Program-made: the position numbers and the translations under genes
Source: Kiritimatiellia bacterium
GTDB lineage: Bacteria > Verrucomicrobiota > Kiritimatiellia > RFP12 > UBA1067
Reading direction: 5' to 3'
DNA length: 63,745 nt
NCBI GenBank assembly: GCA_017544725.1
Contig: JAFYDR010000001.1
Location: 1-63,745, forward strand
Shown: positions 1 through 63,745 of the stretch, piece after piece
How the letters are laid out: every line of letters begins with the position of its first letter
How positions within the stretch are numbered: the first letter of the stretch is position 1
The notes under the pieces: generated by a model
What the model was told of the DNA's origin: nothing
Databases searched by the model: none
Seen by the model: the letters and a program-made list of their open reading frames with translations, nothing else

Positions 1-1
1 C

Positions 2-319
2 TACTATCCCGGACAGGGCGGAACACCGCAAGCGTACGAATCGTTGGCGAACACCGATTCGGACGGCGACGGATTCCCGGCGTGGCAGGAGTTCTTGCTG
101 GAGACCGATCCCACCAATGCGGCAAGTCACCTGTACCTCACAATCCAGATGAACGGCAACACACCGGTTGTGGGCTGGAGCGTGACGAACAACGCCATCG
201 AATCGCTCGGTTACCGATACATCCTCAAGGGAAAGAGTTCACTCTCCAACGCGACTGATTGGCAACCGGTCACGAACGAACACCATTTCTTTAAACTCTT
301 TGTGGAACCCCTGCAGTAG
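2..319 (+). CDS. 3' end of a larger surface/secreted protein, 5'-truncated by the window edge, with a thrombospondin-type-3-like acidic repeat
   Basis: This frame is open from base 2 (YYPGQGGTPQAYES...), so the track M at 44 is an internal TTG. Motif DSDGDGFPAWQEFLLETDPTNAAS. Stop codon at 317-319. Confidence 0.55.
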   Translation, partial: YYPGQGGTPQAYESLANTDSDGDGFPAWQEFLLETDPTNAASHLYLTIQMNGNTPVVGWSVTNNAIESLGYRYILKGKSSLSNATDWQPVTNEHHFFKLFVEPLQ

Positions 320-321
320 CG

Positions 322-674
322 GCGAGGAATTCCATCGAAGAGAACTGGCTGGATGAAGACGGCGTGACGTTTCTTGCGTGGATCGCCTGTGTGGGCGCGC
401 CCACACTTTCAGGGAATGCGGTGGTCACGTTGGGGTGGGGGTGCGCTTGCGTTCGAGGATTCCAGCAACGCAACGTGGGCGAACGGCGTAACACTGACGA
501 TCACAGGTCTAGATCCACTTCCGAGGCAGGTAATCCGTTTCGGCATAACAGTAGATGGACTGACAGCGGCTCAGCGTAAGGTGATCCGTTACAATGGCGG
601 CATACCATTTGGATGCCAACGGCTATCTTCGCACTGGAATAATCGGTCTGGCACTCTCAATCCATTGGATTTAA
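322..674 (+). pseudogene. Frameshifted remnant of the C-terminus of a large surface-protein gene
   Basis: Three consecutive frames each read sensibly. Frame 322: ...SGNAVVTLGWG. Frame 374: ALAFEDSSNATWANGVTLTITGL..IRFGITVDGLTAAQRKVIRYNGG. Frame 609: LDANGYLRTGIIGLALSIHWI-stop at 672-674. The first frame switch coincides with the run ggggtggggg. The IRFG..GLT..Q...NG...LDANGYL pattern resembles C-termini of PVC surface proteins (from memory). Confidence 0.3.
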
Positions 675-964
675 AAAAATCTTCGGTTGAAAGTCTCACA
701 CGCAAGTACGAAAACATGATAGCCAGAACAATAATCAGTTGTCCAAGTTGTTTTCATTCCCAAACAAAAACTGAAAAACGGTGAAAACCGTAGATACACC
801 GCCTTCCCAACCAAGTTTCCAAGTTAAATGAACTGTATTTGCTCTTTACATCCTTTATTTCTTTTGTTAACATATTTTTTTGCCCTTTGATTGGGCAAAG
901 AATTGTTTTTGTTTTTTGCGTGACTGCAAACACGACGTTCTCATCGAAATACTAGCACTATTTT

Positions 965-1031
965 CATTCGGAACGGCATGGTTGCAGAGGACGCGCCTCT
1001 AGGCGCGTCCTCTCTCCGTGTATTCCGAATG
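965..1031. other. Nested palindrome upstream of the methyltransferase gene
   Basis: Outer arms cattcggaa (965-973) and ttccgaatg (1023-1031). Inner perfect 12-bp GC-rich stem agaggacgcgcc (986-997) / ggcgcgtcctct (1002-1013) with loop tcta. It lies in AT-rich DNA, about 90 nt upstream of the ATG at 1119. Confidence 0.4.
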
Positions 1032-1118
1032 AGCCTGTGCTAGGGCGGTGATGAGAGTATACGGGCAGAGAGGACCGCTTTTTTCTTTTGTGCAGTGTTT
1101 CAGCCAAGAAGGGGTCAG

Positions 1119-2441
1119 ATGGTGAAACAAACAAAAGAAAAATCCTGTTCACGGATGGAACACAATGCCCACTTGCGATTCATCAATGACCAAAGTGTTC
1201 CTAAAATCAAAGTACTGTCTCTTTTTTCTGGATGTGGAGGGATGGATCTTGGTTTTGAAGGCGGGTTCTCATGCTTAAGAAAATCAGTTAATACAAAACT
1301 GCACCCGGATTGGATTATGGAGGAGTTTGGCAGTTGGGTGACTCTCGCACCTACTATTTTCGAAACGGTATTTGCAAATGATATACGTCCGGACGCAAAA
1401 CAGGCTTGGGTCAATTATTTCACAAAACGCCATCACGATGCGAATGACATTTATCACTTGGACAGTATAGTTGACCTTGTTAAACGGGTAAAAGGTGGTG
1501 AACATCTTTTCCCCGAAATGGTAGATTTGGTTACTGGAGGATTCCCATGTCAAGATTTCTCTATCGCAGGAAAAAGGTTGGGATTCCATTCACAGAAGAG
1601 CCATTTAGGGGTTGCCTTATCGTCAGGTACTCCCTCCATTGAGAGTCGTGGAAAACTGTATATGTGGATGAGGGACGTTATCACGTTAACAGAGCCTAAA
1701 ATGTTTATCGCAGAAAATGTAAAGGGGCTTACCAATTTGGAAGATGTAAAAGATGTGATTGAACATGATTTTTCCGAAGCTGGTGACGGCGGTTACCTTG
1801 TCGTGCCGGCTAGTGTACTCTATGCACCAAATTTTGGAGTACCACAGTCAAGGGAACGCGTTATCTTTTTCGGATTTAAAAGAAGCGCACTCACTAGAGA
1901 GGCGACCGAAGCATTAAACAAGTCCTCAATTCCCAAAGAGTATGATCCGTATCCAATCCAAACTCATGGTGGCGATGGACTAATGCCTTTTGTCACATGC
2001 GCCGAAGCATTGGCTGATTTAGAGGAACCAGATGTTTCTACTGATCCGTCGCAAAACAAATTTTCCAAAGCAAAATATATGGGTTCACATTGTCAGGGGC
2101 AAACAGAAATTAAACTCGATTCCATCGGTCCGACAATTCGTTCAGAACATCATGGAAATATCGAGTTCAGACGTTTGTCTTCTGAGCATGGTGGTAAACA
2201 TTCAGAGGAACTGAAGTCGGGGCTTAAAGAAAGGCGGTTGACCGTAAGAGAGTGCGCACGAATTCAGACATTTCCTGACGATTATCAATTTATTATTCCC
2301 GGATCCGATGATGGAGTTTCTGTTTCTTCAAGCGATGCATATAAAATCATTGGAAACGCTGTTCCGCCTATGTTAGCCTATCATATCGCAAAAAATATTG
2401 AGACAAAATGGAATCGGTACTTTCGAAAGGAACAAGTATGA
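1119..2441 (+). CDS. DNA (cytosine-5)-methyltransferase of a type II R-M pair
   Basis: Motif I LFSGCGGMDLGF, motif IV GGFPCQDFSIAG, motif VI ENVKGL, motif VIII QSRERVIFFGF, RLTVRECARIQTFPDDY, motif X GNAVPP. The ATG at 1119 follows gaagggg; the track start at 1095 is GTG and an alternative ATG lies at 1155. Confidence 0.93.
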   Translation: MVKQTKEKSCSRMEHNAHLRFINDQSVPKIKVLSLFSGCGGMDLGFEGGFSCLRKSVNTKLHPDWIMEEFGSWVTLAPTIFETVFANDIRPDAKQAWVNYFTKRHHDANDIYHLDSIVDLVKRVKGGEHLFPEMVDLVTGGFPCQDFSIAGKRLGFHSQKSHLGVALSSGTPSIESRGKLYMWMRDVITLTEPKMFIAENVKGLTNLEDVKDVIEHDFSEAGDGGYLVVPASVLYAPNFGVPQSRERVIFFGFKRSALTREATEALNKSSIPKEYDPYPIQTHGGDGLMPFVTCAEALADLEEPDVSTDPSQNKFSKAKYMGSHCQGQTEIKLDSIGPTIRSEHHGNIEFRRLSSEHGGKHSEELKSGLKERRLTVRECARIQTFPDDYQFIIPGSDDGVSVSSSDAYKIIGNAVPPMLAYHIAKNIETKWNRYFRKEQV

Positions 2442-3604
2442 TCATCTCCGCAAATCCTAAACCTGAATTATCTGTTTTTGAAGCACTCATGCAACGGACG
2501 GATCGTTTGCTAAACGAACAAGCCCAAAGGGATCCGACATATTATGAAACGAGAAATGGAAGTCTCTTGGAGGATGATGTCTTTAGTGCATTAGATGAAT
2601 GTGCAAAAGGAACGGTTTTTGAAAAAACAATTGAGAAAGTTTCAGGTCAAAGATTCCCTGATATTACCGCAGCAAAATTATATGGTGTCGAAGTGAAAAG
2701 TACAAAAAAGGATCAATGGACATCAACAGGAAGTAGTATTTTGGAAACAACAAGGTTGCCGAATATCGAACGAATCTTCATGACATTTGGGAAACTTGGC
2801 GGAAGACCGATTTTATTTTTGTCTCGTCCTTATGAAGAATGCCTTTCTGATATCGCTGTTACTCATATGCCCAGATATAAAATTGATATGCGGTTGCTAC
2901 AAGGAGATACGATATTCGACCGCATGAAAATTCCATATGAGAGATTGCGCAATATGGATAACCCGATTGCGCCTGTTGTAAGTTATTATCGAGAGCATCT
3001 AAAGTCAGGAGAAAGTCTATGGTGGATAAATGACCAGAGTGAAAACGCTTTGCCCCCGATAGTAAAACTGTGGACTTCACTTTCATCGGAAGAAAAGAAG
3101 ATACTAGTTGCATATGGCTATGTCTTATTCCCAGAAGTTGTCAAAGGCAACGATCCTGATAAATATAGTAGATATGCGCTTTGGTTAGTGACACACAAAG
3201 GAATTGTCAACACAAACATCCGAGATAGTTTTTCTGCTGGGGGTAAGATTGTGCTACAGACCTCACAAAGTTCAAAAATAGCCGTTTCGGCCTCCTTCGG
3301 AAAAATCATCACTGAATATAAATCATATATTTTACACTTACTCAGAACTATTGATTCCGATCTTCTACGTGAACAGTGGGGGAGAGTAAATGAGAAGTAT
3401 CGAATCCTGCAATGGTGTGAACAAATTGCCACTGTAGCAACAGGACAAGAATTAGATTTTCGCACCGCAATGTCTTTGTTGTCTGCAAATTTTCCCATTG
3501 AGAAACAGATCCCTGTTTCTAGACCATATTTTGACCCTATTTGTATGTATGAACCGAATAATTCAAATCTTTCAAGCAATGCTGCTGAAGGATCATCTTT
3601 ATAG
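2438..3604 (+). CDS. Putative type II restriction endonuclease (PD-(D/E)xK fold), family unassigned
   Basis: The ATG at 2438 overlaps the methyltransferase stop (ATGA, 2438-2441). Motif FPD(2654-2662)-x9-EVK reads as PD...ExK, preceded by an acidic helix LLEDDVFSAL. Same low GC as the methyltransferase gene. Confidence 0.6.
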   Translation: MIISANPKPELSVFEALMQRTDRLLNEQAQRDPTYYETRNGSLLEDDVFSALDECAKGTVFEKTIEKVSGQRFPDITAAKLYGVEVKSTKKDQWTSTGSSILETTRLPNIERIFMTFGKLGGRPILFLSRPYEECLSDIAVTHMPRYKIDMRLLQGDTIFDRMKIPYERLRNMDNPIAPVVSYYREHLKSGESLWWINDQSENALPPIVKLWTSLSSEEKKILVAYGYVLFPEVVKGNDPDKYSRYALWLVTHKGIVNTNIRDSFSAGGKIVLQTSQSSKIAVSASFGKIITEYKSYILHLLRTIDSDLLREQWGRVNEKYRILQWCEQIATVATGQELDFRTAMSLLSANFPIEKQIPVSRPYFDPICMYEPNNSNLSSNAAEGSSL

Positions 3605-3729
3605 CTGATGCCTTCTACAGTAAGGTTTGGTACTGCGTTACACACTTTTGAGCTTTGAGAGAACAAAGGACAATCCTCATCCATGCCATATCTTTTCATC
3701 CCTTGCAATCACTTGCCAGCATCCTGCGC

Positions 3730-6165
3730 CTACTTCTCAAAATATCGGTAGAGGAAGCGTCCATCGGGTGCTGCATCGCCAAACCGGTAAAAATCGAGGA
3801 TGTTCCCTTCTCCACACGGCGTGTTATCCGCCCATTTGAACCAAAGGTTGAGTTTCCGCTCCTCTAGGCGCAATGCCTGACGCGGCAGGAGGAGTGTCAC
3901 CTCCTTACCCGTAACGGTCATCGGAACACGGGCTAATTCCTTCCACCTCCAACCGCCCTCGCAAATTTCCAGAATCGCCGTATGGTCATCCGGCGGAGAA
4001 ACGCGGTTGACAACAAAATGGAAGTGGTTCCAGTTCGGCAACGGATCGTTCGCATCCAACGACACAGAAAGGAAGAGGCGCATCCAATTCGGGGCTGTGT
4101 ACGACGTGACTGGATCAGAACAGACTACACGGAAGGTAATCGTCTTCGCCTCGTGTTCGACATAACACTCCGCCAAATCATTCCGTCCGCTCGAATCTTT
4201 GTACCGAATGCCACCATAACCAACCGCATCTCGGGGAAGCGTATCGTGTACCGCATCGCGGTAAATCGGAGCTTCCCTACAGGCTCGCTGTGGACGCACC
4301 CCGCGAAAACGCCGCACCTCGTTTACGAACTGATAATAGAAGTGATCCTGAAGAATACCGGCAGAAGGTTCAAGATCTCGACTGAACTCCGGAGAGAACT
4401 GATCCGGGAAGGCGGTTTTAGTACCCATCCAGTTCGGGAAAAGGTCGGCAGACCACTCGTTCCAACCGGTGATAAACAGATAGTCGGGATCAATCTCCCG
4501 TGCGCGTCGCATCTGCTGGGCAAAGTTATCGCCCCAAAGGAAACGTAATGGTTCCCCGCGTCGAGGATTACGGTCTGCGGCAAAACGAAGTTTCTCGCCA
4601 GATTGCAACTCATTCTCGCTCGGTCCAACGTAGGCGCGACCGAACACGTGGATATCGTTCATCGCCGCCAGTCCCGTATGGTCATCTCGCCCCTTCCATG
4701 TATGGTTCTGCGCAACACCCGCCCCGCACATCTCAAACGTCCCGTCCTCCCTTTGACAATAGGCGTGCTGTGGAAAGACTTCAAGCCAACACCATTGATC
4801 TGGAGATGTCGGACCGACGGTGTAGGACGCTTGTAATGGGCGGAAGATGAAAAAGCGCAAAATTTCTTCGAGGTCGCGGCGATCCGCCTCGCTCGTTTTG
4901 GAGGAATGAATCGCACGCTCGATGACCCGTGGCGTAGCGTGGATAAGCGGACGCCCGTTCCAATAGAACCAAAGGTCACGGAACTTCCCCGGCTTGTAGA
5001 GATCGCGGTAGAGCTGGAGGATGCTGACAATCTGATGCGGGTTCTCATGAAACGGGAGCATATAGATGAAGCAGGGAGTACGGAGACCGTCGCGACGCAT
5101 GGCACTCCAAGTCCGAAGTAACGCCCAAGCGGAATCCATCCAAGTCAGGGAAGCATTCGTCGCATCAAAAGCGACCGTATCGATACCAGCTGCCGACAGA
5201 AGCTGCGCGTGTTTACGGAGAACCCATGTGTCAATGGTCTGATAGTAACCGAACAACGGTTCGTCCCAATGATGCCGACGCATGGCCGGTCCCCACAGCG
5301 GATCGTTCGGTCGTTCCAAGATTCCCGGATTCTCTGTCACCAGACGTGCGTTATTTCTCGGCTCGTGTGCGGCAACAAAGCGTTCGTGCCAAGTCCAATA
5401 GAAGATACCGACCTGTTTCGCACGCGGAGCGGGAAGCGTATCCGCGCGTTCGAGAGTGCGCCCCAATCCGTCGATTGCATCCCATGTGTCTGCATAGAGA
5501 TCACGCGGTTCAAACACCTTTCCCGGTATCAATGCTCCATGATCATCGGAGACGGATGAAGCGCACTGGGGCGGCGCAATCGTCGGCCCCGCCAGTTTCT
5601 CTAAGACCGCTCCGCTTCCCGTATCAGGAACGGGGAAACCGTGGAGATTGATAGAAAACTCAAAGGAGCCATTCGTCGGACTCCCGTTCACAAAGTACTG
5701 TACTCCTTTCACCGAGGAGTCCCGACGCCAAATACCAACCGATTCCTCTCCCTCGCTCAATTCACCGTAGAAATCGCCTGCTTGCCGTGGAAACGAAATC
5801 GAGAGAACGGCGCAATCCTTGAAATCGACAAATCGTTGTTTTGCCAACGCTTTCCCCTGACGCGAGGCGGTAACTGAACCTTGCCATCGATAGATGGTGA
5901 ACGTCAGCGATCCTTTGTTGTTACTATAGCTTGGACAACAGGCGGAAAGACGATCCACGGGATAATCCGAATGAAAATGGACACCCACAGAATCACTTTC
6001 TTGAATCCGAAGCGGACGGTGATCACGTTCCGAAACACCATACAAATTCCGCACGGCGGTATAGCCGCAACAGGATTTCTCACCTGTCTCGCCAAATGTC
6101 ACCCCACCCCATATCGCTACACATACAATCGAAACAAACCACCTCATTCCTCGTTCCTCCATCAC
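3730..6165 (-). CDS. Secreted glycoside-hydrolase-like protein (TIM-barrel type, family unresolved)
   Basis: Signal-like N-terminus MRWFVSIVCVAIWGGVTFG. PLFGYYQTIDTWVLRKHAQLLSAAGIDTVAFDATN and FITGWNEWSA resemble GH99/WbsX-like hydrolases (from memory). Long ORF with GC-rich third positions. Confidence 0.65.
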   Translation of the reverse strand: MMEERGMRWFVSIVCVAIWGGVTFGETGEKSCCGYTAVRNLYGVSERDHRPLRIQESDSVGVHFHSDYPVDRLSACCPSYSNNKGSLTFTIYRWQGSVTASRQGKALAKQRFVDFKDCAVLSISFPRQAGDFYGELSEGEESVGIWRRDSSVKGVQYFVNGSPTNGSFEFSINLHGFPVPDTGSGAVLEKLAGPTIAPPQCASSVSDDHGALIPGKVFEPRDLYADTWDAIDGLGRTLERADTLPAPRAKQVGIFYWTWHERFVAAHEPRNNARLVTENPGILERPNDPLWGPAMRRHHWDEPLFGYYQTIDTWVLRKHAQLLSAAGIDTVAFDATNASLTWMDSAWALLRTWSAMRRDGLRTPCFIYMLPFHENPHQIVSILQLYRDLYKPGKFRDLWFYWNGRPLIHATPRVIERAIHSSKTSEADRRDLEEILRFFIFRPLQASYTVGPTSPDQWCWLEVFPQHAYCQREDGTFEMCGAGVAQNHTWKGRDDHTGLAAMNDIHVFGRAYVGPSENELQSGEKLRFAADRNPRRGEPLRFLWGDNFAQQMRRAREIDPDYLFITGWNEWSADLFPNWMGTKTAFPDQFSPEFSRDLEPSAGILQDHFYYQFVNEVRRFRGVRPQRACREAPIYRDAVHDTLPRDAVGYGGIRYKDSSGRNDLAECYVEHEAKTITFRVVCSDPVTSYTAPNWMRLFLSVSLDANDPLPNWNHFHFVVNRVSPPDDHTAILEICEGGWRWKELARVPMTVTGKEVTLLLPRQALRLEERKLNLWFKWADNTPCGEGNILDFYRFGDAAPDGRFLYRYFEK

Positions 6166-6269
6166 TAGGCATCCTCGAACCTTGGTGTCAAAAATTGTAC
6201 CATGAAGCGATACGGAGTAAAAAGGTTAAAATGGACAGTAAGACGTGTTACCCAGCTGGCGGCGTCAGC

Positions 6270-6611
6270 GGGCGCATCTGCGTAACTCACCCATTCCGTA
6301 CGAACGAGAGGATTTTGGAAACAACCAGAACAACTTGAAGACAACATTTGAAAGAGGTACGCGGACCAACCGGTCCGCGCATCGCTTCTCCTTTGCCTGT
6401 AACTTCGCTTCGCGAACGGTTCGGTAGTTAGGTTGTCGGATTGAGCCGTTCACGCATGACAGTGGGGAGGGGCAACGTCCCCGTTGCCTTTATTGGATCA
6501 ACTATTGGGGCGCGGGCGAGTTAACCCGCGCTCTAAAGACAAGTTGTTTCTTTAAGTTGTTTCTGTTGTGTTCATTTTCAAAAGACGATGGTGAAATACG
6601 CAGATGCGCCC
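6270..6611. mobile_element. MITE-like non-autonomous element
   Basis: The left end GGGCGCATCTGCGTAACTCACC (6270-6291) matches the reverse complement of the right end (6590-6611, GGGCGCATCTGCGTATTTCACC) at 20/22 positions. Flanking direct repeat ggcgtcagc (6261-6269) / agcgtcagc (6612-6620). No ORF inside. Left module A spans 6270-6326 and right module B spans 6511-6611. Confidence 0.55.
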
Positions 6612-6638
6612 AGCGTCAGCCGCGCATTCTTTCTTGAA

Positions 6639-6667
6639 TTGTCAATGGGAATGATAACAGATATAAT
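6639..6667 (+). promoter_or_regulatory. Sigma70-type promoter of umuDC
   Basis: -35 TTGTCA (6639-6644), 17-nt spacer, -10 TATAAT (6662-6667). About 70 nt upstream of the umuD ATG. Confidence 0.5.
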
Positions 6668-6739
6668 GGAAGGCGGACGATGCGAAAATGAAGATGGTAT
6701 GCAGGAAGACCGATGTGGATTGGGTGCAGAACGAGGTGT

Positions 6740-7132
6740 ATGATGAAAAAAACGAAAACGCAAATCGCCGGAGCAGTTGTGGCCGGATTCCCCTCTCCAG
6801 CAGAGCAATACTTAGAACAACCACTGGACTTAAACGAGTTACTTGTCAAACGTCCGGCCGCCACTTTTTTTGTCCGAGTGGAAGGAGATTCAATGGATGG
6901 TGCCGGTATCCACGATGGTGACTTGTTAGTTGTAGATCGTTCCCTACGTGCGGCAAACGGAGACATTGTGATCGCCTGTATCGACGGGGATTTCACAGTC
7001 AAGACCTTCCGTCGGGATGTGCTCGGGACACGCCTAGAACCCGCCAATCCGAATTACCCTGTCATCCGCCTTACGTCAGGACATGAGCTCCAGTTCTTCG
7101 GAAAAGTTACGGCGGTCATCCATCGGTTTTAA
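6740..7132 (+). CDS. umuD: UmuD-like S24 self-cleaving peptidase (translesion polymerase V accessory subunit)
   Basis: VAG/FPSPAEQY cleavage region, GDSM serine motif (VEGDSMDGAGI), downstream VKTF lysine. Immediately followed by umuC. Confidence 0.9.
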   Translation: MMKKTKTQIAGAVVAGFPSPAEQYLEQPLDLNELLVKRPAATFFVRVEGDSMDGAGIHDGDLLVVDRSLRAANGDIVIACIDGDFTVKTFRRDVLGTRLEPANPNYPVIRLTSGHELQFFGKVTAVIHRF

Positions 7133-7178
7133 ATTTCGAGGTGTTGTATGAGCGAATTGATTTTCTGTGGGGGAAACC

Positions 7179-8423
7179 ATGATCGGACTGGTTGACGGCA
7201 ATAATTTTTTCGTTTCCTGTGAACGTGTGGTTGATCCACGTCTCAACGGAAAGCCTGTTGCCGTACTGTCCAACAACGATGGTTGCTGTGTCTCACGGTC
7301 AAACGAATTCAAGGCACTCGGAATTCCGATGGGAACTCCATATTTTCAGTTGAAAGACCGGATGGAACGAGATGGGCTGATCTTCCGGTCATCGAACTAC
7401 GAGTTGTACGGGGATCTCTCCCGAAGGATCGTGTCTATCCTGCGAAAAGAATCCGTTGCGGTCGAACAATATTCGATTGACGAAGCATTTATTTTCCCGC
7501 CCAGCACTGCCAAAAAGGATCTGAATGGGTATGGGAAACGTCTTCGTGCGAAAATCCTTCAATGGGTGGGCATCCCATGTGGCATCGGGTTCGCCACCAC
7601 GAAGACACTTGCGAAAATTGCGAATCACATTGGGAAGAAACGACCGGACGGCGTATTCGTCATGCCGGATGATCCCACACCTATCCTCTCAAAGCTTCCC
7701 GTAGAGGAGATCTGGGGAATCGGCAGGAGATTGAGTGTAACGCTCCATCAACACGGAATCCACACTGCGGAACAGTTCCGCAATGAATCGGATGAAGTGA
7801 TTCGTCACCTTGGTTCCGTCGTCACACTTCGTACAGCGATGGAGTTGCGCGGAATTCCCTGCGTGGAGGCGGATCATGATGAAGACCCCAAATCAATTTC
7901 CTGTTCTCGTTCCTTCGGTGAGCCAGTGACCACGCTGGAGGGACTTTCGGAATCCATCGCATCTTTTACTGCGCAAGCTGCGGAAAAACTCCGCCGACAC
8001 GGGCTATTGGCTGCAGGAGTGAATATCTACGCACAATACGGCAAGGCGTGTGAACAAACTTGGGCGGACAAAACGGTTATCTTTCCTCATCCGACCGATG
8101 CGACGAACGAGATGTTGCAGGCGATTCAACAAGAGATCGGCGCGTTATTCGTTGACGGGCTTCGATACCGAAAATCCGGCATGGTTTTTCTTGGATTGGA
8201 AAAGGCTGGAACGGCACGACAACAGGATTTGTTTTCGCAGACCCCGTCACAAGAAAACTCCAAACTTTATCAAGTTGTGGACACCCTTAACGCAAGGTAC
8301 GGAAAGGGAAAGGTCTTTTCCGCATCCGAGGGTATCGGCGAAAACCGCAGTTGGAAAATGAAACGCGAAATGCTTTCCCGACGTGCGACCACAAACTGGG
8401 GCGAACTGATTGTCGTACATTAA
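7179..8423 (+). CDS. umuC: Y-family DNA polymerase V catalytic subunit
   Basis: MIGLVDGNNFFVSCERVVDPRLNGKPVAVLSNNDGCCVSRS, SIDEAF and IWGIGRR motifs. The ATG at 7179 lies in frame within track ORF 7167. Confidence 0.93.
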   Translation: MIGLVDGNNFFVSCERVVDPRLNGKPVAVLSNNDGCCVSRSNEFKALGIPMGTPYFQLKDRMERDGLIFRSSNYELYGDLSRRIVSILRKESVAVEQYSIDEAFIFPPSTAKKDLNGYGKRLRAKILQWVGIPCGIGFATTKTLAKIANHIGKKRPDGVFVMPDDPTPILSKLPVEEIWGIGRRLSVTLHQHGIHTAEQFRNESDEVIRHLGSVVTLRTAMELRGIPCVEADHDEDPKSISCSRSFGEPVTTLEGLSESIASFTAQAAEKLRRHGLLAAGVNIYAQYGKACEQTWADKTVIFPHPTDATNEMLQAIQQEIGALFVDGLRYRKSGMVFLGLEKAGTARQQDLFSQTPSQENSKLYQVVDTLNARYGKGKVFSASEGIGENRSWKMKREMLSRRATTNWGELIVVH

Positions 8424-8653
8424 CCACCCCAACTGTCGAATTGGTGGAATGGGGTGGGGTACTTTCTGTCGCGACCGTAACGACGCAAAACTTGATTTCA
8501 GCCTCCAGACAAACACGCTTAACCGACATTCCTAGTGTCTGTGCGGGATAATTTCAGAACAACGGAATATACGGGATGCTTTTGTTGTTTCCTAACCCTC
8601 AAATACCCCATTTTCCAGCTCCATCTCCCGTGACAGATTTTTGAAGAGCAACA

Positions 8654-8682
8654 TGGACAGATGCGTTTGAATCCGCTATACT
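8654..8682 (+). promoter_or_regulatory. Sigma70-type promoter predicting a leaderless gldG-like mRNA
   Basis: -35 TGGACA (8654-8659), 17-nt spacer, -10 TATACT (8677-8682). The ATG at 8689 begins 7 nt after the -10. No Shine-Dalgarno is possible. Confidence 0.5.
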
Positions 8683-8688
8683 GAAACT

Positions 8689-10191
8689 ATGGTTAACGAT
8701 ACGGAGCGTGAAGAGCCGAAAGTACCTTCTTCCGGCAAGCGAACCTTGTGGTTCACAGCATTGCTGTCCATCGCCCTAGGCGGAATCCTGACGATTCTCC
8801 TGATGGTGTTGGCAGCACGTTTGGATTTTTCTTGGGAGTCATCGGTTGACCATGTACAGCAAGTCTCCGAACGGACGCGGGGAATTCTTGCGAACACGCA
8901 AGGCTCCATCCGTATCACCTGTTTTTTCGATCGCGGACACCTCCTCTTCCGCCCAATCTCGCGTCTTTTGCGCGGCTTCCAGCAAGCGTCACGCGCGGTT
9001 GCGGGTGCGGACTTGGAAATCGACTATGTCGATCCCCGCTGGGATTTGACGCGAGCCGGGAAACTGGCTGCGTTGAAGATCCCGGAAAATTCGTTGGTCT
9101 TCGAGCAGAAACATCGTACCGTAACCGTCACGCTGGACGAGATGCTTTCCTCCCGTTCCCATTTGCGGACGGATGATTCCGAAAAGGAATACGATCGGAA
9201 TGAACTCGGTGTTTTTCGCGGCGAGACGATCTGCGCTTCCGCTATCGCGAGATTGGGACTTCCGTTTGAGAAGTCTGTCATCTACTGGTTGGATGGACAC
9301 GGCGAGGTCAAATACGACAACTATGACGAACGTTACGGATTTTCGGATATCGCAAGGGAACTGACCAGAGACGGGTTTGAAATCCGCCCGTTGCAGTTGC
9401 CCGGATTGAAGGCGATTCCAACGGACTGCCACATCCTGATTATTGCGGGACCTCGCAAGCCGCTTGCGAGGGAGGAATTCGAGTTGCTCCAGATTTATCT
9501 CCTGCGCGGCGGCAGGATGCTCTGCCTGTTGTCTCCCGCTACGCCGCCGGACTTCGCGAAGTTTTTCGCCAACTGGGGAATCCGTGTTTCGCCGCTGGTT
9601 GCAGTCGGACCGCGTACCTTGACGGGCGGTGACATCGTAATCTCGAATTTCGGCGATCATGTGATCTCGCGCAATCTGGAAAACGCAGCCGTCATCTTCG
9701 GAACACCGCGTTGTCTGGAGGCGGCAACTCTGGACGACAACAGCCCGGACAAACCGACCGTGAGCATCCTGGCAAGTTCGAGTGCAGACGGCTGGGGGGA
9801 ATCGCAACCCGATATCCGACCGTACACGTTTGATCCGGCAAACGACAAGCCTGGCCCAGTGGCGGTTGCCATTGCCGTAGAACGTGGCGAGAAGATGTCG
9901 CACGACATCGTTTTCAAACCCACGCGCCTCTGCGTCATTGGCGAAACCGACTTTGTGATGAATGGTGCGCTTGCTACGAGAGCCAACGCCAACCGCGATT
10001 TCTTCCTCAACGCCGTAACTTGGTTGGCGGGAATCGACACCAGCACGGCACCCTCGCAAGGCGGCGATGCAACTCTCGTCACGGGGATGACAAGAAAGCA
10101 GTGGATTCTCCTGAAACTGATCGCCGCCGCTGGGATTCCCGCAGCGATCCTTTTCCTCTTTTTCCTCGGGGCAATCAAACGGAATTTCTGA
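8689..10191 (+). CDS. GldG-like ABC-transporter auxiliary protein
   Basis: N-terminal TM LWFTALLSIALGGILTILLMVLAA, IYWLDGHGE motif, C-terminal NRDFFLNAVTWLAG and a terminal TM segment. Confidence 0.75.
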   Translation: MVNDTEREEPKVPSSGKRTLWFTALLSIALGGILTILLMVLAARLDFSWESSVDHVQQVSERTRGILANTQGSIRITCFFDRGHLLFRPISRLLRGFQQASRAVAGADLEIDYVDPRWDLTRAGKLAALKIPENSLVFEQKHRTVTVTLDEMLSSRSHLRTDDSEKEYDRNELGVFRGETICASAIARLGLPFEKSVIYWLDGHGEVKYDNYDERYGFSDIARELTRDGFEIRPLQLPGLKAIPTDCHILIIAGPRKPLAREEFELLQIYLLRGGRMLCLLSPATPPDFAKFFANWGIRVSPLVAVGPRTLTGGDIVISNFGDHVISRNLENAAVIFGTPRCLEAATLDDNSPDKPTVSILASSSADGWGESQPDIRPYTFDPANDKPGPVAVAIAVERGEKMSHDIVFKPTRLCVIGETDFVMNGALATRANANRDFFLNAVTWLAGIDTSTAPSQGGDATLVTGMTRKQWILLKLIAAAGIPAAILFLFFLGAIKRNF

Positions 10192-10192
10192 C

Positions 10193-12037
10193 ATGGGAAA
10201 TCGACGCACGCTTCTATTTCTGCTATGCGGCATCTGCCTGACACTCCTCGCGCTGTATCTGCTTCGTTCCCCCGCCGCGCTGACCGCGACGGACTCCAAC
10301 CTACAGCTTGTCGCGCAACCGCTGACCGACATTGAGCACATCACCATCGACAACGAACGTTTCCACATGGGACTCGTTCGGCAGGATGATCACTGGATCA
10401 TTACGGCACCCTTCTCCGCAGAGGTCAATCAGGGTGCCGTGCAGAAATTCCTCGATGCGCTGGAAAAAAGCCGCGTCTCCGACTCGGTCTCCTTTCCTGA
10501 TCTGGTTAAACGCGACCTTTCTCTGCGGCAACTTGGACTGAATCCTCCGTGCACGAAGATTACACTGGAGGGGCGTGGAAATCGGATCGGGCTGGAGGTA
10601 GGATCCGTTTCCCCGATGGGAAAAGAGTTGTATCTACGCAGGGATGGCGAGGATCGAGTTCTCACAGTCTCCTCCGAACTCCTCCAGAGAATCCCCCAGC
10701 ATGTGAATGAAATCCGTTCCTACCAAATTTTTCCAAAAGACATTTCGCAAATCACGGGGCTTTCAATCCGTTCTCCAGGAAAGCCATTCATGAAGTTAGT
10801 CAAGAACGCGTCTGGATGGGGGTTCGTCCAACCCGAACTGGCACCCGCCGACGAACAAGCGGTGTCGAAACTACTTCAGATCCTCTGTACCAACCGGGTT
10901 ACGCGATTCGTCTGGCCCGACATCTCGAACGTAATGGATGTCATTCGCTCGGAGTCTCTTTTCAAAAGCAAACTGGCCCTGTACGGGCTAGACGAGGAGT
11001 CGGGAATGCATCTTCAGATATCCACCGGCGCGAATGAAAAACCTCTGCAATTGACTTTCGGGAAAGCCAGCCAAGACGATGCGGCTCTCTCTTACATTCA
11101 ACTCTTCGATGGTGAATCGATTGGGCTGGTTACGAACGAAGTCGTCTCAGCCTTCCAAATTCGTCCAGAGAACCTTCAGGACACGAGGCTTTTCCACCAA
11201 CCGCCCGAACGAATCCAGCGTTTGCTGATCCAGATGGGGGAAACCCGCTTCATTCTGGTTCAAACCAACCGACAGTGGCGACTGGAATCCCCTGTCAGCG
11301 ACCTCGCCGATCAGACGACCGCACATGAACTGGCGACCTCGCTGATCAACCTCCCCGTTTCACCGCTTCAGGAGGAGGCGGAAGAGGCACGGGAAAAAGA
11401 GCAGCGCTTCCAACCCGTCAGTACCGTCGAGCTGACCTTCCCCAATGAAAAGAAACGGTTGGAGATCGCATACAACGACATCGCCCAGAAAACCTATCGA
11501 ATCCGCATGGAGCATACTTCGACACGGTACGGTATCGCCGTTTCCAATATGCCGCCGCAATTGGTCAGCATGACTGGACTCCTTTCGCTCCATGACAAAA
11601 CCATGCTTTCCCTTTCTCCCACGAGCCTGCGACGAATTACGCAGAAACGTCAGGGCGGAGAGGAGCAAATCATCGAACGAAAAGATACGAAAGCACCTTG
11701 GCTTCCTGTCAAACCGGCGGGGACGATTGACGCGGATGCAGTTGCCGCCCTTGGTACCCTGCTGACCACACTCAAAGCCGAACGTATTGAAAAACTAAGT
11801 GTCTCACTGGAGGATCTCGCCTCTTACGGATTTCGCGAACCGTGGTTAGAACTAAACCTCGATGTCGATACCTCGGACGCCATACGGAAAACCATCCTGA
11901 TCGGAAAATCGACCGGGTTTGGGAAACGGTACGCCATGACCAGAGGAATCGAGCTCCTCTTTATCCTAGACGAGAAAGATCTTGCCGTCTTGTCCCAGCC
12001 GCTCGTCAAAGTATCGGTCCCTGAAGGAAAACAGTAA
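10193..12037 (+). CDS. DUF4340-like membrane-anchored protein (the usual GldG partner)
   Basis: The ATG lies 1 nt after the gldG-like stop. N-terminal anchor LLFLLCGICLTLLALYLL. Call rests on position and architecture only. Confidence 0.55.
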   Translation: MGNRRTLLFLLCGICLTLLALYLLRSPAALTATDSNLQLVAQPLTDIEHITIDNERFHMGLVRQDDHWIITAPFSAEVNQGAVQKFLDALEKSRVSDSVSFPDLVKRDLSLRQLGLNPPCTKITLEGRGNRIGLEVGSVSPMGKELYLRRDGEDRVLTVSSELLQRIPQHVNEIRSYQIFPKDISQITGLSIRSPGKPFMKLVKNASGWGFVQPELAPADEQAVSKLLQILCTNRVTRFVWPDISNVMDVIRSESLFKSKLALYGLDEESGMHLQISTGANEKPLQLTFGKASQDDAALSYIQLFDGESIGLVTNEVVSAFQIRPENLQDTRLFHQPPERIQRLLIQMGETRFILVQTNRQWRLESPVSDLADQTTAHELATSLINLPVSPLQEEAEEAREKEQRFQPVSTVELTFPNEKKRLEIAYNDIAQKTYRIRMEHTSTRYGIAVSNMPPQLVSMTGLLSLHDKTMLSLSPTSLRRITQKRQGGEEQIIERKDTKAPWLPVKPAGTIDADAVAALGTLLTTLKAERIEKLSVSLEDLASYGFREPWLELNLDVDTSDAIRKTILIGKSTGFGKRYAMTRGIELLFILDEKDLAVLSQPLVKVSVPEGKQ

Positions 12038-12262
12038 GGCGGCAAAGCCACCAGCGGGATAAGTGTGTTAAGCTGGTTAGGCTGGTTAGGCAGAGAAGGG
12101 ACATAAAGGACGAAAATGACAAGAGGAACGAGCGATCATACTCCGACACTTGTCATTAGTGACTTTGCCGCCTCTTCATTTTTCACTCGCCATTCGTCAT
12201 TGCCGCCGCAAGGCGGCACATCATTCTTCATTCCGAACGAAGTGAGGCAACGGGGACATTGC

Positions 12263-12644
12263 GGGCGCATCTGCGTATTTCACCGTCGTCTTTTGAAAAT
12301 GAAAACAACAGAAACAACGTAAAAAACAACTTGTCTTTAGAACGCGGGCCAACTCGCCCGCGTAATACACGGTGGTAATATGGAGAGCCGCCGTCCCGGC
12401 GGCTATGATGTGAACGATACAGCCGCCGAGACGGCGGCTCTCCATAGCGGCAAGCTCCCAACCCGCGCCGTGCGCGGGAACGTTCATGGGAATAACTTGT
12501 CGGTTTCGACGACGTGGGTATCGTCGTTATGCGGTGGACGCGACGGAGCGCGTCCCTCCCATTCGTCACTCGTCACTGCCGCCTTTGGTTGTTTCCAAAA
12601 TCCTCTCGTGCGTACGGAATGGGTGAATGACGCAGATGCGCCCC
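12263..12644. mobile_element. Second composite copy of the MITE-like family, inverted relative to 6270-6611
   Basis: Module B at 12263-12362 is about 90% identical by eye to the reverse complement of 6511-6611. Module A at 12588-12644 is about 53/57 identical to the reverse complement of 6270-6326. Both outer ends are GGGCGCATCTGCGT. The core differs from copy 1 and I saw no clear target duplication. Confidence 0.4.
12380..12445. repeat. Long perfect hairpin inside the composite element
   Basis: atggagagccgccgtc (12380-12395) pairs with gacggcggctctccat (12430-12445). An inner cggcggct / agccgccg stem is also present. Confidence 0.7.
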
Positions 12645-12668
12645 CTAAAAACTTTCTTCATTTCGGGA

Positions 12669-12697
12669 TTGATTTAGGGTCGGTTTTTCGCTACACT
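12669..12697 (+). promoter_or_regulatory. Candidate promoter of the pilus-like operon
   Basis: -35 TTGATT (12669-12674), 17-nt spacer, -10 TACACT (12692-12697). RBS aggaga at 12777-12782 precedes the ATG at 12790. Confidence 0.35.
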
Positions 12698-12789
12698 AAA
12701 TCCGTTTTTTAATGGAAGCAGTGTATCTTCGGGTCTGTTCGGGAGAGCGTCCGGGGGTATGTCCGCAGGGTTAAGCAGGAGACGAAATC

Positions 12790-13500
12790 ATGCAAACACG
12801 TGTTGGTTTTCTATCAGTTTTGACGGTCTGTGCGTTGGGTTCGATGTGGATCGGAAGCGCGGGAGCCGCGCCTTCTTCCCGTAACGTGACGGCAGGTAGC
12901 ATGATGGGTACGCGCGGTGCGCGTACCACCGCCGCGCGTACGGCAGGCGGTGCGGAAGAGGGCGGCGCCGAGGGCAAAGTGACGGTCAAGCTCGACCAGC
13001 GCGCGCAGAAGAGCGAGGCTCCCGAATTCAATGCCAACGCCAAGGTAAAGTCGCGTCTGGTCACCAAGCGCCGCGAGTGGGCGCTGGTCGAATGCGAGTA
13101 CAGCACGCACGAGAAGTGGATGGATCAGCTCTCATTCACCTACCATGTCCTCTCTTCCAGCAGGGACGAGGAGTCCGGCAAGCAGATTTACAACTACTAC
13201 ACCACGACCGTTCGGTACATCGACGTTCCCAAGGGCAAGCACCGCAGTTGCGTCTGTCTCTCCCCGAACCTTGTTGAACGTTATGGCGAGCCCGTCGCGA
13301 TGGCTTTGGAGGTGACCGGCAAAGGAAGCGATGTACTCGCATCCGACCAGACCTCTTTTGGTATCAACCTCCCCAAGGAGTGGTGGAAGAACGACAAAGT
13401 GATGAACAGCGAAATGCTCAAGCGCCGTAACGGTCTGATCGATCGCTCCAAGACACCGTTCGCCCTGATCAATCCTGACGACTACGAGGTGGTTCAGTAA
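12790..13500 (+). CDS. Secreted hypothetical protein, first gene of the pilus-like locus (Amuc_1102 position)
   Basis: Signal peptide MQTRVGFLSVLTVCALGSMWIGSAGA followed by a G/A/T-rich linker. The stop lies 1 nt before the pilM-like ATG. Confidence 0.7.
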   Translation: MQTRVGFLSVLTVCALGSMWIGSAGAAPSSRNVTAGSMMGTRGARTTAARTAGGAEEGGAEGKVTVKLDQRAQKSEAPEFNANAKVKSRLVTKRREWALVECEYSTHEKWMDQLSFTYHVLSSSRDEESGKQIYNYYTTTVRYIDVPKGKHRSCVCLSPNLVERYGEPVAMALEVTGKGSDVLASDQTSFGINLPKEWWKNDKVMNSEMLKRRNGLIDRSKTPFALINPDDYEVVQ

Positions 13501-13501
13501 C

Positions 13502-15229
13502 ATGGCAGATCGTATCCTTACCGTCAATGTCGGCGCCAGCAAGTTCTTGCTTGCCGAGTTCGCCGTGAAAAGCGGGAAGTCGCCGCAGTTGCTCAACTAC
13601 GGTGTCGGCGCGCTCGGCAACAATCCCGACCAGGAAGGCAGCATTGCCCCCGATCTGGGGATGCAGATGCGCGCGGTGATGCGGGAGCGCGGCATCCGTC
13701 CCGCCCCCCTGATGATTTCCCTTTCCGGGCAGATGGTCTTCCCTCGCTTCGTGAAGCTCCCCGCCGTGAGCGAGGACAAGCTGCAGCAGATGGTGCAGTA
13801 CGAAGTCGAGCAGAACGTGCCGTTCCCGCTGGACGAGATCGTCTGGAACTATCAGTTCCTCGGCGATGCCAGTACCGGCGAGCAGGCGGCGATGATCGTC
13901 GCCGCCAAGGTCGATAGCGTACGCGAGGTGACGGATTCGGTCACCGCAGCCAAGCTGGAGCCGGATCTGGTCGATGTGGCGCCGATGGCGCTCTACAACT
14001 GCCTGAAGTACAACTATCCCGATTTGGACGGTTGCACCGTGTTGTTGGACATCGGCTCGCGTTCGACCAACCTGATCTTCGTCGAGGACGAGAAGATCTA
14101 CAGCCGTTGCATTCCTGTTGCGGGCAACGCCATCACCACCGAGATTGCCAAAGTCTTTGACATCCCCTTCCTGGAGGCGGAACTCCTGAAGAAGGAACGT
14201 GCGTTCGTCTCGCTCGGCGGCGTGTATCAGGCGGAAGACGAGACGGATGAGAAGATTTCCAAGATCGTCCGCAACGTTGTGACGCGTCTCCATGCGGAGA
14301 TCAGCCGCAGCATCAACTTCTACCGCAGCCAGCAGGGGGGCAGCGTCCCGACGCGCATCATCCTCACGGGCGGGTCGGCGGTGATTCCGCAACTGGATTA
14401 CTTCTTCCGCGACAAGTTGCAGGTCGAGGTCGAGGTTCTCAACCCCTTCAACAACCTGCACATCAGTCCGCGTCTCAACCCCAAGGCGTTGGAGCGCGAC
14501 GGCTTCGAAATGGCGGAATGCGTCGGACTGGCGTTGCGCCGTTCGATGAAGTGCCCGGTCGAAATCAACCTGATGCCGCCGGAGATTACCGAGCAGAAGA
14601 GTTTCCAGAAACGCATCCCGTATCTGGCTCTTGCCGCGGCGGGTATCCTCTGCGGACTCGGACTCTGGATCATCTACGAGAAGCAGATTTCCAAGAACCT
14701 CGAAGAGCAGCTGGAGGTCGCCGAGCAGAAGTTCACCAAGATGAACGCCGACGCGAAACGCTACGACGCGGCATTCAACCAGCAGAAGGAGAAGGTCGAG
14801 GACGCCGAGGCCGCCATCGCGCGGATGTCCATCCGCTCACGCTGGCTAGACCGCGTACAGAAGGTTCAGCAGGCCGTCTCCGACTTCACGGGCGTCTGGA
14901 TCATGTCGCTCACGCCGATCGCCTCCGCACCCGCTACCGAGGATTCGGAAGGCGCCGCAGCCTCGTCCTCTGGCGAGAGCAGCAAGGGGGTTCGGATCGT
15001 GCTGCGCGGCTGGAACGACCGCCTGCGCGAGATCGAGGCGAAGAACAACCGCGGTACCGTTGCGGAACAACTCTGCAGCAAACTCAAGACGTTCGCCGCT
15101 TTTGGAAAGGGCGAGTCGGATGTTTCAATTGTCGGCAGCAAGGATGTGGATGGGTACATGACCGAATTCACGATCGACGCGATCTTCGCCTCTGCTTCCT
15201 CCGAGTCACAGGAAAAGGAGGACGAATAG
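13502..15229 (+). CDS. pilM: PilM-like actin-fold ATPase fused to a PilN-like TM/coiled-coil segment
   Basis: LLDIGSRSTNLIFVE and ILTGGSAVIP actin-fold motifs. These are followed by EINLMPPEI (a PilN-type NLLP-like motif), the TM IPYLALAAAGILCGLGLWIIY and a coiled coil. Confidence 0.85.
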   Translation: MADRILTVNVGASKFLLAEFAVKSGKSPQLLNYGVGALGNNPDQEGSIAPDLGMQMRAVMRERGIRPAPLMISLSGQMVFPRFVKLPAVSEDKLQQMVQYEVEQNVPFPLDEIVWNYQFLGDASTGEQAAMIVAAKVDSVREVTDSVTAAKLEPDLVDVAPMALYNCLKYNYPDLDGCTVLLDIGSRSTNLIFVEDEKIYSRCIPVAGNAITTEIAKVFDIPFLEAELLKKERAFVSLGGVYQAEDETDEKISKIVRNVVTRLHAEISRSINFYRSQQGGSVPTRIILTGGSAVIPQLDYFFRDKLQVEVEVLNPFNNLHISPRLNPKALERDGFEMAECVGLALRRSMKCPVEINLMPPEITEQKSFQKRIPYLALAAAGILCGLGLWIIYEKQISKNLEEQLEVAEQKFTKMNADAKRYDAAFNQQKEKVEDAEAAIARMSIRSRWLDRVQKVQQAVSDFTGVWIMSLTPIASAPATEDSEGAAASSSGESSKGVRIVLRGWNDRLREIEAKNNRGTVAEQLCSKLKTFAAFGKGESDVSIVGSKDVDGYMTEFTIDAIFASASSESQEKEDE

Positions 15230-16270
15230 ATGAAAAAACAACAAGTAACCCTCATCGTATTGGGGTCCATCTTCCTGGTTCTCACCGCTGGCGTCGGCTG
15301 GTTCCTTTGGCAGGCCATCGACGAGCGTACGGGCAAGGAGGAGGATTTGGCGCGTAAGACCGCTGAACTGGACCGCATCTACAACCGCCCTGTTTTCCCC
15401 AACGCGACGAACATCGCGGTGGTGAAGCAGAACGAAGTGATCGTCTCCAACTGGATGCGGCGTGCCGCCGCCCGGTTGCAGCAGGGCGCGATCCGCGTCG
15501 ATCTCCAGACGCCCAGCGGTTTCAAGCAGAAGCTGCAGGACACCGTGCGGGAACTCTCGTCCCAGCCCGGTTCCGTTGCCGGCAAGATTTGCGGACCGAA
15601 CTTCTTCTTCGGGTTCGACCGTTATCTCGGCGAGTCCTCCTCGCTTCCTGCCAACACCAATGTCGCCACGCGCCTTGCCTACCAGCTGGCGGTGATCGAC
15701 AAGATCTGCAAGGAACTCTACGCGGACGGCATTTTGGAAATCCGCTCCGTGACACGCGAGCTCTTTGACGACGCCGAGGCGAAACAGCGCGAGCTGGAGG
15801 CACAGCAGCAGGAAGAAGAGTCCCGCAACCGCCGTCGCAGGAACCGCCGCAACAAGAAGCAGGCGCAGGAGAACGCCGCCCAGCAGGGCGACGGAACCGC
15901 AAATTTCCAGATTGCGAAACAGTCGTTCTCCTTCGAGTTCGTTGCGCGTCCCGACGCCTTTACAAAGGTGCTCAACAGTCTGGCCGCGATGGAGCCGTTC
16001 ACCGCGATCACCAAGGTCGAGTACCGCGCGACCGCCGATTCCCTCGGGCCCTACACGCAGCGGCTGAAGAGTTCGGACGATGCCCTCAAGCTCCAGCAAC
16101 AGCAGGAGGAAGATTCGGGTGACGCGCTTGCCGAGGCGGCGGAGAAGAAAAAAGCCGCCGCGCCCGCGCAGCCGAAGCGTATCATCGTCACCAGCCCCGA
16201 CCTGGAACCGCCCCTGTTGGTCAAGATCGAGGCGGATGTTTACTCGTTTGACTACAAGGAGACCGAATAA
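15230..16270 (+). CDS. N-terminally anchored envelope protein in the PilO / Amuc_1100 position
   Basis: The ATG directly abuts the pilM-like stop. TM VTLIVLGSIFLVLTAGVGWFLW. Highly charged insert EAKQRELEAQQQEEESRNRRRRNRRNKKQAQEN. C-terminal PLLVKIEADVYSF. Confidence 0.7.
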   Translation: MKKQQVTLIVLGSIFLVLTAGVGWFLWQAIDERTGKEEDLARKTAELDRIYNRPVFPNATNIAVVKQNEVIVSNWMRRAAARLQQGAIRVDLQTPSGFKQKLQDTVRELSSQPGSVAGKICGPNFFFGFDRYLGESSSLPANTNVATRLAYQLAVIDKICKELYADGILEIRSVTRELFDDAEAKQRELEAQQQEEESRNRRRRNRRNKKQAQENAAQQGDGTANFQIAKQSFSFEFVARPDAFTKVLNSLAAMEPFTAITKVEYRATADSLGPYTQRLKSSDDALKLQQQQEEDSGDALAEAAEKKKAAAPAQPKRIIVTSPDLEPPLLVKIEADVYSFDYKETE

Positions 16271-16272
16271 CC

Positions 16273-17388
16273 ATGGCTACGAACCAGAAAGATAACGTCT
16301 TGCTCCGCTACTACGACAAGATCGTCGCCGTGGTGGTGCTGCTCGGTCTGCTCGGTCTGCTCTTCATCCTGCTCTCCAGGATTGACCAGAACAAGAAGGA
16401 CGGCGTCGATAAGATTCGGAACCGCCCCGAGCCGAACAAGCCCGCCGAGGTGATTTCGATGGAGCCGTACAACGCCGCAATGCGTTCGTTGCAGAAACCG
16501 ATGCGCCTGGAGCCGCCGAGCATTCAGGATCCCGGCTGCTACATCCCGGAACGTCGCGTACAGTGCGTCAACAAGGATTGCCGCAAACCCATTCCCCTGG
16601 ATGCCGAGAAGTGCGTCTTCTGCGGAGTCGAGCAACCGAAGGCCGCGCCCGTTCAGGAAATTCTGGACGCGGATGAGGACGGCATGGCTGACAAGTGGGA
16701 GGTCAAGTACGGGCTCAATCCGCAGAACGCAGAGGATGCCAAGGAAGATATGGACAACGACGGCTTCACCAACCTGGAGGAGTTTGTTGCCGGAACCGAT
16801 CCGCGCGATCCGAAGTCGCATCCGGATCTGGTCACGTTGTTGCGCGTTGCCGACGTGCGCGGCAAGCGGATGCCTTTCATCTTCGGCTCGAAGAACAAGA
16901 TGCCGGACGGTTACCAGCTTGTCTTCAATTTGATCAAGGCCAAGTTCGGTCAGTCTGCTATCTACGCCAAGACCAACTCCGTTATCTACGCCAGTAAGGG
17001 CGGATACGAAGCGGCGAAGATCGGCGAGGCGAAACCCGAAGATCCGAAAGAAGCCTATCAGGTCGTGAAGTTCACCGACAGTTCGGAGAAGCGCGACACG
17101 GGCAAGGGCTACAAGGAAACGGTCGATACGTCGGTCGTCGTCCTGCGCCGCCTGTCCGACAAGCGCGACATTTCGCTGACCATCGGTGACAAGAAACCTG
17201 TCATTACCGATACCGAAGCGGTTCTCGCCTTCCCGCTGGACAAGAAGGAGTGGAGCCTGATCGAAGGAGGAGATTTCAAAGTCCGTGAAGAAACCTACCG
17301 CGTGATCTCAATTGAAAGCGCGAAGAAGGAAGTTCTGATCGAAAATCAGGAAACAAAGAAGAGGAGTTTGATTCGGCCTGCCGAATAA
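16273..17388 (+). CDS. Membrane-anchored protein with a zinc ribbon and thrombospondin-type-3-like repeats (Amuc_1099 position)
   Basis: TM IVAVVVLLGLLGLLFILLS. CVNKDCRKPIPLDAEKCVFCG at about 16564-16626. DADEDGMADKWEVKYGLNP..DMDNDGFTNLEEFVAGTDPRDP at about 16672-16810. Confidence 0.75.
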   Translation: MATNQKDNVLLRYYDKIVAVVVLLGLLGLLFILLSRIDQNKKDGVDKIRNRPEPNKPAEVISMEPYNAAMRSLQKPMRLEPPSIQDPGCYIPERRVQCVNKDCRKPIPLDAEKCVFCGVEQPKAAPVQEILDADEDGMADKWEVKYGLNPQNAEDAKEDMDNDGFTNLEEFVAGTDPRDPKSHPDLVTLLRVADVRGKRMPFIFGSKNKMPDGYQLVFNLIKAKFGQSAIYAKTNSVIYASKGGYEAAKIGEAKPEDPKEAYQVVKFTDSSEKRDTGKGYKETVDTSVVVLRRLSDKRDISLTIGDKKPVITDTEAVLAFPLDKKEWSLIEGGDFKVREETYRVISIESAKKEVLIENQETKKRSLIRPAE

Positions 17389-17565
17389 CTTGAAATTTGT
17401 GACTTGATTTAGGTGGAAAAAGTAGGTATGATACTCTTTCCTTTACTTCTTGGACGATGAGAGGGGTGTGGCTGAAACCCGCACCCCGACCGGTACGGAG
17501 GCCGCTGTCAGTCCTTCGCATCGGGAAGAAATGTGAGCTGCCCCATGAAAGAGGAGTTTCCTAAA

Positions 17566-20500
17566 ATGACGCATAGTATGAAGTGGTTTATGATTCTCGG
17601 TGCCTCTGCGGCATTGAGCGGTTCGATTCTGTTTGCGCAGAATGACTTGGAAGCCTTGCTGGAGGACTTGGGTGGAGATGCCAAGCCCGCCGTCCAGGCT
17701 CCTGCAAAGGCTGACGACGCGAAGAAAGCGGCGGAAGCGAAAAAGCAGGAGGAGGAGAAAGCGGCTGCCGAGAAAGCGAAAGCGGAAAAGGAAGCCGCCG
17801 AAGTGAAAGAGGCTGCCCCCGCTGCCGAGAAGAAGGCAGAGGAAAAGGTTGCCGAAGTGAAGGAAGCCGCCAAGAATGCCGAGAAGAAGGCGGAAGAGAA
17901 AGTCGCCGAGGTGAAAGAGGCTGCCAAGGATGCCGAGAAGAAGGTGGAAGAGGGCAAGAAGGCCGCCGATGCCGACGTGGATGATCTCTTGAAGGATCTG
18001 ACCGCCGAGAAGAAGGATGACGCGCCTACCGCCGAAAAGCCCGCCAAGGCGAAGCCCGAGCAGCCCGCAGTTGCGGAAGAGAAGCCTGCCGAAGCCCCTG
18101 CCGTCGAAAAGAAGGCGGAGGAAAAAGTCGCCGAGGTGAAAGAGGCTGCCAAGGATGCCGAGAAGAAGGCGGATGTGGATAACCTCCTGAACGATCTCAC
18201 GGAGAAGCCCGCTGAAAAGAAGGCGGAAGCTGAGAAGCCCGTTGAGGAAAAGCCCGCTGTTGCGGAAGAGAAGCCCGCCGAAGCTCCAGTTGCCGTCGAG
18301 GGTGACAAGCCGGAAGCCGAGAAACCGGTTGCTGTCGAAGGTGACAAAACGGAAGCGAAAGCGGATGCTCCCGCTGCCGTGGAAGGTGACAAGCCGGAGG
18401 CAGAAAAGCCGGAGGCGAAAGCAGCCGCTGATGCTCCTGTGGATGAAACGGCCGCCATCATTTCCGAACTCGAAGGCCTGGAACGCATCCGCGTGGAATC
18501 GATGGATCAGCATGGTAAGTCCTCTCTCGAAAGCGCCCGCACCGCGATGCGCAAGCGCGACTACGAAACCGCCGCCACGCAGTACCAGCAGGCGATCGAG
18601 TTCATCAGCAACCGTCCCGCCAACGCCGCGTTGATCGATGAGGCTCGCAAGGGGCTCGGTGAGGCGTACTACCGCGACGCGCTCGAGAAGAGCAAGAACA
18701 ATGACAATGAGAATGCGCGTATTCTCGCGGTCAAGGCGCAGGAAGCCGGTCATCCGCAGGCTGCCCGTCTGCTGGAGTCGTTGCAGGACAAGCCCGCTAC
18801 GGTTGTAGTCGATACCTCCAAGATCTCCCACCGCGTGAATGATGAGGACCACAAGATCCAGCGTACCGAGACGCGTCGCCGGATGCGTCGCGCCCGCCAG
18901 CTCTGCGCCACCGGTGAGTACACCAAGGCTTTGGAGCAGTGCGAGCTGATCCTTCGCGACTATCCCGACACCAAGGAAGCGATGGTTCTGCGCGACTACA
19001 TCGCTGACCGCATGAAGCAACTCTCGGACATCGAGTTCGAGGCGACCCGCAGCTACATGATCCGTGAGGTTCGCGACACCTGGAACACCAAGCGTTACGC
19101 CGTGGATAGCGCCGAGTTGCCGAAGGGGCAATTGGAAATGACAGCCAAGGACGGCAAAACAATCAGAGGCATGGGGTCGTCTGCGGAACAGATGGTTCAG
19201 GAAAAACTGGACAAGATTATCATTCCGGAAGTCAACTTCCGGCCGCCAGCCACGATTATCGATGCGGTCAACTTCTTCAACAACGCCTCTCGCGATTACG
19301 ACAATCCTGAATTGCCGATGGAGAAGCGCGGCGTCAACCTCGTGTTGAAGCTTGCCCAGGGCGGCGGTGCAGCTGCCGCACCTGCCGGTGAAGACAATGC
19401 GGATCCCTTTGCAGCTGCCGCTCCCGGTGGCGGGAACGCGGGTGGTGCGCCTGTCATTCCCGCGGTCACCGCACGTTTCATCACCCTCAAGGAAGCTCTG
19501 AAGCTCGTCTGCGATGTCTCCGGCATGAAGTTCCTCATTCGTGGACCCGTGGTCATGATCGTTCCGGTCAATGAGCCGGATACCGACCTCATCACCCGTT
19601 CCTACAACGTGCTCTCCTCTATCTCGGATCGTGTCAGTGCCGCGCAGAGCGAGATAGCAAGCAGCAAGAAGGGCGGAGACAACACCTTCCTGCAACAGGA
19701 CGATATGAGTCAGAAACAGGACTGGAAGGCGTTCTTCGGTGAACTGGGCGTCCAGTGGCCGGAAGGTTCCTCCATCGCCTACGTTTCCACCATCGGCAAG
19801 CTGCGCGTGAAGAACACCGCCGAGAACCTCGCCGTCTTCGAGCAGGTCTTGGAAGACTTGAACATCACGCCGCGCTTGATCGAGATTGAGGCGCGCTTCG
19901 TCGAGGTCTCCCAGGAGGATCTCAACTCCCTCGGTTTCGAATGGCTCCTCAACGGCGACTTCTCCTTTGGCGTACCCGGATTCCTCGGCAAGAACTTCCG
20001 CAAGTACACGACCTCCGGAACGACCATTGCAACGGACTCTGCGGGCGCCCCGATTCAGGTGTACGACGCGGACGGGAACCTGACCTATGTGAAAACGACG
20101 CGGTATGCCCCGTACACCAGTCCCGGTCGCTTGACGGAAACCCTCCTGAATCCGGAGTACGACGATGCGAAGAACCTTGTCGCGGGTACCTACTACCGCA
20201 ACGATGGACTCGTTACGCCGGTGACCCAAAACAATCTGGCGGGTACAATCAATCCGCTCATTCCCCAGTATGGAAATGTCTATAGATCTGGTCACAAAGC
20301 CAGCATTTCCGCGATTGACGGACAGAGCTACAGTACGGGACAGCGCTTCCTCAGCCAGGAAGGTAACCACATCTCCGGTGAAGGGGGCAGCAAGAACGAC
20401 CAGTTCATGAAGATCAACGCGATCTTTGGCAATGCCGACCTCTCGATGATCCTCCACATGTTGAGCCAGCGTTCCGACACCGACCTCTTGAACGCCCCGC

Positions 20501-21255
20501 GTGTGGTTACCAAGAACGGTCAGGAAGCCGTCATGAAGGTTGTCACCGAGTACATCTACCCGACGGAATACGATGTCGAGATTTCGCAGAACGGCTCTTC
20601 ATCCAGCACCTCCGGAAACTCCGCCGATCCGATCGCCACGGTCGAGCCGCAGAACTTCGAGATGCGCGAAGTCGGCACGATTCTCCAGGTCGTCCCGGAA
20701 GTCTCCCCTGAAGGCCAGATGATCAACCTCATGCTGAACCCGCAGGTCGTCTCCGAGCCGACGTGGAAGAACTACGGTACCCAGTTGCCGAAGACGGTCT
20801 ATCGTCCCGCCACGGCAGCCGAACTCGCCATGAACCCGCTCCTCGCGACCCAGAACGGCGGTATGATCGCCGAGACGGGGTACATCCAGCTGCCGATGGA
20901 GCAGCCCTTCTTCTCCGTGCGTTCGGTCAGCACACAGCTCTCCGTCTATAACGGCGCGACGGTCGTGATCGGCGGTCTCATCACCGAAGAGCGCAAGACG
21001 ATGGAAGACAAGATTCCGTTGTTGGGCGATATTCCCTACCTCGGACGTCTCTTCCGTAGCAAGTCGGAATACTCCAATAAGCGCAATCTCTTGATCTTCA
21101 TCACGGCGCGTCTGGTTGATCCCGCCGGCAAGTTGATCCGCCAGAGCGAGGGCGATTCCCTCCTGAAGGGCGGCGAAGAAAGTGGTACGCCTCCGGCTGA
21201 GGGCGGTGCAGCTCCTCAGGCTCCTGCGGCAGAACCTGCTGCTACGGTTGAGTAA
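17566..21255 (+). CDS. Giant secretin (PilQ/GspD family) with a long A/E/K-rich N-terminal extension
   Basis: C-terminal secretin signature VVIGGLITEERKTMEDKIPLLGDIPYLGRLFRSKSEYSNKRNLLIFITARLV (about 20960-21120). Signal MKWFMILGASAALSGSILFAQ. The ATG at 17566 lies 8 nt after aaagaggag; alternatives are 17545 and 17578, and the track start at 17533 is GTG. Confidence 0.9.
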   Translation: MTHSMKWFMILGASAALSGSILFAQNDLEALLEDLGGDAKPAVQAPAKADDAKKAAEAKKQEEEKAAAEKAKAEKEAAEVKEAAPAAEKKAEEKVAEVKEAAKNAEKKAEEKVAEVKEAAKDAEKKVEEGKKAADADVDDLLKDLTAEKKDDAPTAEKPAKAKPEQPAVAEEKPAEAPAVEKKAEEKVAEVKEAAKDAEKKADVDNLLNDLTEKPAEKKAEAEKPVEEKPAVAEEKPAEAPVAVEGDKPEAEKPVAVEGDKTEAKADAPAAVEGDKPEAEKPEAKAAADAPVDETAAIISELEGLERIRVESMDQHGKSSLESARTAMRKRDYETAATQYQQAIEFISNRPANAALIDEARKGLGEAYYRDALEKSKNNDNENARILAVKAQEAGHPQAARLLESLQDKPATVVVDTSKISHRVNDEDHKIQRTETRRRMRRARQLCATGEYTKALEQCELILRDYPDTKEAMVLRDYIADRMKQLSDIEFEATRSYMIREVRDTWNTKRYAVDSAELPKGQLEMTAKDGKTIRGMGSSAEQMVQEKLDKIIIPEVNFRPPATIIDAVNFFNNASRDYDNPELPMEKRGVNLVLKLAQGGGAAAAPAGEDNADPFAAAAPGGGNAGGAPVIPAVTARFITLKEALKLVCDVSGMKFLIRGPVVMIVPVNEPDTDLITRSYNVLSSISDRVSAAQSEIASSKKGGDNTFLQQDDMSQKQDWKAFFGELGVQWPEGSSIAYVSTIGKLRVKNTAENLAVFEQVLEDLNITPRLIEIEARFVEVSQEDLNSLGFEWLLNGDFSFGVPGFLGKNFRKYTTSGTTIATDSAGAPIQVYDADGNLTYVKTTRYAPYTSPGRLTETLLNPEYDDAKNLVAGTYYRNDGLVTPVTQNNLAGTINPLIPQYGNVYRSGHKASISAIDGQSYSTGQRFLSQEGNHISGEGGSKNDQFMKINAIFGNADLSMILHMLSQRSDTDLLNAPRVVTKNGQEAVMKVVTEYIYPTEYDVEISQNGSSSSTSGNSADPIATVEPQNFEMREVGTILQVVPEVSPEGQMINLMLNPQVVSEPTWKNYGTQLPKTVYRPATAAELAMNPLLATQNGGMIAETGYIQLPMEQPFFSVRSVSTQLSVYNGATVVIGGLITEERKTMEDKIPLLGDIPYLGRLFRSKSEYSNKRNLLIFITARLVDPAGKLIRQSEGDSLLKGGEESGTPPAEGGAAPQAPAAEPAATVE
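17827..18165 (+). repeat. In-frame 54-nt tandem and dispersed coding repeats (EKKAEEKVAEVKEAAKDA units)
   Basis: Units at 17827-17880 and 17881-17934, a partial third unit, and another copy at about 18106-18159. A second series, AVEGDKPEAEKP, follows up to about 18420. Confidence 0.8.
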
Positions 21256-21266
21256 GCGAGATTTCT

Positions 21267-21295
21267 ACCTGTCGCGGGCATTGTCCGCGACAGGT
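21267..21295 (+). terminator. Stem-loop after the secretin gene
   Basis: acctgtcgcgg (21267-21277), loop gcattgt, ccgcgacaggt (21285-21295). The 11-bp stem begins 12 nt after the stop. The following T tract (ttctgtactctc) is weak. Confidence 0.45.
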
Positions 21296-21311
21296 TCTGT
21301 ACTCTCTCCGT

Positions 21312-21917
21312 ATGCGTCGAATTGCATTGACCGGTGGCATTGCGTGTGGCAAATCCCTATTTTGTGAAGGACTGAAAGAAGAGGGGATTGCCGTATTGGA
21401 TGCCGATGACGTCACGCATCGGTTAGAGGCATGCGGCGGTGCGGCGGTGGAACCCCTGGTCAGGATTTTCGGGAACGAGATTTTGGCGGAAGACGGTTCG
21501 ATTGATCGCAAACGGTTAGGCAAGAAGGTATTTGCCTCGAAAGAGGCGCGCGCGGCGGTGAATGCCGTTCTCCATCCGCTGGTGAAGGCGGAAATCGCGC
21601 GGTGGGTGTCAGAGGAGACACCCGGAGAAAACAGAATCCGCGTGGCGGTGATTCCGCTACTTTTTGAATGCGGATGGGAAGACGATTGGGATACGATACT
21701 CTGCCTCACATCCAGTGAGGAGAACCAAGTGAAGCGGCTGATGCAGACGCGTGGGCATTCCGAGACGGAAGCGCGTCAGCGTATTGCTTCGCAAATGCCC
21801 GTGGCGGAAAAGGCCGTCCGTTCGCAGCTCGTGATTCACAACGATGCCGACAAGGATTCGTTGCGTGAAGCCGCGAAACGTACGGCAGACGCACTTCGTG
21901 CCGGCAGCTTTGCATAG
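21312..21917 (+). CDS. coaE: Dephospho-CoA kinase
   Basis: MRRIALTGGIACGKS P-loop at the N-terminus; about 200 aa; LDADDV motif. Confidence 0.88.
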   Translation: MRRIALTGGIACGKSLFCEGLKEEGIAVLDADDVTHRLEACGGAAVEPLVRIFGNEILAEDGSIDRKRLGKKVFASKEARAAVNAVLHPLVKAEIARWVSEETPGENRIRVAVIPLLFECGWEDDWDTILCLTSSEENQVKRLMQTRGHSETEARQRIASQMPVAEKAVRSQLVIHNDADKDSLREAAKRTADALRAGSFA

Positions 21918-22009
21918 CTGCCGGAAGACGAATCCTCTGATGAACCGGTCTGATGCCCGGAACCCGGCGTTGCAGAGGCGAAGAGCCGCAGAGCTTGGGA
22001 CCACCTTGG

Positions 22010-22155
22010 CGGTTCGGGGTTCTGACCCCTGCCGCGGGGGTTCGGGGTTCTGACCCCTGCCGCGGGGGTTCGGGGGTTTTGACCCCTGCCGCGGGGGTTC
22101 GGGGGTTCTGACCCCTGCCGCGGGGGTTCGGGGGTTTTGACCCCCGTCCCTTGCA
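22010..22155. repeat. Tandem array (about 4.5 copies) of a 30-31-bp GC-rich unit, family C
   Basis: The unit ggttcggggg-tt(c/t)tgacccctgccgcggg repeats head to tail with no spacers. The last copy ends in the family terminus gacccccgtcccttgca. Confidence 0.85.
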
Positions 22156-22179
22156 CTATTTAAACCAGGACGACACTCC

Positions 22180-24525
22180 ATGACTACAGAAAATGAAGGA
22201 CAACAGCAGACAGAGATGCCTGCCGCTACACCATCACCTGCGGGGACGCAGCAAGAGCGCACGACAGACGCGCCGCGTCCGCGTGGACGTAAACCGAACA
22301 AACAACGCAACGACACGCGTGGCATGAGTTTCTCTCACCCGGTGGCGCACGCGAAGCCTCGTCGGGAACAGAAAGAGGCAGACCCAATGAAACCGCAGCA
22401 GCAGTTGCCGCTTTCCACCAAACCGGGACAGCCGCATTCTTCGCGCGGCGGGAAAGGCCGGAATCAGCACGGAAAATCACAGTTCCGGAACGCGCGTGGG
22501 AAAAAACGCGAAATCAAGGGATTGCCCGAAGACCTCGGAGCGGGTGACAATGCACCGATCGAGACGAGCGGCATCATTCCCGAAAATGTCGATGTTGCCG
22601 TTGAGAATATCGCTGCCGATCTCGGTCACACTGACACGGTGAAGCGGGAACCCCCCGCCGAGACGCCTGTTGCGGGGACACCAGAACCCGTTGCCGAGGT
22701 GGTTCAGCCGGCCAGTGAGCCCAAACCTGCTGAGACAGTTCAACCTGCCGCCGCGCCCCAACCTACCGCCGTTCCCCCTGCAGCCACGCAAGGGAAAAAG
22801 GGGAAAAAACAGGCGAAGCGCGAAGCTCGCGCGCCAGAAGCACCGACTCCCGCATCAGCAGTTGCCGAAGAGGCAAAGCCAGCGGTTCCTCAGCCGAAAC
22901 CACAGCCAAAAGCCGAGGCTACGGAAGCGCATCCCCAGCCGCCACAGCCCGCTCCTGCGCCTCAGCCAGCCAGCGCACCCCAGCCTGCCGCTACGGTTCA
23001 ACCAGCTCCTGCGCCTCAGCCAGTAGCCACGCCCCAACCAGCCAGCGCGCCGCCCCAACCTGCCGCCACAGTTCAACCTGCCAGCGCGTCCCTTGCGGGC
23101 ACGCTGGAGAAAAAACCGCAACCCCAACCCCAGCAACAGCAGCAGCGCAAGGTGCCGCAGGGTGGCGTTCCCGCTTCCGAGGCTCCGCAGAATCCCAAGC
23201 AGTGGGCGCGTGGTCCGCAGGGGAATCCGATCGTCGAGGTCTATCGTCCACCCGTGCCGCAGAACCTCCCGGAAATTTTCCTGAAGGATTTGCAGAGCAA
23301 GACGGTGGTGGAGTTGCTGGCGTACCTGCCGAACCTTTCGGCGGAAGAGGCGAGCAACATCCAAAAGCATCAGATCATCGTGCAGATTATCCGCAACTAT
23401 CTACGGCAGGGTGGCATGGTGATCACCAGTGGCGTGTTGGAGATCATGCCGGACGGCTACGGTTTTCTGCGTTCGCCCAAGAGCAACTATCTGCAGTGTC
23501 CGGAGGACGTTTTCGTCTCACCCTCACAGGTGCGCCGCTTCGCGTTGCGTACGGGTGATCTCGTGCAGGGAATTGTGCGCGAGCCGCGTGACAAGGAACG
23601 GTTCTTCGCATTGGCACGAGTCGATACGGTGAATGGAAAGCCGGCCGCCGAGGCGAGGCGTACCACGCACTTCGAGGATCTCACTCCGCTTTTCCCGACG
23701 CGCCGTATCCGCCTAGAGAGCAAGCCTGAAGAGCTTTCCATGCGCATCATGGACATCTTCACGCCGGTTGGTTTCGGTCAGCGCGGTTTGATTGTTGCGC
23801 CGCCGCGCACAGGCAAGACCATTCTGATGCAGAAGATGGCGAATGCCATCTCCGAAAATCATCCCGATGCGGTGCTGATCATTCTCTTGATTGACGAACG
23901 TCCCGAAGAAGTGACCGATATGCAGCGCAACACCAAGGCGCAGGTAATATCCTCCACCTTCGACGAAGCACCAGAACGCCACATCCAAGTGGCGGAGATG
24001 GTGATCGAGATGGCGAAACGTCAGGTGGAGAACGGGAAGGACGTGGTGATCCTGCTGGACAGTATCACGCGTCTCGCCCGTGCCTACAACACCGTACAGC
24101 CGCACAGTGGACGTGTTCTCACAGGCGGTGTCGATGCCAACGCCCTGCACAAACCGAAGCGTTTCTTCGGTGCCGCGCGAAACATCGAAAACGGCGGTAG
24201 CCTCACCATCATCTCCACTGCGCTGATCGAAACGGGAAGCCGCATGGACGAGGTGATCTTCGAGGAGTTCAAGGGAACGGGCAACATGGAGCTGAATCTC
24301 GACCGCGAGATCTCCGACAAGCGCATCTATCCGGCGATCAACATCGAGAAGTCCGGTACGCGCAAAGAGGAGCTGCTGCTCTATCCCGAAGAGCTGAACC
24401 GCACGTGGATGTTGCGTCGTGCGTTGACGGGCGTACCCAGTGTCGATGCGATCGAGATGGTCTTACGTCGCATCAAGCCCACCAAGAGCAACGCCGAGTT
24501 CCTGCTCGGAATCAAGGAGGGGTAA
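22180..24525 (+). CDS. rho: Transcription termination factor Rho with an N-terminal P/A/Q-rich extension of about 360 aa
   Basis: Canonical Rho begins near codon 365 ([19 protein letters not shown], nt 23272). RNA-binding region GYGFLRS. Walker [10 protein letters not shown]-terminal [28 protein letters not shown]. Confidence 0.92.
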
Positions 24526-24637
24526 GCCACCAGGAAAATGCCCGGAGCGGCTGAAAAGCGGGGAAGCTAAAAAGCAGGATCAGCTTACCCCGCTTAGCCG
24601 GGGCACTTGGGAGGAGCACGCTAGGGACTTCTGGATT

Positions 24638-24675
24638 CCACGGGGGTTCGGGGGGCTTCCCCCCGTCCCATTGCA
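24638..24675. repeat. Single family-C repeat downstream of rho
   Basis: ccacgggggttcggggggcttccccccgtcccattgca. It contains acggggg / cccccgt and gggggg-ctt-cccccc pairings. Confidence 0.7.
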
Positions 24676-24694
24676 AGAAAAGGAGAAAGCCACA

Positions 24695-26677
24695 ATGATC
24701 AAAACACCAACAGTACTGGCGGCAGCCGTATTCGCCGCTTTCACCGTATGCTACACTGCGTATGCGGACGCGCTGACCGACGCCTTGCGCCAGCCGATGC
24801 TGCCGTCCGGGCAGAACACGGCATACACGACGATCTTCAATGAACTGGAGGAGCTGGATTCCAAAGCCGATGACGCCTGGCGGCAGCTCACCACGTTGGA
24901 AGCGTTCCGTGCGCATCAGGCGCATCTGCGCGAACGCATGACAGCGGCGGTTGGCGGCTTCCCGCAACGGACGCCGCTGAATCCGAAGGTCGTTGCGACC
25001 ATCCCGCGCGAGGGGTACCGCATCGAGAAGATTCTGATGGAGAGTCAGCCGGGACATTACCTGACAGGACTGCTCTACTTGCCGGACGCGGAGAAGTTCA
25101 AGCCTCCGTATTCCGCTGTGATAGTTACCTGCGGTCACAGCGACAATGGCAAGGGGTCTGGTACCTACCAGCGCATCTGTGTGCAGGCCGCGCAGCGCGG
25201 CCTTGCGACCTTCATCTATGATCCCGTCGAGCAGGGCGAACGGATGCAGCCGCCGGGCTATGCGAACTGCAAGGGACACAATGCGATTGGCGTTCTTTCT
25301 TCGCTTCTCGGTTGGAGCATGGCTCGTTTCCGCATCTGGGATGGCATGCGTTGTCTGGACTACCTCGCCTCGCGTCCCGACATCCGTGGCGGCAAGCTCG
25401 GTGTGATGGGCAACAGCGGTGGCGGCACGATGACTTCGCTGATCATGGCGATGGATGACCGCGTACAGGCCGCCGCGCCTTCCTGTTACCTCACCTCCTT
25501 GCGCGAGGTCTGTCGCTGGATGGGACCGCAGGATGCGGAACAGAACATCTTCGGGCAACTCGCTTTCGGCTTGAATCACGCGGGCTACATCCTGCTTCGC
25601 GCGCCTTCGCCGGTGAGCGTCACCTGTACCTACAACGACATGTTCCCGAACTACGGGACGCGCGAGACCTATCGCGTTGTCCGCCGTGTTGCCGACCGAT
25701 TCGGTTGGAGCGAGCGCTTTACGCTGGCGGACGTACCGGGGCCGCACGGTTGGCGCGAGAGTACGCGCGCCGCCTCCGTACAGTGGATGGCGCACTGGCT
25801 TGCGGACAGCAAGGACGGTTTCCCGCTGGACATGGCGGCGAATCGCCGTTTGGACCTCACCTTTTCCGAGAAGAGTGCTGATTGCGGTCTTCCGAAACCC
25901 GACTACAACGTAACTCCGAACGGCAAGGTGAGTGAGCTGTCCGGGTTCCGTTCCTGCTACGATTTGCTGGCGGATGAACTGGACCGTGTGGAAAAAACAC
26001 GGAACGGCAAGACGCTGGATGCGGCGGGACTGGTTGCCGCCGCGCGTCGGTTGGCGCGCATTCGTCCGTTGGCCGAATGCGGCGCGGTTGCCGTCGAGAT
26101 CGCATCGAACGAGATGACGAATGGTGTGAAGGTGTCTCGCCTTGCCTTCGCCTATCCCTCCGGCATGGCGATTCCTGCCGTACTCTGCGAACCCGCTCAG
26201 GTGAAACAGGCGCCCGTGCTGATTGTCAACGACACCGCACGTCTCGATGCGCAGGAACGCGTGCGGAAGTTGCTGGGCGAGGGACATCCCGTGATGGTGG
26301 CGGACATTCATGGCGTGGGTGAGAATACCGGTTTTCGCCATGCGTTCTATACCGCGTCGAACAAGGATGAAGGAATCGCCGCGATGCTCTACCTCATGGG
26401 TAAGTCACTCGTCGGCGTCAAGGCGGAGGACATCGCAGTCTGTGCAGACGCCCTCAACAAACGTTACCAGAAACCGGTGGTGCTGGAGGTCAGCGGCAAC
26501 TCTGTCGTGCCCGGTGCCCATGCGTATGCCGTTGAGCGCGGACTTTTCGCGGGTATCCAGACGGAAAACGCGCCTTTGGGCTGGGCCGCCGCGATTCGAG
26601 GTCGCGCGATTTACCGTTACGCCAACGCCGTCAACGGTGCGTTGCGCGAGTACGACTGGCCGGAGCTTTTGAAGTAG
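24695..26677 (+). CDS. Secreted alpha/beta-hydrolase (acetyl-xylan-esterase / peptidase S9-like)
   Basis: The ATG at 24695 follows aaggag. Signal MIKTPTVLAAAVFAAFTVCYTAYA. Nucleophile elbow GVMGNSGGG. The track start at 24440 would overlap rho and the repeat. Confidence 0.8.
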   Translation: MIKTPTVLAAAVFAAFTVCYTAYADALTDALRQPMLPSGQNTAYTTIFNELEELDSKADDAWRQLTTLEAFRAHQAHLRERMTAAVGGFPQRTPLNPKVVATIPREGYRIEKILMESQPGHYLTGLLYLPDAEKFKPPYSAVIVTCGHSDNGKGSGTYQRICVQAAQRGLATFIYDPVEQGERMQPPGYANCKGHNAIGVLSSLLGWSMARFRIWDGMRCLDYLASRPDIRGGKLGVMGNSGGGTMTSLIMAMDDRVQAAAPSCYLTSLREVCRWMGPQDAEQNIFGQLAFGLNHAGYILLRAPSPVSVTCTYNDMFPNYGTRETYRVVRRVADRFGWSERFTLADVPGPHGWRESTRAASVQWMAHWLADSKDGFPLDMAANRRLDLTFSEKSADCGLPKPDYNVTPNGKVSELSGFRSCYDLLADELDRVEKTRNGKTLDAAGLVAAARRLARIRPLAECGAVAVEIASNEMTNGVKVSRLAFAYPSGMAIPAVLCEPAQVKQAPVLIVNDTARLDAQERVRKLLGEGHPVMVADIHGVGENTGFRHAFYTASNKDEGIAAMLYLMGKSLVGVKAEDIAVCADALNKRYQKPVVLEVSGNSVVPGAHAYAVERGLFAGIQTENAPLGWAAAIRGRAIYRYANAVNGALREYDWPELLK

Positions 26678-26710
26678 GAAAGGACGGGAGGCATTCCTTC
26701 CGAACTCACG

Positions 26711-27070
26711 ATGTTGTGTACTGTATTGAAAGCCAAGCTGCATCACCTGCGCGTGACGCAAGCGGATCGGGACTACGAGGGAAGCCTGACGATCGATGAA
26801 GATCTGATGGACGCCGTTGGAATCGTCAACTATGAGAAGATTCTGGTAGCGGACTTGGAAAACGGAAATCGTCTGGAGACCTACGCGATCCGTGGTCCGC
26901 GTGGCAGCGGCGTCGCTTGTTTAAACGGCGCCGCCGCCTTCATGGGGAATCTCGGCGACCGTCTCATCATCATGGCGTGGTGCCAAAAGGACGAGAGCGA
27001 AATCCCATTCCACCATCCCAAGATCGTCCGTCTCGACGAAAAGAACCGCATCGTCGCCTCCGCCGTGTAG
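26711..27070 (+). CDS. panD: Aspartate 1-decarboxylase
   Basis: MLCTVLKAKLHHLRVTQADRDYEGSLTID (Gly-Ser self-processing site) and ETYAIRGPRGSGVACLNGAAA. Confidence 0.95.
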   Translation: MLCTVLKAKLHHLRVTQADRDYEGSLTIDEDLMDAVGIVNYEKILVADLENGNRLETYAIRGPRGSGVACLNGAAAFMGNLGDRLIIMAWCQKDESEIPFHHPKIVRLDEKNRIVASAV

Positions 27071-27136
27071 CGCGGCGCGCGGCGGAGAGCGTGGTGGGAT
27101 GGTTGCGCGACGCGCAACCTGCAAAACCCTGAGGGT

Positions 27137-27212
27137 GCCATGGGAGTTCGGGATGCCACGGGGGTTCGGGATGCCACGGGGGTTCGGGGGTATAGACCCC
27201 CGTTCCTTTGCC
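27137..27212. repeat. Family-C repeat, 2.5 tandem units
   Basis: gccatgggagttcgggat / gccacgggggttcgggat / gccacgggggttcgggggtatagacccccgttcctttgcc. Lies between the convergent panD and GH78-like genes. Confidence 0.75.
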
Positions 27213-27283
27213 ATCATCCCTTTGCCCTCGTCAACCTGCCCGCGTCCCCCTTGTGGGTGCGCGGGTGGCGAGTGGCGCGCTGG

Positions 27284-29698
27284 TCACTGCACCGGAACGA
27301 TACGGAGCGCACCTTTTGTCGGGCGTGTGATCACCTTGTAACCGCCCGGCGCATTCACACGGAGGCGTAGCTCGTCGCCCTTGCGTTCCCACGAGATCGT
27401 GAGCAACTGGTCACCGATGGGAATCGTCCCCGCGCACGAGGCGAGCGGCACATCCGCGAAGGACAGCTCCACCTGACGGTTCACCGTGTCGATCTTACGG
27501 ACGCCCAGCACGTCGCGGTAAAGCACACGTACCACGTGGCTGGCGAAACCGTGGCAGCAACTCGCCACCGTGGTGTCGTTCTCCCATAGCGTCCCGGTCT
27601 TTTCCGCCATGCCGTAGAAGTACCCCTTCGTCTCGTCGAGGATTTGTGCGGAGAGTCCGGCTGCGGAGAGGATCTCCAGACGTAGGTAATTTCCAATGAA
27701 GGCATTGGAGAAGCCGACCTTCTCCCACTTCTTCGTCTGCTTGCGCTTGGGACCGAAGTCGTCGCGCATCCGCGCCCACAGCTCGGGGTAGCGTTCGGGC
27801 GTTGCCGTGCCGAAGAAGAAGGCGTAGTACTGGCAAGTTTCCGTGCTTTCCGTATCCACCTTCAGCGAACCGTCGGGTTGCCGCAGGGCGCGATCCACGA
27901 AGAACGTGCCGTTCCAGGATTGCTTGCGGATTGTCTCGCGGACCTGTTCCGCCTCCTTCGCCAGTTCGGGCAACGAGTAGAGATGCGCCACGGCGTCCAG
28001 TACCTTCGCCCATGTCATGTTGGAGGGATAGTTCACATCCTGCACTAGACGGTTGCTGCGCGACCATTCCACGAAGACCCAGCGCGGCAGGCGTTCCAGC
28101 AGACCGTCGCTATTCTTGTAGCGTTTCAGGAAATCGACCAGCTTCAGGATGCGCGGACGGAAGGCGTCGATGAAGGCGCGGTCTCCCGTGCGCGCATAGA
28201 ACTCCTCCAGCTGGATGACGAACCACATTGCCCAGTTGGGAATGAAGTTGCCGTCGGGGAAGTCACTGGGGTAGCACATCGGCAACATGCCATCCGCCAC
28301 GCCGGGGAAGGAGTCGGGCTTCAGGAAGTTCTCCAGGAAAATCCGTTCCTCCTTGTCATTGCCGGTGAGGTCCATCGAGACACGCGCACTGAAGAAAGCG
28401 TCGCAGTTCCACCCGGCACGTTCGCGCGTCGGGCAGTCCATGAAGCCATCGACCGCGTTCTCGATGAAGGTCTGACGCGCTGCTTCGAAGATGCGGTTCA
28501 GTTGCGCGTCAGAGCAGGTGAAGGTTGCGCGATCCGTTTCGGGGTTGACGTACTCGCGCAGATAGAGGTTGTTGACAAGGCAGGTGCCGCCACGCACGAT
28601 CAACTTTCCGTAACGGAAGTTATACGGTTCGAAGGCATCCAGCCGATAGACGCCAGGCTCCGTCAGCCGCCATGCCACGACTGCGTCGCATCCGTAACGG
28701 CTGATGTTGATGTCGTCCTTCGACAGGATCTCGTCGAAGGCGAAATACACCGTTGCCGGTTGTTCGCACTGGATCGACAGACCGGGGAATCCCGCGTCGT
28801 TCACACCGAAGTCGAAGATCGCGAACTCATTGTCGCGCAGCGTGAGCGGCCATGCGGGCTTCGCACCGACGGCTTCGCGCGAGACCGTCGCCGTCCGCAG
28901 CACCTCGTAGCGCGGATTCCAAGCAAGCTCCTTCTCCTTGTAGCCGTCGCACCTCTCGCCATTCACGCAGGCTAGTCCGCGATCGGCGTGAACCGGAGCC
29001 TTTTCGTCGTAGCGCGACAGGCCGCGCGAGACAACCTCTGTGACGGGACGGATTGCAAACTTCGGCAGTGCAACGATGCGCGGCAACAACTGCAACTGTT
29101 TTTGGACAGCGAGTTTCGCCAGCGGCTCTGTACTCTTGTTGAGACGCCAGTCGTGCGCCTTCGTGCCGTGTTCGTAGGCTTCGGAGAAGGCGCGTTGATA
29201 GGAGAAACGCTGCACCTTCTGTACGCGGTAGGGAAGAACACGTGCGGCGAAGGCGTTGCCGCCTTCTGTTCCCGTGGCGGCGAGCACGCGTCCGTTCGCC
29301 ACTACCTCAGCTTGGAGGAACGAGGGTTGGCGGATGGTGTAGAAGCTGTTGCAGCAATAACCGGCGACCTCGATCGCCAGTACGTTCTTGCCCGGCTTGA
29401 TACGCGTGCCGAGCGGCCATTCATCGACACGGACGAATCCGTGCGGTCCGCGCGCTGGACCGTATGCGAAGAACTCCCCGTTCAGAAAGACACGGCACAT
29501 CGTCGCACCGGTGAAGCGAAGCACGGCATTCGCCGCATCCGCGCCGTCGAACTCGGTGGTGAACCCAACCTGCAAGTTCCATTCCTTCTCACGATTCTCC
29601 GGCCAGACCGGTTTGGCGGTATCGAACTTTGGCGCGGCCGTTTCCGCACACGCGAACCCGACAAAACAACAACAGACAAACAACCATCTCATCAACAT
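27284..29698 (-). CDS. Secreted six-hairpin glycoside hydrolase, alpha-L-rhamnosidase (GH78)-like
   Basis: MDCPTRERAGWNCDA resembles the GH78 DCPxRER-GW motif. Signal MLMRWLFVCCCFVGFACA. The ATG at 29698 follows ggagga. Confidence 0.72.
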   Translation of the reverse strand: MLMRWLFVCCCFVGFACAETAAPKFDTAKPVWPENREKEWNLQVGFTTEFDGADAANAVLRFTGATMCRVFLNGEFFAYGPARGPHGFVRVDEWPLGTRIKPGKNVLAIEVAGYCCNSFYTIRQPSFLQAEVVANGRVLAATGTEGGNAFAARVLPYRVQKVQRFSYQRAFSEAYEHGTKAHDWRLNKSTEPLAKLAVQKQLQLLPRIVALPKFAIRPVTEVVSRGLSRYDEKAPVHADRGLACVNGERCDGYKEKELAWNPRYEVLRTATVSREAVGAKPAWPLTLRDNEFAIFDFGVNDAGFPGLSIQCEQPATVYFAFDEILSKDDINISRYGCDAVVAWRLTEPGVYRLDAFEPYNFRYGKLIVRGGTCLVNNLYLREYVNPETDRATFTCSDAQLNRIFEAARQTFIENAVDGFMDCPTRERAGWNCDAFFSARVSMDLTGNDKEERIFLENFLKPDSFPGVADGMLPMCYPSDFPDGNFIPNWAMWFVIQLEEFYARTGDRAFIDAFRPRILKLVDFLKRYKNSDGLLERLPRWVFVEWSRSNRLVQDVNYPSNMTWAKVLDAVAHLYSLPELAKEAEQVRETIRKQSWNGTFFVDRALRQPDGSLKVDTESTETCQYYAFFFGTATPERYPELWARMRDDFGPKRKQTKKWEKVGFSNAFIGNYLRLEILSAAGLSAQILDETKGYFYGMAEKTGTLWENDTTVASCCHGFASHVVRVLYRDVLGVRKIDTVNRQVELSFADVPLASCAGTIPIGDQLLTISWERKGDELRLRVNAPGGYKVITRPTKGALRIVPVQ

Positions 29699-29852
29699 GA
29701 CATCCTCCCTTCTTTGCTTTCCAGTATACACGATACTCCCCGAAAAGCAAAGCAAATAGCTTTTTAGAGAGCTTTTAGCTGCTAGCTTTCAGCTGTTAGG
29801 GAGGGATAACATCACCGTTGACAGCAACAGGCGAAGGTTACGCCGCCTTTAA

Positions 29853-29947
29853 GAATGAAATGGTTAAATCGGGCTTCGCCCTTTAAATGAATCGAGCCGT
29901 CAATTTAAAGCCGCGTGCGGCGATTTAACCTTTTAACCATTTCATTC
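29853..29947. other. AT-rich four-way-junction-like structured element (candidate ncRNA or regulatory element)
   Basis: Outer 15-bp stem gaatgaaatggttaa (29853-29867) / ttaaccatttcattc (29933-29947). It encloses three hairpins: gggc-ttc-gccc (29871-29881), tttaaat..atttaaa (29882-29909) and gccgc-gt-gcggc (29910-29921). Confidence 0.4.
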
Positions 29948-29974
29948 GTTACTTCGAGCCGAACCCCTACTTAA

Positions 29975-30892
29975 TCACTTAGGGTCGGAGACTCGCTTGA
30001 CAGGAAAGAGGATCCAGCGCTTGTTGTACCAGAACCACTGTTCGGGTGTTTCACGGATGGCGGCATCGACTTGTGCCATCACGAGGTTCGTGATGCGTTC
30101 CGCCTCTTCCTCTTTCGGTTTCTCGGGATCGGGGTAGATGGTCGGCAACTGGACAAACGTGTGACGTGTCCAGCCTTCGCGTCGGAAAATCGCTGGCACG
30201 ATGGGGACTTTTGCACTGATTGCGAACATCGCCATGCCACGTCCAACATTTGCCGTACCGCCGAGGAAGGGGACGCTGAGATCGGGTGTCGGGACGCGGA
30301 CGTCAGGGAGAATCGCCAGTACGCCGCCCGAACGAAGTCGCCGCGAGATTTGAAGCATGGTGCCGCGCCCGCGTTCCAACACGGTCATGCCATGCTGCCG
30401 TTGACGGTTCATCCAGTCATTGATCAATCCATTGCGCTGGTGCGTTGCCACGCTGAACATTTGTACCCCGTAACGGCAACACGCCCATCCCGCCAAATCC
30501 CAGTTTCCCATGTGCGGAACGGTTAGGACAACGCCTTTGTGGCGATCGACCAATTCGTGTACGGAGGGAATCTTGTCCTTAAAACCGGGAATGTGACGAT
30601 CGACCCACGCCTGATCGATCCGAGCTGCGCGGAACATCTCGACAGCATTGAACATAGTATTACGTAGTGAGATCCAAGCTATCTGCTTCGCACGACGCGC
30701 AGTCGTCTTGTCACCGAAAACCAGTCGGATTCGCCGTAGCGTCTCCGTACGGCGGAAGCGAATGACATGAAACGCAACACGCGCGAGACACCAGGCAATA
30801 AACAACGCTACACGATACGGTAGGATGTTTAGGAATCCTCCGACAGCGCGTAATGCGATATACTCAACCCAATATTTGAACGGCACTTTCAT
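29975..30892 (-). CDS. Lipid A biosynthesis (Kdo)2-lipid IVA acyltransferase family protein
   Basis: HX4D motif PHMGNWDLAG. N-terminal MKVPFKYWVEYIALRAVGGFLNILPYRVALFIAW. The ATG at 30892 is chosen because the track extension to 31078 runs through a repeat. Confidence 0.8.
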   Translation of the reverse strand: MKVPFKYWVEYIALRAVGGFLNILPYRVALFIAWCLARVAFHVIRFRRTETLRRIRLVFGDKTTARRAKQIAWISLRNTMFNAVEMFRAARIDQAWVDRHIPGFKDKIPSVHELVDRHKGVVLTVPHMGNWDLAGWACCRYGVQMFSVATHQRNGLINDWMNRQRQHGMTVLERGRGTMLQISRRLRSGGVLAILPDVRVPTPDLSVPFLGGTANVGRGMAMFAISAKVPIVPAIFRREGWTRHTFVQLPTIYPDPEKPKEEEAERITNLVMAQVDAAIRETPEQWFWYNKRWILFPVKRVSDPK

Positions 30893-30996
30893 GTGAACAA
30901 AAACAACACTCCTCAGCCTTGCAAGAGAAATGCTATCATACCAAACACAAACCGAATCCGAAAGGTCAAATTTGATGGATGGGGTGCGTGGGGCGT

Positions 30997-31074
30997 AATG
31001 AAAAGAGAAAAATGAAGAATGAAGGAAGCGTGTCGCATGACGTTTGTCGCGAGTCATCGGTAGCTGTCGATGAC
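30997..31074 (-). repeat. Family-D interspersed repeat
   Basis: The reverse complement is about 85-90% identical by eye to 45398-45474 (atcgacagctaccgatgac..gcgacaaac..gcgacacgc..ccttcattcttcatttttctcttttcatt). Confidence 0.75.
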
Positions 31075-31181
31075 ACACGACATTCCGGCCTTCTTCTCAG
31101 CCTCTCAGCTTCTCAGCTTCCCCGCCTCTCGTCCCATTACATGACTCGATCCCGTTTGTTCTTTTCTTGCGTAGCGAGGTT

Positions 31182-31190
31182 TGTTATACT
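31182..31190 (+). promoter_or_regulatory. Extended -10 promoter element TGTTATACT
   Basis: TGnTATACT lies 26 nt upstream of the ATG at 31216. The same element occurs before the genes at 45597 and 52816. Confidence 0.4.
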
Positions 31191-31215
31191 GTTGCCATCT
31201 GTTTAGGGGTAGCCT

Positions 31216-34200
31216 ATGAAAAGACGATTTGCATGTATCAGGAGTGTCCTTTACGTTCTTTCACTTTTGTTTGGTATAGAGAACGTATTCGCGAAAAACA
31301 TTTCCCTTGATTTACGTCCGACAGGTACGGTGCGTCGTTTGAAAGCCGCTTCGCCCACCGGTGGAAGTGGGACTCTTCGATCGTTCGACCTCCATGCGGG
31401 ATCGGCGGATGTAGGCGCAGTGGCGGTCGGTGATGAACTGTCCTTCACGCTCTTTGATGATGTTTCGCTGACGCTGACGCTGAAGGAAAGAATGCAATCG
31501 CCCCTCGGCGGAGACGCGTTCCTTGCGGAGGCAACCGGGTTTGCAGGAATCAAGACGGCGGTTGTCTTGCGTACCGCCGACGGTTTGAGCATTGACGTAC
31601 AAGATATCCTGAACGACAAGGTGTATAAGGTTATCTCCACGCAGACCGGTGTGAAGGTTTCTGAAATCAAGCCCTCGCATGAGGGCAAGTGTGGTAACGA
31701 CGCGCTCGAACCGCCCGTTTCGGACGAGATACCAATCTCCAATGTCGCGCAATCCGCTCCGCGTCTCCAGTACGTCGCAGAACAAGGCGACACATGCGTG
31801 GATATCCTCGTCGCTTACGACAAGAATGCGGTGGCGTACGCCAATTCCAACGGTGGTGGTCTCACCAACTTCGCGTTGATGGCGGTGCAGAAGATCAATC
31901 TCGTGCTTGCCAACACAGGATTGGACGAGAATTTCCGTTTTCGTTTGGTGGGCGTGTGCGCGATTGATGTCTCGGCGACATCCGTGCATGATGCCCTGTA
32001 CGCGATCAATGACAATGAAGACGGTTGGAAGGATGTGAAAACCGTCCGTGAAACGGTTGGTGCCGACATTGTCACCACGCTAATCGATAACGGGTCTGCT
32101 TACGGTACGACAGGCGTAGGCTGGTCGCTGAAATCCAAATCATCGCTTACAACATTTGGATCGAGCGCGTTCAACGTCTGTGCCATCCGTGCCGTCGAAC
32201 AAGGAAACACGATGGCGCATGAGTGCGGACACAACCTTGGGGCGGGGCATAGCGACGTGCAGAGGACGCAGCCCGGACCGCAACTGTACGATTATTCTTC
32301 AGGATACTTCTTTACCGCCGGAGGCAGTGCGTATGGAACGATCATGGCATACGAGGGTGAGAATCCGAGCGGCGCACGAACAACGGAAGCTCCGTTTTTC
32401 TCCTCGCCGAATTATACCTACGAGGGTGTGGCAGTAGGTAACGCGACGCACGACAATTCGCGGACGATTGCCAATACGTTTTCGTATGCCGTCAATTGGC
32501 GGGCGCAGGTCGTTCCGATGTCCTACGGCATCACCTTCGAACCGGAATCCGGAGCACTGATCGACGGTTCGCTGGCCGTAACCCTCACACCGGGCAAGAC
32601 CGGCACGGCGATGCGCTACACGCTGGACGGTAGCGACCCGACGGCAGATTCGCCGCTTTACACCAAACCGATCACGCTCACCGGTAGGACGACCATCAAA
32701 GCTTCGACATTTGTCGATGGACAATGTTCCATTCCGTATGAGGCAACCTACTATTCAAAATCCGACTATGGGTATGCGCTTGGATTGTCTGAACTGACGT
32801 GGACGGCAAGCGGCGACTGGCGGGCTCAGGCAACGAACACGGTGGATGGTTTTGGGGTCGAGACCCCGAATGCTGCTGGCGCAGTTGCCCAGCTCTCGAC
32901 AACCCTGACGGGACCTTTGACGATGAGCTTCCAATACCTGCAGGATGGGTACTATAAAGCGGAAGTCCTGTGCGATGGCAATGCGGTCTGGTCGTCAACC
33001 GAATGGTCCGGCGACTGGGAAGAAGCTGCAGTGGAAATCCCCGCCGGTAGTCACACCGTGTCGTTCCACGTGGCCACGACATACAGCTCGGAATACTTCT
33101 TCGCGTTGGATGATGTTCGTCTCCATTCTGTCCGTACCCCGTCTCTTTCACCGGCGGCCACAGCGACATACATGTTTGAAAACGAGATGTTGGTGTCCAT
33201 CACTTCCGGGGAAGAGGGCGCGATGATTTACTACACGCTGGACGGGAGCGACCCCAACGGAGAAGATGCCTTACTGTATGACGGTCCTTTCTTTATCACC
33301 GACTCCACGCGAGTACGGGCGATCGCTTCGGTTCCTGGAAAGGGAGAAAGCGCGATCGCCGAGGGCTTGTATGTGGAACGCCATCTTCCTCGCGCGGGCG
33401 AATGGACATTGTGGGGCGAGGGCGCCTACGAGGAGGTCGCGAAATCTGGTCGCATGATCGCGGAACTCTACTGGAACTATCCGGGGTGCGGTTGGAGCAA
33501 GGCGCTGGAACCGGTCATGACAAGCGAGACCTTCACGACATGGGCTGCCGCGAATGGCGTCTTTCTTCTCGCTGATTCTTGGGGAGATAGGGCGGGGGCT
33601 TCCGGGGGAAAGTTCTGGTCGTTGTACAAACAAACGGATCTGTACTCGCAACAGGAAGGATGGGTGGCTTTCCCGACCTTTGTGTTCTCATCCGCAGCGG
33701 ATACGAGTGCCTGCCTTGGCGCGATGCTCGCCCGCAACGACTCCACCCACACGGTCAACGGTCTGTATTACCTCGGTACGCCGGAGTCTCTCATCAGCTG
33801 TTTTGCGTCATTCTTCGGTACCGCGCTACTCGGTGCGCCTGTCGCCTCCGTAACGGATGCAAGCGGCAAATCGTTCCCGTTCTCCGTGACACTCACCAAC
33901 ACAAACGGAACGGGGACGATCTACTACACGCTGGACGGTACGACGCCGACACGCGAGAGCGGAATCCGCTACACGGGAGTGATTTCCATACCCTCTTCTG
34001 GCACGATGCTCAAGGCGGTCGTGTGGCCGAGCGGTGCGAATGCGGTTTCGAGCATACCGCTTAATATCACCTACCAGTCGCTCGATGCGCTGATTGGAAT
34101 CGATGGCGTTACATGGGAAAATGATGCTTCTCTGCCGTGGACGATTTCTGCGACCTCCTCTGGTATTACGTTGTTCGGAGGAAAGGATTCCTCGTTAACA

Positions 34201-36816
34201 TCCGGCAGCGCAACTTCGATATTGACAGCTACTTTTGCTAAACCGGGGACATTCCACTTCACGCCTACGCTCGTGACCCGCGGACCGTCCAGCCTATCGT
34301 TGAATAACGGCGAGCCATTGTCGGAGTCAACCAATTGCGCCGTGACTGTAAGCGCGGGTACGAGGCTTACCTGGACTTACACCTACTCGTACAGAGACTC
34401 TCGTGCGACGTACTGCGCAAAATTGGATTCATTGCGTTGGGAACCTTCCTGTCCGCCGGATGCCGCGTCAGGTCTGACGGCATCGCAGGGAGAATACGAG
34501 TATGGTACGTTTCTCCGCTGGGTGGCATCTGCCGACGCGACATCATACGCTGTCTATCGAAACACGGAGAACAACTCCGACAGCGCGACGTTGATCGGCA
34601 CGACGGAGAAGTGCCAGTATTGGGATACGACGGGGAATGTCGGGGAAACCTGCTGGTATTGGGTGAAAGCCGTCAACGAATACGGAGAGGGCGAGTTCTC
34701 GGCGGCGGTGTCCGGATGGCGACCGGTCGTGTATGTTGTCACCTATGACGCGAACGGCGGAACAGGTAACGTGGCGGCACAATCGTGTCGGGACGGTGGC
34801 ACCTTGGTTGTCTCTGCCAACGGGTTCCAACTTGCGGGACACATCTTTGTTGGATGGGCGACACGCGCCAACGGTGCAGTGGTGTACCAGCCGGGTGATT
34901 CCATCACGGTCACGTCCAACATGACGTTCTTCGCCATCTGGGAAGTTCCGCCCTTCGACTTCGGCGGAGATGCCGAGTGGACGTACTTGGGTGACGGCGT
35001 GTGGCAGAGCGGTTCGATTGGTGACAATTGCGAGACGTGGATTCAGAAGACGATCTACGGAACAGGCAGGCTCTCCTTCGACTGGAAAGTATCATCGGAA
35101 ATGGGGTGCGATGAATTACAGTTCTTCTTGGATGGCAACAACCGATCACATATAAGTGGCGCGTCAACTTGGTCAACGAAGACGTTTGACATTTCCAAAA
35201 CAGGTTCCCACGTGGTGAAGTGGGTGTACACGAAAGACGGTGACGGTCGTGCCGGTTCCGACTGCGGATGGATCCGCAATGTCGTATGGGGAGGAGTCAT
35301 TACCGTGATATTCAACGCGAACGGAGGAAGTGGCGGAAAGTCTGTAACGCTCTCCCCTGGTGCCACCCTGACTGCACCGGCTGTGACGCGCACGGGTTAT
35401 ACATTCACCCGATGGTCTCCGGCGGTACCCGCGACCGCTCCCGAAAAGAATACCACCTACACGGCACAGTGGACGGCCAACCGGTACACGATCGTGTTCG
35501 ACGCGAACGGAGGCACGGGAACGATGGCAGATCTTCCGATGGTGTATGACATCGCGCAAAACCTGCCGAAAAACACCTTTGTAAAAGATGGTTGCAGATT
35601 CAAGGGATGGGCAACGAGTGCCGGTGGTAAAGTCGCCTACAAAGATGGAAAGAGCGTGATGAATCTGTCCGCGACGCAAGGTGCGGTGGTGACGTTCTTC
35701 GCCGTTTGGGCGGACGGTAGCACGCCAGACTACGCGTTGTATGATGATCCCGCCTATGGCGAACTGTCATCGACATACAAGGGCGGAACGTTCAACGGAT
35801 ATGCGCTGGATGGAGAGGGAGAGATTACGGGGACGTTTGCGTTGGCGGTGAAGAAACCCGCGAAGGGAAAGAATACGGCTGCCGCGACGTTGACCTTCGT
35901 CTCGCTCGCCAACGGCAAGAAGACGAAGATCAACGGCAATGTCAATCTCGCCACGGGCGAGGGGAGTGGCAGTCTTTCGGGATTGCTCATCAGCGCGAAC
36001 GCGGTTGGAGGCGAGGTCGCGAAGGTTGGTGCGCTGGATGGCGGTGCAGACGCGGCAAAGACAAAGAATGCGGCCGCGCTCGCTGTGCTGTCGAAATTCA
36101 GCGGTAAGAGTTACGTAGTTGCGCTCGGGCCGGAAGATTCCGATGCTTTCGCACAGGGCGGTTACTCAACGCTGGCGATTACGATGGCGGCGAAGGGCAA
36201 GGCAAAGGTCTCTGGCGTGTTGGCGGATGGTACGAAGGTGAGTGCGTCTGGTGTGATGACAGTGGGTGAGGAATTCTGCTGCGTCCCGGTCATCTACTCG
36301 AAGAAGAGCAAGCTCGGATTCGTAGCGTGGTTCGATAAGAATACGCGCGAATTGCTAGACGTGACGGCGCTGACGCCGTGGCGTAACACGGTGAAACCCG
36401 CCTTCACGATGACGTGGGAGGTGTTCGGACTCGGTGCGAAGAACAACGTAGCCGCCGGGAAACGGACGGTCGAGTTGGATGACGTGAAGTTGCTCGGTTT
36501 CGTGCCGGGCGCAATCGCGCAAACGCCCTTCGACATCCCGTTGTCGGTAAGCGGCACGAAGTGGGATGCGGGTAAGGCGGCGAAGGTTGCGTACAAGGGT
36601 GGAACCGTAACGGTGACGGGGACGAACATCTCCGGACTGAAGCTGACTTATACCGCGAAGACGGGACTGTTCAAAGGCGCATTTACCGTGTATGCTGTGA
36701 AGGGCGGCAAGTTGACAAAAAACAAGTTCAACGTGTTCGGTGCTGTCACGGGCGGTATTGGTTACGGCACCGCCGTCCTGAAAGGGAAGGGCAGTGTGGC
36801 GGTCGTTGTCGAGTGA
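31216..36816 (+). CDS. Giant secreted metzincin (reprolysin-like) with multiple carbohydrate/adhesion-type domains
   Basis: Signal MKRRFACIRSVLYVLSLLFGIENVFA. HExxHxxGxxH = MAHECGHNLGAGH (32212-32250). Repeated YTLDGSDP(T/N) modules. Three Listeria-Bacteroides-type repeats (VTYDANGGTG, VIFNANGGSG, IVFDANGGTG). Confidence 0.85.
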   Translation: MKRRFACIRSVLYVLSLLFGIENVFAKNISLDLRPTGTVRRLKAASPTGGSGTLRSFDLHAGSADVGAVAVGDELSFTLFDDVSLTLTLKERMQSPLGGDAFLAEATGFAGIKTAVVLRTADGLSIDVQDILNDKVYKVISTQTGVKVSEIKPSHEGKCGNDALEPPVSDEIPISNVAQSAPRLQYVAEQGDTCVDILVAYDKNAVAYANSNGGGLTNFALMAVQKINLVLANTGLDENFRFRLVGVCAIDVSATSVHDALYAINDNEDGWKDVKTVRETVGADIVTTLIDNGSAYGTTGVGWSLKSKSSLTTFGSSAFNVCAIRAVEQGNTMAHECGHNLGAGHSDVQRTQPGPQLYDYSSGYFFTAGGSAYGTIMAYEGENPSGARTTEAPFFSSPNYTYEGVAVGNATHDNSRTIANTFSYAVNWRAQVVPMSYGITFEPESGALIDGSLAVTLTPGKTGTAMRYTLDGSDPTADSPLYTKPITLTGRTTIKASTFVDGQCSIPYEATYYSKSDYGYALGLSELTWTASGDWRAQATNTVDGFGVETPNAAGAVAQLSTTLTGPLTMSFQYLQDGYYKAEVLCDGNAVWSSTEWSGDWEEAAVEIPAGSHTVSFHVATTYSSEYFFALDDVRLHSVRTPSLSPAATATYMFENEMLVSITSGEEGAMIYYTLDGSDPNGEDALLYDGPFFITDSTRVRAIASVPGKGESAIAEGLYVERHLPRAGEWTLWGEGAYEEVAKSGRMIAELYWNYPGCGWSKALEPVMTSETFTTWAAANGVFLLADSWGDRAGASGGKFWSLYKQTDLYSQQEGWVAFPTFVFSSAADTSACLGAMLARNDSTHTVNGLYYLGTPESLISCFASFFGTALLGAPVASVTDASGKSFPFSVTLTNTNGTGTIYYTLDGTTPTRESGIRYTGVISIPSSGTMLKAVVWPSGANAVSSIPLNITYQSLDALIGIDGVTWENDASLPWTISATSSGITLFGGKDSSLTSGSATSILTATFAKPGTFHFTPTLVTRGPSSLSLNNGEPLSESTNCAVTVSAGTRLTWTYTYSYRDSRATYCAKLDSLRWEPSCPPDAASGLTASQGEYEYGTFLRWVASADATSYAVYRNTENNSDSATLIGTTEKCQYWDTTGNVGETCWYWVKAVNEYGEGEFSAAVSGWRPVVYVVTYDANGGTGNVAAQSCRDGGTLVVSANGFQLAGHIFVGWATRANGAVVYQPGDSITVTSNMTFFAIWEVPPFDFGGDAEWTYLGDGVWQSGSIGDNCETWIQKTIYGTGRLSFDWKVSSEMGCDELQFFLDGNNRSHISGASTWSTKTFDISKTGSHVVKWVYTKDGDGRAGSDCGWIRNVVWGGVITVIFNANGGSGGKSVTLSPGATLTAPAVTRTGYTFTRWSPAVPATAPEKNTTYTAQWTANRYTIVFDANGGTGTMADLPMVYDIAQNLPKNTFVKDGCRFKGWATSAGGKVAYKDGKSVMNLSATQGAVVTFFAVWADGSTPDYALYDDPAYGELSSTYKGGTFNGYALDGEGEITGTFALAVKKPAKGKNTAAATLTFVSLANGKKTKINGNVNLATGEGSGSLSGLLISANAVGGEVAKVGALDGGADAAKTKNAAALAVLSKFSGKSYVVALGPEDSDAFAQGGYSTLAITMAAKGKAKVSGVLADGTKVSASGVMTVGEEFCCVPVIYSKKSKLGFVAWFDKNTRELLDVTALTPWRNTVKPAFTMTWEVFGLGAKNNVAAGKRTVELDDVKLLGFVPGAIAQTPFDIPLSVSGTKWDAGKAAKVAYKGGTVTVTGTNISGLKLTYTAKTGLFKGAFTVYAVKGGKLTKNKFNVFGAVTGGIGYGTAVLKGKGSVAVVVE

Positions 36817-36992
36817 ACTCGAACAGCACACGTCACGAATGACGGGGCAAGCCGCCAATGAAGAATGAAGAAATAAGAATGAAAAATGACAAATGGGGCG
36901 GCTAAACATCCGTCCCCATTGTCTCCGCATGTCATCCGAGAGCGGTCGATTGCCGTCGAACGCAATCGAGCGGTCGTGGGTGTTGTCGGCAC

Positions 36993-37214
36993 TTAACCGA
37001 CGCGTTCGACGACGATTTCAGGATCGACTGTTTGACGGAGGTTGTCTTCGATACCCTGTTTCAGCGTCATCATTGCGAACGGGCAACTGCCGCAGTGTCC
37101 GACGAGCTTGAGCTTGACTGTCTTGCCTTCAATCTCAACCAGTTCCAGATCGCCGCCGTCCGCCTGCAACATTCCGCGCAGTTTTTCCAATTCAACCTTG
37201 ATTTGCTCTTCCAT
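36993..37214 (-). CDS. NifU C-terminal-domain-like Fe-S assembly protein
   Basis: MEEQIKVELEKLRGMLQADGGDLELVEI.. and GHCGSCP (CxxC). The ATG at 37214 follows aaggag. Confidence 0.85.
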   Translation of the reverse strand: MEEQIKVELEKLRGMLQADGGDLELVEIEGKTVKLKLVGHCGSCPFAMMTLKQGIEDNLRQTVDPEIVVERVG

Positions 37215-37249
37215 GTCCGTTCTCCTTTTGCTTGTGATGACGGCTCGGC

Positions 37250-39805
37250 TTACTTGCCGCCCATCTTGAAAACCAGTGACTTCTTGTCCTCGGCGACAGT
37301 CGCCTCGACTGTGCCGCACGTGAGGTTTCCGCGCAACAACTCTTCCGCCAGCTCGTCCTCCACGTGACGCTCCACCGTCCGCCGTAACGGGCGTGCGCCA
37401 AACGCGGGGTCAAATCCTTTCTCAACGAGGAAGTCTGTTGCCTCCGCACTCATCTTCAGCATGATGCCGCGTTCCGCCAACCGCTCCTGCAATTGTTTCA
37501 ACTCGATGGCGAGAATCTTGACGATGTCCTCTTTCAGCAACTTACGGAAGACGATGATGTCGTCAAAACGGTTCAGCAGTTCCGGCTTGAAGACCTGCTT
37601 CGCCAGAGAGATCATGCGGTTCTTCAACCGTTCGTAATCCTCCGCCACGCTCTCGCGGACGAATCCCAAGCTCCGGTTGTTGGACTCGTCGAACCCCAGG
37701 TTTGATGTCAGGATCACGACCGTGTTCCGGAAATCGATTTGACGTCCCTGCGCGTCGGTAAGACGTCCCTCCTCCAAGATTTGCAGAAGCATGTGGATCA
37801 CGTCCGGATGCGCCTTCTCAACCTCGTCGAAAAGCACGACGCTGTAGGGACGGCGACGCACCTTCTCTGTCAACTGACCGCCCTCCTCGTGCCCGACGTA
37901 TCCTGGCGGCGATCCAACCAGACGCGAGACGGTAAACTTCTCCATGTACTCCGACATGTCGAGCTGAATCAACGCCTTCTCGTTGCCGAACAGTTGCGTG
38001 GCAATCGTCTTCGCCAGCAGAGTCTTGCCGACGCCGGTCGGTCCAAGGAAAATGAACGAACCGATGGGACGGCGCGGATCTTTCAGACCCGCCCTTGCAC
38101 GACGGAGAGAACGGGAGAGCGACTGGATGGCGGGTTCCTGTCCCACCACTGTGCGCGACAGTTCCTCCTCCATGTGCAGCATCTTCGCCTTCTCGCTTTC
38201 GCTCAACCGTTCCAGCGGAACGCCTGTGGAACGCGCGACCGTCGCCTGAATGTCCGCGACCGTTACCGGCAACCGCTTCTCGCTGTGTTCCTCGCGCCAA
38301 GCCGCGAGCAACTGGTCGCGTCGCTCGGTTTCCGCGCACTCCTCGTCACGCAACTTCGCAGCTACCTCGAACTGTTGCTCGTTGATTGCGTCCTGCTTGC
38401 GCTCACGAATCTCCGCGATGCGCAACTCCAGTTCCTTGATCTCCGGCGGACGTCCCGCCGCGGCCATGCGGACGGCCGCGCCTGCCTCATCGATGGCGTC
38501 GATCGCCTTGTCCGGCAGTTGCCGTCCCGGCTGGTAACGTGCGGTCAGGCGGGCTGCCGCCTGCAACGCCTCCAGTTCGTACTGGACATTGTGGTGCGTC
38601 TCGTACTTGCCGGCGATGCCAACGAGGATCTCAACCGTCTCGGCGATGGAGGGTTCATCCACACGCACGGTCTGGAAACGGCGTTCTAGCGCGGCGTCCT
38701 TCTCGATGAAACGACGGTACTCGTTCAGGGTCGTCGCGCCGATGCACTGCAATTCGCCGCGTGCGAGGGCGGGCTTGATGATATTGGCGGCGTCCATCGC
38801 ACCCTCCGCGCCACCTGCACCCACGATACTGTGAAGTTCGTCGAGGAAGAGGATCACATTCTGCTCACGCTTGACCTCCTGCAGGACGGACTTGATACGC
38901 TCCTCAAACTGGCCACGCCATTTGGTGCCAGCCACCATCAACGCCATGTCCAGCGCGATCACCCGCTTGTCCTGCATGGACTCCGGGACCTCGCCGGCGG
39001 CAATCGCCTGCGCCAACCCTTCGGCGACGGCGGTCTTGCCGACACCTGCCTCGCCCAGCAGTGCCGCGTTATTCTTGGTGCGACGCAAGAGAATCTCGAT
39101 CACACGGGCCAACTCCTTCTTGCGCCCGATGACCGGATCGAGCTTACCGCTCCGCGCCAGCGCGGTCAGGTCGCGTCCGAAGGCGTTGAGCGCAGGCGTC
39201 TTTCCCTTGCCCGCCTTGCCGCTGAATTGCTCGCGACCGCTCGCTTCGCCGGGACCATCCTCGTCATCCATCAGTTCGGGCGGAATATCCGGCGGTTCGG
39301 GAGAGTCGTCGTTGGTATCGAACGGCAAATCCTGATCCGGCGTGCCCGGAAGGTCGCCGCGCGTGGCACGGTTTACCGCGTCCATCACATCGGGCAGATG
39401 GACGTCCAGCGAGTCCAGAACCTGGAAAGCAACGCCCTCGCCCTCGCGCAACAAGGCGATCAGCAGATGCTCTGTGCCAGCTTGGTTCTGCTGCATTGCG
39501 TGAGCCTCGGCCATCGCCAACTGTAAGACCTTCTTGGTACGCGGCGTGTACGGCAGGTCGCCCTTGACCTGCATGTCACCGCCGAAACCGATCATCCGCT
39601 CGACCGCGATTTGAATATCGGAGGGGGAGACTGCCAGTCCGTCCAGAACCTGGACTGCCAGTCCCTCACCCAGTGCACAGATACCGAGCAACAGGTGCTC
39701 CGTGCCGATATAGGTGTGCCCAAACCGCTTCGCCTCGCGCTCCGCCAACTGAATCGCACGTTGCGCCCGGGCCGTGAAATTCATCCCCATGTTCATGTCA
39801 TTCAT
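37250..39805 (-). CDS. clpC: ATP-dependent Clp protease ATP-binding subunit ClpC
   Basis: Double Clp_N repeats ([14 protein letters not shown] and [10 protein letters not shown]). Walker [10 protein letters not shown] and GPTGVGKTL. An acidic linker insert follows the N-domain. Confidence 0.93.
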
Positions 39806-39888
39806 TCGATTACCGCCTCTTGGAAAGCCAGTAGTTTCGCATAGTATTCTGGTTTTGTCAAAAGTTCATTTGCGCTTTTGACGTACTC

Positions 39889-40045
39889 GGGCGCATCTGC
39901 GTAATTCACCGTCGCCTTCTAAAATAAAAACAACAGAAACAACAACTTCGCTGTGCGAAGTAGTGACGAGTGACGAATGACGAGATATGGTAGTTTTCAA
40001 AGTTATTCTCCATGAACGTTCCCGCGTGGCGCGGGCGCGCCGTGC
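39889..40045 (+). repeat. Truncated or solo copy of the MITE-like family with shared internal modules
   Basis: It starts with gggcgcatctgcgtaattcaccgtcg.. (module B). It then carries agtgacgagtgacgaatg and aagttattctccatgaacgttcccgcgtggcgcggg, which match the reverse complement of 12462-12580. I found no second terminus. Confidence 0.6.
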
Positions 40046-40096
40046 CCCCGAAGTCTAGCGCGACGTGGACCGTCAGCTTTCAGCATGTGCGTTTGC

Positions 40097-40278
40097 GGTC
40101 GTGCGGAAACGCGACCTCGGGTGAGAAAACGGGGACGATGGGGACGATGGAAACAGAGGGGACGTAACCTGTCTCCATCGTCTCCATCGTCCCCAGTGTC
40201 TCCAAAGTCTCCACGGTCCCCATCGTCCCCTCCCTGTCGGCGTGGTCCTCACGAATGGGGTCGCGCGGAAGCGCGACC
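40097..40278. repeat. Three-hairpin element built from ggggacgat / catcgtcccc words
   Basis: Hairpin ggtcgtgc-ggaaa-cgcgacc (40097-40116). Long 24/26-bp hairpin from 40131-40156 to 40169-40194. Hairpin ggtcgcgc-ggaa-gcgcgacc (40259-40278). Confidence 0.6.
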
Positions 40279-40306
40279 GATGCCAAAAATCAACCGAATA
40301 GTGGAC

Positions 40307-40335
40307 ATGACAAATTGACTTTTTTATGGTTTAAT
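40307..40335 (+). promoter_or_regulatory. Candidate promoter of the etf operon
   Basis: -35 ATGACA (40307-40312), 17-nt spacer, -10 TTTAAT (40330-40335). About 50 nt upstream of etfB. Confidence 0.35.
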
Positions 40336-40384
40336 GGCTTGGTTTTAATGGAATGGCGGGGTCGCCGCCAGAGAGGGATGAGCT

Positions 40385-41182
40385 ATGCACATAATTGTAT
40401 GCATCAAGCAGGTGCCGGATTCGACGAAGATCAGCATCGATCCGGTGACCAAGACGTTGCAGCGCGAGGGCGTAGAGAGTATCTTGAACCCCTTTGACGA
40501 ATATGCGCTGGAGTTGGCGCTCCGGATCAAGGACGAGACGGGCGCACGGGTGAGCGTGATTTCGATGGGGCCGCCTCAGGCGCAGGTGATCATCCGCGAG
40601 GCGTTGGCGCGCGGCGCGGACGATGGCGTGTTGCTTTCCGACCGCGCGTACGCGGGCGCGGACACGCTGGCGACGGCCTACGCGCTGGCGAGCGGAATCA
40701 AGAAGATCACCGCGAAGCCGGATCTGGTGTTGTTCGGCAAGCAGGCGATTGATGGCGACACCGCACAGGTCGGTCCCGGTGTTTCGGAAGACCTTGATCT
40801 GCCGCTGGTCACGTATGTGAAGAGCTTGGAGATCGATCGGAGCGGTCGTTTCACGGTCGAAACCCTGATGGACGACGGCACGGAGGTAATCGAGGGGCAT
40901 CTGCCCGCCGTGATGACGGTGGTGAAGGAGGCGGCGACGCCGCGCTTCGCGACGCTCAGCGGCTGGGTTGCCGCCAAACACGCCGATGTGCAGGTCTGGA
41001 TGGCGAAGGACACGGGCGCCGATCCCGAACGCCTCGGTCTGAAGGGATCGCCGACGAAGGTGGTTGACACCTTCCCGCCGCCGGTGAAGACAGGCGGAGA
41101 GAAGATCGATACGCGGAAGGATCCCGCCGCCGCCGTCAAAGCAATCATGGGTATTTTGAAAAAGAAGAAGCTGGGGGTGTAA
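40385..41182 (+). CDS. etfB: Electron transfer flavoprotein beta subunit
   Basis: MHIIVCIKQVPDST.. and FGKQAIDGDTAQVGPGVSEDLDLPLVTYV. Confidence 0.93.
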   Translation: MHIIVCIKQVPDSTKISIDPVTKTLQREGVESILNPFDEYALELALRIKDETGARVSVISMGPPQAQVIIREALARGADDGVLLSDRAYAGADTLATAYALASGIKKITAKPDLVLFGKQAIDGDTAQVGPGVSEDLDLPLVTYVKSLEIDRSGRFTVETLMDDGTEVIEGHLPAVMTVVKEAATPRFATLSGWVAAKHADVQVWMAKDTGADPERLGLKGSPTKVVDTFPPPVKTGGEKIDTRKDPAAAVKAIMGILKKKKLGV

Positions 41183-41184
41183 CC

Positions 41185-42417
41185 ATGGCAGAAGCACCGA
41201 TTATCATTGATGCCGCCAAATGCGTGGGCTGCACGAAGTGCGTGAAGAACTGTCCCGCCGCCGCATTGAACATGGTGGAGCGGAAGGACAGCAAGAAGAA
41301 GTTGGCCGAGGTCGATGGCGGCAAGTGCATTGCTTGCAACAAGTGCGTGACGAGCTGCCCGTTCCAGGCGATTTCCGCCGTGGAAGTGAAGAAGACCGGC
41401 GCATCCGATCTTTCGCAGTACAAGAACATTTGGGTCTTTGCGGAGCAGATCGGAGGCAAGATTCAGGACGTGGTGTTTGAGCTGTTGACGACGGGACGGA
41501 CACTGGCGAAGGATCGCGGCTGCAAGTTGTGCGCGGTCATTTTAGGACACCAGCTTGGCGACGCGGCGAAGAAACTGATTGCCGGCGGTGCGGACATCGT
41601 CTATGTCGCCGACCAGCCGGAGTTGGCGCAGTACGAGGCGAATGTCTATACCGAAGCGTTGGCGAAGTTGATCAACGAGCACAAGCCGGAGGTCGTGCTG
41701 GCCGGGGCGACGGCGATCGGTCGTGCGTTCTTCGCGCGTGTTGCGACCCGTTGCCAGACTGGTTTGACCGCCGACTGCACGCGGTTGGAGATCAAGCCGT
41801 CGCAGGACGGTAAGACGCTGTTGTTGCATCAGACGCGTCCGGCGTTCGGCGGCAACATCATGGCGACGATCATGACGCCGGATCATCGTCCGCAGATGTC
41901 CACCGTGCGCCCGAAGGTCTTCAAGAAGGCCGCGCCGGATCCGAAGCGGACGGGCCAAATCAAGATGGAGACGCTGAAGCTGGCGAAGGCTTTGACGAAG
42001 CTCGTGAAGACGGTTCGCGACCCGAACAACGTCAACATTCAGGATGCGTCGATCATCGTTTCGGCGGGACGCGGACTGAAGAAGGCGGAGAATCTGGCGT
42101 TGGTCGAGAAGCTGGCGAAGTTGCTCGGCGGCGTGATGGGTTGCTCTCGCCCCTGCGTCGATGCAGGCTGGGTGAACGTGGCGCATCAGGTCGGTCAGAC
42201 CGGCAAGACGGTCTGCCCGAAGCTCTACCTCGCCTTCGGTATCTCCGGTGCGATCCAGCACTTGGAGGGCATGAAGTCATCGGACACGATCATCGCGGTC
42301 AACACCGACCCGAACGCGCCGATTTTCGGTGTGGCGGATCTGGGGATCGTCGGCGACGCGCTGGAGATCCTGCCGCAGCTGATCGCGGCGGTGGAAAAGG
42401 AACAGGCGAAGAAATAG
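41185..42417 (+). CDS. etfA: Electron transfer flavoprotein alpha subunit with an N-terminal 2x[4Fe-4S] ferredoxin domain
   Basis: CVGCTKCVKNCP and CIACNKCVTSCP, followed by the ETF-alpha core (IVSAGRGL, LYLAFGISGAIQHLEGM). Confidence 0.9.
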   Translation: MAEAPIIIDAAKCVGCTKCVKNCPAAALNMVERKDSKKKLAEVDGGKCIACNKCVTSCPFQAISAVEVKKTGASDLSQYKNIWVFAEQIGGKIQDVVFELLTTGRTLAKDRGCKLCAVILGHQLGDAAKKLIAGGADIVYVADQPELAQYEANVYTEALAKLINEHKPEVVLAGATAIGRAFFARVATRCQTGLTADCTRLEIKPSQDGKTLLLHQTRPAFGGNIMATIMTPDHRPQMSTVRPKVFKKAAPDPKRTGQIKMETLKLAKALTKLVKTVRDPNNVNIQDASIIVSAGRGLKKAENLALVEKLAKLLGGVMGCSRPCVDAGWVNVAHQVGQTGKTVCPKLYLAFGISGAIQHLEGMKSSDTIIAVNTDPNAPIFGVADLGIVGDALEILPQLIAAVEKEQAKK

Positions 42418-42429
42418 GGAGGAGTGACC

Positions 42430-44079
42430 ATGGCTAAACAACTACAGACGGACATTCTGTGCGTGGGCGCGGGCGTCGCCTCCCTCGCGACGGCAATTCG
42501 CATCTTGCGTACGCTAAAGGCGCGCGGGGCGCAGAAGTTGCCAAAGGTAATGGTGATTGACAAGGGACGCAACGTCGGCAGTCACGTGCTGTCGGGACTG
42601 GTCTTCGACGACGAATGCGTCAAAGGTTTTCTGACGGACGCGGAAATCGAGGGATTGACCTCCGAGAAGAACCGCAACCGTCCGTTCGCTACGCGCGTGA
42701 CGAAGGAATCGTTCCATGTGCTGCTGAACGACAAGAAATCGGTTCCTGTTCCGTGGGTGCCGCCGATGATGCAGGACAAGGGGTATCCGGTTGGCTCGCT
42801 GACCAAGCTCTCCCAGTATCTCGCGGAGATTGCCGAGAAGGAAGGCGCGGAGGTCTATACGGGCTTCGCCGCGACGGAACTGATCGAGGACGGCAAGGGA
42901 CGAATCGTCGGCGTGAAGATCGGCGACAAGGGTGTTGATGCGAAGGGCAACCCGAAGAGCAATTTCACCGCTGGCGAAGAAGTTTACGCGAAGGTGGTCG
43001 TGCTGGGCGAGGGCGGTTGCGGCATCCTGACAAACCAGCTGATCGAGAAGAAGGGGTTGCAGGGAAAGCGTCCGCAGTCCTATGCCGTCGGCGTGAAGGA
43101 GATCATCGACATTCCCGAGGATAAGGCTCGTGACGGCGAGATCGCCCATACCTTCGGATATCCGGCGAACCTCTCGACCTACGGCGGCGGTTTCGTCTAT
43201 CACACCTCGCCGACGCAGGTGATGATCTGTTACGCCTACGCGCTTGACTACGCGCATCCAGAAGACGATCCGCATCGTCTCTTCCGCCTTTTCAAGGCGC
43301 ATCCCACGCTCGCCGCCCATATCAAGGACGGCAAGACCGTGGCGTACGGCGCGAAGGTGATTCCGGAAGGCGGCTACTACTCCGTGCCGGAAGTCGCGAC
43401 GGACGGCGCGTTGATCGTGGGTGACGGCGCGGGACTGGTTGATACGCTCCGCATCAAGGGTGCGCACATTGCGATCGAATCCGGTATCGCGGCGGGTGAT
43501 ACGCTCGCTGACTGCTGGGAGAAGAAGGACTTCTCTGAGACGGCGCTGAAGGCGTATTCCGACGCGTTGAAGAAGACGAAGGGCTGGAAGCAGCTGTGGC
43601 GTGTCCGCAACGTCCGCGCCCCGTTCTCGTACAACACGCTCCTCGGCGTGATGGCGGCGGGTTGCGCATGGGCGACCTTCGGCTGGTTCCCCTTCTGGCA
43701 GGTGCCGATGGAGGGCGATGCCGAGGCGACGCTCCCGTTGCGTGGCGGCAAGTTGCCGGAGTTCCCGGAACTTCCGGGCAACGCGCTGTCGGTGGATAAG
43801 CTGACGGACGTCTTTATGTCAGGGACGATCCACGATGAGGATCAGCCCTGCCACCTGCGGATCAAGGATCCGGCGAAGTGCGGCGAGTGCACGAAGAAAT
43901 TCGGCGCGCCCTGCCTGCGGTTCTGTCCGGCGGAGGTCTATCGTGCAGAAGAAGGCAAGCTCCAGATCGACTTCTCGAACTGCCTGCACTGCAAGACCTG
44001 CCAGATCAAATGCCCGCTCGGCAACATCGAGTGGACATTCCCGCAGGGCGGCGACGGTCCGCGCTATACGAGAATGTAG
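42430..44079 (+). CDS. Electron transfer flavoprotein-quinone oxidoreductase (ETF-QO type)
   Basis: FAD fold ILCVGAGVASLATA. C-terminus HDEDQPCHLRIKD..CLRFCPAEVY..NCLHCKTCQIKCP..GGDGPRYTRM, as in ETF-QO. The ATG at 42430 lies 8 nt after ggagg. Confidence 0.9.
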   Translation: MAKQLQTDILCVGAGVASLATAIRILRTLKARGAQKLPKVMVIDKGRNVGSHVLSGLVFDDECVKGFLTDAEIEGLTSEKNRNRPFATRVTKESFHVLLNDKKSVPVPWVPPMMQDKGYPVGSLTKLSQYLAEIAEKEGAEVYTGFAATELIEDGKGRIVGVKIGDKGVDAKGNPKSNFTAGEEVYAKVVVLGEGGCGILTNQLIEKKGLQGKRPQSYAVGVKEIIDIPEDKARDGEIAHTFGYPANLSTYGGGFVYHTSPTQVMICYAYALDYAHPEDDPHRLFRLFKAHPTLAAHIKDGKTVAYGAKVIPEGGYYSVPEVATDGALIVGDGAGLVDTLRIKGAHIAIESGIAAGDTLADCWEKKDFSETALKAYSDALKKTKGWKQLWRVRNVRAPFSYNTLLGVMAAGCAWATFGWFPFWQVPMEGDAEATLPLRGGKLPEFPELPGNALSVDKLTDVFMSGTIHDEDQPCHLRIKDPAKCGECTKKFGAPCLRFCPAEVYRAEEGKLQIDFSNCLHCKTCQIKCPLGNIEWTFPQGGDGPRYTRM

Positions 44080-44180
44080 GCGCGCGGTGACGGCATCCCA
44101 TTCCCTGCTGGCTGGCAAATAATCTGTCCGCGCCCTCTTTACGGGGGCGCGGAAGGATGCTATACAAAGGAGCTGACGTG

Positions 44181-45296
44181 ATGAAGAAGCTGTTGACACT
44201 GGTTGGATGCACGGTGTTTTCCGTGTTTGCGGCGTGTGCCGTAGAGCCGGCGAACGAGGCTGCCGCCCGCGCGGCAATCCAGAAGGGACTGGCGTGGCTT
44301 GCGGCGAATCAGCAGGAGGGCGGGTTCTGGTCGAACAAACGTTTTCCTGCATTGACCGGACTGCCCGTCTGGGCAATCGCCAACGCGAAGGACGCAAAGT
44401 ACGACAAACAACTGGAAACGGCAGTCCGCTTCATCCTGGGCAAGGCACAGCCCGACGGCGGCATCTATACGCCGGATCCTCGGCGTGGGGGTGCGGGACT
44501 TGGTAACTACAACACCTCGGTCTGCATGATGGCACTTCATGCGACAGGACGCAAGGACGTGATACCCGTCATCCTGAAGGCGCGCGAATACACGGCGAGC
44601 ACCCAGTTGACAGGCGATGACGAACACGCAGGCGGTTATGGGTACGACCGTGGTGGTCGCCGCCACACCGACCTGAGCAATACGGCGATGGCGATCGACG
44701 CGATGCGCATGACGCAGGACGTCGAAGAGTTCCGTCCCGCCGGTGAGAAGAAGGTCGATCTCAATTGGGAGAACGCGTTGAAGTATGTCAGCGGGATGCA
44801 ACAGAAAGATGGCGGTTTCATCTACACCAAAGGCTTTGCCGCGGCGCCGGGCGCAGATGCCAAGGGAACGCCGCAACGCGGTGAGGGGGACGCTAAGAGA
44901 CCGTTGTTGCAGTCGTACGGATCCATCACCTATGACGGACTGCTCGCTTTGATGCACTGCCAGTTGCAGCGGAACGACCCGCGTGTCGTTTCCGCGCTCG
45001 ACTTCTGTACCAAGCACTGGACGCTGGAGGAAAATCCCGGCCAAGGTGCGCAGGGTATCTACTTCTACTACGATATCCTGACTCGTGCGTTGAATGCGGC
45101 AGGCATCGACGAAATCGTGCGGACGGACGGCAGCAAGGTCGCGTGGCGCGACGCCGTGATCCAGAAGGTTATTTCCCTGCAAAAACCCGAAGGGTATTGG
45201 GAGAACGAAAACAACCGCTGGTGGGAAGCCGATCCTGTCCTCGTCACCTCCTACAGCCTGATCGCGCTAGAATACGCCGCCGGAATCGCGAAATAG
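44181..45296 (+). CDS. Secreted prenyltransferase / squalene-oxidase-repeat (terpene-cyclase-like) protein
   Basis: Signal MKKLLTLVGCTVFSVFAACA. QW-type repeats QQEGGFW, QPDGGIY, QQKDGGFIY, QKPEGYWEN. The ATG at 44181 follows aaggag. Confidence 0.75.
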   Translation: MKKLLTLVGCTVFSVFAACAVEPANEAAARAAIQKGLAWLAANQQEGGFWSNKRFPALTGLPVWAIANAKDAKYDKQLETAVRFILGKAQPDGGIYTPDPRRGGAGLGNYNTSVCMMALHATGRKDVIPVILKAREYTASTQLTGDDEHAGGYGYDRGGRRHTDLSNTAMAIDAMRMTQDVEEFRPAGEKKVDLNWENALKYVSGMQQKDGGFIYTKGFAAAPGADAKGTPQRGEGDAKRPLLQSYGSITYDGLLALMHCQLQRNDPRVVSALDFCTKHWTLEENPGQGAQGIYFYYDILTRALNAAGIDEIVRTDGSKVAWRDAVIQKVISLQKPEGYWENENNRWWEADPVLVTSYSLIALEYAAGIAK

Positions 45297-45397
45297 GCAA
45301 ACCAGCAGCCAGTGCTTCGCACGGGGATAACTTTCGATAAGCCCCGAAGGGTTTAAACGGTCACGACAAGCGTGTCGCGTTCGATAGCAATCGATGG

Positions 45398-45474
45398 CAA
45401 TCGACAGCTACCGATGACATGCGACAAACAACACGCGACACGCCACCTTCATTCTTCATTTTTCTCTTTTCATT
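45398..45474 (+). repeat. Family-D interspersed repeat
   Basis: See 30997-31074. A degenerate third copy lies at about 36850-36985 on the minus strand. Confidence 0.75.
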
Positions 45475-45544
45475 GCAGCTTCTCATCATCTCAGCTTTTC
45501 CGCTTCTCAGTTGGCGGCGATAGCTTTACTTGGATGGCGGAATT

Positions 45545-45553
45545 TGCTATACT
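45545..45553 (+). promoter_or_regulatory. Extended -10 promoter element TGCTATACT
   Basis: Lies 44 nt upstream of the ATG at 45597. Preceded by the cagcttctca..tcagcttttccgcttctcag module (45476-45510). Confidence 0.4.
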
Positions 45554-45596
45554 GGCGTTCGTTTGATTTGGTTGAGGAATGATCGGAGGACAGAGA

Positions 45597-46427
45597 ATGA
45601 AGAAGAGTGTTTGGCTGGCGATGATGGCTGCGGTTTCATTTGCGTGGGCGGAACCGTCGCAAGTCTCGCTGCGTCCGTTTGAAACGGAAAAAGGTGCGCT
45701 GGAAACATTGCAAGGGCATATCCAGGGCGCGTGCTGTACGGAGGAGGCGATTTACATCGGGCACCTCAAGGGCGTTACAAAAGTGGATTGGTCTGGCAAA
45801 CTGCTCGCCCATGCGGAGAGTCCTCAACACACGGGTGACGTCTGCCATCGCGACGGAAAAATCTACGCGGCAATCGCGTTGAGAAAAGGCGGGCAGATTA
45901 TCGTCTTCGACGCCAAGACGATGGCGCGCGAGCGGACAGTCGATCTGCCGTATTCCAGCGACGGCATCTGCTGGTTGGGCGACACGCTGTACATTGGCGT
46001 TGGTCCGAACCCGAGGGAGCCCCATCGCGGGTTTCACGTCGCGAGATTTGACAAGGATCTGAACCACATCGACACGAAGAAGTTGGATCCCGGATACGAG
46101 GTCCATTACGGGACACAGGGCATCGCGACGGACGGGAAGGGTAAATTGTACATGATGCTCTACTCCGCAAAAGGTGCGCCGGGAACAGCGGTGTACGACA
46201 AGGACTTGAATTTGTTGGGGACTATCAAGTTTCACGGATCGACCGGATTCGATCTGTTGCCCGCGAAATTTCAAACCGGCGCGAATCCGCGTTTCATGCG
46301 CATGACAACCGCGCACAAGTGGAAGGCCAAGGATTGGGATCCGGAAAAGGATTACAAGCGCGGGAAGATCGAATTCTTCGAGCTGACGCCGGATGGCAAG
46401 AAATTCGTTTCAGTCAAGTGCGAGTAA
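45597..46427 (+). CDS. Secreted hypothetical protein
   Basis: RBS ggagga. Signal MKKSVWLAMMAAVSFAWA. No motif recognised. Confidence 0.65.
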   Translation: MKKSVWLAMMAAVSFAWAEPSQVSLRPFETEKGALETLQGHIQGACCTEEAIYIGHLKGVTKVDWSGKLLAHAESPQHTGDVCHRDGKIYAAIALRKGGQIIVFDAKTMARERTVDLPYSSDGICWLGDTLYIGVGPNPREPHRGFHVARFDKDLNHIDTKKLDPGYEVHYGTQGIATDGKGKLYMMLYSAKGAPGTAVYDKDLNLLGTIKFHGSTGFDLLPAKFQTGANPRFMRMTTAHKWKAKDWDPEKDYKRGKIEFFELTPDGKKFVSVKCE

Positions 46428-46544
46428 CGATGATTTCGTGCCAGGTTACTGCAGAGGAAGTTTTCAAAACACGGGATACACGGAATTTCCGGATTGAGCA
46501 GAAAACTCACGTCCGAGTTTCGTGAGAAAAGAAAGGGATCGGAT

Positions 46545-47954
46545 ATGCAAGTTTCAAGAAGAGATTTCGTGAAGGTTTCGGGGGGAGCGGTGTCGTTATT
46601 TTCGATTCTGCCGCGCCGTTTGTTGGCGGGAAGCGGACAGACGCCGCCGAGCGAGACGGTCTGTGTTGCATCGATCGGGTGCGCGGGACGGCCGGTTGCA
46701 GATATCAACGGACTGGCGGGCGCGGGTGCGAAGATTGTCGGATTGTGCGATGTCGATACGCGACGGATTGATGGTACGCGGAAAAAGTATCCTGACGCGC
46801 CGTTCTTCGGAGATTACCGCGAGATGCTGGACAAGCTGGACAAGCAGATCGATGCGGTGATCGTGGGAACACCCGACCACTGGCATGCCGCACAGGCGAT
46901 CGAGTGCCTGAAGCGCGGCAAGCACGTGCAGTGCGAGAAGCCGCTGGCGCAGAGTTTCGCCGAAGTGGAAAAGATGATGGCGGTCGCCAAAGAGTCCAAG
47001 CTGGTCAACCAGGCAATGAACCAGGGACACGCCTACGACACGTTGCGCGATTTCCGCGAATGGGTGGAAGCGGGAATCATCGGCAACGTGACGGAAGCGC
47101 ACATCTGGACGCCAGCCGTCTATAGCTTCATGGATCAACTGCCGGAAATGAAGAAGCACTGGGATATTCCGAAGGAGCTGGACTGGGAACGCTGGCAGGG
47201 ACCGGTTCCCCGTCGCCCGTACTTCCCGAAGTATCTGCCCGGTGCATGGCGTTTTTGGACAGCCTACGGCACTTACACGCTCGGTGACTGGTCTTGCCAC
47301 CTGATGGATCCGCTCTTCTGGACATTCGGACTCGGGTTCCCCCATGCGGTGAAGTCGGAGATCATCGGCGACTGGGATCCCGTTGTTCACGGCGCGACCT
47401 TCCCGAAGGGCGCAGTGACCACGATGGAGTTCACCAAACGTGACGGCTCCCCCTTCACGTTGAAGTGGTTCGACGGACTGGGGCGCGACAAGGTTCCGGT
47501 GCCGCCCGGTTTCGGCGATGACATGAAGAAGTTCCCGCCGAAGTGCGATCCCGAATACCGCAAGACGGTGGACAACATGGTCGAGGGTGCTTTCGTGTAC
47601 GGAGACAAAGGTGTGATCCAGTACGCGCACCACGGTGCAATCTACCTCAAGGTTTTGCCGGAATCGCGTATGGTGCAGTTGCGTAATGACAACGCTCTAC
47701 CGCCGAAGAAATATCCGCGCGTTCCGAACGGTTCGCCGTTCGTCGAGTTCCTGAACGCCGTGCGCGGCGGAACGCCCGTCGGCTCGGACTTCGCCTACGC
47801 GGGCGCGATGTCGCAAACCGCTCTGGTGGCGATTGCCGCGCTGTTCGACCCCGGTAAGCGATTGACTTGGGATACCGCGAAACACGAGTTTTCGAACAGC
47901 TCTGTCGCAAACCAGCACATCCGCGCTGAACGTCTCCCCGGTTACGGTGTCTAA
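46545..47954 (+). CDS. Tat-exported Gfo/Idh/MocA-family oxidoreductase
   Basis: Twin-arginine MQVSRRDFVKVSGG. Rossmann-type N-terminal domain (VASIGCAGRPVADI, VIVGTPDHWHA). EKPLA motif. Confidence 0.85.
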   Translation: MQVSRRDFVKVSGGAVSLFSILPRRLLAGSGQTPPSETVCVASIGCAGRPVADINGLAGAGAKIVGLCDVDTRRIDGTRKKYPDAPFFGDYREMLDKLDKQIDAVIVGTPDHWHAAQAIECLKRGKHVQCEKPLAQSFAEVEKMMAVAKESKLVNQAMNQGHAYDTLRDFREWVEAGIIGNVTEAHIWTPAVYSFMDQLPEMKKHWDIPKELDWERWQGPVPRRPYFPKYLPGAWRFWTAYGTYTLGDWSCHLMDPLFWTFGLGFPHAVKSEIIGDWDPVVHGATFPKGAVTTMEFTKRDGSPFTLKWFDGLGRDKVPVPPGFGDDMKKFPPKCDPEYRKTVDNMVEGAFVYGDKGVIQYAHHGAIYLKVLPESRMVQLRNDNALPPKKYPRVPNGSPFVEFLNAVRGGTPVGSDFAYAGAMSQTALVAIAALFDPGKRLTWDTAKHEFSNSSVANQHIRAERLPGYGV

Positions 47955-47992
47955 CCCCGCACCAACCAAATCTCGGATTACGGAAGGATTTT

Positions 47993-49279
47993 ATGGCATA
48001 CGAAGGATTGGCGAGAAAATGGCGTCCGCAGACATTTGACGACGTGATCGGACAGGATCATGTCGCGCGTACGTTGAAAAATGCGATCGAGACGGGGCGT
48101 ATCGCTCACGCGTATCTGTTCGTGGGTCCGCGCGGGATCGGCAAGACAACGTTCGCGCGTATCTTCGCGAAATCTCTCGACTGCGAAAAGGGACCGACCA
48201 CGACGCCCTGCCTACAGTGCGAGGCCTGCAAAGAAATCGCGGCAGGGACATCCCTCGATGTCATGGAACTGGACGGCGCTTCGCACAACAAGGTCGAAGA
48301 TGTGCGCCCGATTATCGAAGGCGTACAGTTCAAACCCGCGTCCGCCAAGTATAAGGTTTTCATCATCGACGAATGCCACATGCTTACTCCGTCCGCATGG
48401 AATGCGTTGCTGAAGACCTTGGAAGAACCGCCTGAGTATGTCGTGTTTATTTTTGCCACGACCGAGGGTGACAAGGTGTTGGCGACCATCATCTCCCGTT
48501 GCCAGCGGTTCGACCTCCGGCGTATCGCGACACCGTTGATCGTCCAACGACTCCGTCACATCTGCAATGAGGAGAAGGTCGAAGCCTCGGAGGATACGCT
48601 TCTTGCCATCGCACGCGGTGCCGAAGGCGGTATGCGCGATGCGCTTTCCTCACTCGATCAGTTGATCGCTTTCCGTGGAAGCACACTGACCGAGGACGAC
48701 GTGTTGCAAGTTTTCGGACTCGTTTCACGTAAAGCGCTGGAGAATCTGGCGACCGCCATTTTGACAGGCGACGCAAAGACGATCCTCAAGCTCGTCGGCG
48801 ATTTCGATAGTGCGGGAAAGAACCTCCACCGCCTAGCCGTCGAGATCATGGAGTATTTCCGCAATCTGCTGGTCTATCTCTATGTCGGCAACGATGAAGA
48901 GGCGATCGAGGCGACCGCTGACCAAATCGCCGCCTACGAAAAGCAGGCCACGTTGACCGACGAAGGACGCCTCCAGCAAATCGCCGAGGAACTGACGCAG
49001 ACTGAGAACAAGATGCGTTACACCCTCTCCGTGCGGACATTGCTGGAAATGTCGCTGATCCGTTGTTCGCGCATCGCGACAACCGCTTCGCTCGATGACA
49101 TCCTGCGGAAACTGAACGCCATCCGGACGGCGAAACCTGCCGCGCTGTCGGCACCCGAGAGTGCGGTCGCGAAACCCGCGTTCTCCAACGCCGATCTCTA
49201 TGACGATCCCGCGATTAAAACAGTGCTTCAGGAATTCGACGGCAAGATCGTCGGCGTCGAAGACGATGGCGACGAATAG
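47993..49279 (+). CDS. dnaX: DNA polymerase III subunit gamma/tau (short form, 428 aa)
   Basis: ARKWRPQTFDDVIGQ, GPRGIGKTT, zinc module CLQCEACKEI, Walker B IIDECHML. Confidence 0.93.
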   Translation: MAYEGLARKWRPQTFDDVIGQDHVARTLKNAIETGRIAHAYLFVGPRGIGKTTFARIFAKSLDCEKGPTTTPCLQCEACKEIAAGTSLDVMELDGASHNKVEDVRPIIEGVQFKPASAKYKVFIIDECHMLTPSAWNALLKTLEEPPEYVVFIFATTEGDKVLATIISRCQRFDLRRIATPLIVQRLRHICNEEKVEASEDTLLAIARGAEGGMRDALSSLDQLIAFRGSTLTEDDVLQVFGLVSRKALENLATAILTGDAKTILKLVGDFDSAGKNLHRLAVEIMEYFRNLLVYLYVGNDEEAIEATADQIAAYEKQATLTDEGRLQQIAEELTQTENKMRYTLSVRTLLEMSLIRCSRIATTASLDDILRKLNAIRTAKPAALSAPESAVAKPAFSNADLYDDPAIKTVLQEFDGKIVGVEDDGDE

Positions 49280-49285
49280 CGGGAA

Positions 49286-49502
49286 GGCGGCGGCTGACGC
49301 CGCCGCCAGCTGAGAGGCTGAGAAGCAAGGCGGCTATACAGCCGCCGAATGACGAATGACGAATGAACGGGGCGGCTAACGCCGCAATGACGAATGAAGA
49401 TGTGCCGCATGTCGCAAGCCGCGTGTCGCCCGTCAAAAGCCTACCGCTGACGCCAGCTGAGAAGCAAGGCGGCTAACGCCGCCAATGACGAGTGACGAAT
49501 GG
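49286..49502. repeat. Array of GGCGGC-loop-GCCGCC mini-hairpins interleaved with oligomer words
   Basis: Hairpins at 49286-49307, about 49329-49349, about 49372-49386 and about 49468-49483. Each is preceded by cagctgaga(a/g)g and followed by aatgacga(a/g)tgacgaatg. Confidence 0.75.
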
Positions 49503-49624
49503 TGATGTGCTGAAAGGGCGGCAGAGGGCGGTGTGGTATGGCGTGTTGCCGTGCGACGTTCCGGCTCCCCTTCAGGGCTTTCCACATTCTTCTTGGAAGA
49601 ACCAAAATCTCTTTTTGATTGTCC

Positions 49625-49728
49625 GGGGCAATTGCAAAACCTACTTCCCACGCAAAGTAATTCTATGAGCAGAACTTTGCGTACTTCGTGAACTTTGCGT
49701 GAGATATATTTTGGGGTTTTGCAATTGG
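49625..49728. other. AT-rich inverted-repeat element in a convergent intergenic region
   Basis: caattgcaaaacc (49629-49641) pairs with ggttttgcaattg (49715-49727). The interior carries cacgcaaagt and two direct gaactttgcgt copies that can pair alternatively. Confidence 0.4.
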
Positions 49729-49809
49729 CTCTAGACAGAAGGTACTACTCCTAAAAGCTAATAGCTGGAAGCTAGAAGCTAGAAGCTACAATACAAGCTA
49801 TGCCAATGG

Positions 49810-50907
49810 CTATCGCTGACGCCAGAAGAGGCAGAGACCGACAACGAGGAAGATCGCATTGGCGGCCCATGCTGCGGGGGCTGGCGGAATCAGACCGTTC
49901 TTCGCCAAGATCATGCAGAGAATGTGGACGGCGTAGAACGCGAAGAAAAGTCCAACCGCACAAATCACGCCCTTGAAGACGCTCTGCCTGCCCGTGGCGA
50001 CACCGAATGGAATCGCGAAGAGGGTAATGATGAGGCAGGAGAACGGCGCGGCCAACTTGGCGTGGACATCGAAGATTTTGGAGGAATAATCGGAGACGTT
50101 CGAGTTCTGGCGGAGGTATTGGATCTGGTCGCGCGTCGAGTAGTATTCCCACGGCTTGTTCATCAGCAGGAAGTCGCGCGGGGACTCGTTGAAATCGGGA
50201 AAGGCGCGGAATACCAGGTTCGTGAGCGCGGGCATCGGATTCGGAATCGGGTTGCCGATTTCGTCGAAGTACTGGTACAGAGGATAGTGCAGCCACCATT
50301 CTCCGTCGAGGAACTCCGCCTTCTTACTGGCGATATCGACCTCGCGGCTTCCGTCGGTACGATCTATGGAGATCGTCACACCCTCCAGTACGTGCGGATG
50401 ACGCCCGTCGATCTTATCGACGCGCCAGATCCGCCGCTGTTGCTGGTTGTAGTAGGGGATGTTGGAATAGACGTTCGCATCGACATGGCGGAAACGCGCC
50501 TGGCGAAAATCCTTCGCCCACTCTGCCGCATCCGGCACGTAGAATTCGTCGAGTACCGCCACGCCGCAGGCCATGAGGAACGCCATGAAAAGCAGAGGAG
50601 AGACAATCGCGGAGAACCCGATTCCGCTGGCGCGCATGGCGGTGATTTCGCTGTGGCGGCAGAAGTTCCACATCGTGTAGAGCGTAGCCAGCAGCAGTGC
50701 CGCCGGAACCAGCCATTTCAGGTAAGGGCTGAGATAGCCCGCGAAGAACGCAACCACCGTCCAGGTGCCCGGCTTCGCCTCCATCAAACGAGAGAACGAG
50801 TTGAACAACTCGAACATCACATAGATCCCGATAAATCCGATCAGGCAATAGAAGAATGGAACGAGGAATTCGCGCAGGACATATCGGAAGAGGATTCGCA
50901 TGGTCAC
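49810..50907 (-). CDS. LptF/LptG-family LPS export permease
   Basis: MRILFRYVLREFLVPFFYCLIGFIGIYVMFELFNSF, a typical YjgP/YjgQ N-terminus. Six predicted TM segments with a periplasmic insert. Confidence 0.85.
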   Translation of the reverse strand: MTMRILFRYVLREFLVPFFYCLIGFIGIYVMFELFNSFSRLMEAKPGTWTVVAFFAGYLSPYLKWLVPAALLLATLYTMWNFCRHSEITAMRASGIGFSAIVSPLLFMAFLMACGVAVLDEFYVPDAAEWAKDFRQARFRHVDANVYSNIPYYNQQQRRIWRVDKIDGRHPHVLEGVTISIDRTDGSREVDIASKKAEFLDGEWWLHYPLYQYFDEIGNPIPNPMPALTNLVFRAFPDFNESPRDFLLMNKPWEYYSTRDQIQYLRQNSNVSDYSSKIFDVHAKLAAPFSCLIITLFAIPFGVATGRQSVFKGVICAVGLFFAFYAVHILCMILAKNGLIPPAPAAWAANAIFLVVGLCLFWRQR

Positions 50908-52208
50908 ATCTCCTCATTCTGGCGAGCGGGCAGGATCTCGATCGTCGCGTCGATTTCCTCGCCCTTCGCGAATCCGACCACACCGATCACCACGCGCATC
51001 GGCATGTGGTCGGGAATCGTGAATCCGCGTTTCCGCTTCGTGCCGACCCACTTGATGTTCATGCGGTTGTAGGAGTAATGTTTGGCGACGTAGAGTTCCG
51101 TCGTCTTCTGCGTCATAGGAATCGTGTAAGATGCGATCAGCTTGTCTCCCTCATCGACGCTGTAAACCGCCACGCAAGCGGCGGGGCCCTCCGTCTCGCT
51201 CAGCGCGGGACGCGGAGTACGGAAGAGAACTGTGCAGACCAAATCACGGCTGTCCCTCAGCAACCACGACATTGCTTTGCCCGTCCAACGGACGGTGTGG
51301 GTACCGACGGCAGACACCTCTTTCTGTTTCGTCCCGCGGATGTACGCTTTCATCGTCTTGGCATACGAGAAGATCCCGAATTCGGCAGGGATACCGGGCT
51401 GGTTATACAGATAGTAGTCATGCGAGTAGTTTCCCGTTCCCTCGAACTTCCACTTCGCGATCTCCGGCGGCCATTTCGGATCGTAGTCCAGCGGCTTCAA
51501 CAGAAACGCCTGGATGTGCGGCGGCAGCTCGGTCATGTTTAGGCCCGAGATTGACGAGGTGCTGGAGCGGGAAAGTGCGGTGTCCATCCGCTCCTTCAGG
51601 CGGTTCACATCCGGTTCCGGCGGCAAGGCACGGCAGACGATATTGTTCTCCTTCAACGTACGAGGGGCAAAGTCCTTCCGCTGCATCGCGACGCGAATGC
51701 GGTTCGCCTCCTTCTTGAACGCGGCGGCAACTTCCTCATTCTCGGCGTTTTTCTCGCGCAACTTGTCCAGTCCGCCCAACAGTTTCCCGGTCAGGGTTCC
51801 GACCTCCTCGTTGCGCTGCAGCTCCTTCGCGGTACGAGCCGCAACGTAGGAGCGTTGCAATTCGCGCAGAGCGAGGGGTTCCTTGACGATGTTTTCGTCG
51901 GTCAACTCCGGTACGGTTTCGAATGGATCGGGTTCGGCGTGAAGCGCGGTGAGATACCGGTTCACCTCTTGGCGAACTGCGGCCATGCCAGTCTTGTCCT
52001 TCTGCGTCTTGAGGCGAGCGGAGAGCTTTTTCAGCTCGATCAGGTAATCTTCTGCGACCGTCGTCAATCCCTTGTTGTAGTCATCGGCGATTTTCGCCAG
52101 ACCCTTTTGATACGCCTCGTTCAGACGGCCGATTTCCGGCGGGGGATCGGCACGGACGGAAACGAGACAACACGCCAACAGGCACAAGCAGGCAACCATT
52201 CGTTTCAT
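50904..52208 (-). CDS. Secreted hypothetical protein translationally coupled to the LptF/G gene
   Basis: Signal MKRMVACLCLLACCLVSVRA. Coiled-coil-like N-terminal half. Its stop overlaps the lptF/G ATG (ATGA at 50904-50907). Confidence 0.65.
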   Translation of the reverse strand: MKRMVACLCLLACCLVSVRADPPPEIGRLNEAYQKGLAKIADDYNKGLTTVAEDYLIELKKLSARLKTQKDKTGMAAVRQEVNRYLTALHAEPDPFETVPELTDENIVKEPLALRELQRSYVAARTAKELQRNEEVGTLTGKLLGGLDKLREKNAENEEVAAAFKKEANRIRVAMQRKDFAPRTLKENNIVCRALPPEPDVNRLKERMDTALSRSSTSSISGLNMTELPPHIQAFLLKPLDYDPKWPPEIAKWKFEGTGNYSHDYYLYNQPGIPAEFGIFSYAKTMKAYIRGTKQKEVSAVGTHTVRWTGKAMSWLLRDSRDLVCTVLFRTPRPALSETEGPAACVAVYSVDEGDKLIASYTIPMTQKTTELYVAKHYSYNRMNIKWVGTKRKRGFTIPDHMPMRVVIGVVGFAKGEEIDATIEILPARQNEEM

Positions 52209-52290
52209 CGAAAACCTCCCGTCTCAAACGAAAAAACACACAAGAGGCACTAGCCTCCCGTGTGTTTTTCAAAGGGTGCAAAAGGGACAA

Positions 52291-52446
52291 CTAGGCTTCC
52301 GGCTTGGTCTTGCGAAGACCGAGACCGCGGTCGCCGTCCTTCCACTGACCGCGTTTCTTCAACAGGTCAATACGTTCAAAACGCTTCAGGACATTCCGTT
52401 TCGCGGTGATTTTCCCCGAACCTTTCAAACTGCTGTGTTGGCTCAT
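52291..52446 (-). CDS. 51-aa small basic protein, below the ORF-track cutoff
   Basis: My own translation is MSQHSSLKGSGKITAKRNVLKRFERIDLLKKRGQWKDGDRGLGLRKTKPEA-stop. aaggag lies 8 nt upstream of the ATG. It resembles proteins annotated as small basic protein in PVC genomes (from memory). Confidence 0.7.
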   Translation of the reverse strand: MSQHSSLKGSGKITAKRNVLKRFERIDLLKKRGQWKDGDRGLGLRKTKPEA

Positions 52447-52757
52447 TTCCAAATCTCCTTGTCGTAATCAACAGAAAAGTTCACTATACCATATTTCCCC
52501 GCCTCTGCCAATAGGATTTTTTGGGAAAGTTGCTGTTTAGCTTTTAGCTTGTAGCTGTTAGCTTTTAGGAGGGGACGGCGCCCGTTAGCTGTTGGCTTGC
52601 AGCTGTTAGCTTTTAGGAGGGGGCTTTTGCCTAGGTAAGCTAGAGTCTGTGACGCGATACAAACGCGAGCAAGAATGCCCGCGTACAAAACAGCACATGC
52701 ACCTTCTGCTGCCTTCTTTTCAGCTTTTCAGCTTCTCCTTTCCTTTCTTTTCCCGTT

Positions 52758-52766
52758 TTGTTATAC
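52758..52766 (+). promoter_or_regulatory. Extended -10 promoter element TGTTATACT
   Basis: Lies 50 nt upstream of the ATG at 52816. Preceded by ttcagcttttcagcttctcc (52719-52738). Confidence 0.4.
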
Positions 52767-52815
52767 TGGGGGCATTGGGCGGCGGCAGGTCGCCTGTTTC
52801 AAATGGGAGAAATGT

Positions 52816-55062
52816 ATGAAAGGTTCGATGATTGTTGGCGTAATCGGCGTGGCGGTTGCCGTACAGGCGTACCAACCGGCTCAAGTTCCGTTGATGACCC
52901 CGTGGGGCGAGAAAATTACGGTGGAGAATGCTTGGCGCGAATATCCGCGTCCGAATCTGGTTCGTGCGCAGTGGACGAACTTGAACGGGTTGTGGCAGTA
53001 TGCGGTGACGAAGAAGGCGGACGAGTGCCCGACTGAATGGCAGGGCGAAATCTTGGTTCCGTTCGCGCTGGAATCCGCACTCTCCGGCGTGGGGCGTTTG
53101 TTGGAGCCGACCGAACAACTGTGGTATCGCCGTACTTTCTCAGCCTCTATGAAAGCGGGTGAACGGCTGATCCTGAACTTCGGCGGCGTCGATTTCCGCA
53201 CGCAGGTTTTCATCAACGGCGTGGAGGCAACCGACGTGCCGCACGAGAGCGGGAACTTGCCGTTCTCCGTGGATATCACGGATTTCGTGAAGGAGGGCGA
53301 GAACGAACTGATCCTCTCCGTGTGGGATCCGTCGAACACGGGTTTCCAGTCGGTCGGGAAACAGGTGCTGAATCCGCATGGTTGCATGTACACGCGGATG
53401 TCGGGTATTTGGCAGACCGCATGGCTGGAAACCGTGCCTGCCGCATACGTGCGCGGTTACACAGTCGTGACCGACATCGACAAGGGTACGGTCGCGGTGA
53501 AGGTCATTCCCGGTGGCGAGCTGATGGGAGCGGCGGCAGACGTGGCGGTGATGAAGGACGGCAAGGAGATTTCCGTCGGCGTGGTAAAGGCGTGGGGAGA
53601 GGCGGTGACGCTGCCGGTGCCGAACGCCCAGTTGTGGTCGCCCGAAACGCCGAACCTCTATGACCTGCGCATCACGTTGCGTTCCCCCGCTGGAACCGAT
53701 GAGGTGAAGGGTTACTTCGGTATGCGCAAGATTGAGCGTCGCCGCGACGAGAAGGGCGTCTGGCGTTTCTTCCTGAACAACAAGAAGGTCTTTTTGCAGG
53801 GAACGCTTGACCAAGGATGGTGGCCGGATGGTCTGCTGACGCCGCCCTCGGATGATGCGATGGCGTATGACATCAAATACCTCAAGGAAGTCGGTTTCAA
53901 CTGCATGCGCAAGCACATCAAGATTGAGCCGCTTCGTTACTACTACCTCTGCGACAAACTCGGCATCATGCTTTGGCAGGATATGCCGTCGGGCGGGGGC
54001 GACAAGGAGAATCGTTATGCGCTCTACCGCGACGAGCTGAAGCAGATGATCGACCTGCTGCAGACCTTCCCATCCATCGTGATGTGGGTGCCGTACAACG
54101 AGGGTTGGGGGCAGCCCGGCAAGAGCAAGACCAACCAGACGCAGACGTGGGTCAAGCAGTACGACCCGACGCGCCTCGTCAACGGCCCGTCGGGCTGGAC
54201 GGATCACGGTGTGGGTGATACGCGCGACATGCACAACTATCCCGGTCCGGGAATGTTCCCGCTAATGGAAGACCGCATTTCTGTACTCGGCGAGTTCGGT
54301 GGCATCGGTTACATCATCGCCGATCACGCCTGGTCGCAGAAGGGCTGGGGATATGTCAGCGACACCACGGTCGAGGCCTCGTGGGGACGCTACGAGAATC
54401 TGATGAAGCGGCTCGCGAAGTTCGCGCGTTACGGACTGGGCGGTTCGATCTACACCCAGACGACCGACGTGGAGAACGAGCGCAACGGCTTGCTCACCTA
54501 CGACCGCAAGGTCGCCAAGTACGACACGCAGAAGCTCCGCGCCGCGCACGAACAGGTGTACCGCGCCGCCGAACACACTTTCGTACCAGAGTATCACGAG
54601 ATCCTGCCGACCTCGCAGAAGGAGCCGCACGAGTGGAAGTACACCACCGAGAAACCGGCGGACGACTGGGCGCAGCCCGCGTTCGACGATTCCAAGTGGA
54701 AGAGTGGCCCCGCCGGCTTCGGTAACGAGAACATCAAGCGCGACCACAAGACATCCATTGTTCGCACGTCTTGGGAAACAAACTCGATTTGGCTTCGCCG
54801 CACCTTCGAGTTCAAAGGCGAGATTCCCGTCGAGGTGAGCTGGCGGATCTTCTACGATGAAGACCCGAAAATCTACCTCAACGGCCAGCTGATCGACACC
54901 TTTGACGGATACAACGCCCGTTACGAGGATCGTGATGCCAACATGGACGCTTTCCGCAAGGCGGTCAAGCCGGGCAAGAACGTCCTTGCCGTCGAGGTCA
55001 TCAACAAGACGGGCGGTGCCTACATCGACCTCGGCATCAATGGCGTCTCCGAAAAGAAATGA
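52816..55062 (+). CDS. Secreted glycoside hydrolase family 2
   Basis: SGIWQTAWLE, MRKHIKIEPLRYYYLCDKLGIMLWQDMP and SIVMWVPYNEGWG (acid/base NE) fit GH2. The ATG at 52816 (MKGSMIVGVIGVAVAVQA) is chosen because the track start at 52675 runs through repeats. Confidence 0.85.
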   Translation: MKGSMIVGVIGVAVAVQAYQPAQVPLMTPWGEKITVENAWREYPRPNLVRAQWTNLNGLWQYAVTKKADECPTEWQGEILVPFALESALSGVGRLLEPTEQLWYRRTFSASMKAGERLILNFGGVDFRTQVFINGVEATDVPHESGNLPFSVDITDFVKEGENELILSVWDPSNTGFQSVGKQVLNPHGCMYTRMSGIWQTAWLETVPAAYVRGYTVVTDIDKGTVAVKVIPGGELMGAAADVAVMKDGKEISVGVVKAWGEAVTLPVPNAQLWSPETPNLYDLRITLRSPAGTDEVKGYFGMRKIERRRDEKGVWRFFLNNKKVFLQGTLDQGWWPDGLLTPPSDDAMAYDIKYLKEVGFNCMRKHIKIEPLRYYYLCDKLGIMLWQDMPSGGGDKENRYALYRDELKQMIDLLQTFPSIVMWVPYNEGWGQPGKSKTNQTQTWVKQYDPTRLVNGPSGWTDHGVGDTRDMHNYPGPGMFPLMEDRISVLGEFGGIGYIIADHAWSQKGWGYVSDTTVEASWGRYENLMKRLAKFARYGLGGSIYTQTTDVENERNGLLTYDRKVAKYDTQKLRAAHEQVYRAAEHTFVPEYHEILPTSQKEPHEWKYTTEKPADDWAQPAFDDSKWKSGPAGFGNENIKRDHKTSIVRTSWETNSIWLRRTFEFKGEIPVEVSWRIFYDEDPKIYLNGQLIDTFDGYNARYEDRDANMDAFRKAVKPGKNVLAVEVINKTGGAYIDLGINGVSEKK

Positions 55063-55068
55063 ACGCGG

Positions 55069-56973
55069 ATGGATGAAAGGTTGCCAGCGATCTATCCTGT
55101 TCCCCGGCGGTACGAGCCGGGGGATGGGGTGTTCGTTTTGCCCCACGAGTGCGTGATCGAATGGGTGACGGATGACATCGATCTCATCCTGCCTGCGATG
55201 CGCGAGGTGGGGGCAGTGCCCCACCTCCTACGAGAAACAGGGGCAGTGCCGCACCGCCTACGAGAAAGGGTGGTGGCAAGCTCCTGCGAGAAAAAGGGGG
55301 GCGATGCGGCGATCCGCTTTGCGGTGGGGGCAATGCCCCACCGCCCACGAGAAAGGGGGGCGTGGCCACAACACCTGCGGGATTCGCGGGGGGCGTATTC
55401 GCTGCGCGTGACACCCGCTGGAATTGAGGTGGAGGCTGGCGACCGCGAGGGCGCGTTTTATGCGGCGCAAACATTGCGATGCCTTCTTACCTCCGCCCTG
55501 TGCGGGGGGGGCGGGGGGACACTCCCGTCGTTCGTACCCGCCCTCACCATCGAGGACGCCCCCGATTTCCCGGTACGTGGCGTGATGTTGGACATCAGCC
55601 GCGACAAGGTGCCGACCATGCAGACGCTCTTCCGCTTGGTCGATCTCTTCGCCGCGCTCCGTTACAACCAGCTCCAGCTCTACATGGAGCACGCCTTCGC
55701 TTATCGCGGACATGAGGCAGTGTGGCAGAATGCCTCGCCGATGACGCCGGACGAGATTCGCACACTGGATGCCTATTGTCGCGATCGTTGCATCGAGCTG
55801 GTTCCCAACCAAAATTCCTTCGGGCATCTCGAACGCTGGCTAGCTCACGAGGAATACCGCGACATGGCGGAGTTGCCGCAAGGTGGTGCGCCGTTGCCGT
55901 GGGGTGGCACGCGCGATTATCCCTCCGCACTCTGTCCGACAGATCCACGTACGTTACCTTTCCTCGCAGGGTTGTATGACCAGCTCCTGCCCTGCTTCTC
56001 CTCGCCTCTCTTCAATGTCGGGTGTGACGAGGTCTTCGATCTCTGCCCGCAGAGCCGCAGCGTTTGCGGCGCGAAGGACGCCCCTGCGCGTCAAGGCCGC
56101 GTCTATCTCGATTTCCTGAAGGATGTCCATCGGTTGGTGTCGGATCGTGGACACACGATGCTCTTTTGGGACGACATGTTCTTGCATCACCCGGAACTGG
56201 CGCGTGAGTTGCCGCGCGATATCGTCGCGCTGGAATGGGGATACGAGGAGGATCATCCCTTTGACGCGCACTGCCGAACGTTGCGCGATGCAGGGATTCC
56301 TTTCTACGTCTGTCCCGGTACCTCCTCGTGGCGTTCACTCTTCGGGCGTACGACGAACATGACCGCAAACATCCGCATCGCGTCACATGCCGGAATCGAA
56401 CACGGTGCCACCGGTTTCCTCCTGACGGACTGGGGTGATGCGGGGCATTGGCAACCGTTGGTGGTGAGCATTCCCGCTTTCGTTTATGGCGGGTTGATCT
56501 CATGGTGCGCGGCGACGAACGCGGAGGTGGATCTCTCAGCGGCAACTGGGGCGTTCGCGCTGAACGCCGCAGCTGCCGACGCGCTGTTGCGGTTGGGCGA
56601 CCTCTACCTGAAGAGCGGTGCGAAGTTGTGCAACTGCACCGCATTTTTCCAGTTGCTGAACAGTACGCACGACGCGCCATTCCCGACTGGCGTCACCGCC
56701 GAAACCTTACGCGAAGCGGAGAGGGAGATGCGACGCATTCCGTTGATGGAAGCGGCGGCAGGTCTGTCGACGGAAGACCGCGCCGACTTCGCCCTGCTCG
56801 ACGCGTTCGGCGAGGCGGTCTGGCGCAAGGGCGATGGCACGGTCCGTACGGACGAGGATTGGTTGAGGCAGAAAGAATCGGTTGCTCGTGTATTGGAACA
56901 ATCTTGGTTGCTTCGCAACCGTCCCGGAGGACTGGCGGACAGCCTCGCGAAATTGAAAGGAGAGACGAAATGA
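55069..56973 (+). CDS. GH20-family beta-N-acetylhexosaminidase-like protein carrying an in-frame repeat insertion
   Basis: GH20b-like start IYPVPRRYEPGDGVFVL..AYSLRVTPAGIEVEAGDREGAFYAAQTLRCLL. Catalytic domain VRGVMLDISRDKVPTMQTL..YNQLQLYMEH and FNVGCDEV (D-E pair, 56011-56037). Confidence 0.8.
   Translation: MDERLPAIYPVPRRYEPGDGVFVLPHECVIEWVTDDIDLILPAMREVGAVPHLLRETGAVPHRLRERVVASSCEKKGGDAAIRFAVGAMPHRPRERGAWPQHLRDSRGAYSLRVTPAGIEVEAGDREGAFYAAQTLRCLLTSALCGGGGGTLPSFVPALTIEDAPDFPVRGVMLDISRDKVPTMQTLFRLVDLFAALRYNQLQLYMEHAFAYRGHEAVWQNASPMTPDEIRTLDAYCRDRCIELVPNQNSFGHLERWLAHEEYRDMAELPQGGAPLPWGGTRDYPSALCPTDPRTLPFLAGLYDQLLPCFSSPLFNVGCDEVFDLCPQSRSVCGAKDAPARQGRVYLDFLKDVHRLVSDRGHTMLFWDDMFLHHPELARELPRDIVALEWGYEEDHPFDAHCRTLRDAGIPFYVCPGTSSWRSLFGRTTNMTANIRIASHAGIEHGATGFLLTDWGDAGHWQPLVVSIPAFVYGGLISWCAATNAEVDLSAATGAFALNAAAADALLRLGDLYLKSGAKLCNCTAFFQLLNSTHDAPFPTGVTAETLREAEREMRRIPLMEAAAGLSTEDRADFALLDAFGEAVWRKGDGTVRTDEDWLRQKESVARVLEQSWLLRNRPGGLADSLAKLKGETK
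55209..55360 (+). repeat. Family-E GC-rich repeats inside the GH20 coding sequence
   Basis: Units gggggcagtgccccacctcctacgagaaaca (55209-55239), ggggcagtgccgcaccgcctacgagaaaggg (55240-55270) and gggggcaatgccccaccgcccacgagaaagggggg (55326-55360). They are related to the reverse complement of 58341-58410. Confidence 0.7.
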
Positions 56974-58217
56974 AACGGAAAGAGTTCTTGAAACTGGCGG
57001 GAGGTGCCGCCATGATCGGTGGCATGGGGTGGACGTTACCCGTAGTCGGCGCGGAGAACGAGAAGGTTCCGCCACGTAACCCGCGTCCCTACACGGGGCT
57101 GGACTGGTCGTCATTGAAACAGATCCACACCACCTCGCACGGTCATTGCACCAGTCAGAATTTTCTGGACGCCTATCTGAACCGAGGTCTGGAATTCCTC
57201 ACCCTCTCCAACTATTACCCCTCTGCGCCGTGGTGGCCGATGAAGACGATGACGCAGAACTACTATCAGATCCACCACGACTTCCCAGTCATGGTCAACG
57301 GAAAACGCACGAATGGACCGTTCAACTGGAACGAGATCGTGAAGCCGTGGGCGGGTGAGATCGAGGAGGGGTACAAGAAATACTATCCCTTCAAGGAGGG
57401 TGAACTGGTTTTTAAAAACGTGCCGGATCACATTCTGGAGGCACCGAATGCCGAACATCACGGATTCATCTCGCCCTTCGGTTCGTTCCACATGTGCGCA
57501 CCCGGCTCCGCCTTCCGCTCTGGTACCTTCGACGCGCGGAACCGTTTCCGCACGAAGTCGCACGGCTATCACTTCGGTAGCGGTGAACCGTGGCGGGTCG
57601 CGATCGACCGGATGATTCGTGGGCTGATCTTCCCCGATGGCGGCGGTGTGACGATCAACCACCCGTCGTGGAGCCGCCTCAGCAAGGATTTCGTCGTGGA
57701 GGTGCTGGATCACGACCCCCGCGTGCTGGGTTGCGAGGTCTTCAATCAAAGCTGCACTCCGAGCAAGAACTATCCGTGGTCCACGCAGTTTACGGAGGAC
57801 TACTGGGATTACGCGCTCTCCAAAGGACGCCAGTGCTTTGGGTTTTTCGTGCCGGACTGGTCGCGAACCGAGGGGGTCAACGTCCTGCTCGTCCCGGAAC
57901 GGACGGTACACGAATGCCTCAAGGCGTATCGGCAGGGGAATTGGTATGGCGCGATCAAGGGACGTGGCATCCTGCGCTTCACGCACATCTCCTTCGATTC
58001 GGGCAAGTTGCTGGTCAAGACCGACAAACCCGCCCGCTTCCAGGTGATCTCCAAGCAGGGCGTGGTCAAGGAGGAGACAGGGACTGAGTTGGCATTCCAG
58101 GTGGGGGAAGATGCCGCCAAGCACGGTTATCTCCGCGCCAAGGCATACGCCACCGACAATTCCGGCGAAATCCTCTTCACCCAGCCCATGATGTTAACGG
58201 CTAACGCCGCTAGCTGA
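56970..58217 (+). CDS. Exported hypothetical protein with His-rich PHP-like metal-hydrolase motifs
   Basis: The ATG overlaps the GH20 stop (ATGA, 56970-56973). Tat-like MKRKEFLKLAGGAAMIGG. QIHTTSHGH, NAEHHGF, TINHPSW. The track start at 56448 lies inside the GH20 gene. Confidence 0.7.
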   Translation: MKRKEFLKLAGGAAMIGGMGWTLPVVGAENEKVPPRNPRPYTGLDWSSLKQIHTTSHGHCTSQNFLDAYLNRGLEFLTLSNYYPSAPWWPMKTMTQNYYQIHHDFPVMVNGKRTNGPFNWNEIVKPWAGEIEEGYKKYYPFKEGELVFKNVPDHILEAPNAEHHGFISPFGSFHMCAPGSAFRSGTFDARNRFRTKSHGYHFGSGEPWRVAIDRMIRGLIFPDGGGVTINHPSWSRLSKDFVVEVLDHDPRVLGCEVFNQSCTPSKNYPWSTQFTEDYWDYALSKGRQCFGFFVPDWSRTEGVNVLLVPERTVHECLKAYRQGNWYGAIKGRGILRFTHISFDSGKLLVKTDKPARFQVISKQGVVKEETGTELAFQVGEDAAKHGYLRAKAYATDNSGEILFTQPMMLTANAAS

Positions 58218-58340
58218 AAAGCGGGCTGGGCGTGTAAAGCTGGGAGAGCTAGGCGAAAGGGGAGGTGCCCACCTGTCCGTGCGGAACACGAGCAAGAATG
58301 CCCGTGCACTGAACAGGTAACAACCTCCGAGCACAGCCCT

Positions 58341-58441
58341 CCGTCTTTCTCGTGGGTCCCCGGGCACTGCCCCGCCCCCGTCTTTCTCGTGGGTCCCCGG
58401 GCACAGCCCCGGGGACTTCGGGGGGACCCCCGTCCTTTGCA
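58341..58441 (-). repeat. Composite of two family-E units plus one family-C terminus
   Basis: ccgtctttctcgtgggtccccgggcac(t/a)gcccc occurs twice (58341-58410). It is followed by ccccggggacttcggggggacccccgtcctttgca (58407-58441) and an A-rich run. Confidence 0.7.
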
Positions 58442-58536
58442 AAAAAACAAAAAAATTTTGGAAAACCGTTTTTCTTTTGCGAATACGTTATTGTTGACGC
58501 CCCCCAAGGGCGGATGAGAAAGGAAGAGGTGAAGGT

Positions 58537-59088
58537 ATGAAGAAGAGCATTTTGGCTTTGTTGACGATTGTTATGGCGGCGACGATGGTTTGCGCACCTG
58601 CGATGGCGCGTCCGCATGGTTTCCACGGCGGCCCGCATCACGGATGGGGCCCTGGCCCGTACTGGCACCACCACCATCACCGCTGGTATGACGGCGGTCT
58701 CGGATTCGCGGCTGGCGTGATTGGCGCTGGAATCGTTGCCGGAACCGTGGATGCGATCATCGGTGGTCCGCGTTACTACGCCCCTGCGCCAGTGGTCGTG
58801 CAGCAGCCGACACCGGTCGTGGTTCAGCAGCCCGCTCCGGTGGTCGTCCAGCAGCCCGCTCCGCAGGTTGTGGTTCAGCAACAGCCGCAGGTCGTCGTGC
58901 AGCAGCCGATGCCGGTGGCGGAACCCGCCCCCATCCAGCAGCAGACCACGGTGACCACGACAACCACCACGACCACTCCCGCGCAACAGCGCGTCTGGGT
59001 AGAAGGTCACTGGCAGGTCCAGCAGGATGCCTACGGACGCCCTGTGCGCCGTACTTGGGTGGAAGGCTACTGGCAGAACGTGCAGTAA
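58537..59088 (+). CDS. Secreted His-rich protein with PVVVQQP repeats and C-terminal WxxGxW repeats
   Basis: Signal MKKSILALLTIVMAATMVCAPAMA. HGFHGGPHHGWGPGPYWHHHHHRW. 24-nt coding repeats at about 58795-58910. RVWVEGHWQ..RTWVEGYWQ. Confidence 0.7.
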   Translation: MKKSILALLTIVMAATMVCAPAMARPHGFHGGPHHGWGPGPYWHHHHHRWYDGGLGFAAGVIGAGIVAGTVDAIIGGPRYYAPAPVVVQQPTPVVVQQPAPVVVQQPAPQVVVQQQPQVVVQQPMPVAEPAPIQQQTTVTTTTTTTTPAQQRVWVEGHWQVQQDAYGRPVRRTWVEGYWQNVQ

Positions 59089-59139
59089 CCCTGTGTGGCA
59101 AGTGCGTCCCTCCCATTGTCGCTACCCTTGCTGTTCTGT

Positions 59140-59162
59140 GCGCGGGCATACCATGCCCGCGC
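59140..59162 (+). terminator. Intrinsic-terminator-like hairpin
   Basis: gcgcgggcat-acc-atgcccgcgc (10-bp stem) followed by tcttctgcg. It lies 52 nt after the stop at 59088. Confidence 0.5.
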
Positions 59163-59253
59163 TCTTCTGCGTAAGGGAAAACTACGACAATGCAGATGTG
59201 CAGAGGCGCATTCCACCCGACTCGAACTCCGAACCCAAAACGATCTCCGCGTG

Positions 59254-59865
59254 ATGAAAATCTACGTAGATATGGATGACGTACTGACGGAAACGGCAAG
59301 AGAGCTGTCGCGTTTGGCGGCAGCTCTCTTCGACATTCATGTTCCGTATGAGAAAATTTTTGCCTTCGATCTCAAGCAGTCGTTCCATCTGACCGACGAG
59401 GAGTATCTCCACCTAATGCGCGGAGCCCATTGGAAAGGGGCTTTGGAAGGACTTCCGGAAACCCCCGGTGCACGCGAGGGTGTCGCTCAGCTTTTGAAAC
59501 AGGGACACGAGGTTGTCATCGTGACCGGACGTCCCCTGCAGACTGCGAATGTTTCGCAGGGGTGGTTGCGACAACATGGTTTCCCCGAACTACCCTTCTA
59601 TTGCCTCGACAAGTATGGCCGCTGGAGCGGAGGCGACTCCGCCGATCCACGTCTGCTGACACGCGAAGCGTTCGAGCAGACACGTTTCGACCTATTCATC
59701 GACGATTCCCCTTTGGCACTTGACCTACTCCAAAACCGTAGCGATAGCCGTATTCTGGTTTTCGACCGACCTTGGAATCGCGACTACCCGTTAACATCTT
59801 CCATGCGCCGCGTTTTTGGCTGGGACGAAGTGGTGGCGGCAGCGAATGCTGCCACCACCGAATGA
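59254..59865 (+). CDS. HAD-superfamily 5'(3')-deoxyribonucleotidase-like phosphatase
   Basis: MKIYVDMDDVLTE (DxDxT-type motif I) and VIVTGR (motif II region). The ATG at 59254 lies in frame within track ORF 59095. Confidence 0.78.
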   Translation: MKIYVDMDDVLTETARELSRLAAALFDIHVPYEKIFAFDLKQSFHLTDEEYLHLMRGAHWKGALEGLPETPGAREGVAQLLKQGHEVVIVTGRPLQTANVSQGWLRQHGFPELPFYCLDKYGRWSGGDSADPRLLTREAFEQTRFDLFIDDSPLALDLLQNRSDSRILVFDRPWNRDYPLTSSMRRVFGWDEVVAAANAATTE

Positions 59866-59917
59866 AAAAATAACCGGAAGCTGCCCAGTGTCGCGTCGCT
59901 TGCGGCGTGGGGCAAAG

Positions 59918-61642
59918 CTACCCAACCACCAGCTCGACGCGACGGACACGGAGACAGGAGCGTGGACTCACGTAGTTGAAGATTAGGTCGCAGCTTTCCG
60001 GGAAATTTCCATCTTTCGGCGGGGTGAACGGAAAGATATAACGGAGGGTTCCCGGTTTTCCTGGAACGCTCTGCACCTGATGCAGGTCGCGACCGCCACG
60101 CGCACGGAGGGAGATACGCCACGCGCACCATTCGCCGTCGGGCTGGTCGCTGTCGAGATCCACGAGCAACTGATGCCGCTTCCCGCCTTCAACCTTGGCG
60201 AAGACGCCATCCGTGAGCCAGAAAGTGCCTTGACCGCTTGGCGGCGCGAAGCTGCCGTCCATCGCACGATCCACCGGCTTCCCATATTCGGTAAACCGCA
60301 TCGTGTCCATCGGGTTCTCACAGAGCCAGAGCGATTTCTGCGCAGGATGCAAGGCTGTGAACTCGGCGAAGACGGGCTTGGTCTCGCGGTAGAAGAAATC
60401 GACAGGCGCGACGGAGACGCGGTAGGTTGCGCCGGTGGTGAAGAAGCCGGTCGCCAACGTGTGGCGAGACCATCCTGTGCGTTCCTTCTTCGTTTTCCAG
60501 AATTCGCTGAAGATGTCATCTTGTGAGAAGGTCACCCATTCGCCGTCGGCGTTTTTACGCTGGCAACGGATGCGGTACATGAAGGCATCCGGTCCAACGG
60601 TGGATTCAGGGATGGTCACCTCGTAGCCGGAGATGGGAGAACCGACGGGCTTGACAGAGATTTTCACGCCCTCGGCGAAGTGGGTCTGCTTCTGGCGTTT
60701 TGCCGCCGCGCACGGGCAGTAGGGCGCGTTCGCCGCGACGAAGGGGAGCGGAACGACCCACGGAGGACCGAATTCGGAGCCGTCACGCACGTCGTAACGG
60801 TAGGCGACGAGGCGATCCGGGAAGACGTCGAGTAGAATGGCACCGTAGTTCGGCTTGGCCTGCGGCGGCGGTGTCGAACCGGGAGCGAATCCACCCCAAG
60901 TCTGGAGGCAGCCCGCGTTGATGGCGGTGAACTGTCCCTGCCAGATCTGGCGCTCGCAGACGAGTGTGCCGTGAACGTGGCCGGAGAGCGAGACGACCTG
61001 CGGGAAGCGGTTGAGAATCTTCCGGCAATTTTCGCTACCCCACTGGCGACTGTGGAAGGTGGTACCGGCGGGCGGCAGGTGGTCGCACACGAAGACCGGT
61101 TTGCCGGGGTTGTCGGCACAAACACGCGCAACTGTCTTTGCAAAGTCGTCCCACGTGTGGAAACCCTTCGTGCCGACGCTCTGCGTGGTTACGATGAAGG
61201 GCAGGCCTTTCCACACGAAGTCGCAGAACGGCGGGTTGGGAGCTTGCAGTTCCTTGCGCACGTTCTCGAACGCGGCAACGTGATCGGTCTTTCCGATGTA
61301 CTTCTCGTGCTGGATCAGATCATGCCAGGCATAGACGAAGATTTCCTTAGGCCGCGAGGCGGGATCGGGAAAGACCGTATTGATGGTCTGGCGATAGAAG
61401 CGGTAACCTTCGGGATAGTGGCGGTCGGCGATGTCACCGCAGTTGATAACCATCTCCGCACCCTTTGACTTGAACAACTCCAGCGCAGCCTTGACGCGGG
61501 AACAGCTCTCCAGCGTTTGCAGCACGTGCGTGTCGGTAATCAACCCGATCCGCGCGATCCGTCCCGTTGCCGGGATTCCCAGCACAGGCAACGCACCCGT
61601 CGCCAGCATCCCGCCCAAAAAACTTCTCCGTTTCATTTCCAT
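59918..61642 (-). CDS. Tat-exported calcineurin-like metallophosphoesterase with a C-terminal beta-rich domain
   Basis: MEMKRRSFLGGMLATGALPVLG. IGLITDTHV, NCGDIADR, LSGHVHG. Confidence 0.85.
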   Translation of the reverse strand: MEMKRRSFLGGMLATGALPVLGIPATGRIARIGLITDTHVLQTLESCSRVKAALELFKSKGAEMVINCGDIADRHYPEGYRFYRQTINTVFPDPASRPKEIFVYAWHDLIQHEKYIGKTDHVAAFENVRKELQAPNPPFCDFVWKGLPFIVTTQSVGTKGFHTWDDFAKTVARVCADNPGKPVFVCDHLPPAGTTFHSRQWGSENCRKILNRFPQVVSLSGHVHGTLVCERQIWQGQFTAINAGCLQTWGGFAPGSTPPPQAKPNYGAILLDVFPDRLVAYRYDVRDGSEFGPPWVVPLPFVAANAPYCPCAAAKRQKQTHFAEGVKISVKPVGSPISGYEVTIPESTVGPDAFMYRIRCQRKNADGEWVTFSQDDIFSEFWKTKKERTGWSRHTLATGFFTTGATYRVSVAPVDFFYRETKPVFAEFTALHPAQKSLWLCENPMDTMRFTEYGKPVDRAMDGSFAPPSGQGTFWLTDGVFAKVEGGKRHQLLVDLDSDQPDGEWCAWRISLRARGGRDLHQVQSVPGKPGTLRYIFPFTPPKDGNFPESCDLIFNYVSPRSCLRVRRVELVVG

Positions 61643-61744
61643 CGACTTCCCTTTCCTCGTTTCGCGAGGGCGCCAGCCCTCCGTCGCCGTGTTCTGTTCG
61701 CAGGGTACCATGCCTGCACCCCATGCAGAGTGAACGCCGCTCCT

Positions 61745-63745
61745 TTATTTGATAAACAGCATCGTTCCGTAGTGGATGACCACCTTGTTGCCGACGGGAC
61801 CGACGGCGCTGAATGGCTTGTTCGGAGAGTAGATCTCGTTGTGGCGCGCATCCCACAGCGCAGCCCATCCGTTGTCAAGCAGTACAGGACGGAAGTCGCG
61901 CATAATGAACCCATCCTGCCAAATCTTCAACCAGTAGAGACGCGCCTGGCAGAAGAACTGCGCGGTACCGGCCTTGTCGTCGGCGAAGATGTAGAGGTTG
62001 CACCCCGCGTTCACGCCATCCGTGTCGGTACGGTTGACGATTGTTGTACCGTCCGCCGTAATGACCTGCGAGCCGTTGTCGAGAGCAGTGCTGACATGGT
62101 ACTTGTGGTTCGCCACAGCGAGTACTTTGTTGGCATTGTCTCCACCAACCGTTGCCGCCGGATTACGCGAGTCGGGATACCAGAAACTGTTGTAACCATA
62201 AGACAGAGCATTTTTCACCACGTGCCACATCAGAAAGCGGCGGTTTCCGCTGGTGCGGGCACCGAGAAATTCCCAGTCACTAGAGTAAGCGAACTGCTTC
62301 CACTCCATCTCGAACTCGGCTGCCGTACCATCACGGGCGGTTACGCCGGTATCGATGTATTGCGTTCCGTCAGTATCGACCCAGTCCAGATAATACTCCG
62401 GTTTCTCCTCGCCAGTAGGCTGATACGCCCCCACATTGCCCTTGGCGGGAATAAGTGGCACGGGGCAGTAGAGTGCGCGGGTTTCCGTGTCGTAGAGCAT
62501 CGCCCATCCGTCCTTCACGCACGGCTTGAAGTCGCGCACGAGGATACCGTCCTGCCAAATCTTCAACCCGTAGCAACGGGCGTGCGCATTGTAATAGGCT
62601 GGTTGCGTGTTACCCCGGTTGGCAGCGAAGAGGTAGAGGTTGCCGCCCGAATCAACGGTTGCGTCGCTGTGCGCCTCCATGATACGCTCTCCGTTGATAT
62701 CGATTGTCTGGGAGCCGACCGCGTAGGAGACGTCAAAAGCGTACCGGGTGCCTCTTGTTATCGCATACAGGTTGGTCGATACAGTCTCGACGAGGTTGGT
62801 GGTGACGATACCCGTGTCGGGATCGGTCTCCTCCTGCTCTACGAGGTTCGTCGTATAGACGTTCGGATAGATGCCTTGAGAACCGTACCCAGACCAGAAG
62901 GTCTTGTCCGCCTCATGGAAGGGATAGAGACGCGATGCTTGGTTACCCGCATTTGCAGCGCCAAGGTAGGCACGTTCGTACTGATTGATTCTGGCTGACA
63001 AGTAATCGTTTTCCTCTTTGCGTGTCCGCACCTGCGTCCATTCCATCTCACCCGCCACGCGGATACCGGAACGGGAACGGACTCCGGTGTCTAGATAGTT
63101 GATTCCGTTCGCCTGAATGTACTCGACGAAGTAGAAACCTTTCTCCGCCGGTTCGGGCGCGATCTCGCCCTGGAGCGCGTTTTGCTGCGGGTAGAAGATC
63201 GTTTCGCTCACCTCGTCGTAGAGGGCGGCTTCTCCGTTTTTCATACAGGGCTTGAAGTTGCGTTTCAGGTCGTTGTCCAGCCAGATCTTCATCGAGTAGA
63301 GGCGGATCCGGCTCTGGGTGTTTGCCGTACCTCCACGATTGTTGGCGAAGAGGTAGAGGTTGCGGCCGGTGTTGTAGGAGTCGGCGATAGACGAGGCATA
63401 GACCGTCTCGCCGTTCACGATGAGCGTCTGGCTGCCGGCGTTCAGCTCACCCTGAACGAGGTAACGGGTTCCGACCGTGTATTTGAATTCATTTTGGTAA
63501 TACTTTCCATATCCGACAAGTAGCTTGTTCCAAATGTGAATGGGCATGAGACGGTCATTCCCACTCCAGGTGGCACGTGCGCCAAGCACACACTGATCCC
63601 CTCCAACGTCCATCCACTCGAGGTCTGCCTCCGCACGGACTCCCGAACGCCCGATGACCTCCGTGTCGATGTAGGTGTCCCCGAAAGAAATGACGGATTC
63701 AAGGAAGACGTCTGGCGTGTTGTAGTTCTCGTCATAGACGAGGTC
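61745..63745 (-). CDS. Modular repeat protein (at least 3.5 copies of a 210-240-aa module), 5'-truncated by the window edge
   Basis: The frame stays open to base 63745 (DLVYDENYNTPDVFLESVISFGDTYIDTEVIGRSG.. precedes the track M at 63613). The module signature YIDTGV..EMEW..NLYLFA.N.G...R.Y..KIWQDG.L.RDF.P......A.LYD occurs with KIW codons at about 63289, 62563 and 61927. Confidence 0.75.
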   Translation of the reverse strand, partial: DLVYDENYNTPDVFLESVISFGDTYIDTEVIGRSGVRAEADLEWMDVGGDQCVLGARATWSGNDRLMPIHIWNKLLVGYGKYYQNEFKYTVGTRYLVQGELNAGSQTLIVNGETVYASSIADSYNTGRNLYLFANNRGGTANTQSRIRLYSMKIWLDNDLKRNFKPCMKNGEAALYDEVSETIFYPQQNALQGEIAPEPAEKGFYFVEYIQANGINYLDTGVRSRSGIRVAGEMEWTQVRTRKEENDYLSARINQYERAYLGAANAGNQASRLYPFHEADKTFWSGYGSQGIYPNVYTTNLVEQEETDPDTGIVTTNLVETVSTNLYAITRGTRYAFDVSYAVGSQTIDINGERIMEAHSDATVDSGGNLYLFAANRGNTQPAYYNAHARCYGLKIWQDGILVRDFKPCVKDGWAMLYDTETRALYCPVPLIPAKGNVGAYQPTGEEKPEYYLDWVDTDGTQYIDTGVTARDGTAAEFEMEWKQFAYSSDWEFLGARTSGNRRFLMWHVVKNALSYGYNSFWYPDSRNPAATVGGDNANKVLAVANHKYHVSTALDNGSQVITADGTTIVNRTDTDGVNAGCNLYIFADDKAGTAQFFCQARLYWLKIWQDGFIMRDFRPVLLDNGWAALWDARHNEIYSPNKPFSAVGPVGNKVVIHYGTMLFIK

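Follow-up and report, generated by a model that had tools for sequence, protein, structure and literature searches.

The window, that is, the whole stretch of 63,745 nucleotides that was analysed, comes from a rumen or gut Kiritimatiellae bacterium with 95% identity to the MAG RGIG3447. Within it, ORF calls confirmed the five close-packed genes of the + strand that a preliminary description had placed there. Gene 1 (12790-13500; 236 aa) encodes a Sec-secreted protein of the Amuc_1102 family (MUL2A-like), gene 2 (13502-15229; 575 aa) a natural PilM-PilN fusion of the Amuc_1101 family, gene 3 (15230-16270; 346 aa) an N-anchored, PilO-like protein of the Amuc_1100 family, gene 4 (16273-17388; 371 aa) an N-anchored protein of the Amuc_1099 family which carries a Cys4 knuckle and calcium-binding TSP3 repeats and is all-beta towards its C-terminus, and gene 5 (17533-21255) a secretin of the Amuc_1098 family. 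The N-terminal hydrophobic segments visible in the translations agree with the labels "secreted" and "N-anchored" that these products had received. The length of 1229 aa initially given for the secretin is right if translation starts at the ATG at 17566, but not if it starts at the GTG at 17533, which yields 1240 aa. Genes 1 to 4 are separated by only 1, 0 and 2 nt, suggesting that they form one operon, and a spacer of 144-177 nt precedes gene 5. Homologues were found for all five, from tens to thousands for each gene, indicating that the genes are real.

In Akkermansia muciniphila the corresponding cluster is called MUL2, in which mul2A is Amuc_1102 and mul2B is Amuc_1101, and Amuc_1100 is known as a TLR2-active protein. 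The best NCBIfam matches of the five proteins are, in gene order, Amuc_1102_rel, Amuc_1101_fam, Amuc_1100_fam, Amuc_1099_fam and Amuc_1098_fam, and the likeness to the order and architecture of Amuc_1102-to-Amuc_1098, proposed in the preliminary description, is thereby borne out. The PilM, TSP3 and secretin domain calls were also upheld by Pfam/NCBIfam. The curated equivalog cutoff is reached by only one of the five proteins (gene 4, Amuc_1099_fam) and the other four remain below it, so that functional identity with the Akkermansia proteins is not guaranteed. Proteins of close relatives already carry the NCBI names "Amuc_1100 family" and "Amuc_1099 family".

Analysis of the five proteins

The gene 1 product matches Amuc_1102_rel over 173 residues (E 2.1e-10; 40.5 bits for a cutoff of 55). 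When a profile built from 26 gene 1 homologues was compared with the PDB, chain A of 7DSZ, which is Amuc_1102, was retrieved with an E of 1.3e-13 over 159 positions. The N-terminus resembles a signal peptide and has no prepilin motif. Single-sequence phmmer searches of the PDB with gene 1 and with gene 3 gave nothing at E <= 1; the homology of these two proteins was shown by NCBIfam, by a locus-derived profile and by structure prediction.

The gene 2 product contains a PilM_2 domain (Pfam, E 2e-41) and exceeds the cutoff of the pilM model TIGR01175 (168 bits against 133). Its match to Amuc_1101_fam is strong (E 5.8e-142; 474.6 bits for a cutoff of 650) and, in this model of 608 positions, the alignment extends over 1-491 and takes in the transmembrane and coiled-coil part. 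The gene 2 profile matched the PilM structures 3JC8_M (E 1.6e-43, positions 7-349) and 2YCH (E 2.9e-38), and its match to the PilN chain 3JC8_N was marginal (E 0.0056, positions 355-476). The PilN-type motif INLMPPE, at aa 355-361 and invariant across the clade, precedes a hydrophobic segment; the PilM domain would bind this N-terminal motif of PilN. The fusion had been regarded as a distinguishing trait of the locus, a view that does not hold since it is present in 80/80 related loci and the Amuc_1101 model also spans the transmembrane and coiled-coil part.

For gene 3, the match to Amuc_1100_fam has an E of 6.9e-22, with 78.3 bits for a cutoff of 180. The AF2 model of this protein is of moderate confidence (pLDDT 69.5), with a predicted N-terminal helix at 3-51. 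By Foldseek, ranks 1 to 10 are all Amuc_1100 structures (6KNY/6LAD/6LAF; E 2.5e-7 to 3.1e-6, probability 1.0), with TM-scores normalised to target length of 0.60-0.68. The next matches are PilO, namely 3JC8_O (E 0.0097), 2RJZ (E 0.013, probability 1.0) and 5UVR. An Amuc_1100-like profile (A1) retrieved 6LAF from the PDB at only E 0.43. The similarity of the products of genes 1, 3 and 4 to Amuc_1102, Amuc_1100 and Amuc_1099 was thus found by NCBIfam, by the profile match to 7DSZ and by Foldseek. Amuc_1100 was described as structurally similar to PilO/PilN (bioRxiv 10.64898/2025.12.30.696933), and the predicted structure of the gene 3 product supports the reading of Amuc_1100 as a putative PilO-type scaffold subunit. 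In A. muciniphila, however, Amuc_1100 was located at the cell surface (PMC5332112), a poor fit with an inner-membrane, PilO-like role.

Gene 4 matches Amuc_1099_fam (E 2.7e-24; 86.3 bits, above the cutoff of 50) and TSP3_bac (E 3.6e-8), and its product has four invariant cysteines, C98, C103, C114 and C117. The AF2 model (pLDDT 87) has a predicted membrane helix at 14-49 and an all-beta C-terminus. A Foldseek search of the PDB with this model gave no match at E < 0.001, the best PilP structure, 2Y4Y, being at rank 28 (E 0.46, probability 0.57), and the gene 4 profile retrieved from the PDB only chance-level or TSP3-repeat matches. Reading of the translation showed no lipobox cysteine at the N-terminus. 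As neither the Foldseek nor the PDB-profile searches gave a significant match, we did not assign gene 4 as PilP; an equivalence to PilP would follow from gene position and topology only.

The secretin encoded by gene 5 has a C-terminal Secretin domain (Pfam, E 2.5e-35, aa 977-1196) and matches Amuc_1098_fam over aa 306-1203 (E 1e-123; 414.1 bits for a cutoff of 750). The best secretin model outside the Amuc families is TIGR02517, GspD (127.5 bits for a cutoff of 351), and the best PDB matches are PilQ 6W6M (E 1.6e-19) and GspD 6I1X (E 4.5e-18). The protein consists of a Lys/Glu/Ala-rich repeat extension of about 300 aa, a TPR-like region with weak matches and the secretin domain; 54-nt tandem repeats lie at 17778-17952. 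Pfam searches for AMIN and Secretin_N in gene 5 gave no match at E <= 0.1. The great size of this secretin had also been put forward as distinctive, but the clade commonly has secretins of 861-1310 aa.

Flanking and non-coding regions

Upstream of gene 1, about 150 nt of non-coding DNA (12640-12789, + strand) are 92.7% identical to those of a related locus, L001, and may, judging by this conservation, represent the operon promoter or a 5' leader. Nothing in L001 corresponds to the remainder of the 750-nt gap (12038-12640). The intergenic spacer before gene 5 (17389-17565, + strand) is likewise 92.7% identical to L001; it contains TTGATT-17-TATGAT at 17404-17432, with 9/12 agreement with the promoter consensus, a pattern no commoner here than in shuffled sequence. 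Scans for promoters and terminators did no better than on shuffled sequence, and neither Rfam nor tRNA scans gave any match across the 63.7-kb window.

Downstream of the secretin are coaE, encoding dephospho-CoA kinase (21312-21917, + strand; CoaE Pfam E 1.2e-47), then rho (22180-24525, + strand; Rho_RNA_bind E 3.4e-31), whose product has a long N-terminal low-complexity extension. Both are a conserved syntenic flank and not a functional part of the locus. The upstream neighbour is an ABC_transp_aux protein (E 3.7e-23) which matches the GldG model at E 0.0018 with 17 bits, far under the cutoff of 390, so we call it GldG-like and not gldG; of the neighbours first named, DUF4340 and coaE therefore stand and gldG does not. 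Elsewhere in the window are encoded a GH2, a GH20, a rhamnosidase-like enzyme and a 1866-aa M12-type peptidase.

The reported lack of a prepilin, of a PilB/PilT ATPase and of PilC in the window was confirmed by two approaches. A six-frame regular expression found no prepilin leader in the window, and Pfam scans of about 44 long window ORFs gave no T2SSE, T2SSF or N_methyl/pilin domain. The window also has no prepilin peptidase gene, and we found no GspC, GspL or GspM family match and no gsp operon around the locus.

Conservation of the cluster and linked motor genes in relatives

The cluster was compared with a sample of 80 of the 458 matching species-level genomes (GTDB). As far as contigs reach, the order 1102-1101-1100-1099-1098-coaE-rho is kept in 80/80 sampled loci. 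All five genes could be seen on 55 of the 80 loci and all seven on 34; coaE follows the secretin in 39 loci, and rho follows coaE in 34. In every one of the 80 loci the Amuc_1102-like gene accompanies the machine genes, always as the first. Origin from a mobile island was rejected, the cluster being located among housekeeping genes (coaE, rho) and present in every relative. Some relatives have neighbours resembling trigger factor and ClpP, by their opening residues alone.

Most related loci show no linkage of the cluster to a pilin or motor gene. A Walker-A regular expression for PilB-type ATPases, applied to the 80 loci, gave three matches (L037, L053 and L059), of which only that of L059 is T2SSE by Pfam; the proteins of L037 and L053 were dropped as PilB candidates, their N-terminal sequences looking like PriA and UvrB. 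In L059, T2SSF (E 1.9e-64) and T2SSE with MshEN (E 1.4e-134) lie about 7 kb upstream of the cluster and, two genes past them, there is a 752-aa protein with HHH_3 (E 9.5e-9), a helix-hairpin-helix type also found in the DNA receptor ComEA. In L056, L065 and L069, GspG-like or N_methyl pseudopilins are present within 10 kb of the cluster (T2SSG E 1.4e-29 and 6.9e-8).

Classical pilMNOPQ operons are themselves without pilin, ATPase and platform genes, which are encoded elsewhere. Their absence had been presented as unusual; it is in fact normal for operons of this type, and relatives do carry T2SSE, T2SSF and pseudopilins, either close to the cluster or elsewhere. These motor and pseudopilin genes point to a split type IV filament system, which the preliminary description had named as its alternative, although such a set is not directly adjacent to this window.

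Comparison with known systems

The locus shares with Akkermansia MUL2 the same five families in the same order and the downstream coaE/rho flank, and in Akkermansiaceae, too, coaE and rho are part of MUL2 synteny together with the secretin (PMC13174399, Fig. 2B legend). In addition, gene 1 is homologous to 7DSZ, the predicted fold of gene 3 is that of 6KNY/6LAD/6LAF, and in both systems the PilM-like protein is extended through a transmembrane and coiled-coil part. Unlike MUL2, the locus belongs to the class Kiritimatiellia and not to Verrucomicrobiales, and its sequences are highly diverged; its secretin has the Lys/Glu/Ala-rich N-terminal extension of about 300 aa in comparison to an Amuc_1098 model of 805 positions, and its gene 3 product has an Arg-rich disordered insert at the place where Amuc_1100 is acidic. 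The central interpretation of the preliminary description, a match to the Akkermansia cluster, is supported.

As in the type IVa PilMNOPQ systems of Pseudomonas aeruginosa, Myxococcus xanthus and Thermus thermophilus, an actin-like protein is followed by bitopic PilN/PilO proteins, a putative periplasmic linker and a secretin, with similarity to PilM, PilN and PilO and with INLMPPE in place of INLLP. In contrast to these systems, PilM and PilN form a single polypeptide, the fourth protein is not a lipoprotein, has no significant match to the PilP fold and contains Cys4 and TSP3 modules, the secretin, in which Pfam found no AMIN domain, shows weak TPR-like matches and an extension of low complexity, and the operon is led by an extra secreted Amuc_1102-like protein. 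The GspC-GspL-GspM-GspD part of type II secretion follows the same overall logic and shares its ancestry with the machines of type IV pili.

Discussion

[quoted passage not shown] The actin-like PilM domain is cytoplasmic, and INLMPPE with a single transmembrane helix joins it to a periplasmic part that is PilN-like; the gene 3 product is a second bitopic protein, with the predicted Amuc_1100/PilO fold, and would pair in the periplasm with the PilN part. The Amuc_1099-like protein would occupy the PilP position and bridge this pair to the N-terminal domains of the secretin, which provides the outer-membrane pore. Pilins or pseudopilins, prepilin peptidase, a PilB-type ATPase and a PilC platform would be encoded elsewhere in the genome, as for classical pilMNOPQ; in A. 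muciniphila, other pilus genes are indeed located elsewhere in the genome (bioRxiv 10.64898/2025.12.30.696933).

The machine would most likely be used to catch complex glycans and/or take them up, and for attachment to surfaces. This role is suggested by the MUL2 mutants of A. muciniphila, an analogy with another class, and by the glycan-degrading genes of the window. According to the papers citing it, the work of Davey 2023 genetically tied MUL2 to mucin acquisition (in PMC13174399 and bioRxiv 10.64898/2025.12.30.696933), with a phenotype that includes gut colonisation. The preliminary description had left unclear what such an apparatus assembles; given the link to mucin acquisition (Davey 2023, via PMC13174399), this statement is partly outdated.

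A bolder proposal, which we regard as rather unlikely, is that this module, conserved from Akkermansia to Kiritimatiellia with the Amuc_1102-like gene always linked, is no ordinary pilus scaffold but lies at the heart of a way of importing glycans peculiar to the Planctomycetes-Verrucomicrobia-Chlamydiae (PVC) group: a secretin-gated, filament-driven conduit would bring polysaccharides or glycoproteins of large size into the periplasm ("selfish" uptake). Substrate handling would then fall to the Amuc_1102-like protein and the fold-orphan Amuc_1099-like protein, and such a route might provide polysaccharide and glycoprotein uptake in bacteria without Sus-type systems.

It is unlikely that the locus instead belongs to type II secretion, as the outer half of a system that exports folded glycoside hydrolases and peptidases and neither builds a pilus nor takes up glycans, with the PilM-PilN fusion as GspL, the PilO-like protein as GspM, gene 4 as GspC and the secretin as GspD. 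The secretin domain is as similar to GspD 6I1X (4.5e-18) as to PilQ 6W6M (1.6e-19), TIGR02517 is its top model outside the Amuc families, the pseudopilins close to the cluster in L056, L065 and L069 are GspG-type, and the window encodes many large glycan-degrading enzymes that look secreted. However, the actin-like domain of gene 2 fits the type IV pilus PilM models (TIGR01175, 3JC8_M) and not GspL, none of the GspL, GspM and GspC families is matched, gene 3 matches PilO structures, and the ATPase of L059 carries MshEN, as in MSHA-type pilus ATPases. Moreover, the defect reported for Akkermansia MUL2, as described in secondary sources, concerns mucin acquisition and not secretion.

Still less probable is a self-contained, pilin-free apparatus exporting or assembling its own Amuc_1102-like and/or Amuc_1100-like products into the "pili-like" surface structures proposed for Akkermansia, which is the "under-described envelope system" of the preliminary description. 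Such an apparatus would account for the linkage of the Amuc_1102-like gene in 80/80 loci and for the lack of a linked pilin or motor gene in most loci, and Amuc_1102 was said to resemble an archaeal type IV pilin (PMC13174399). Yet the five genes include no energy source for assembly or export, and homologues of PilM, PilN and PilO are known only as scaffolds working with PilB and PilC. The signal peptide of gene 1 is ordinary, without a prepilin leader, gene 3 combines an N-terminal membrane anchor with a PilO fold, and genes for T2SSE, T2SSF and prepilins do occur in the clade. That the locus serves a DNA-uptake (competence) pilus as its envelope module, like PilMNOQ of Thermus or Vibrio, is very improbable: the top PDB match of the secretin is the Vibrio cholerae competence-pilus PilQ (6W6M) and the HHH_3 protein is located beside T2SSE/T2SSF in L059, but this neighbour is anecdotal, being seen in one genome, the window has no competence genes, and strict conservation, the very high expression in Akkermansia (PMC5332112) and the mucin phenotype all point elsewhere.

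None of the papers searched linked Kiritimatiell* with Amuc_1100, MUL2 or pili, and the survey in PMC13174399 covers the orders Verrucomicrobiales, Chthoniobacterales and Methylacidiphilales only. Among the member names of distant Amuc_1100-like clusters, there was only one further "Kiritimatiellae" label. The gain is incremental, as Kiritimatiellae MAG proteins are already so named by the NCBI annotation pipeline: the locus is a known, only partly understood system, for which the Kiritimatiellae lineage is new.

Of the host-active proteins of Akkermansia, Amuc_1100 has been studied most, and it is encoded in the Amuc_1098-1102 cluster, whose machinery is still poorly defined despite its genetic link to mucin foraging. 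The cultivable Kiritimatiellales offer a second experimental system for it. In the Kiritimatiellae-type genomes sampled (80 of the 458 matching), beyond the orders surveyed in PMC13174399, the block of seven genes, that is, the five with coaE and rho, is fixed, which argues for a core envelope machine that is old and vertically inherited among the glycan degraders of this group, and not for an adaptation to the gut or one of Akkermansia.

The five-gene locus and its flanks

The locus consists of five ORFs, all on the + strand and packed like an operon: gene 1 (12790-13500, 236 aa), gene 2 (13502-15229, 575 aa; Pfam PilM_2), gene 3 (15230-16270, 346 aa), gene 4 (16273-17388, 371 aa; Pfam TSP3_bac) and gene 5 (17533-21255; Pfam Secretin). 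Spacers of 1, 0 and 2 nt separate genes 1 to 4, and a gap of 144-177 nt precedes the secretin gene, whose product has 1240 aa from a GTG start or 1229 aa, the size first claimed, from an ATG at 17566. ORF positions and Pfam searches thus agree with the coordinates, spacers and domains of the preliminary description. The upstream neighbours are an ABC_transp_aux protein and a DUF4340 protein (Pfam); CoaE and then Rho lie downstream. DUF4340 and coaE had been correctly named as neighbours but gldG had not, since the ABC_transp_aux protein matches the TIGR03521 GldG model with an E-value of 0.0018, far below the cutoff, and is only GldG-like.

Rho (22180-24525, 781 aa) carries a Pro/Gln/Ala-rich low-complexity N-terminal extension of about 400 aa, before an RNA-binding domain that begins at aa 417. 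For the 600 nt from the DUF4340 gene to the conserved gene-1 leader (12038-12640), L001, a relative with 95% identity, has no equivalent. This stretch contains long GC-rich hairpins, e.g. GGAGAGCCGCCG...CGGCGGCTCTCC, and repeated CATTCGTCA motifs, and is possibly a small repeat element that was inserted here.

The window had been said to lack prepilin, PilB/PilT and PilC genes. Indeed, a six-frame regular-expression search of the window detected no prepilin leader, and Pfam detected no T2SSE/PilB, T2SSF/PilC or N_methyl/pilin domain among about 44 ORFs, essentially all the long ORFs of the window. In type IVa pilus systems, pilin and motor genes are not known to occur within the pilMNOPQ operon; that such genes are missing beside the cluster is not anomalous.

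Families and folds of the encoded proteins

The best NCBIfam matches of genes 1 to 5 follow the order Amuc_1102, 1101, 1100, 1099 and 1098: Amuc_1102_rel for gene 1 (E 2.1e-10, 40.5 bits, cutoff 55), Amuc_1101_fam for gene 2 (E 5.8e-142, 474.6 bits, cutoff 650), Amuc_1100_fam for gene 3 (E 6.9e-22, 78.3 bits, cutoff 180), Amuc_1099_fam for gene 4 (E 2.7e-24, 86.3 bits, cutoff 50) and Amuc_1098_fam for gene 5 (E 1e-123, 414.1 bits, cutoff 750). Gene 4 alone passes its curated cutoff; the five products are diverged yet clear homologues of the Amuc_1102-1098 proteins.

For gene 1, a profile built from 26 related-locus homologues retrieved the Amuc_1102 crystal structure 7DSZ (E 1.3e-13). The gene 2 profile matched PilM structures at positions 7-349 (3JC8_M, 1.6e-43; 2YCH, 2.9e-38) and PilN at positions 355-476 (3JC8_N, E 0.0056). 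The junction of the two parts, INLMPPE, is invariant in the clade and is followed by a hydrophobic segment; it corresponds to INLLP, the motif through which PilN binds PilM in structural work on PilM-PilN complexes. The ten best PDB neighbours of the gene 3 AlphaFold2 model (pLDDT 69.5) are Amuc_1100 crystal structures (6KNY, 6LAD, 6LAF; E 2.5e-7 to 3e-6, probability 1.0, target-length-normalised TM-score 0.60-0.68), followed by PilO from M. xanthus (3JC8 chain O) and P. aeruginosa (2RJZ, 5UVR). The resemblance to the Akkermansia gene order, proposed in the preliminary description, is therefore upheld by the NCBIfam order, 7DSZ, the gene 3 fold and the PilM/PilN profile, and the products of genes 1, 3 and 4 are each similar to their counterpart Amuc_1102, 1100 or 1099.

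Gene 4 was modelled with confidence (pLDDT 87). A membrane helix at the N-terminus is followed by a Cys4 knuckle and TSP3 repeats, and the C-terminal half is all beta. No PDB structure is a significant neighbour of the model, the PilP domain 2Y4Y ranking 28th (probability 0.57); by gene position and topology the protein is a putative PilP equivalent. Close to the start of the window, an ORF of 91 aa (44-319) reads DSDGDGFPAWQEFLLETDP, a TSP3-like calcium-binding motif similar to the gene 4 repeats, and has no Pfam match at E <= 0.001.

The C-terminal domain of the gene 5 secretin is approximately equidistant from PilQ (6W6M, 1.6e-19) and GspD (6I1X, 4.5e-18); a role of the locus in type II secretion is a rival explanation.

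Conservation among relatives

Scanning one genome per GTDB species, we found gene 2 relatives in 458 genomes, the closest in the goat-rumen MAG Kiritimatiellae bacterium RGIG3447 (95% amino-acid identity), and fetched 80 of these loci for comparison. Conservation is deep: the order 1102-1101-1100-1099-1098-coaE-rho is kept in all 80, to the extent of each contig, with the five genes complete in 55 and all seven, coaE and rho included, in 34. In a library of 1.84 billion proteins, the Amuc_1100-like family comprises 1768 clusters at 50% identity (E <= 0.001). NCBI names homologues of genes 2-4, from Kiritimatiellae/Kiritimatiellia MAGs, 'type IV pilus assembly protein PilM', 'Amuc_1100 family pilus-like protein' and 'Amuc_1099 family pilus-like system protein'.

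Conservation does not extend upstream, and beyond rho the relatives have genes that resemble, by N-terminal sequence only, trigger factor and ClpP. The surroundings are a housekeeping neighbourhood rather than an island. About ten relatives of one subclade carry, directly upstream and divergent, a conserved protein of ~470 aa with a signal peptide and a weak Big_7 match as its sole Pfam signal (- strand; L058 1747-3138, L059 7909-9111, L062 7477-9081, L065 7626-9047, L069 7641-9071).

Several features had been thought peculiar to this locus. The PilM-PilN fusion is not, being present in 80/80 relatives (median length 563 aa) and likewise in the Akkermansia Amuc_1101 family model (608 positions), where the alignment spans the transmembrane and coiled-coil part. 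In L081, from a MAG labelled Verrucomicrobiota, separate genes, encoding a PilM of 358 aa and a PilN-like protein of 204 aa, overlap by 4 nt (742-2429) in an otherwise identical cluster, so that the fusion was gained or lost within the family and both fusion and fission occur. The charged insert is an Arg-rich, low-confidence loop of gene 3 found across the family. The 'giant' secretin is indeed large, owing its size to an N-terminal extension of ~300 aa that is rich in Lys, Glu and Ala and has 54-nt tandem repeats, but is no peculiarity, clade secretins measuring 861-1310 aa (median 1029).

Pilin and motor genes do occur near the cluster in some relatives. In L059, T2SSF (E 1.9e-64) and a T2SSE ATPase with MshEN (E 1.4e-134) lie divergently ~7 kb upstream, in a - strand group (159-6371) continued by a 357-aa ORF without Pfam match and a 752-aa HHH_3 + Roadblock/LC7 protein. 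In L056 a GspG-like gene is accompanied by three genes for N_methyl pseudopilins. Pfam identifies a T2SSG (GspG-like) pseudopilin in L065, and a near-identical ORF was detected in L069 by the prepilin motif only; a DUF1559-type prepilin (Pfam) is found in L058, with similar ORFs, by motif only, in L065 and L069. The parts absent from this window thus exist in the clade, as a rule not linked to the locus. An autonomous pilin-free apparatus displaying Amuc_1102/1100-like proteins is a rival explanation.

Other content of the window

A rhamnosidase-like six-hairpin glycosidase (27284-29755), a GH2 enzyme (52675-55062) and a GH20 hexosaminidase (55069-56973) fit a lifestyle of degrading host or plant glycans. 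A protein of 1866 aa (31216-36816), which combines a signal peptide, an M12/reprolysin-like metallopeptidase and three each of CHB_HEX_C, Fn3_assoc and Flg_new repeats, is a candidate for a secreted enzyme that degrades glycoproteins. At 41185-44079 a 2x[4Fe-4S] ferredoxin domain forms the N-terminal part of a fusion with an electron-transfer flavoprotein alpha subunit, and the next gene encodes an ETF:quinone oxidoreductase. Positions 1-4000 have a G+C of 0.42-0.47, against about 0.57-0.61 elsewhere; there, a C-5 cytosine DNA methylase (1095-2441, E 7.8e-54) overlaps a 398-aa ORF without Pfam match (2408-3604), and the two are possibly a restriction-modification pair gained by horizontal transfer. 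Pfam gave no match for three large - strand ORFs at 3730-6165, 24512-26341 and 61745-63613 (811, 609 and 622 aa), and the 63.7 kb window yielded no tRNA genes or Rfam families at the gathering threshold.

Discussion

The Akkermansia cluster was first described through abundant envelope 'pili-like' proteins, among them the TLR2-active Amuc_1100, detected on the surface (PMC5332112). According to a preprint published by the Valdivia laboratory in 2025, Amuc_1098-1102 constitutes MUL2, a locus required to acquire mucin, Amuc_1100 structurally resembles PilO/PilN, and other colonisation-required pilus genes (Amuc_1523-24, 1583, 0394, 0745) lie elsewhere in the genome (bioRxiv 10.64898/2025.12.30.696933). 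[quoted passage not shown] It traced MUL2 synteny, with rho, the dephospho-CoA kinase gene and the secretin gene included, through Akkermansiaceae and other Verrucomicrobiales; Chthoniobacterales showed weaker synteny and Methylacidiphilales none, and Kiritimatiellia are unmentioned (PMC13174399). Our literature search found no paper connecting Kiritimatiell* with the Amuc_1102-1098 locus.

The families and folds of genes 1, 2, 3 and 5, their operon-like packing and their deep conservation are established by the data above. The reading with the best support is that the locus supplies the alignment subcomplex and the secretin of a split type IV filament machine. The PilN part of gene 2 would pair with the PilO-like gene 3 product, the gene 4 product would bridge to the secretin, and all would cooperate with a PilB/PilC/pilin set encoded elsewhere. 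By analogy with Akkermansia genetics, and given the glycan-degrading gene content of the window, with its GH2, GH20 and rhamnosidase-like enzymes and the 1866-aa M12-type peptidase, this machine may serve the capture or uptake of complex glycans; a competence pilus is a rival explanation. The main tension is between the reported surface location of Amuc_1100 and the inner-membrane position expected of a PilO-like protein.

The locus is a new, diverged member, from the class Kiritimatiellia, of the already named MUL2-type system. It reveals no new kind of system; it extends the range of the MUL2-type system to Kiritimatiellia and lends support to interpreting that system as PilMNOPQ-like.
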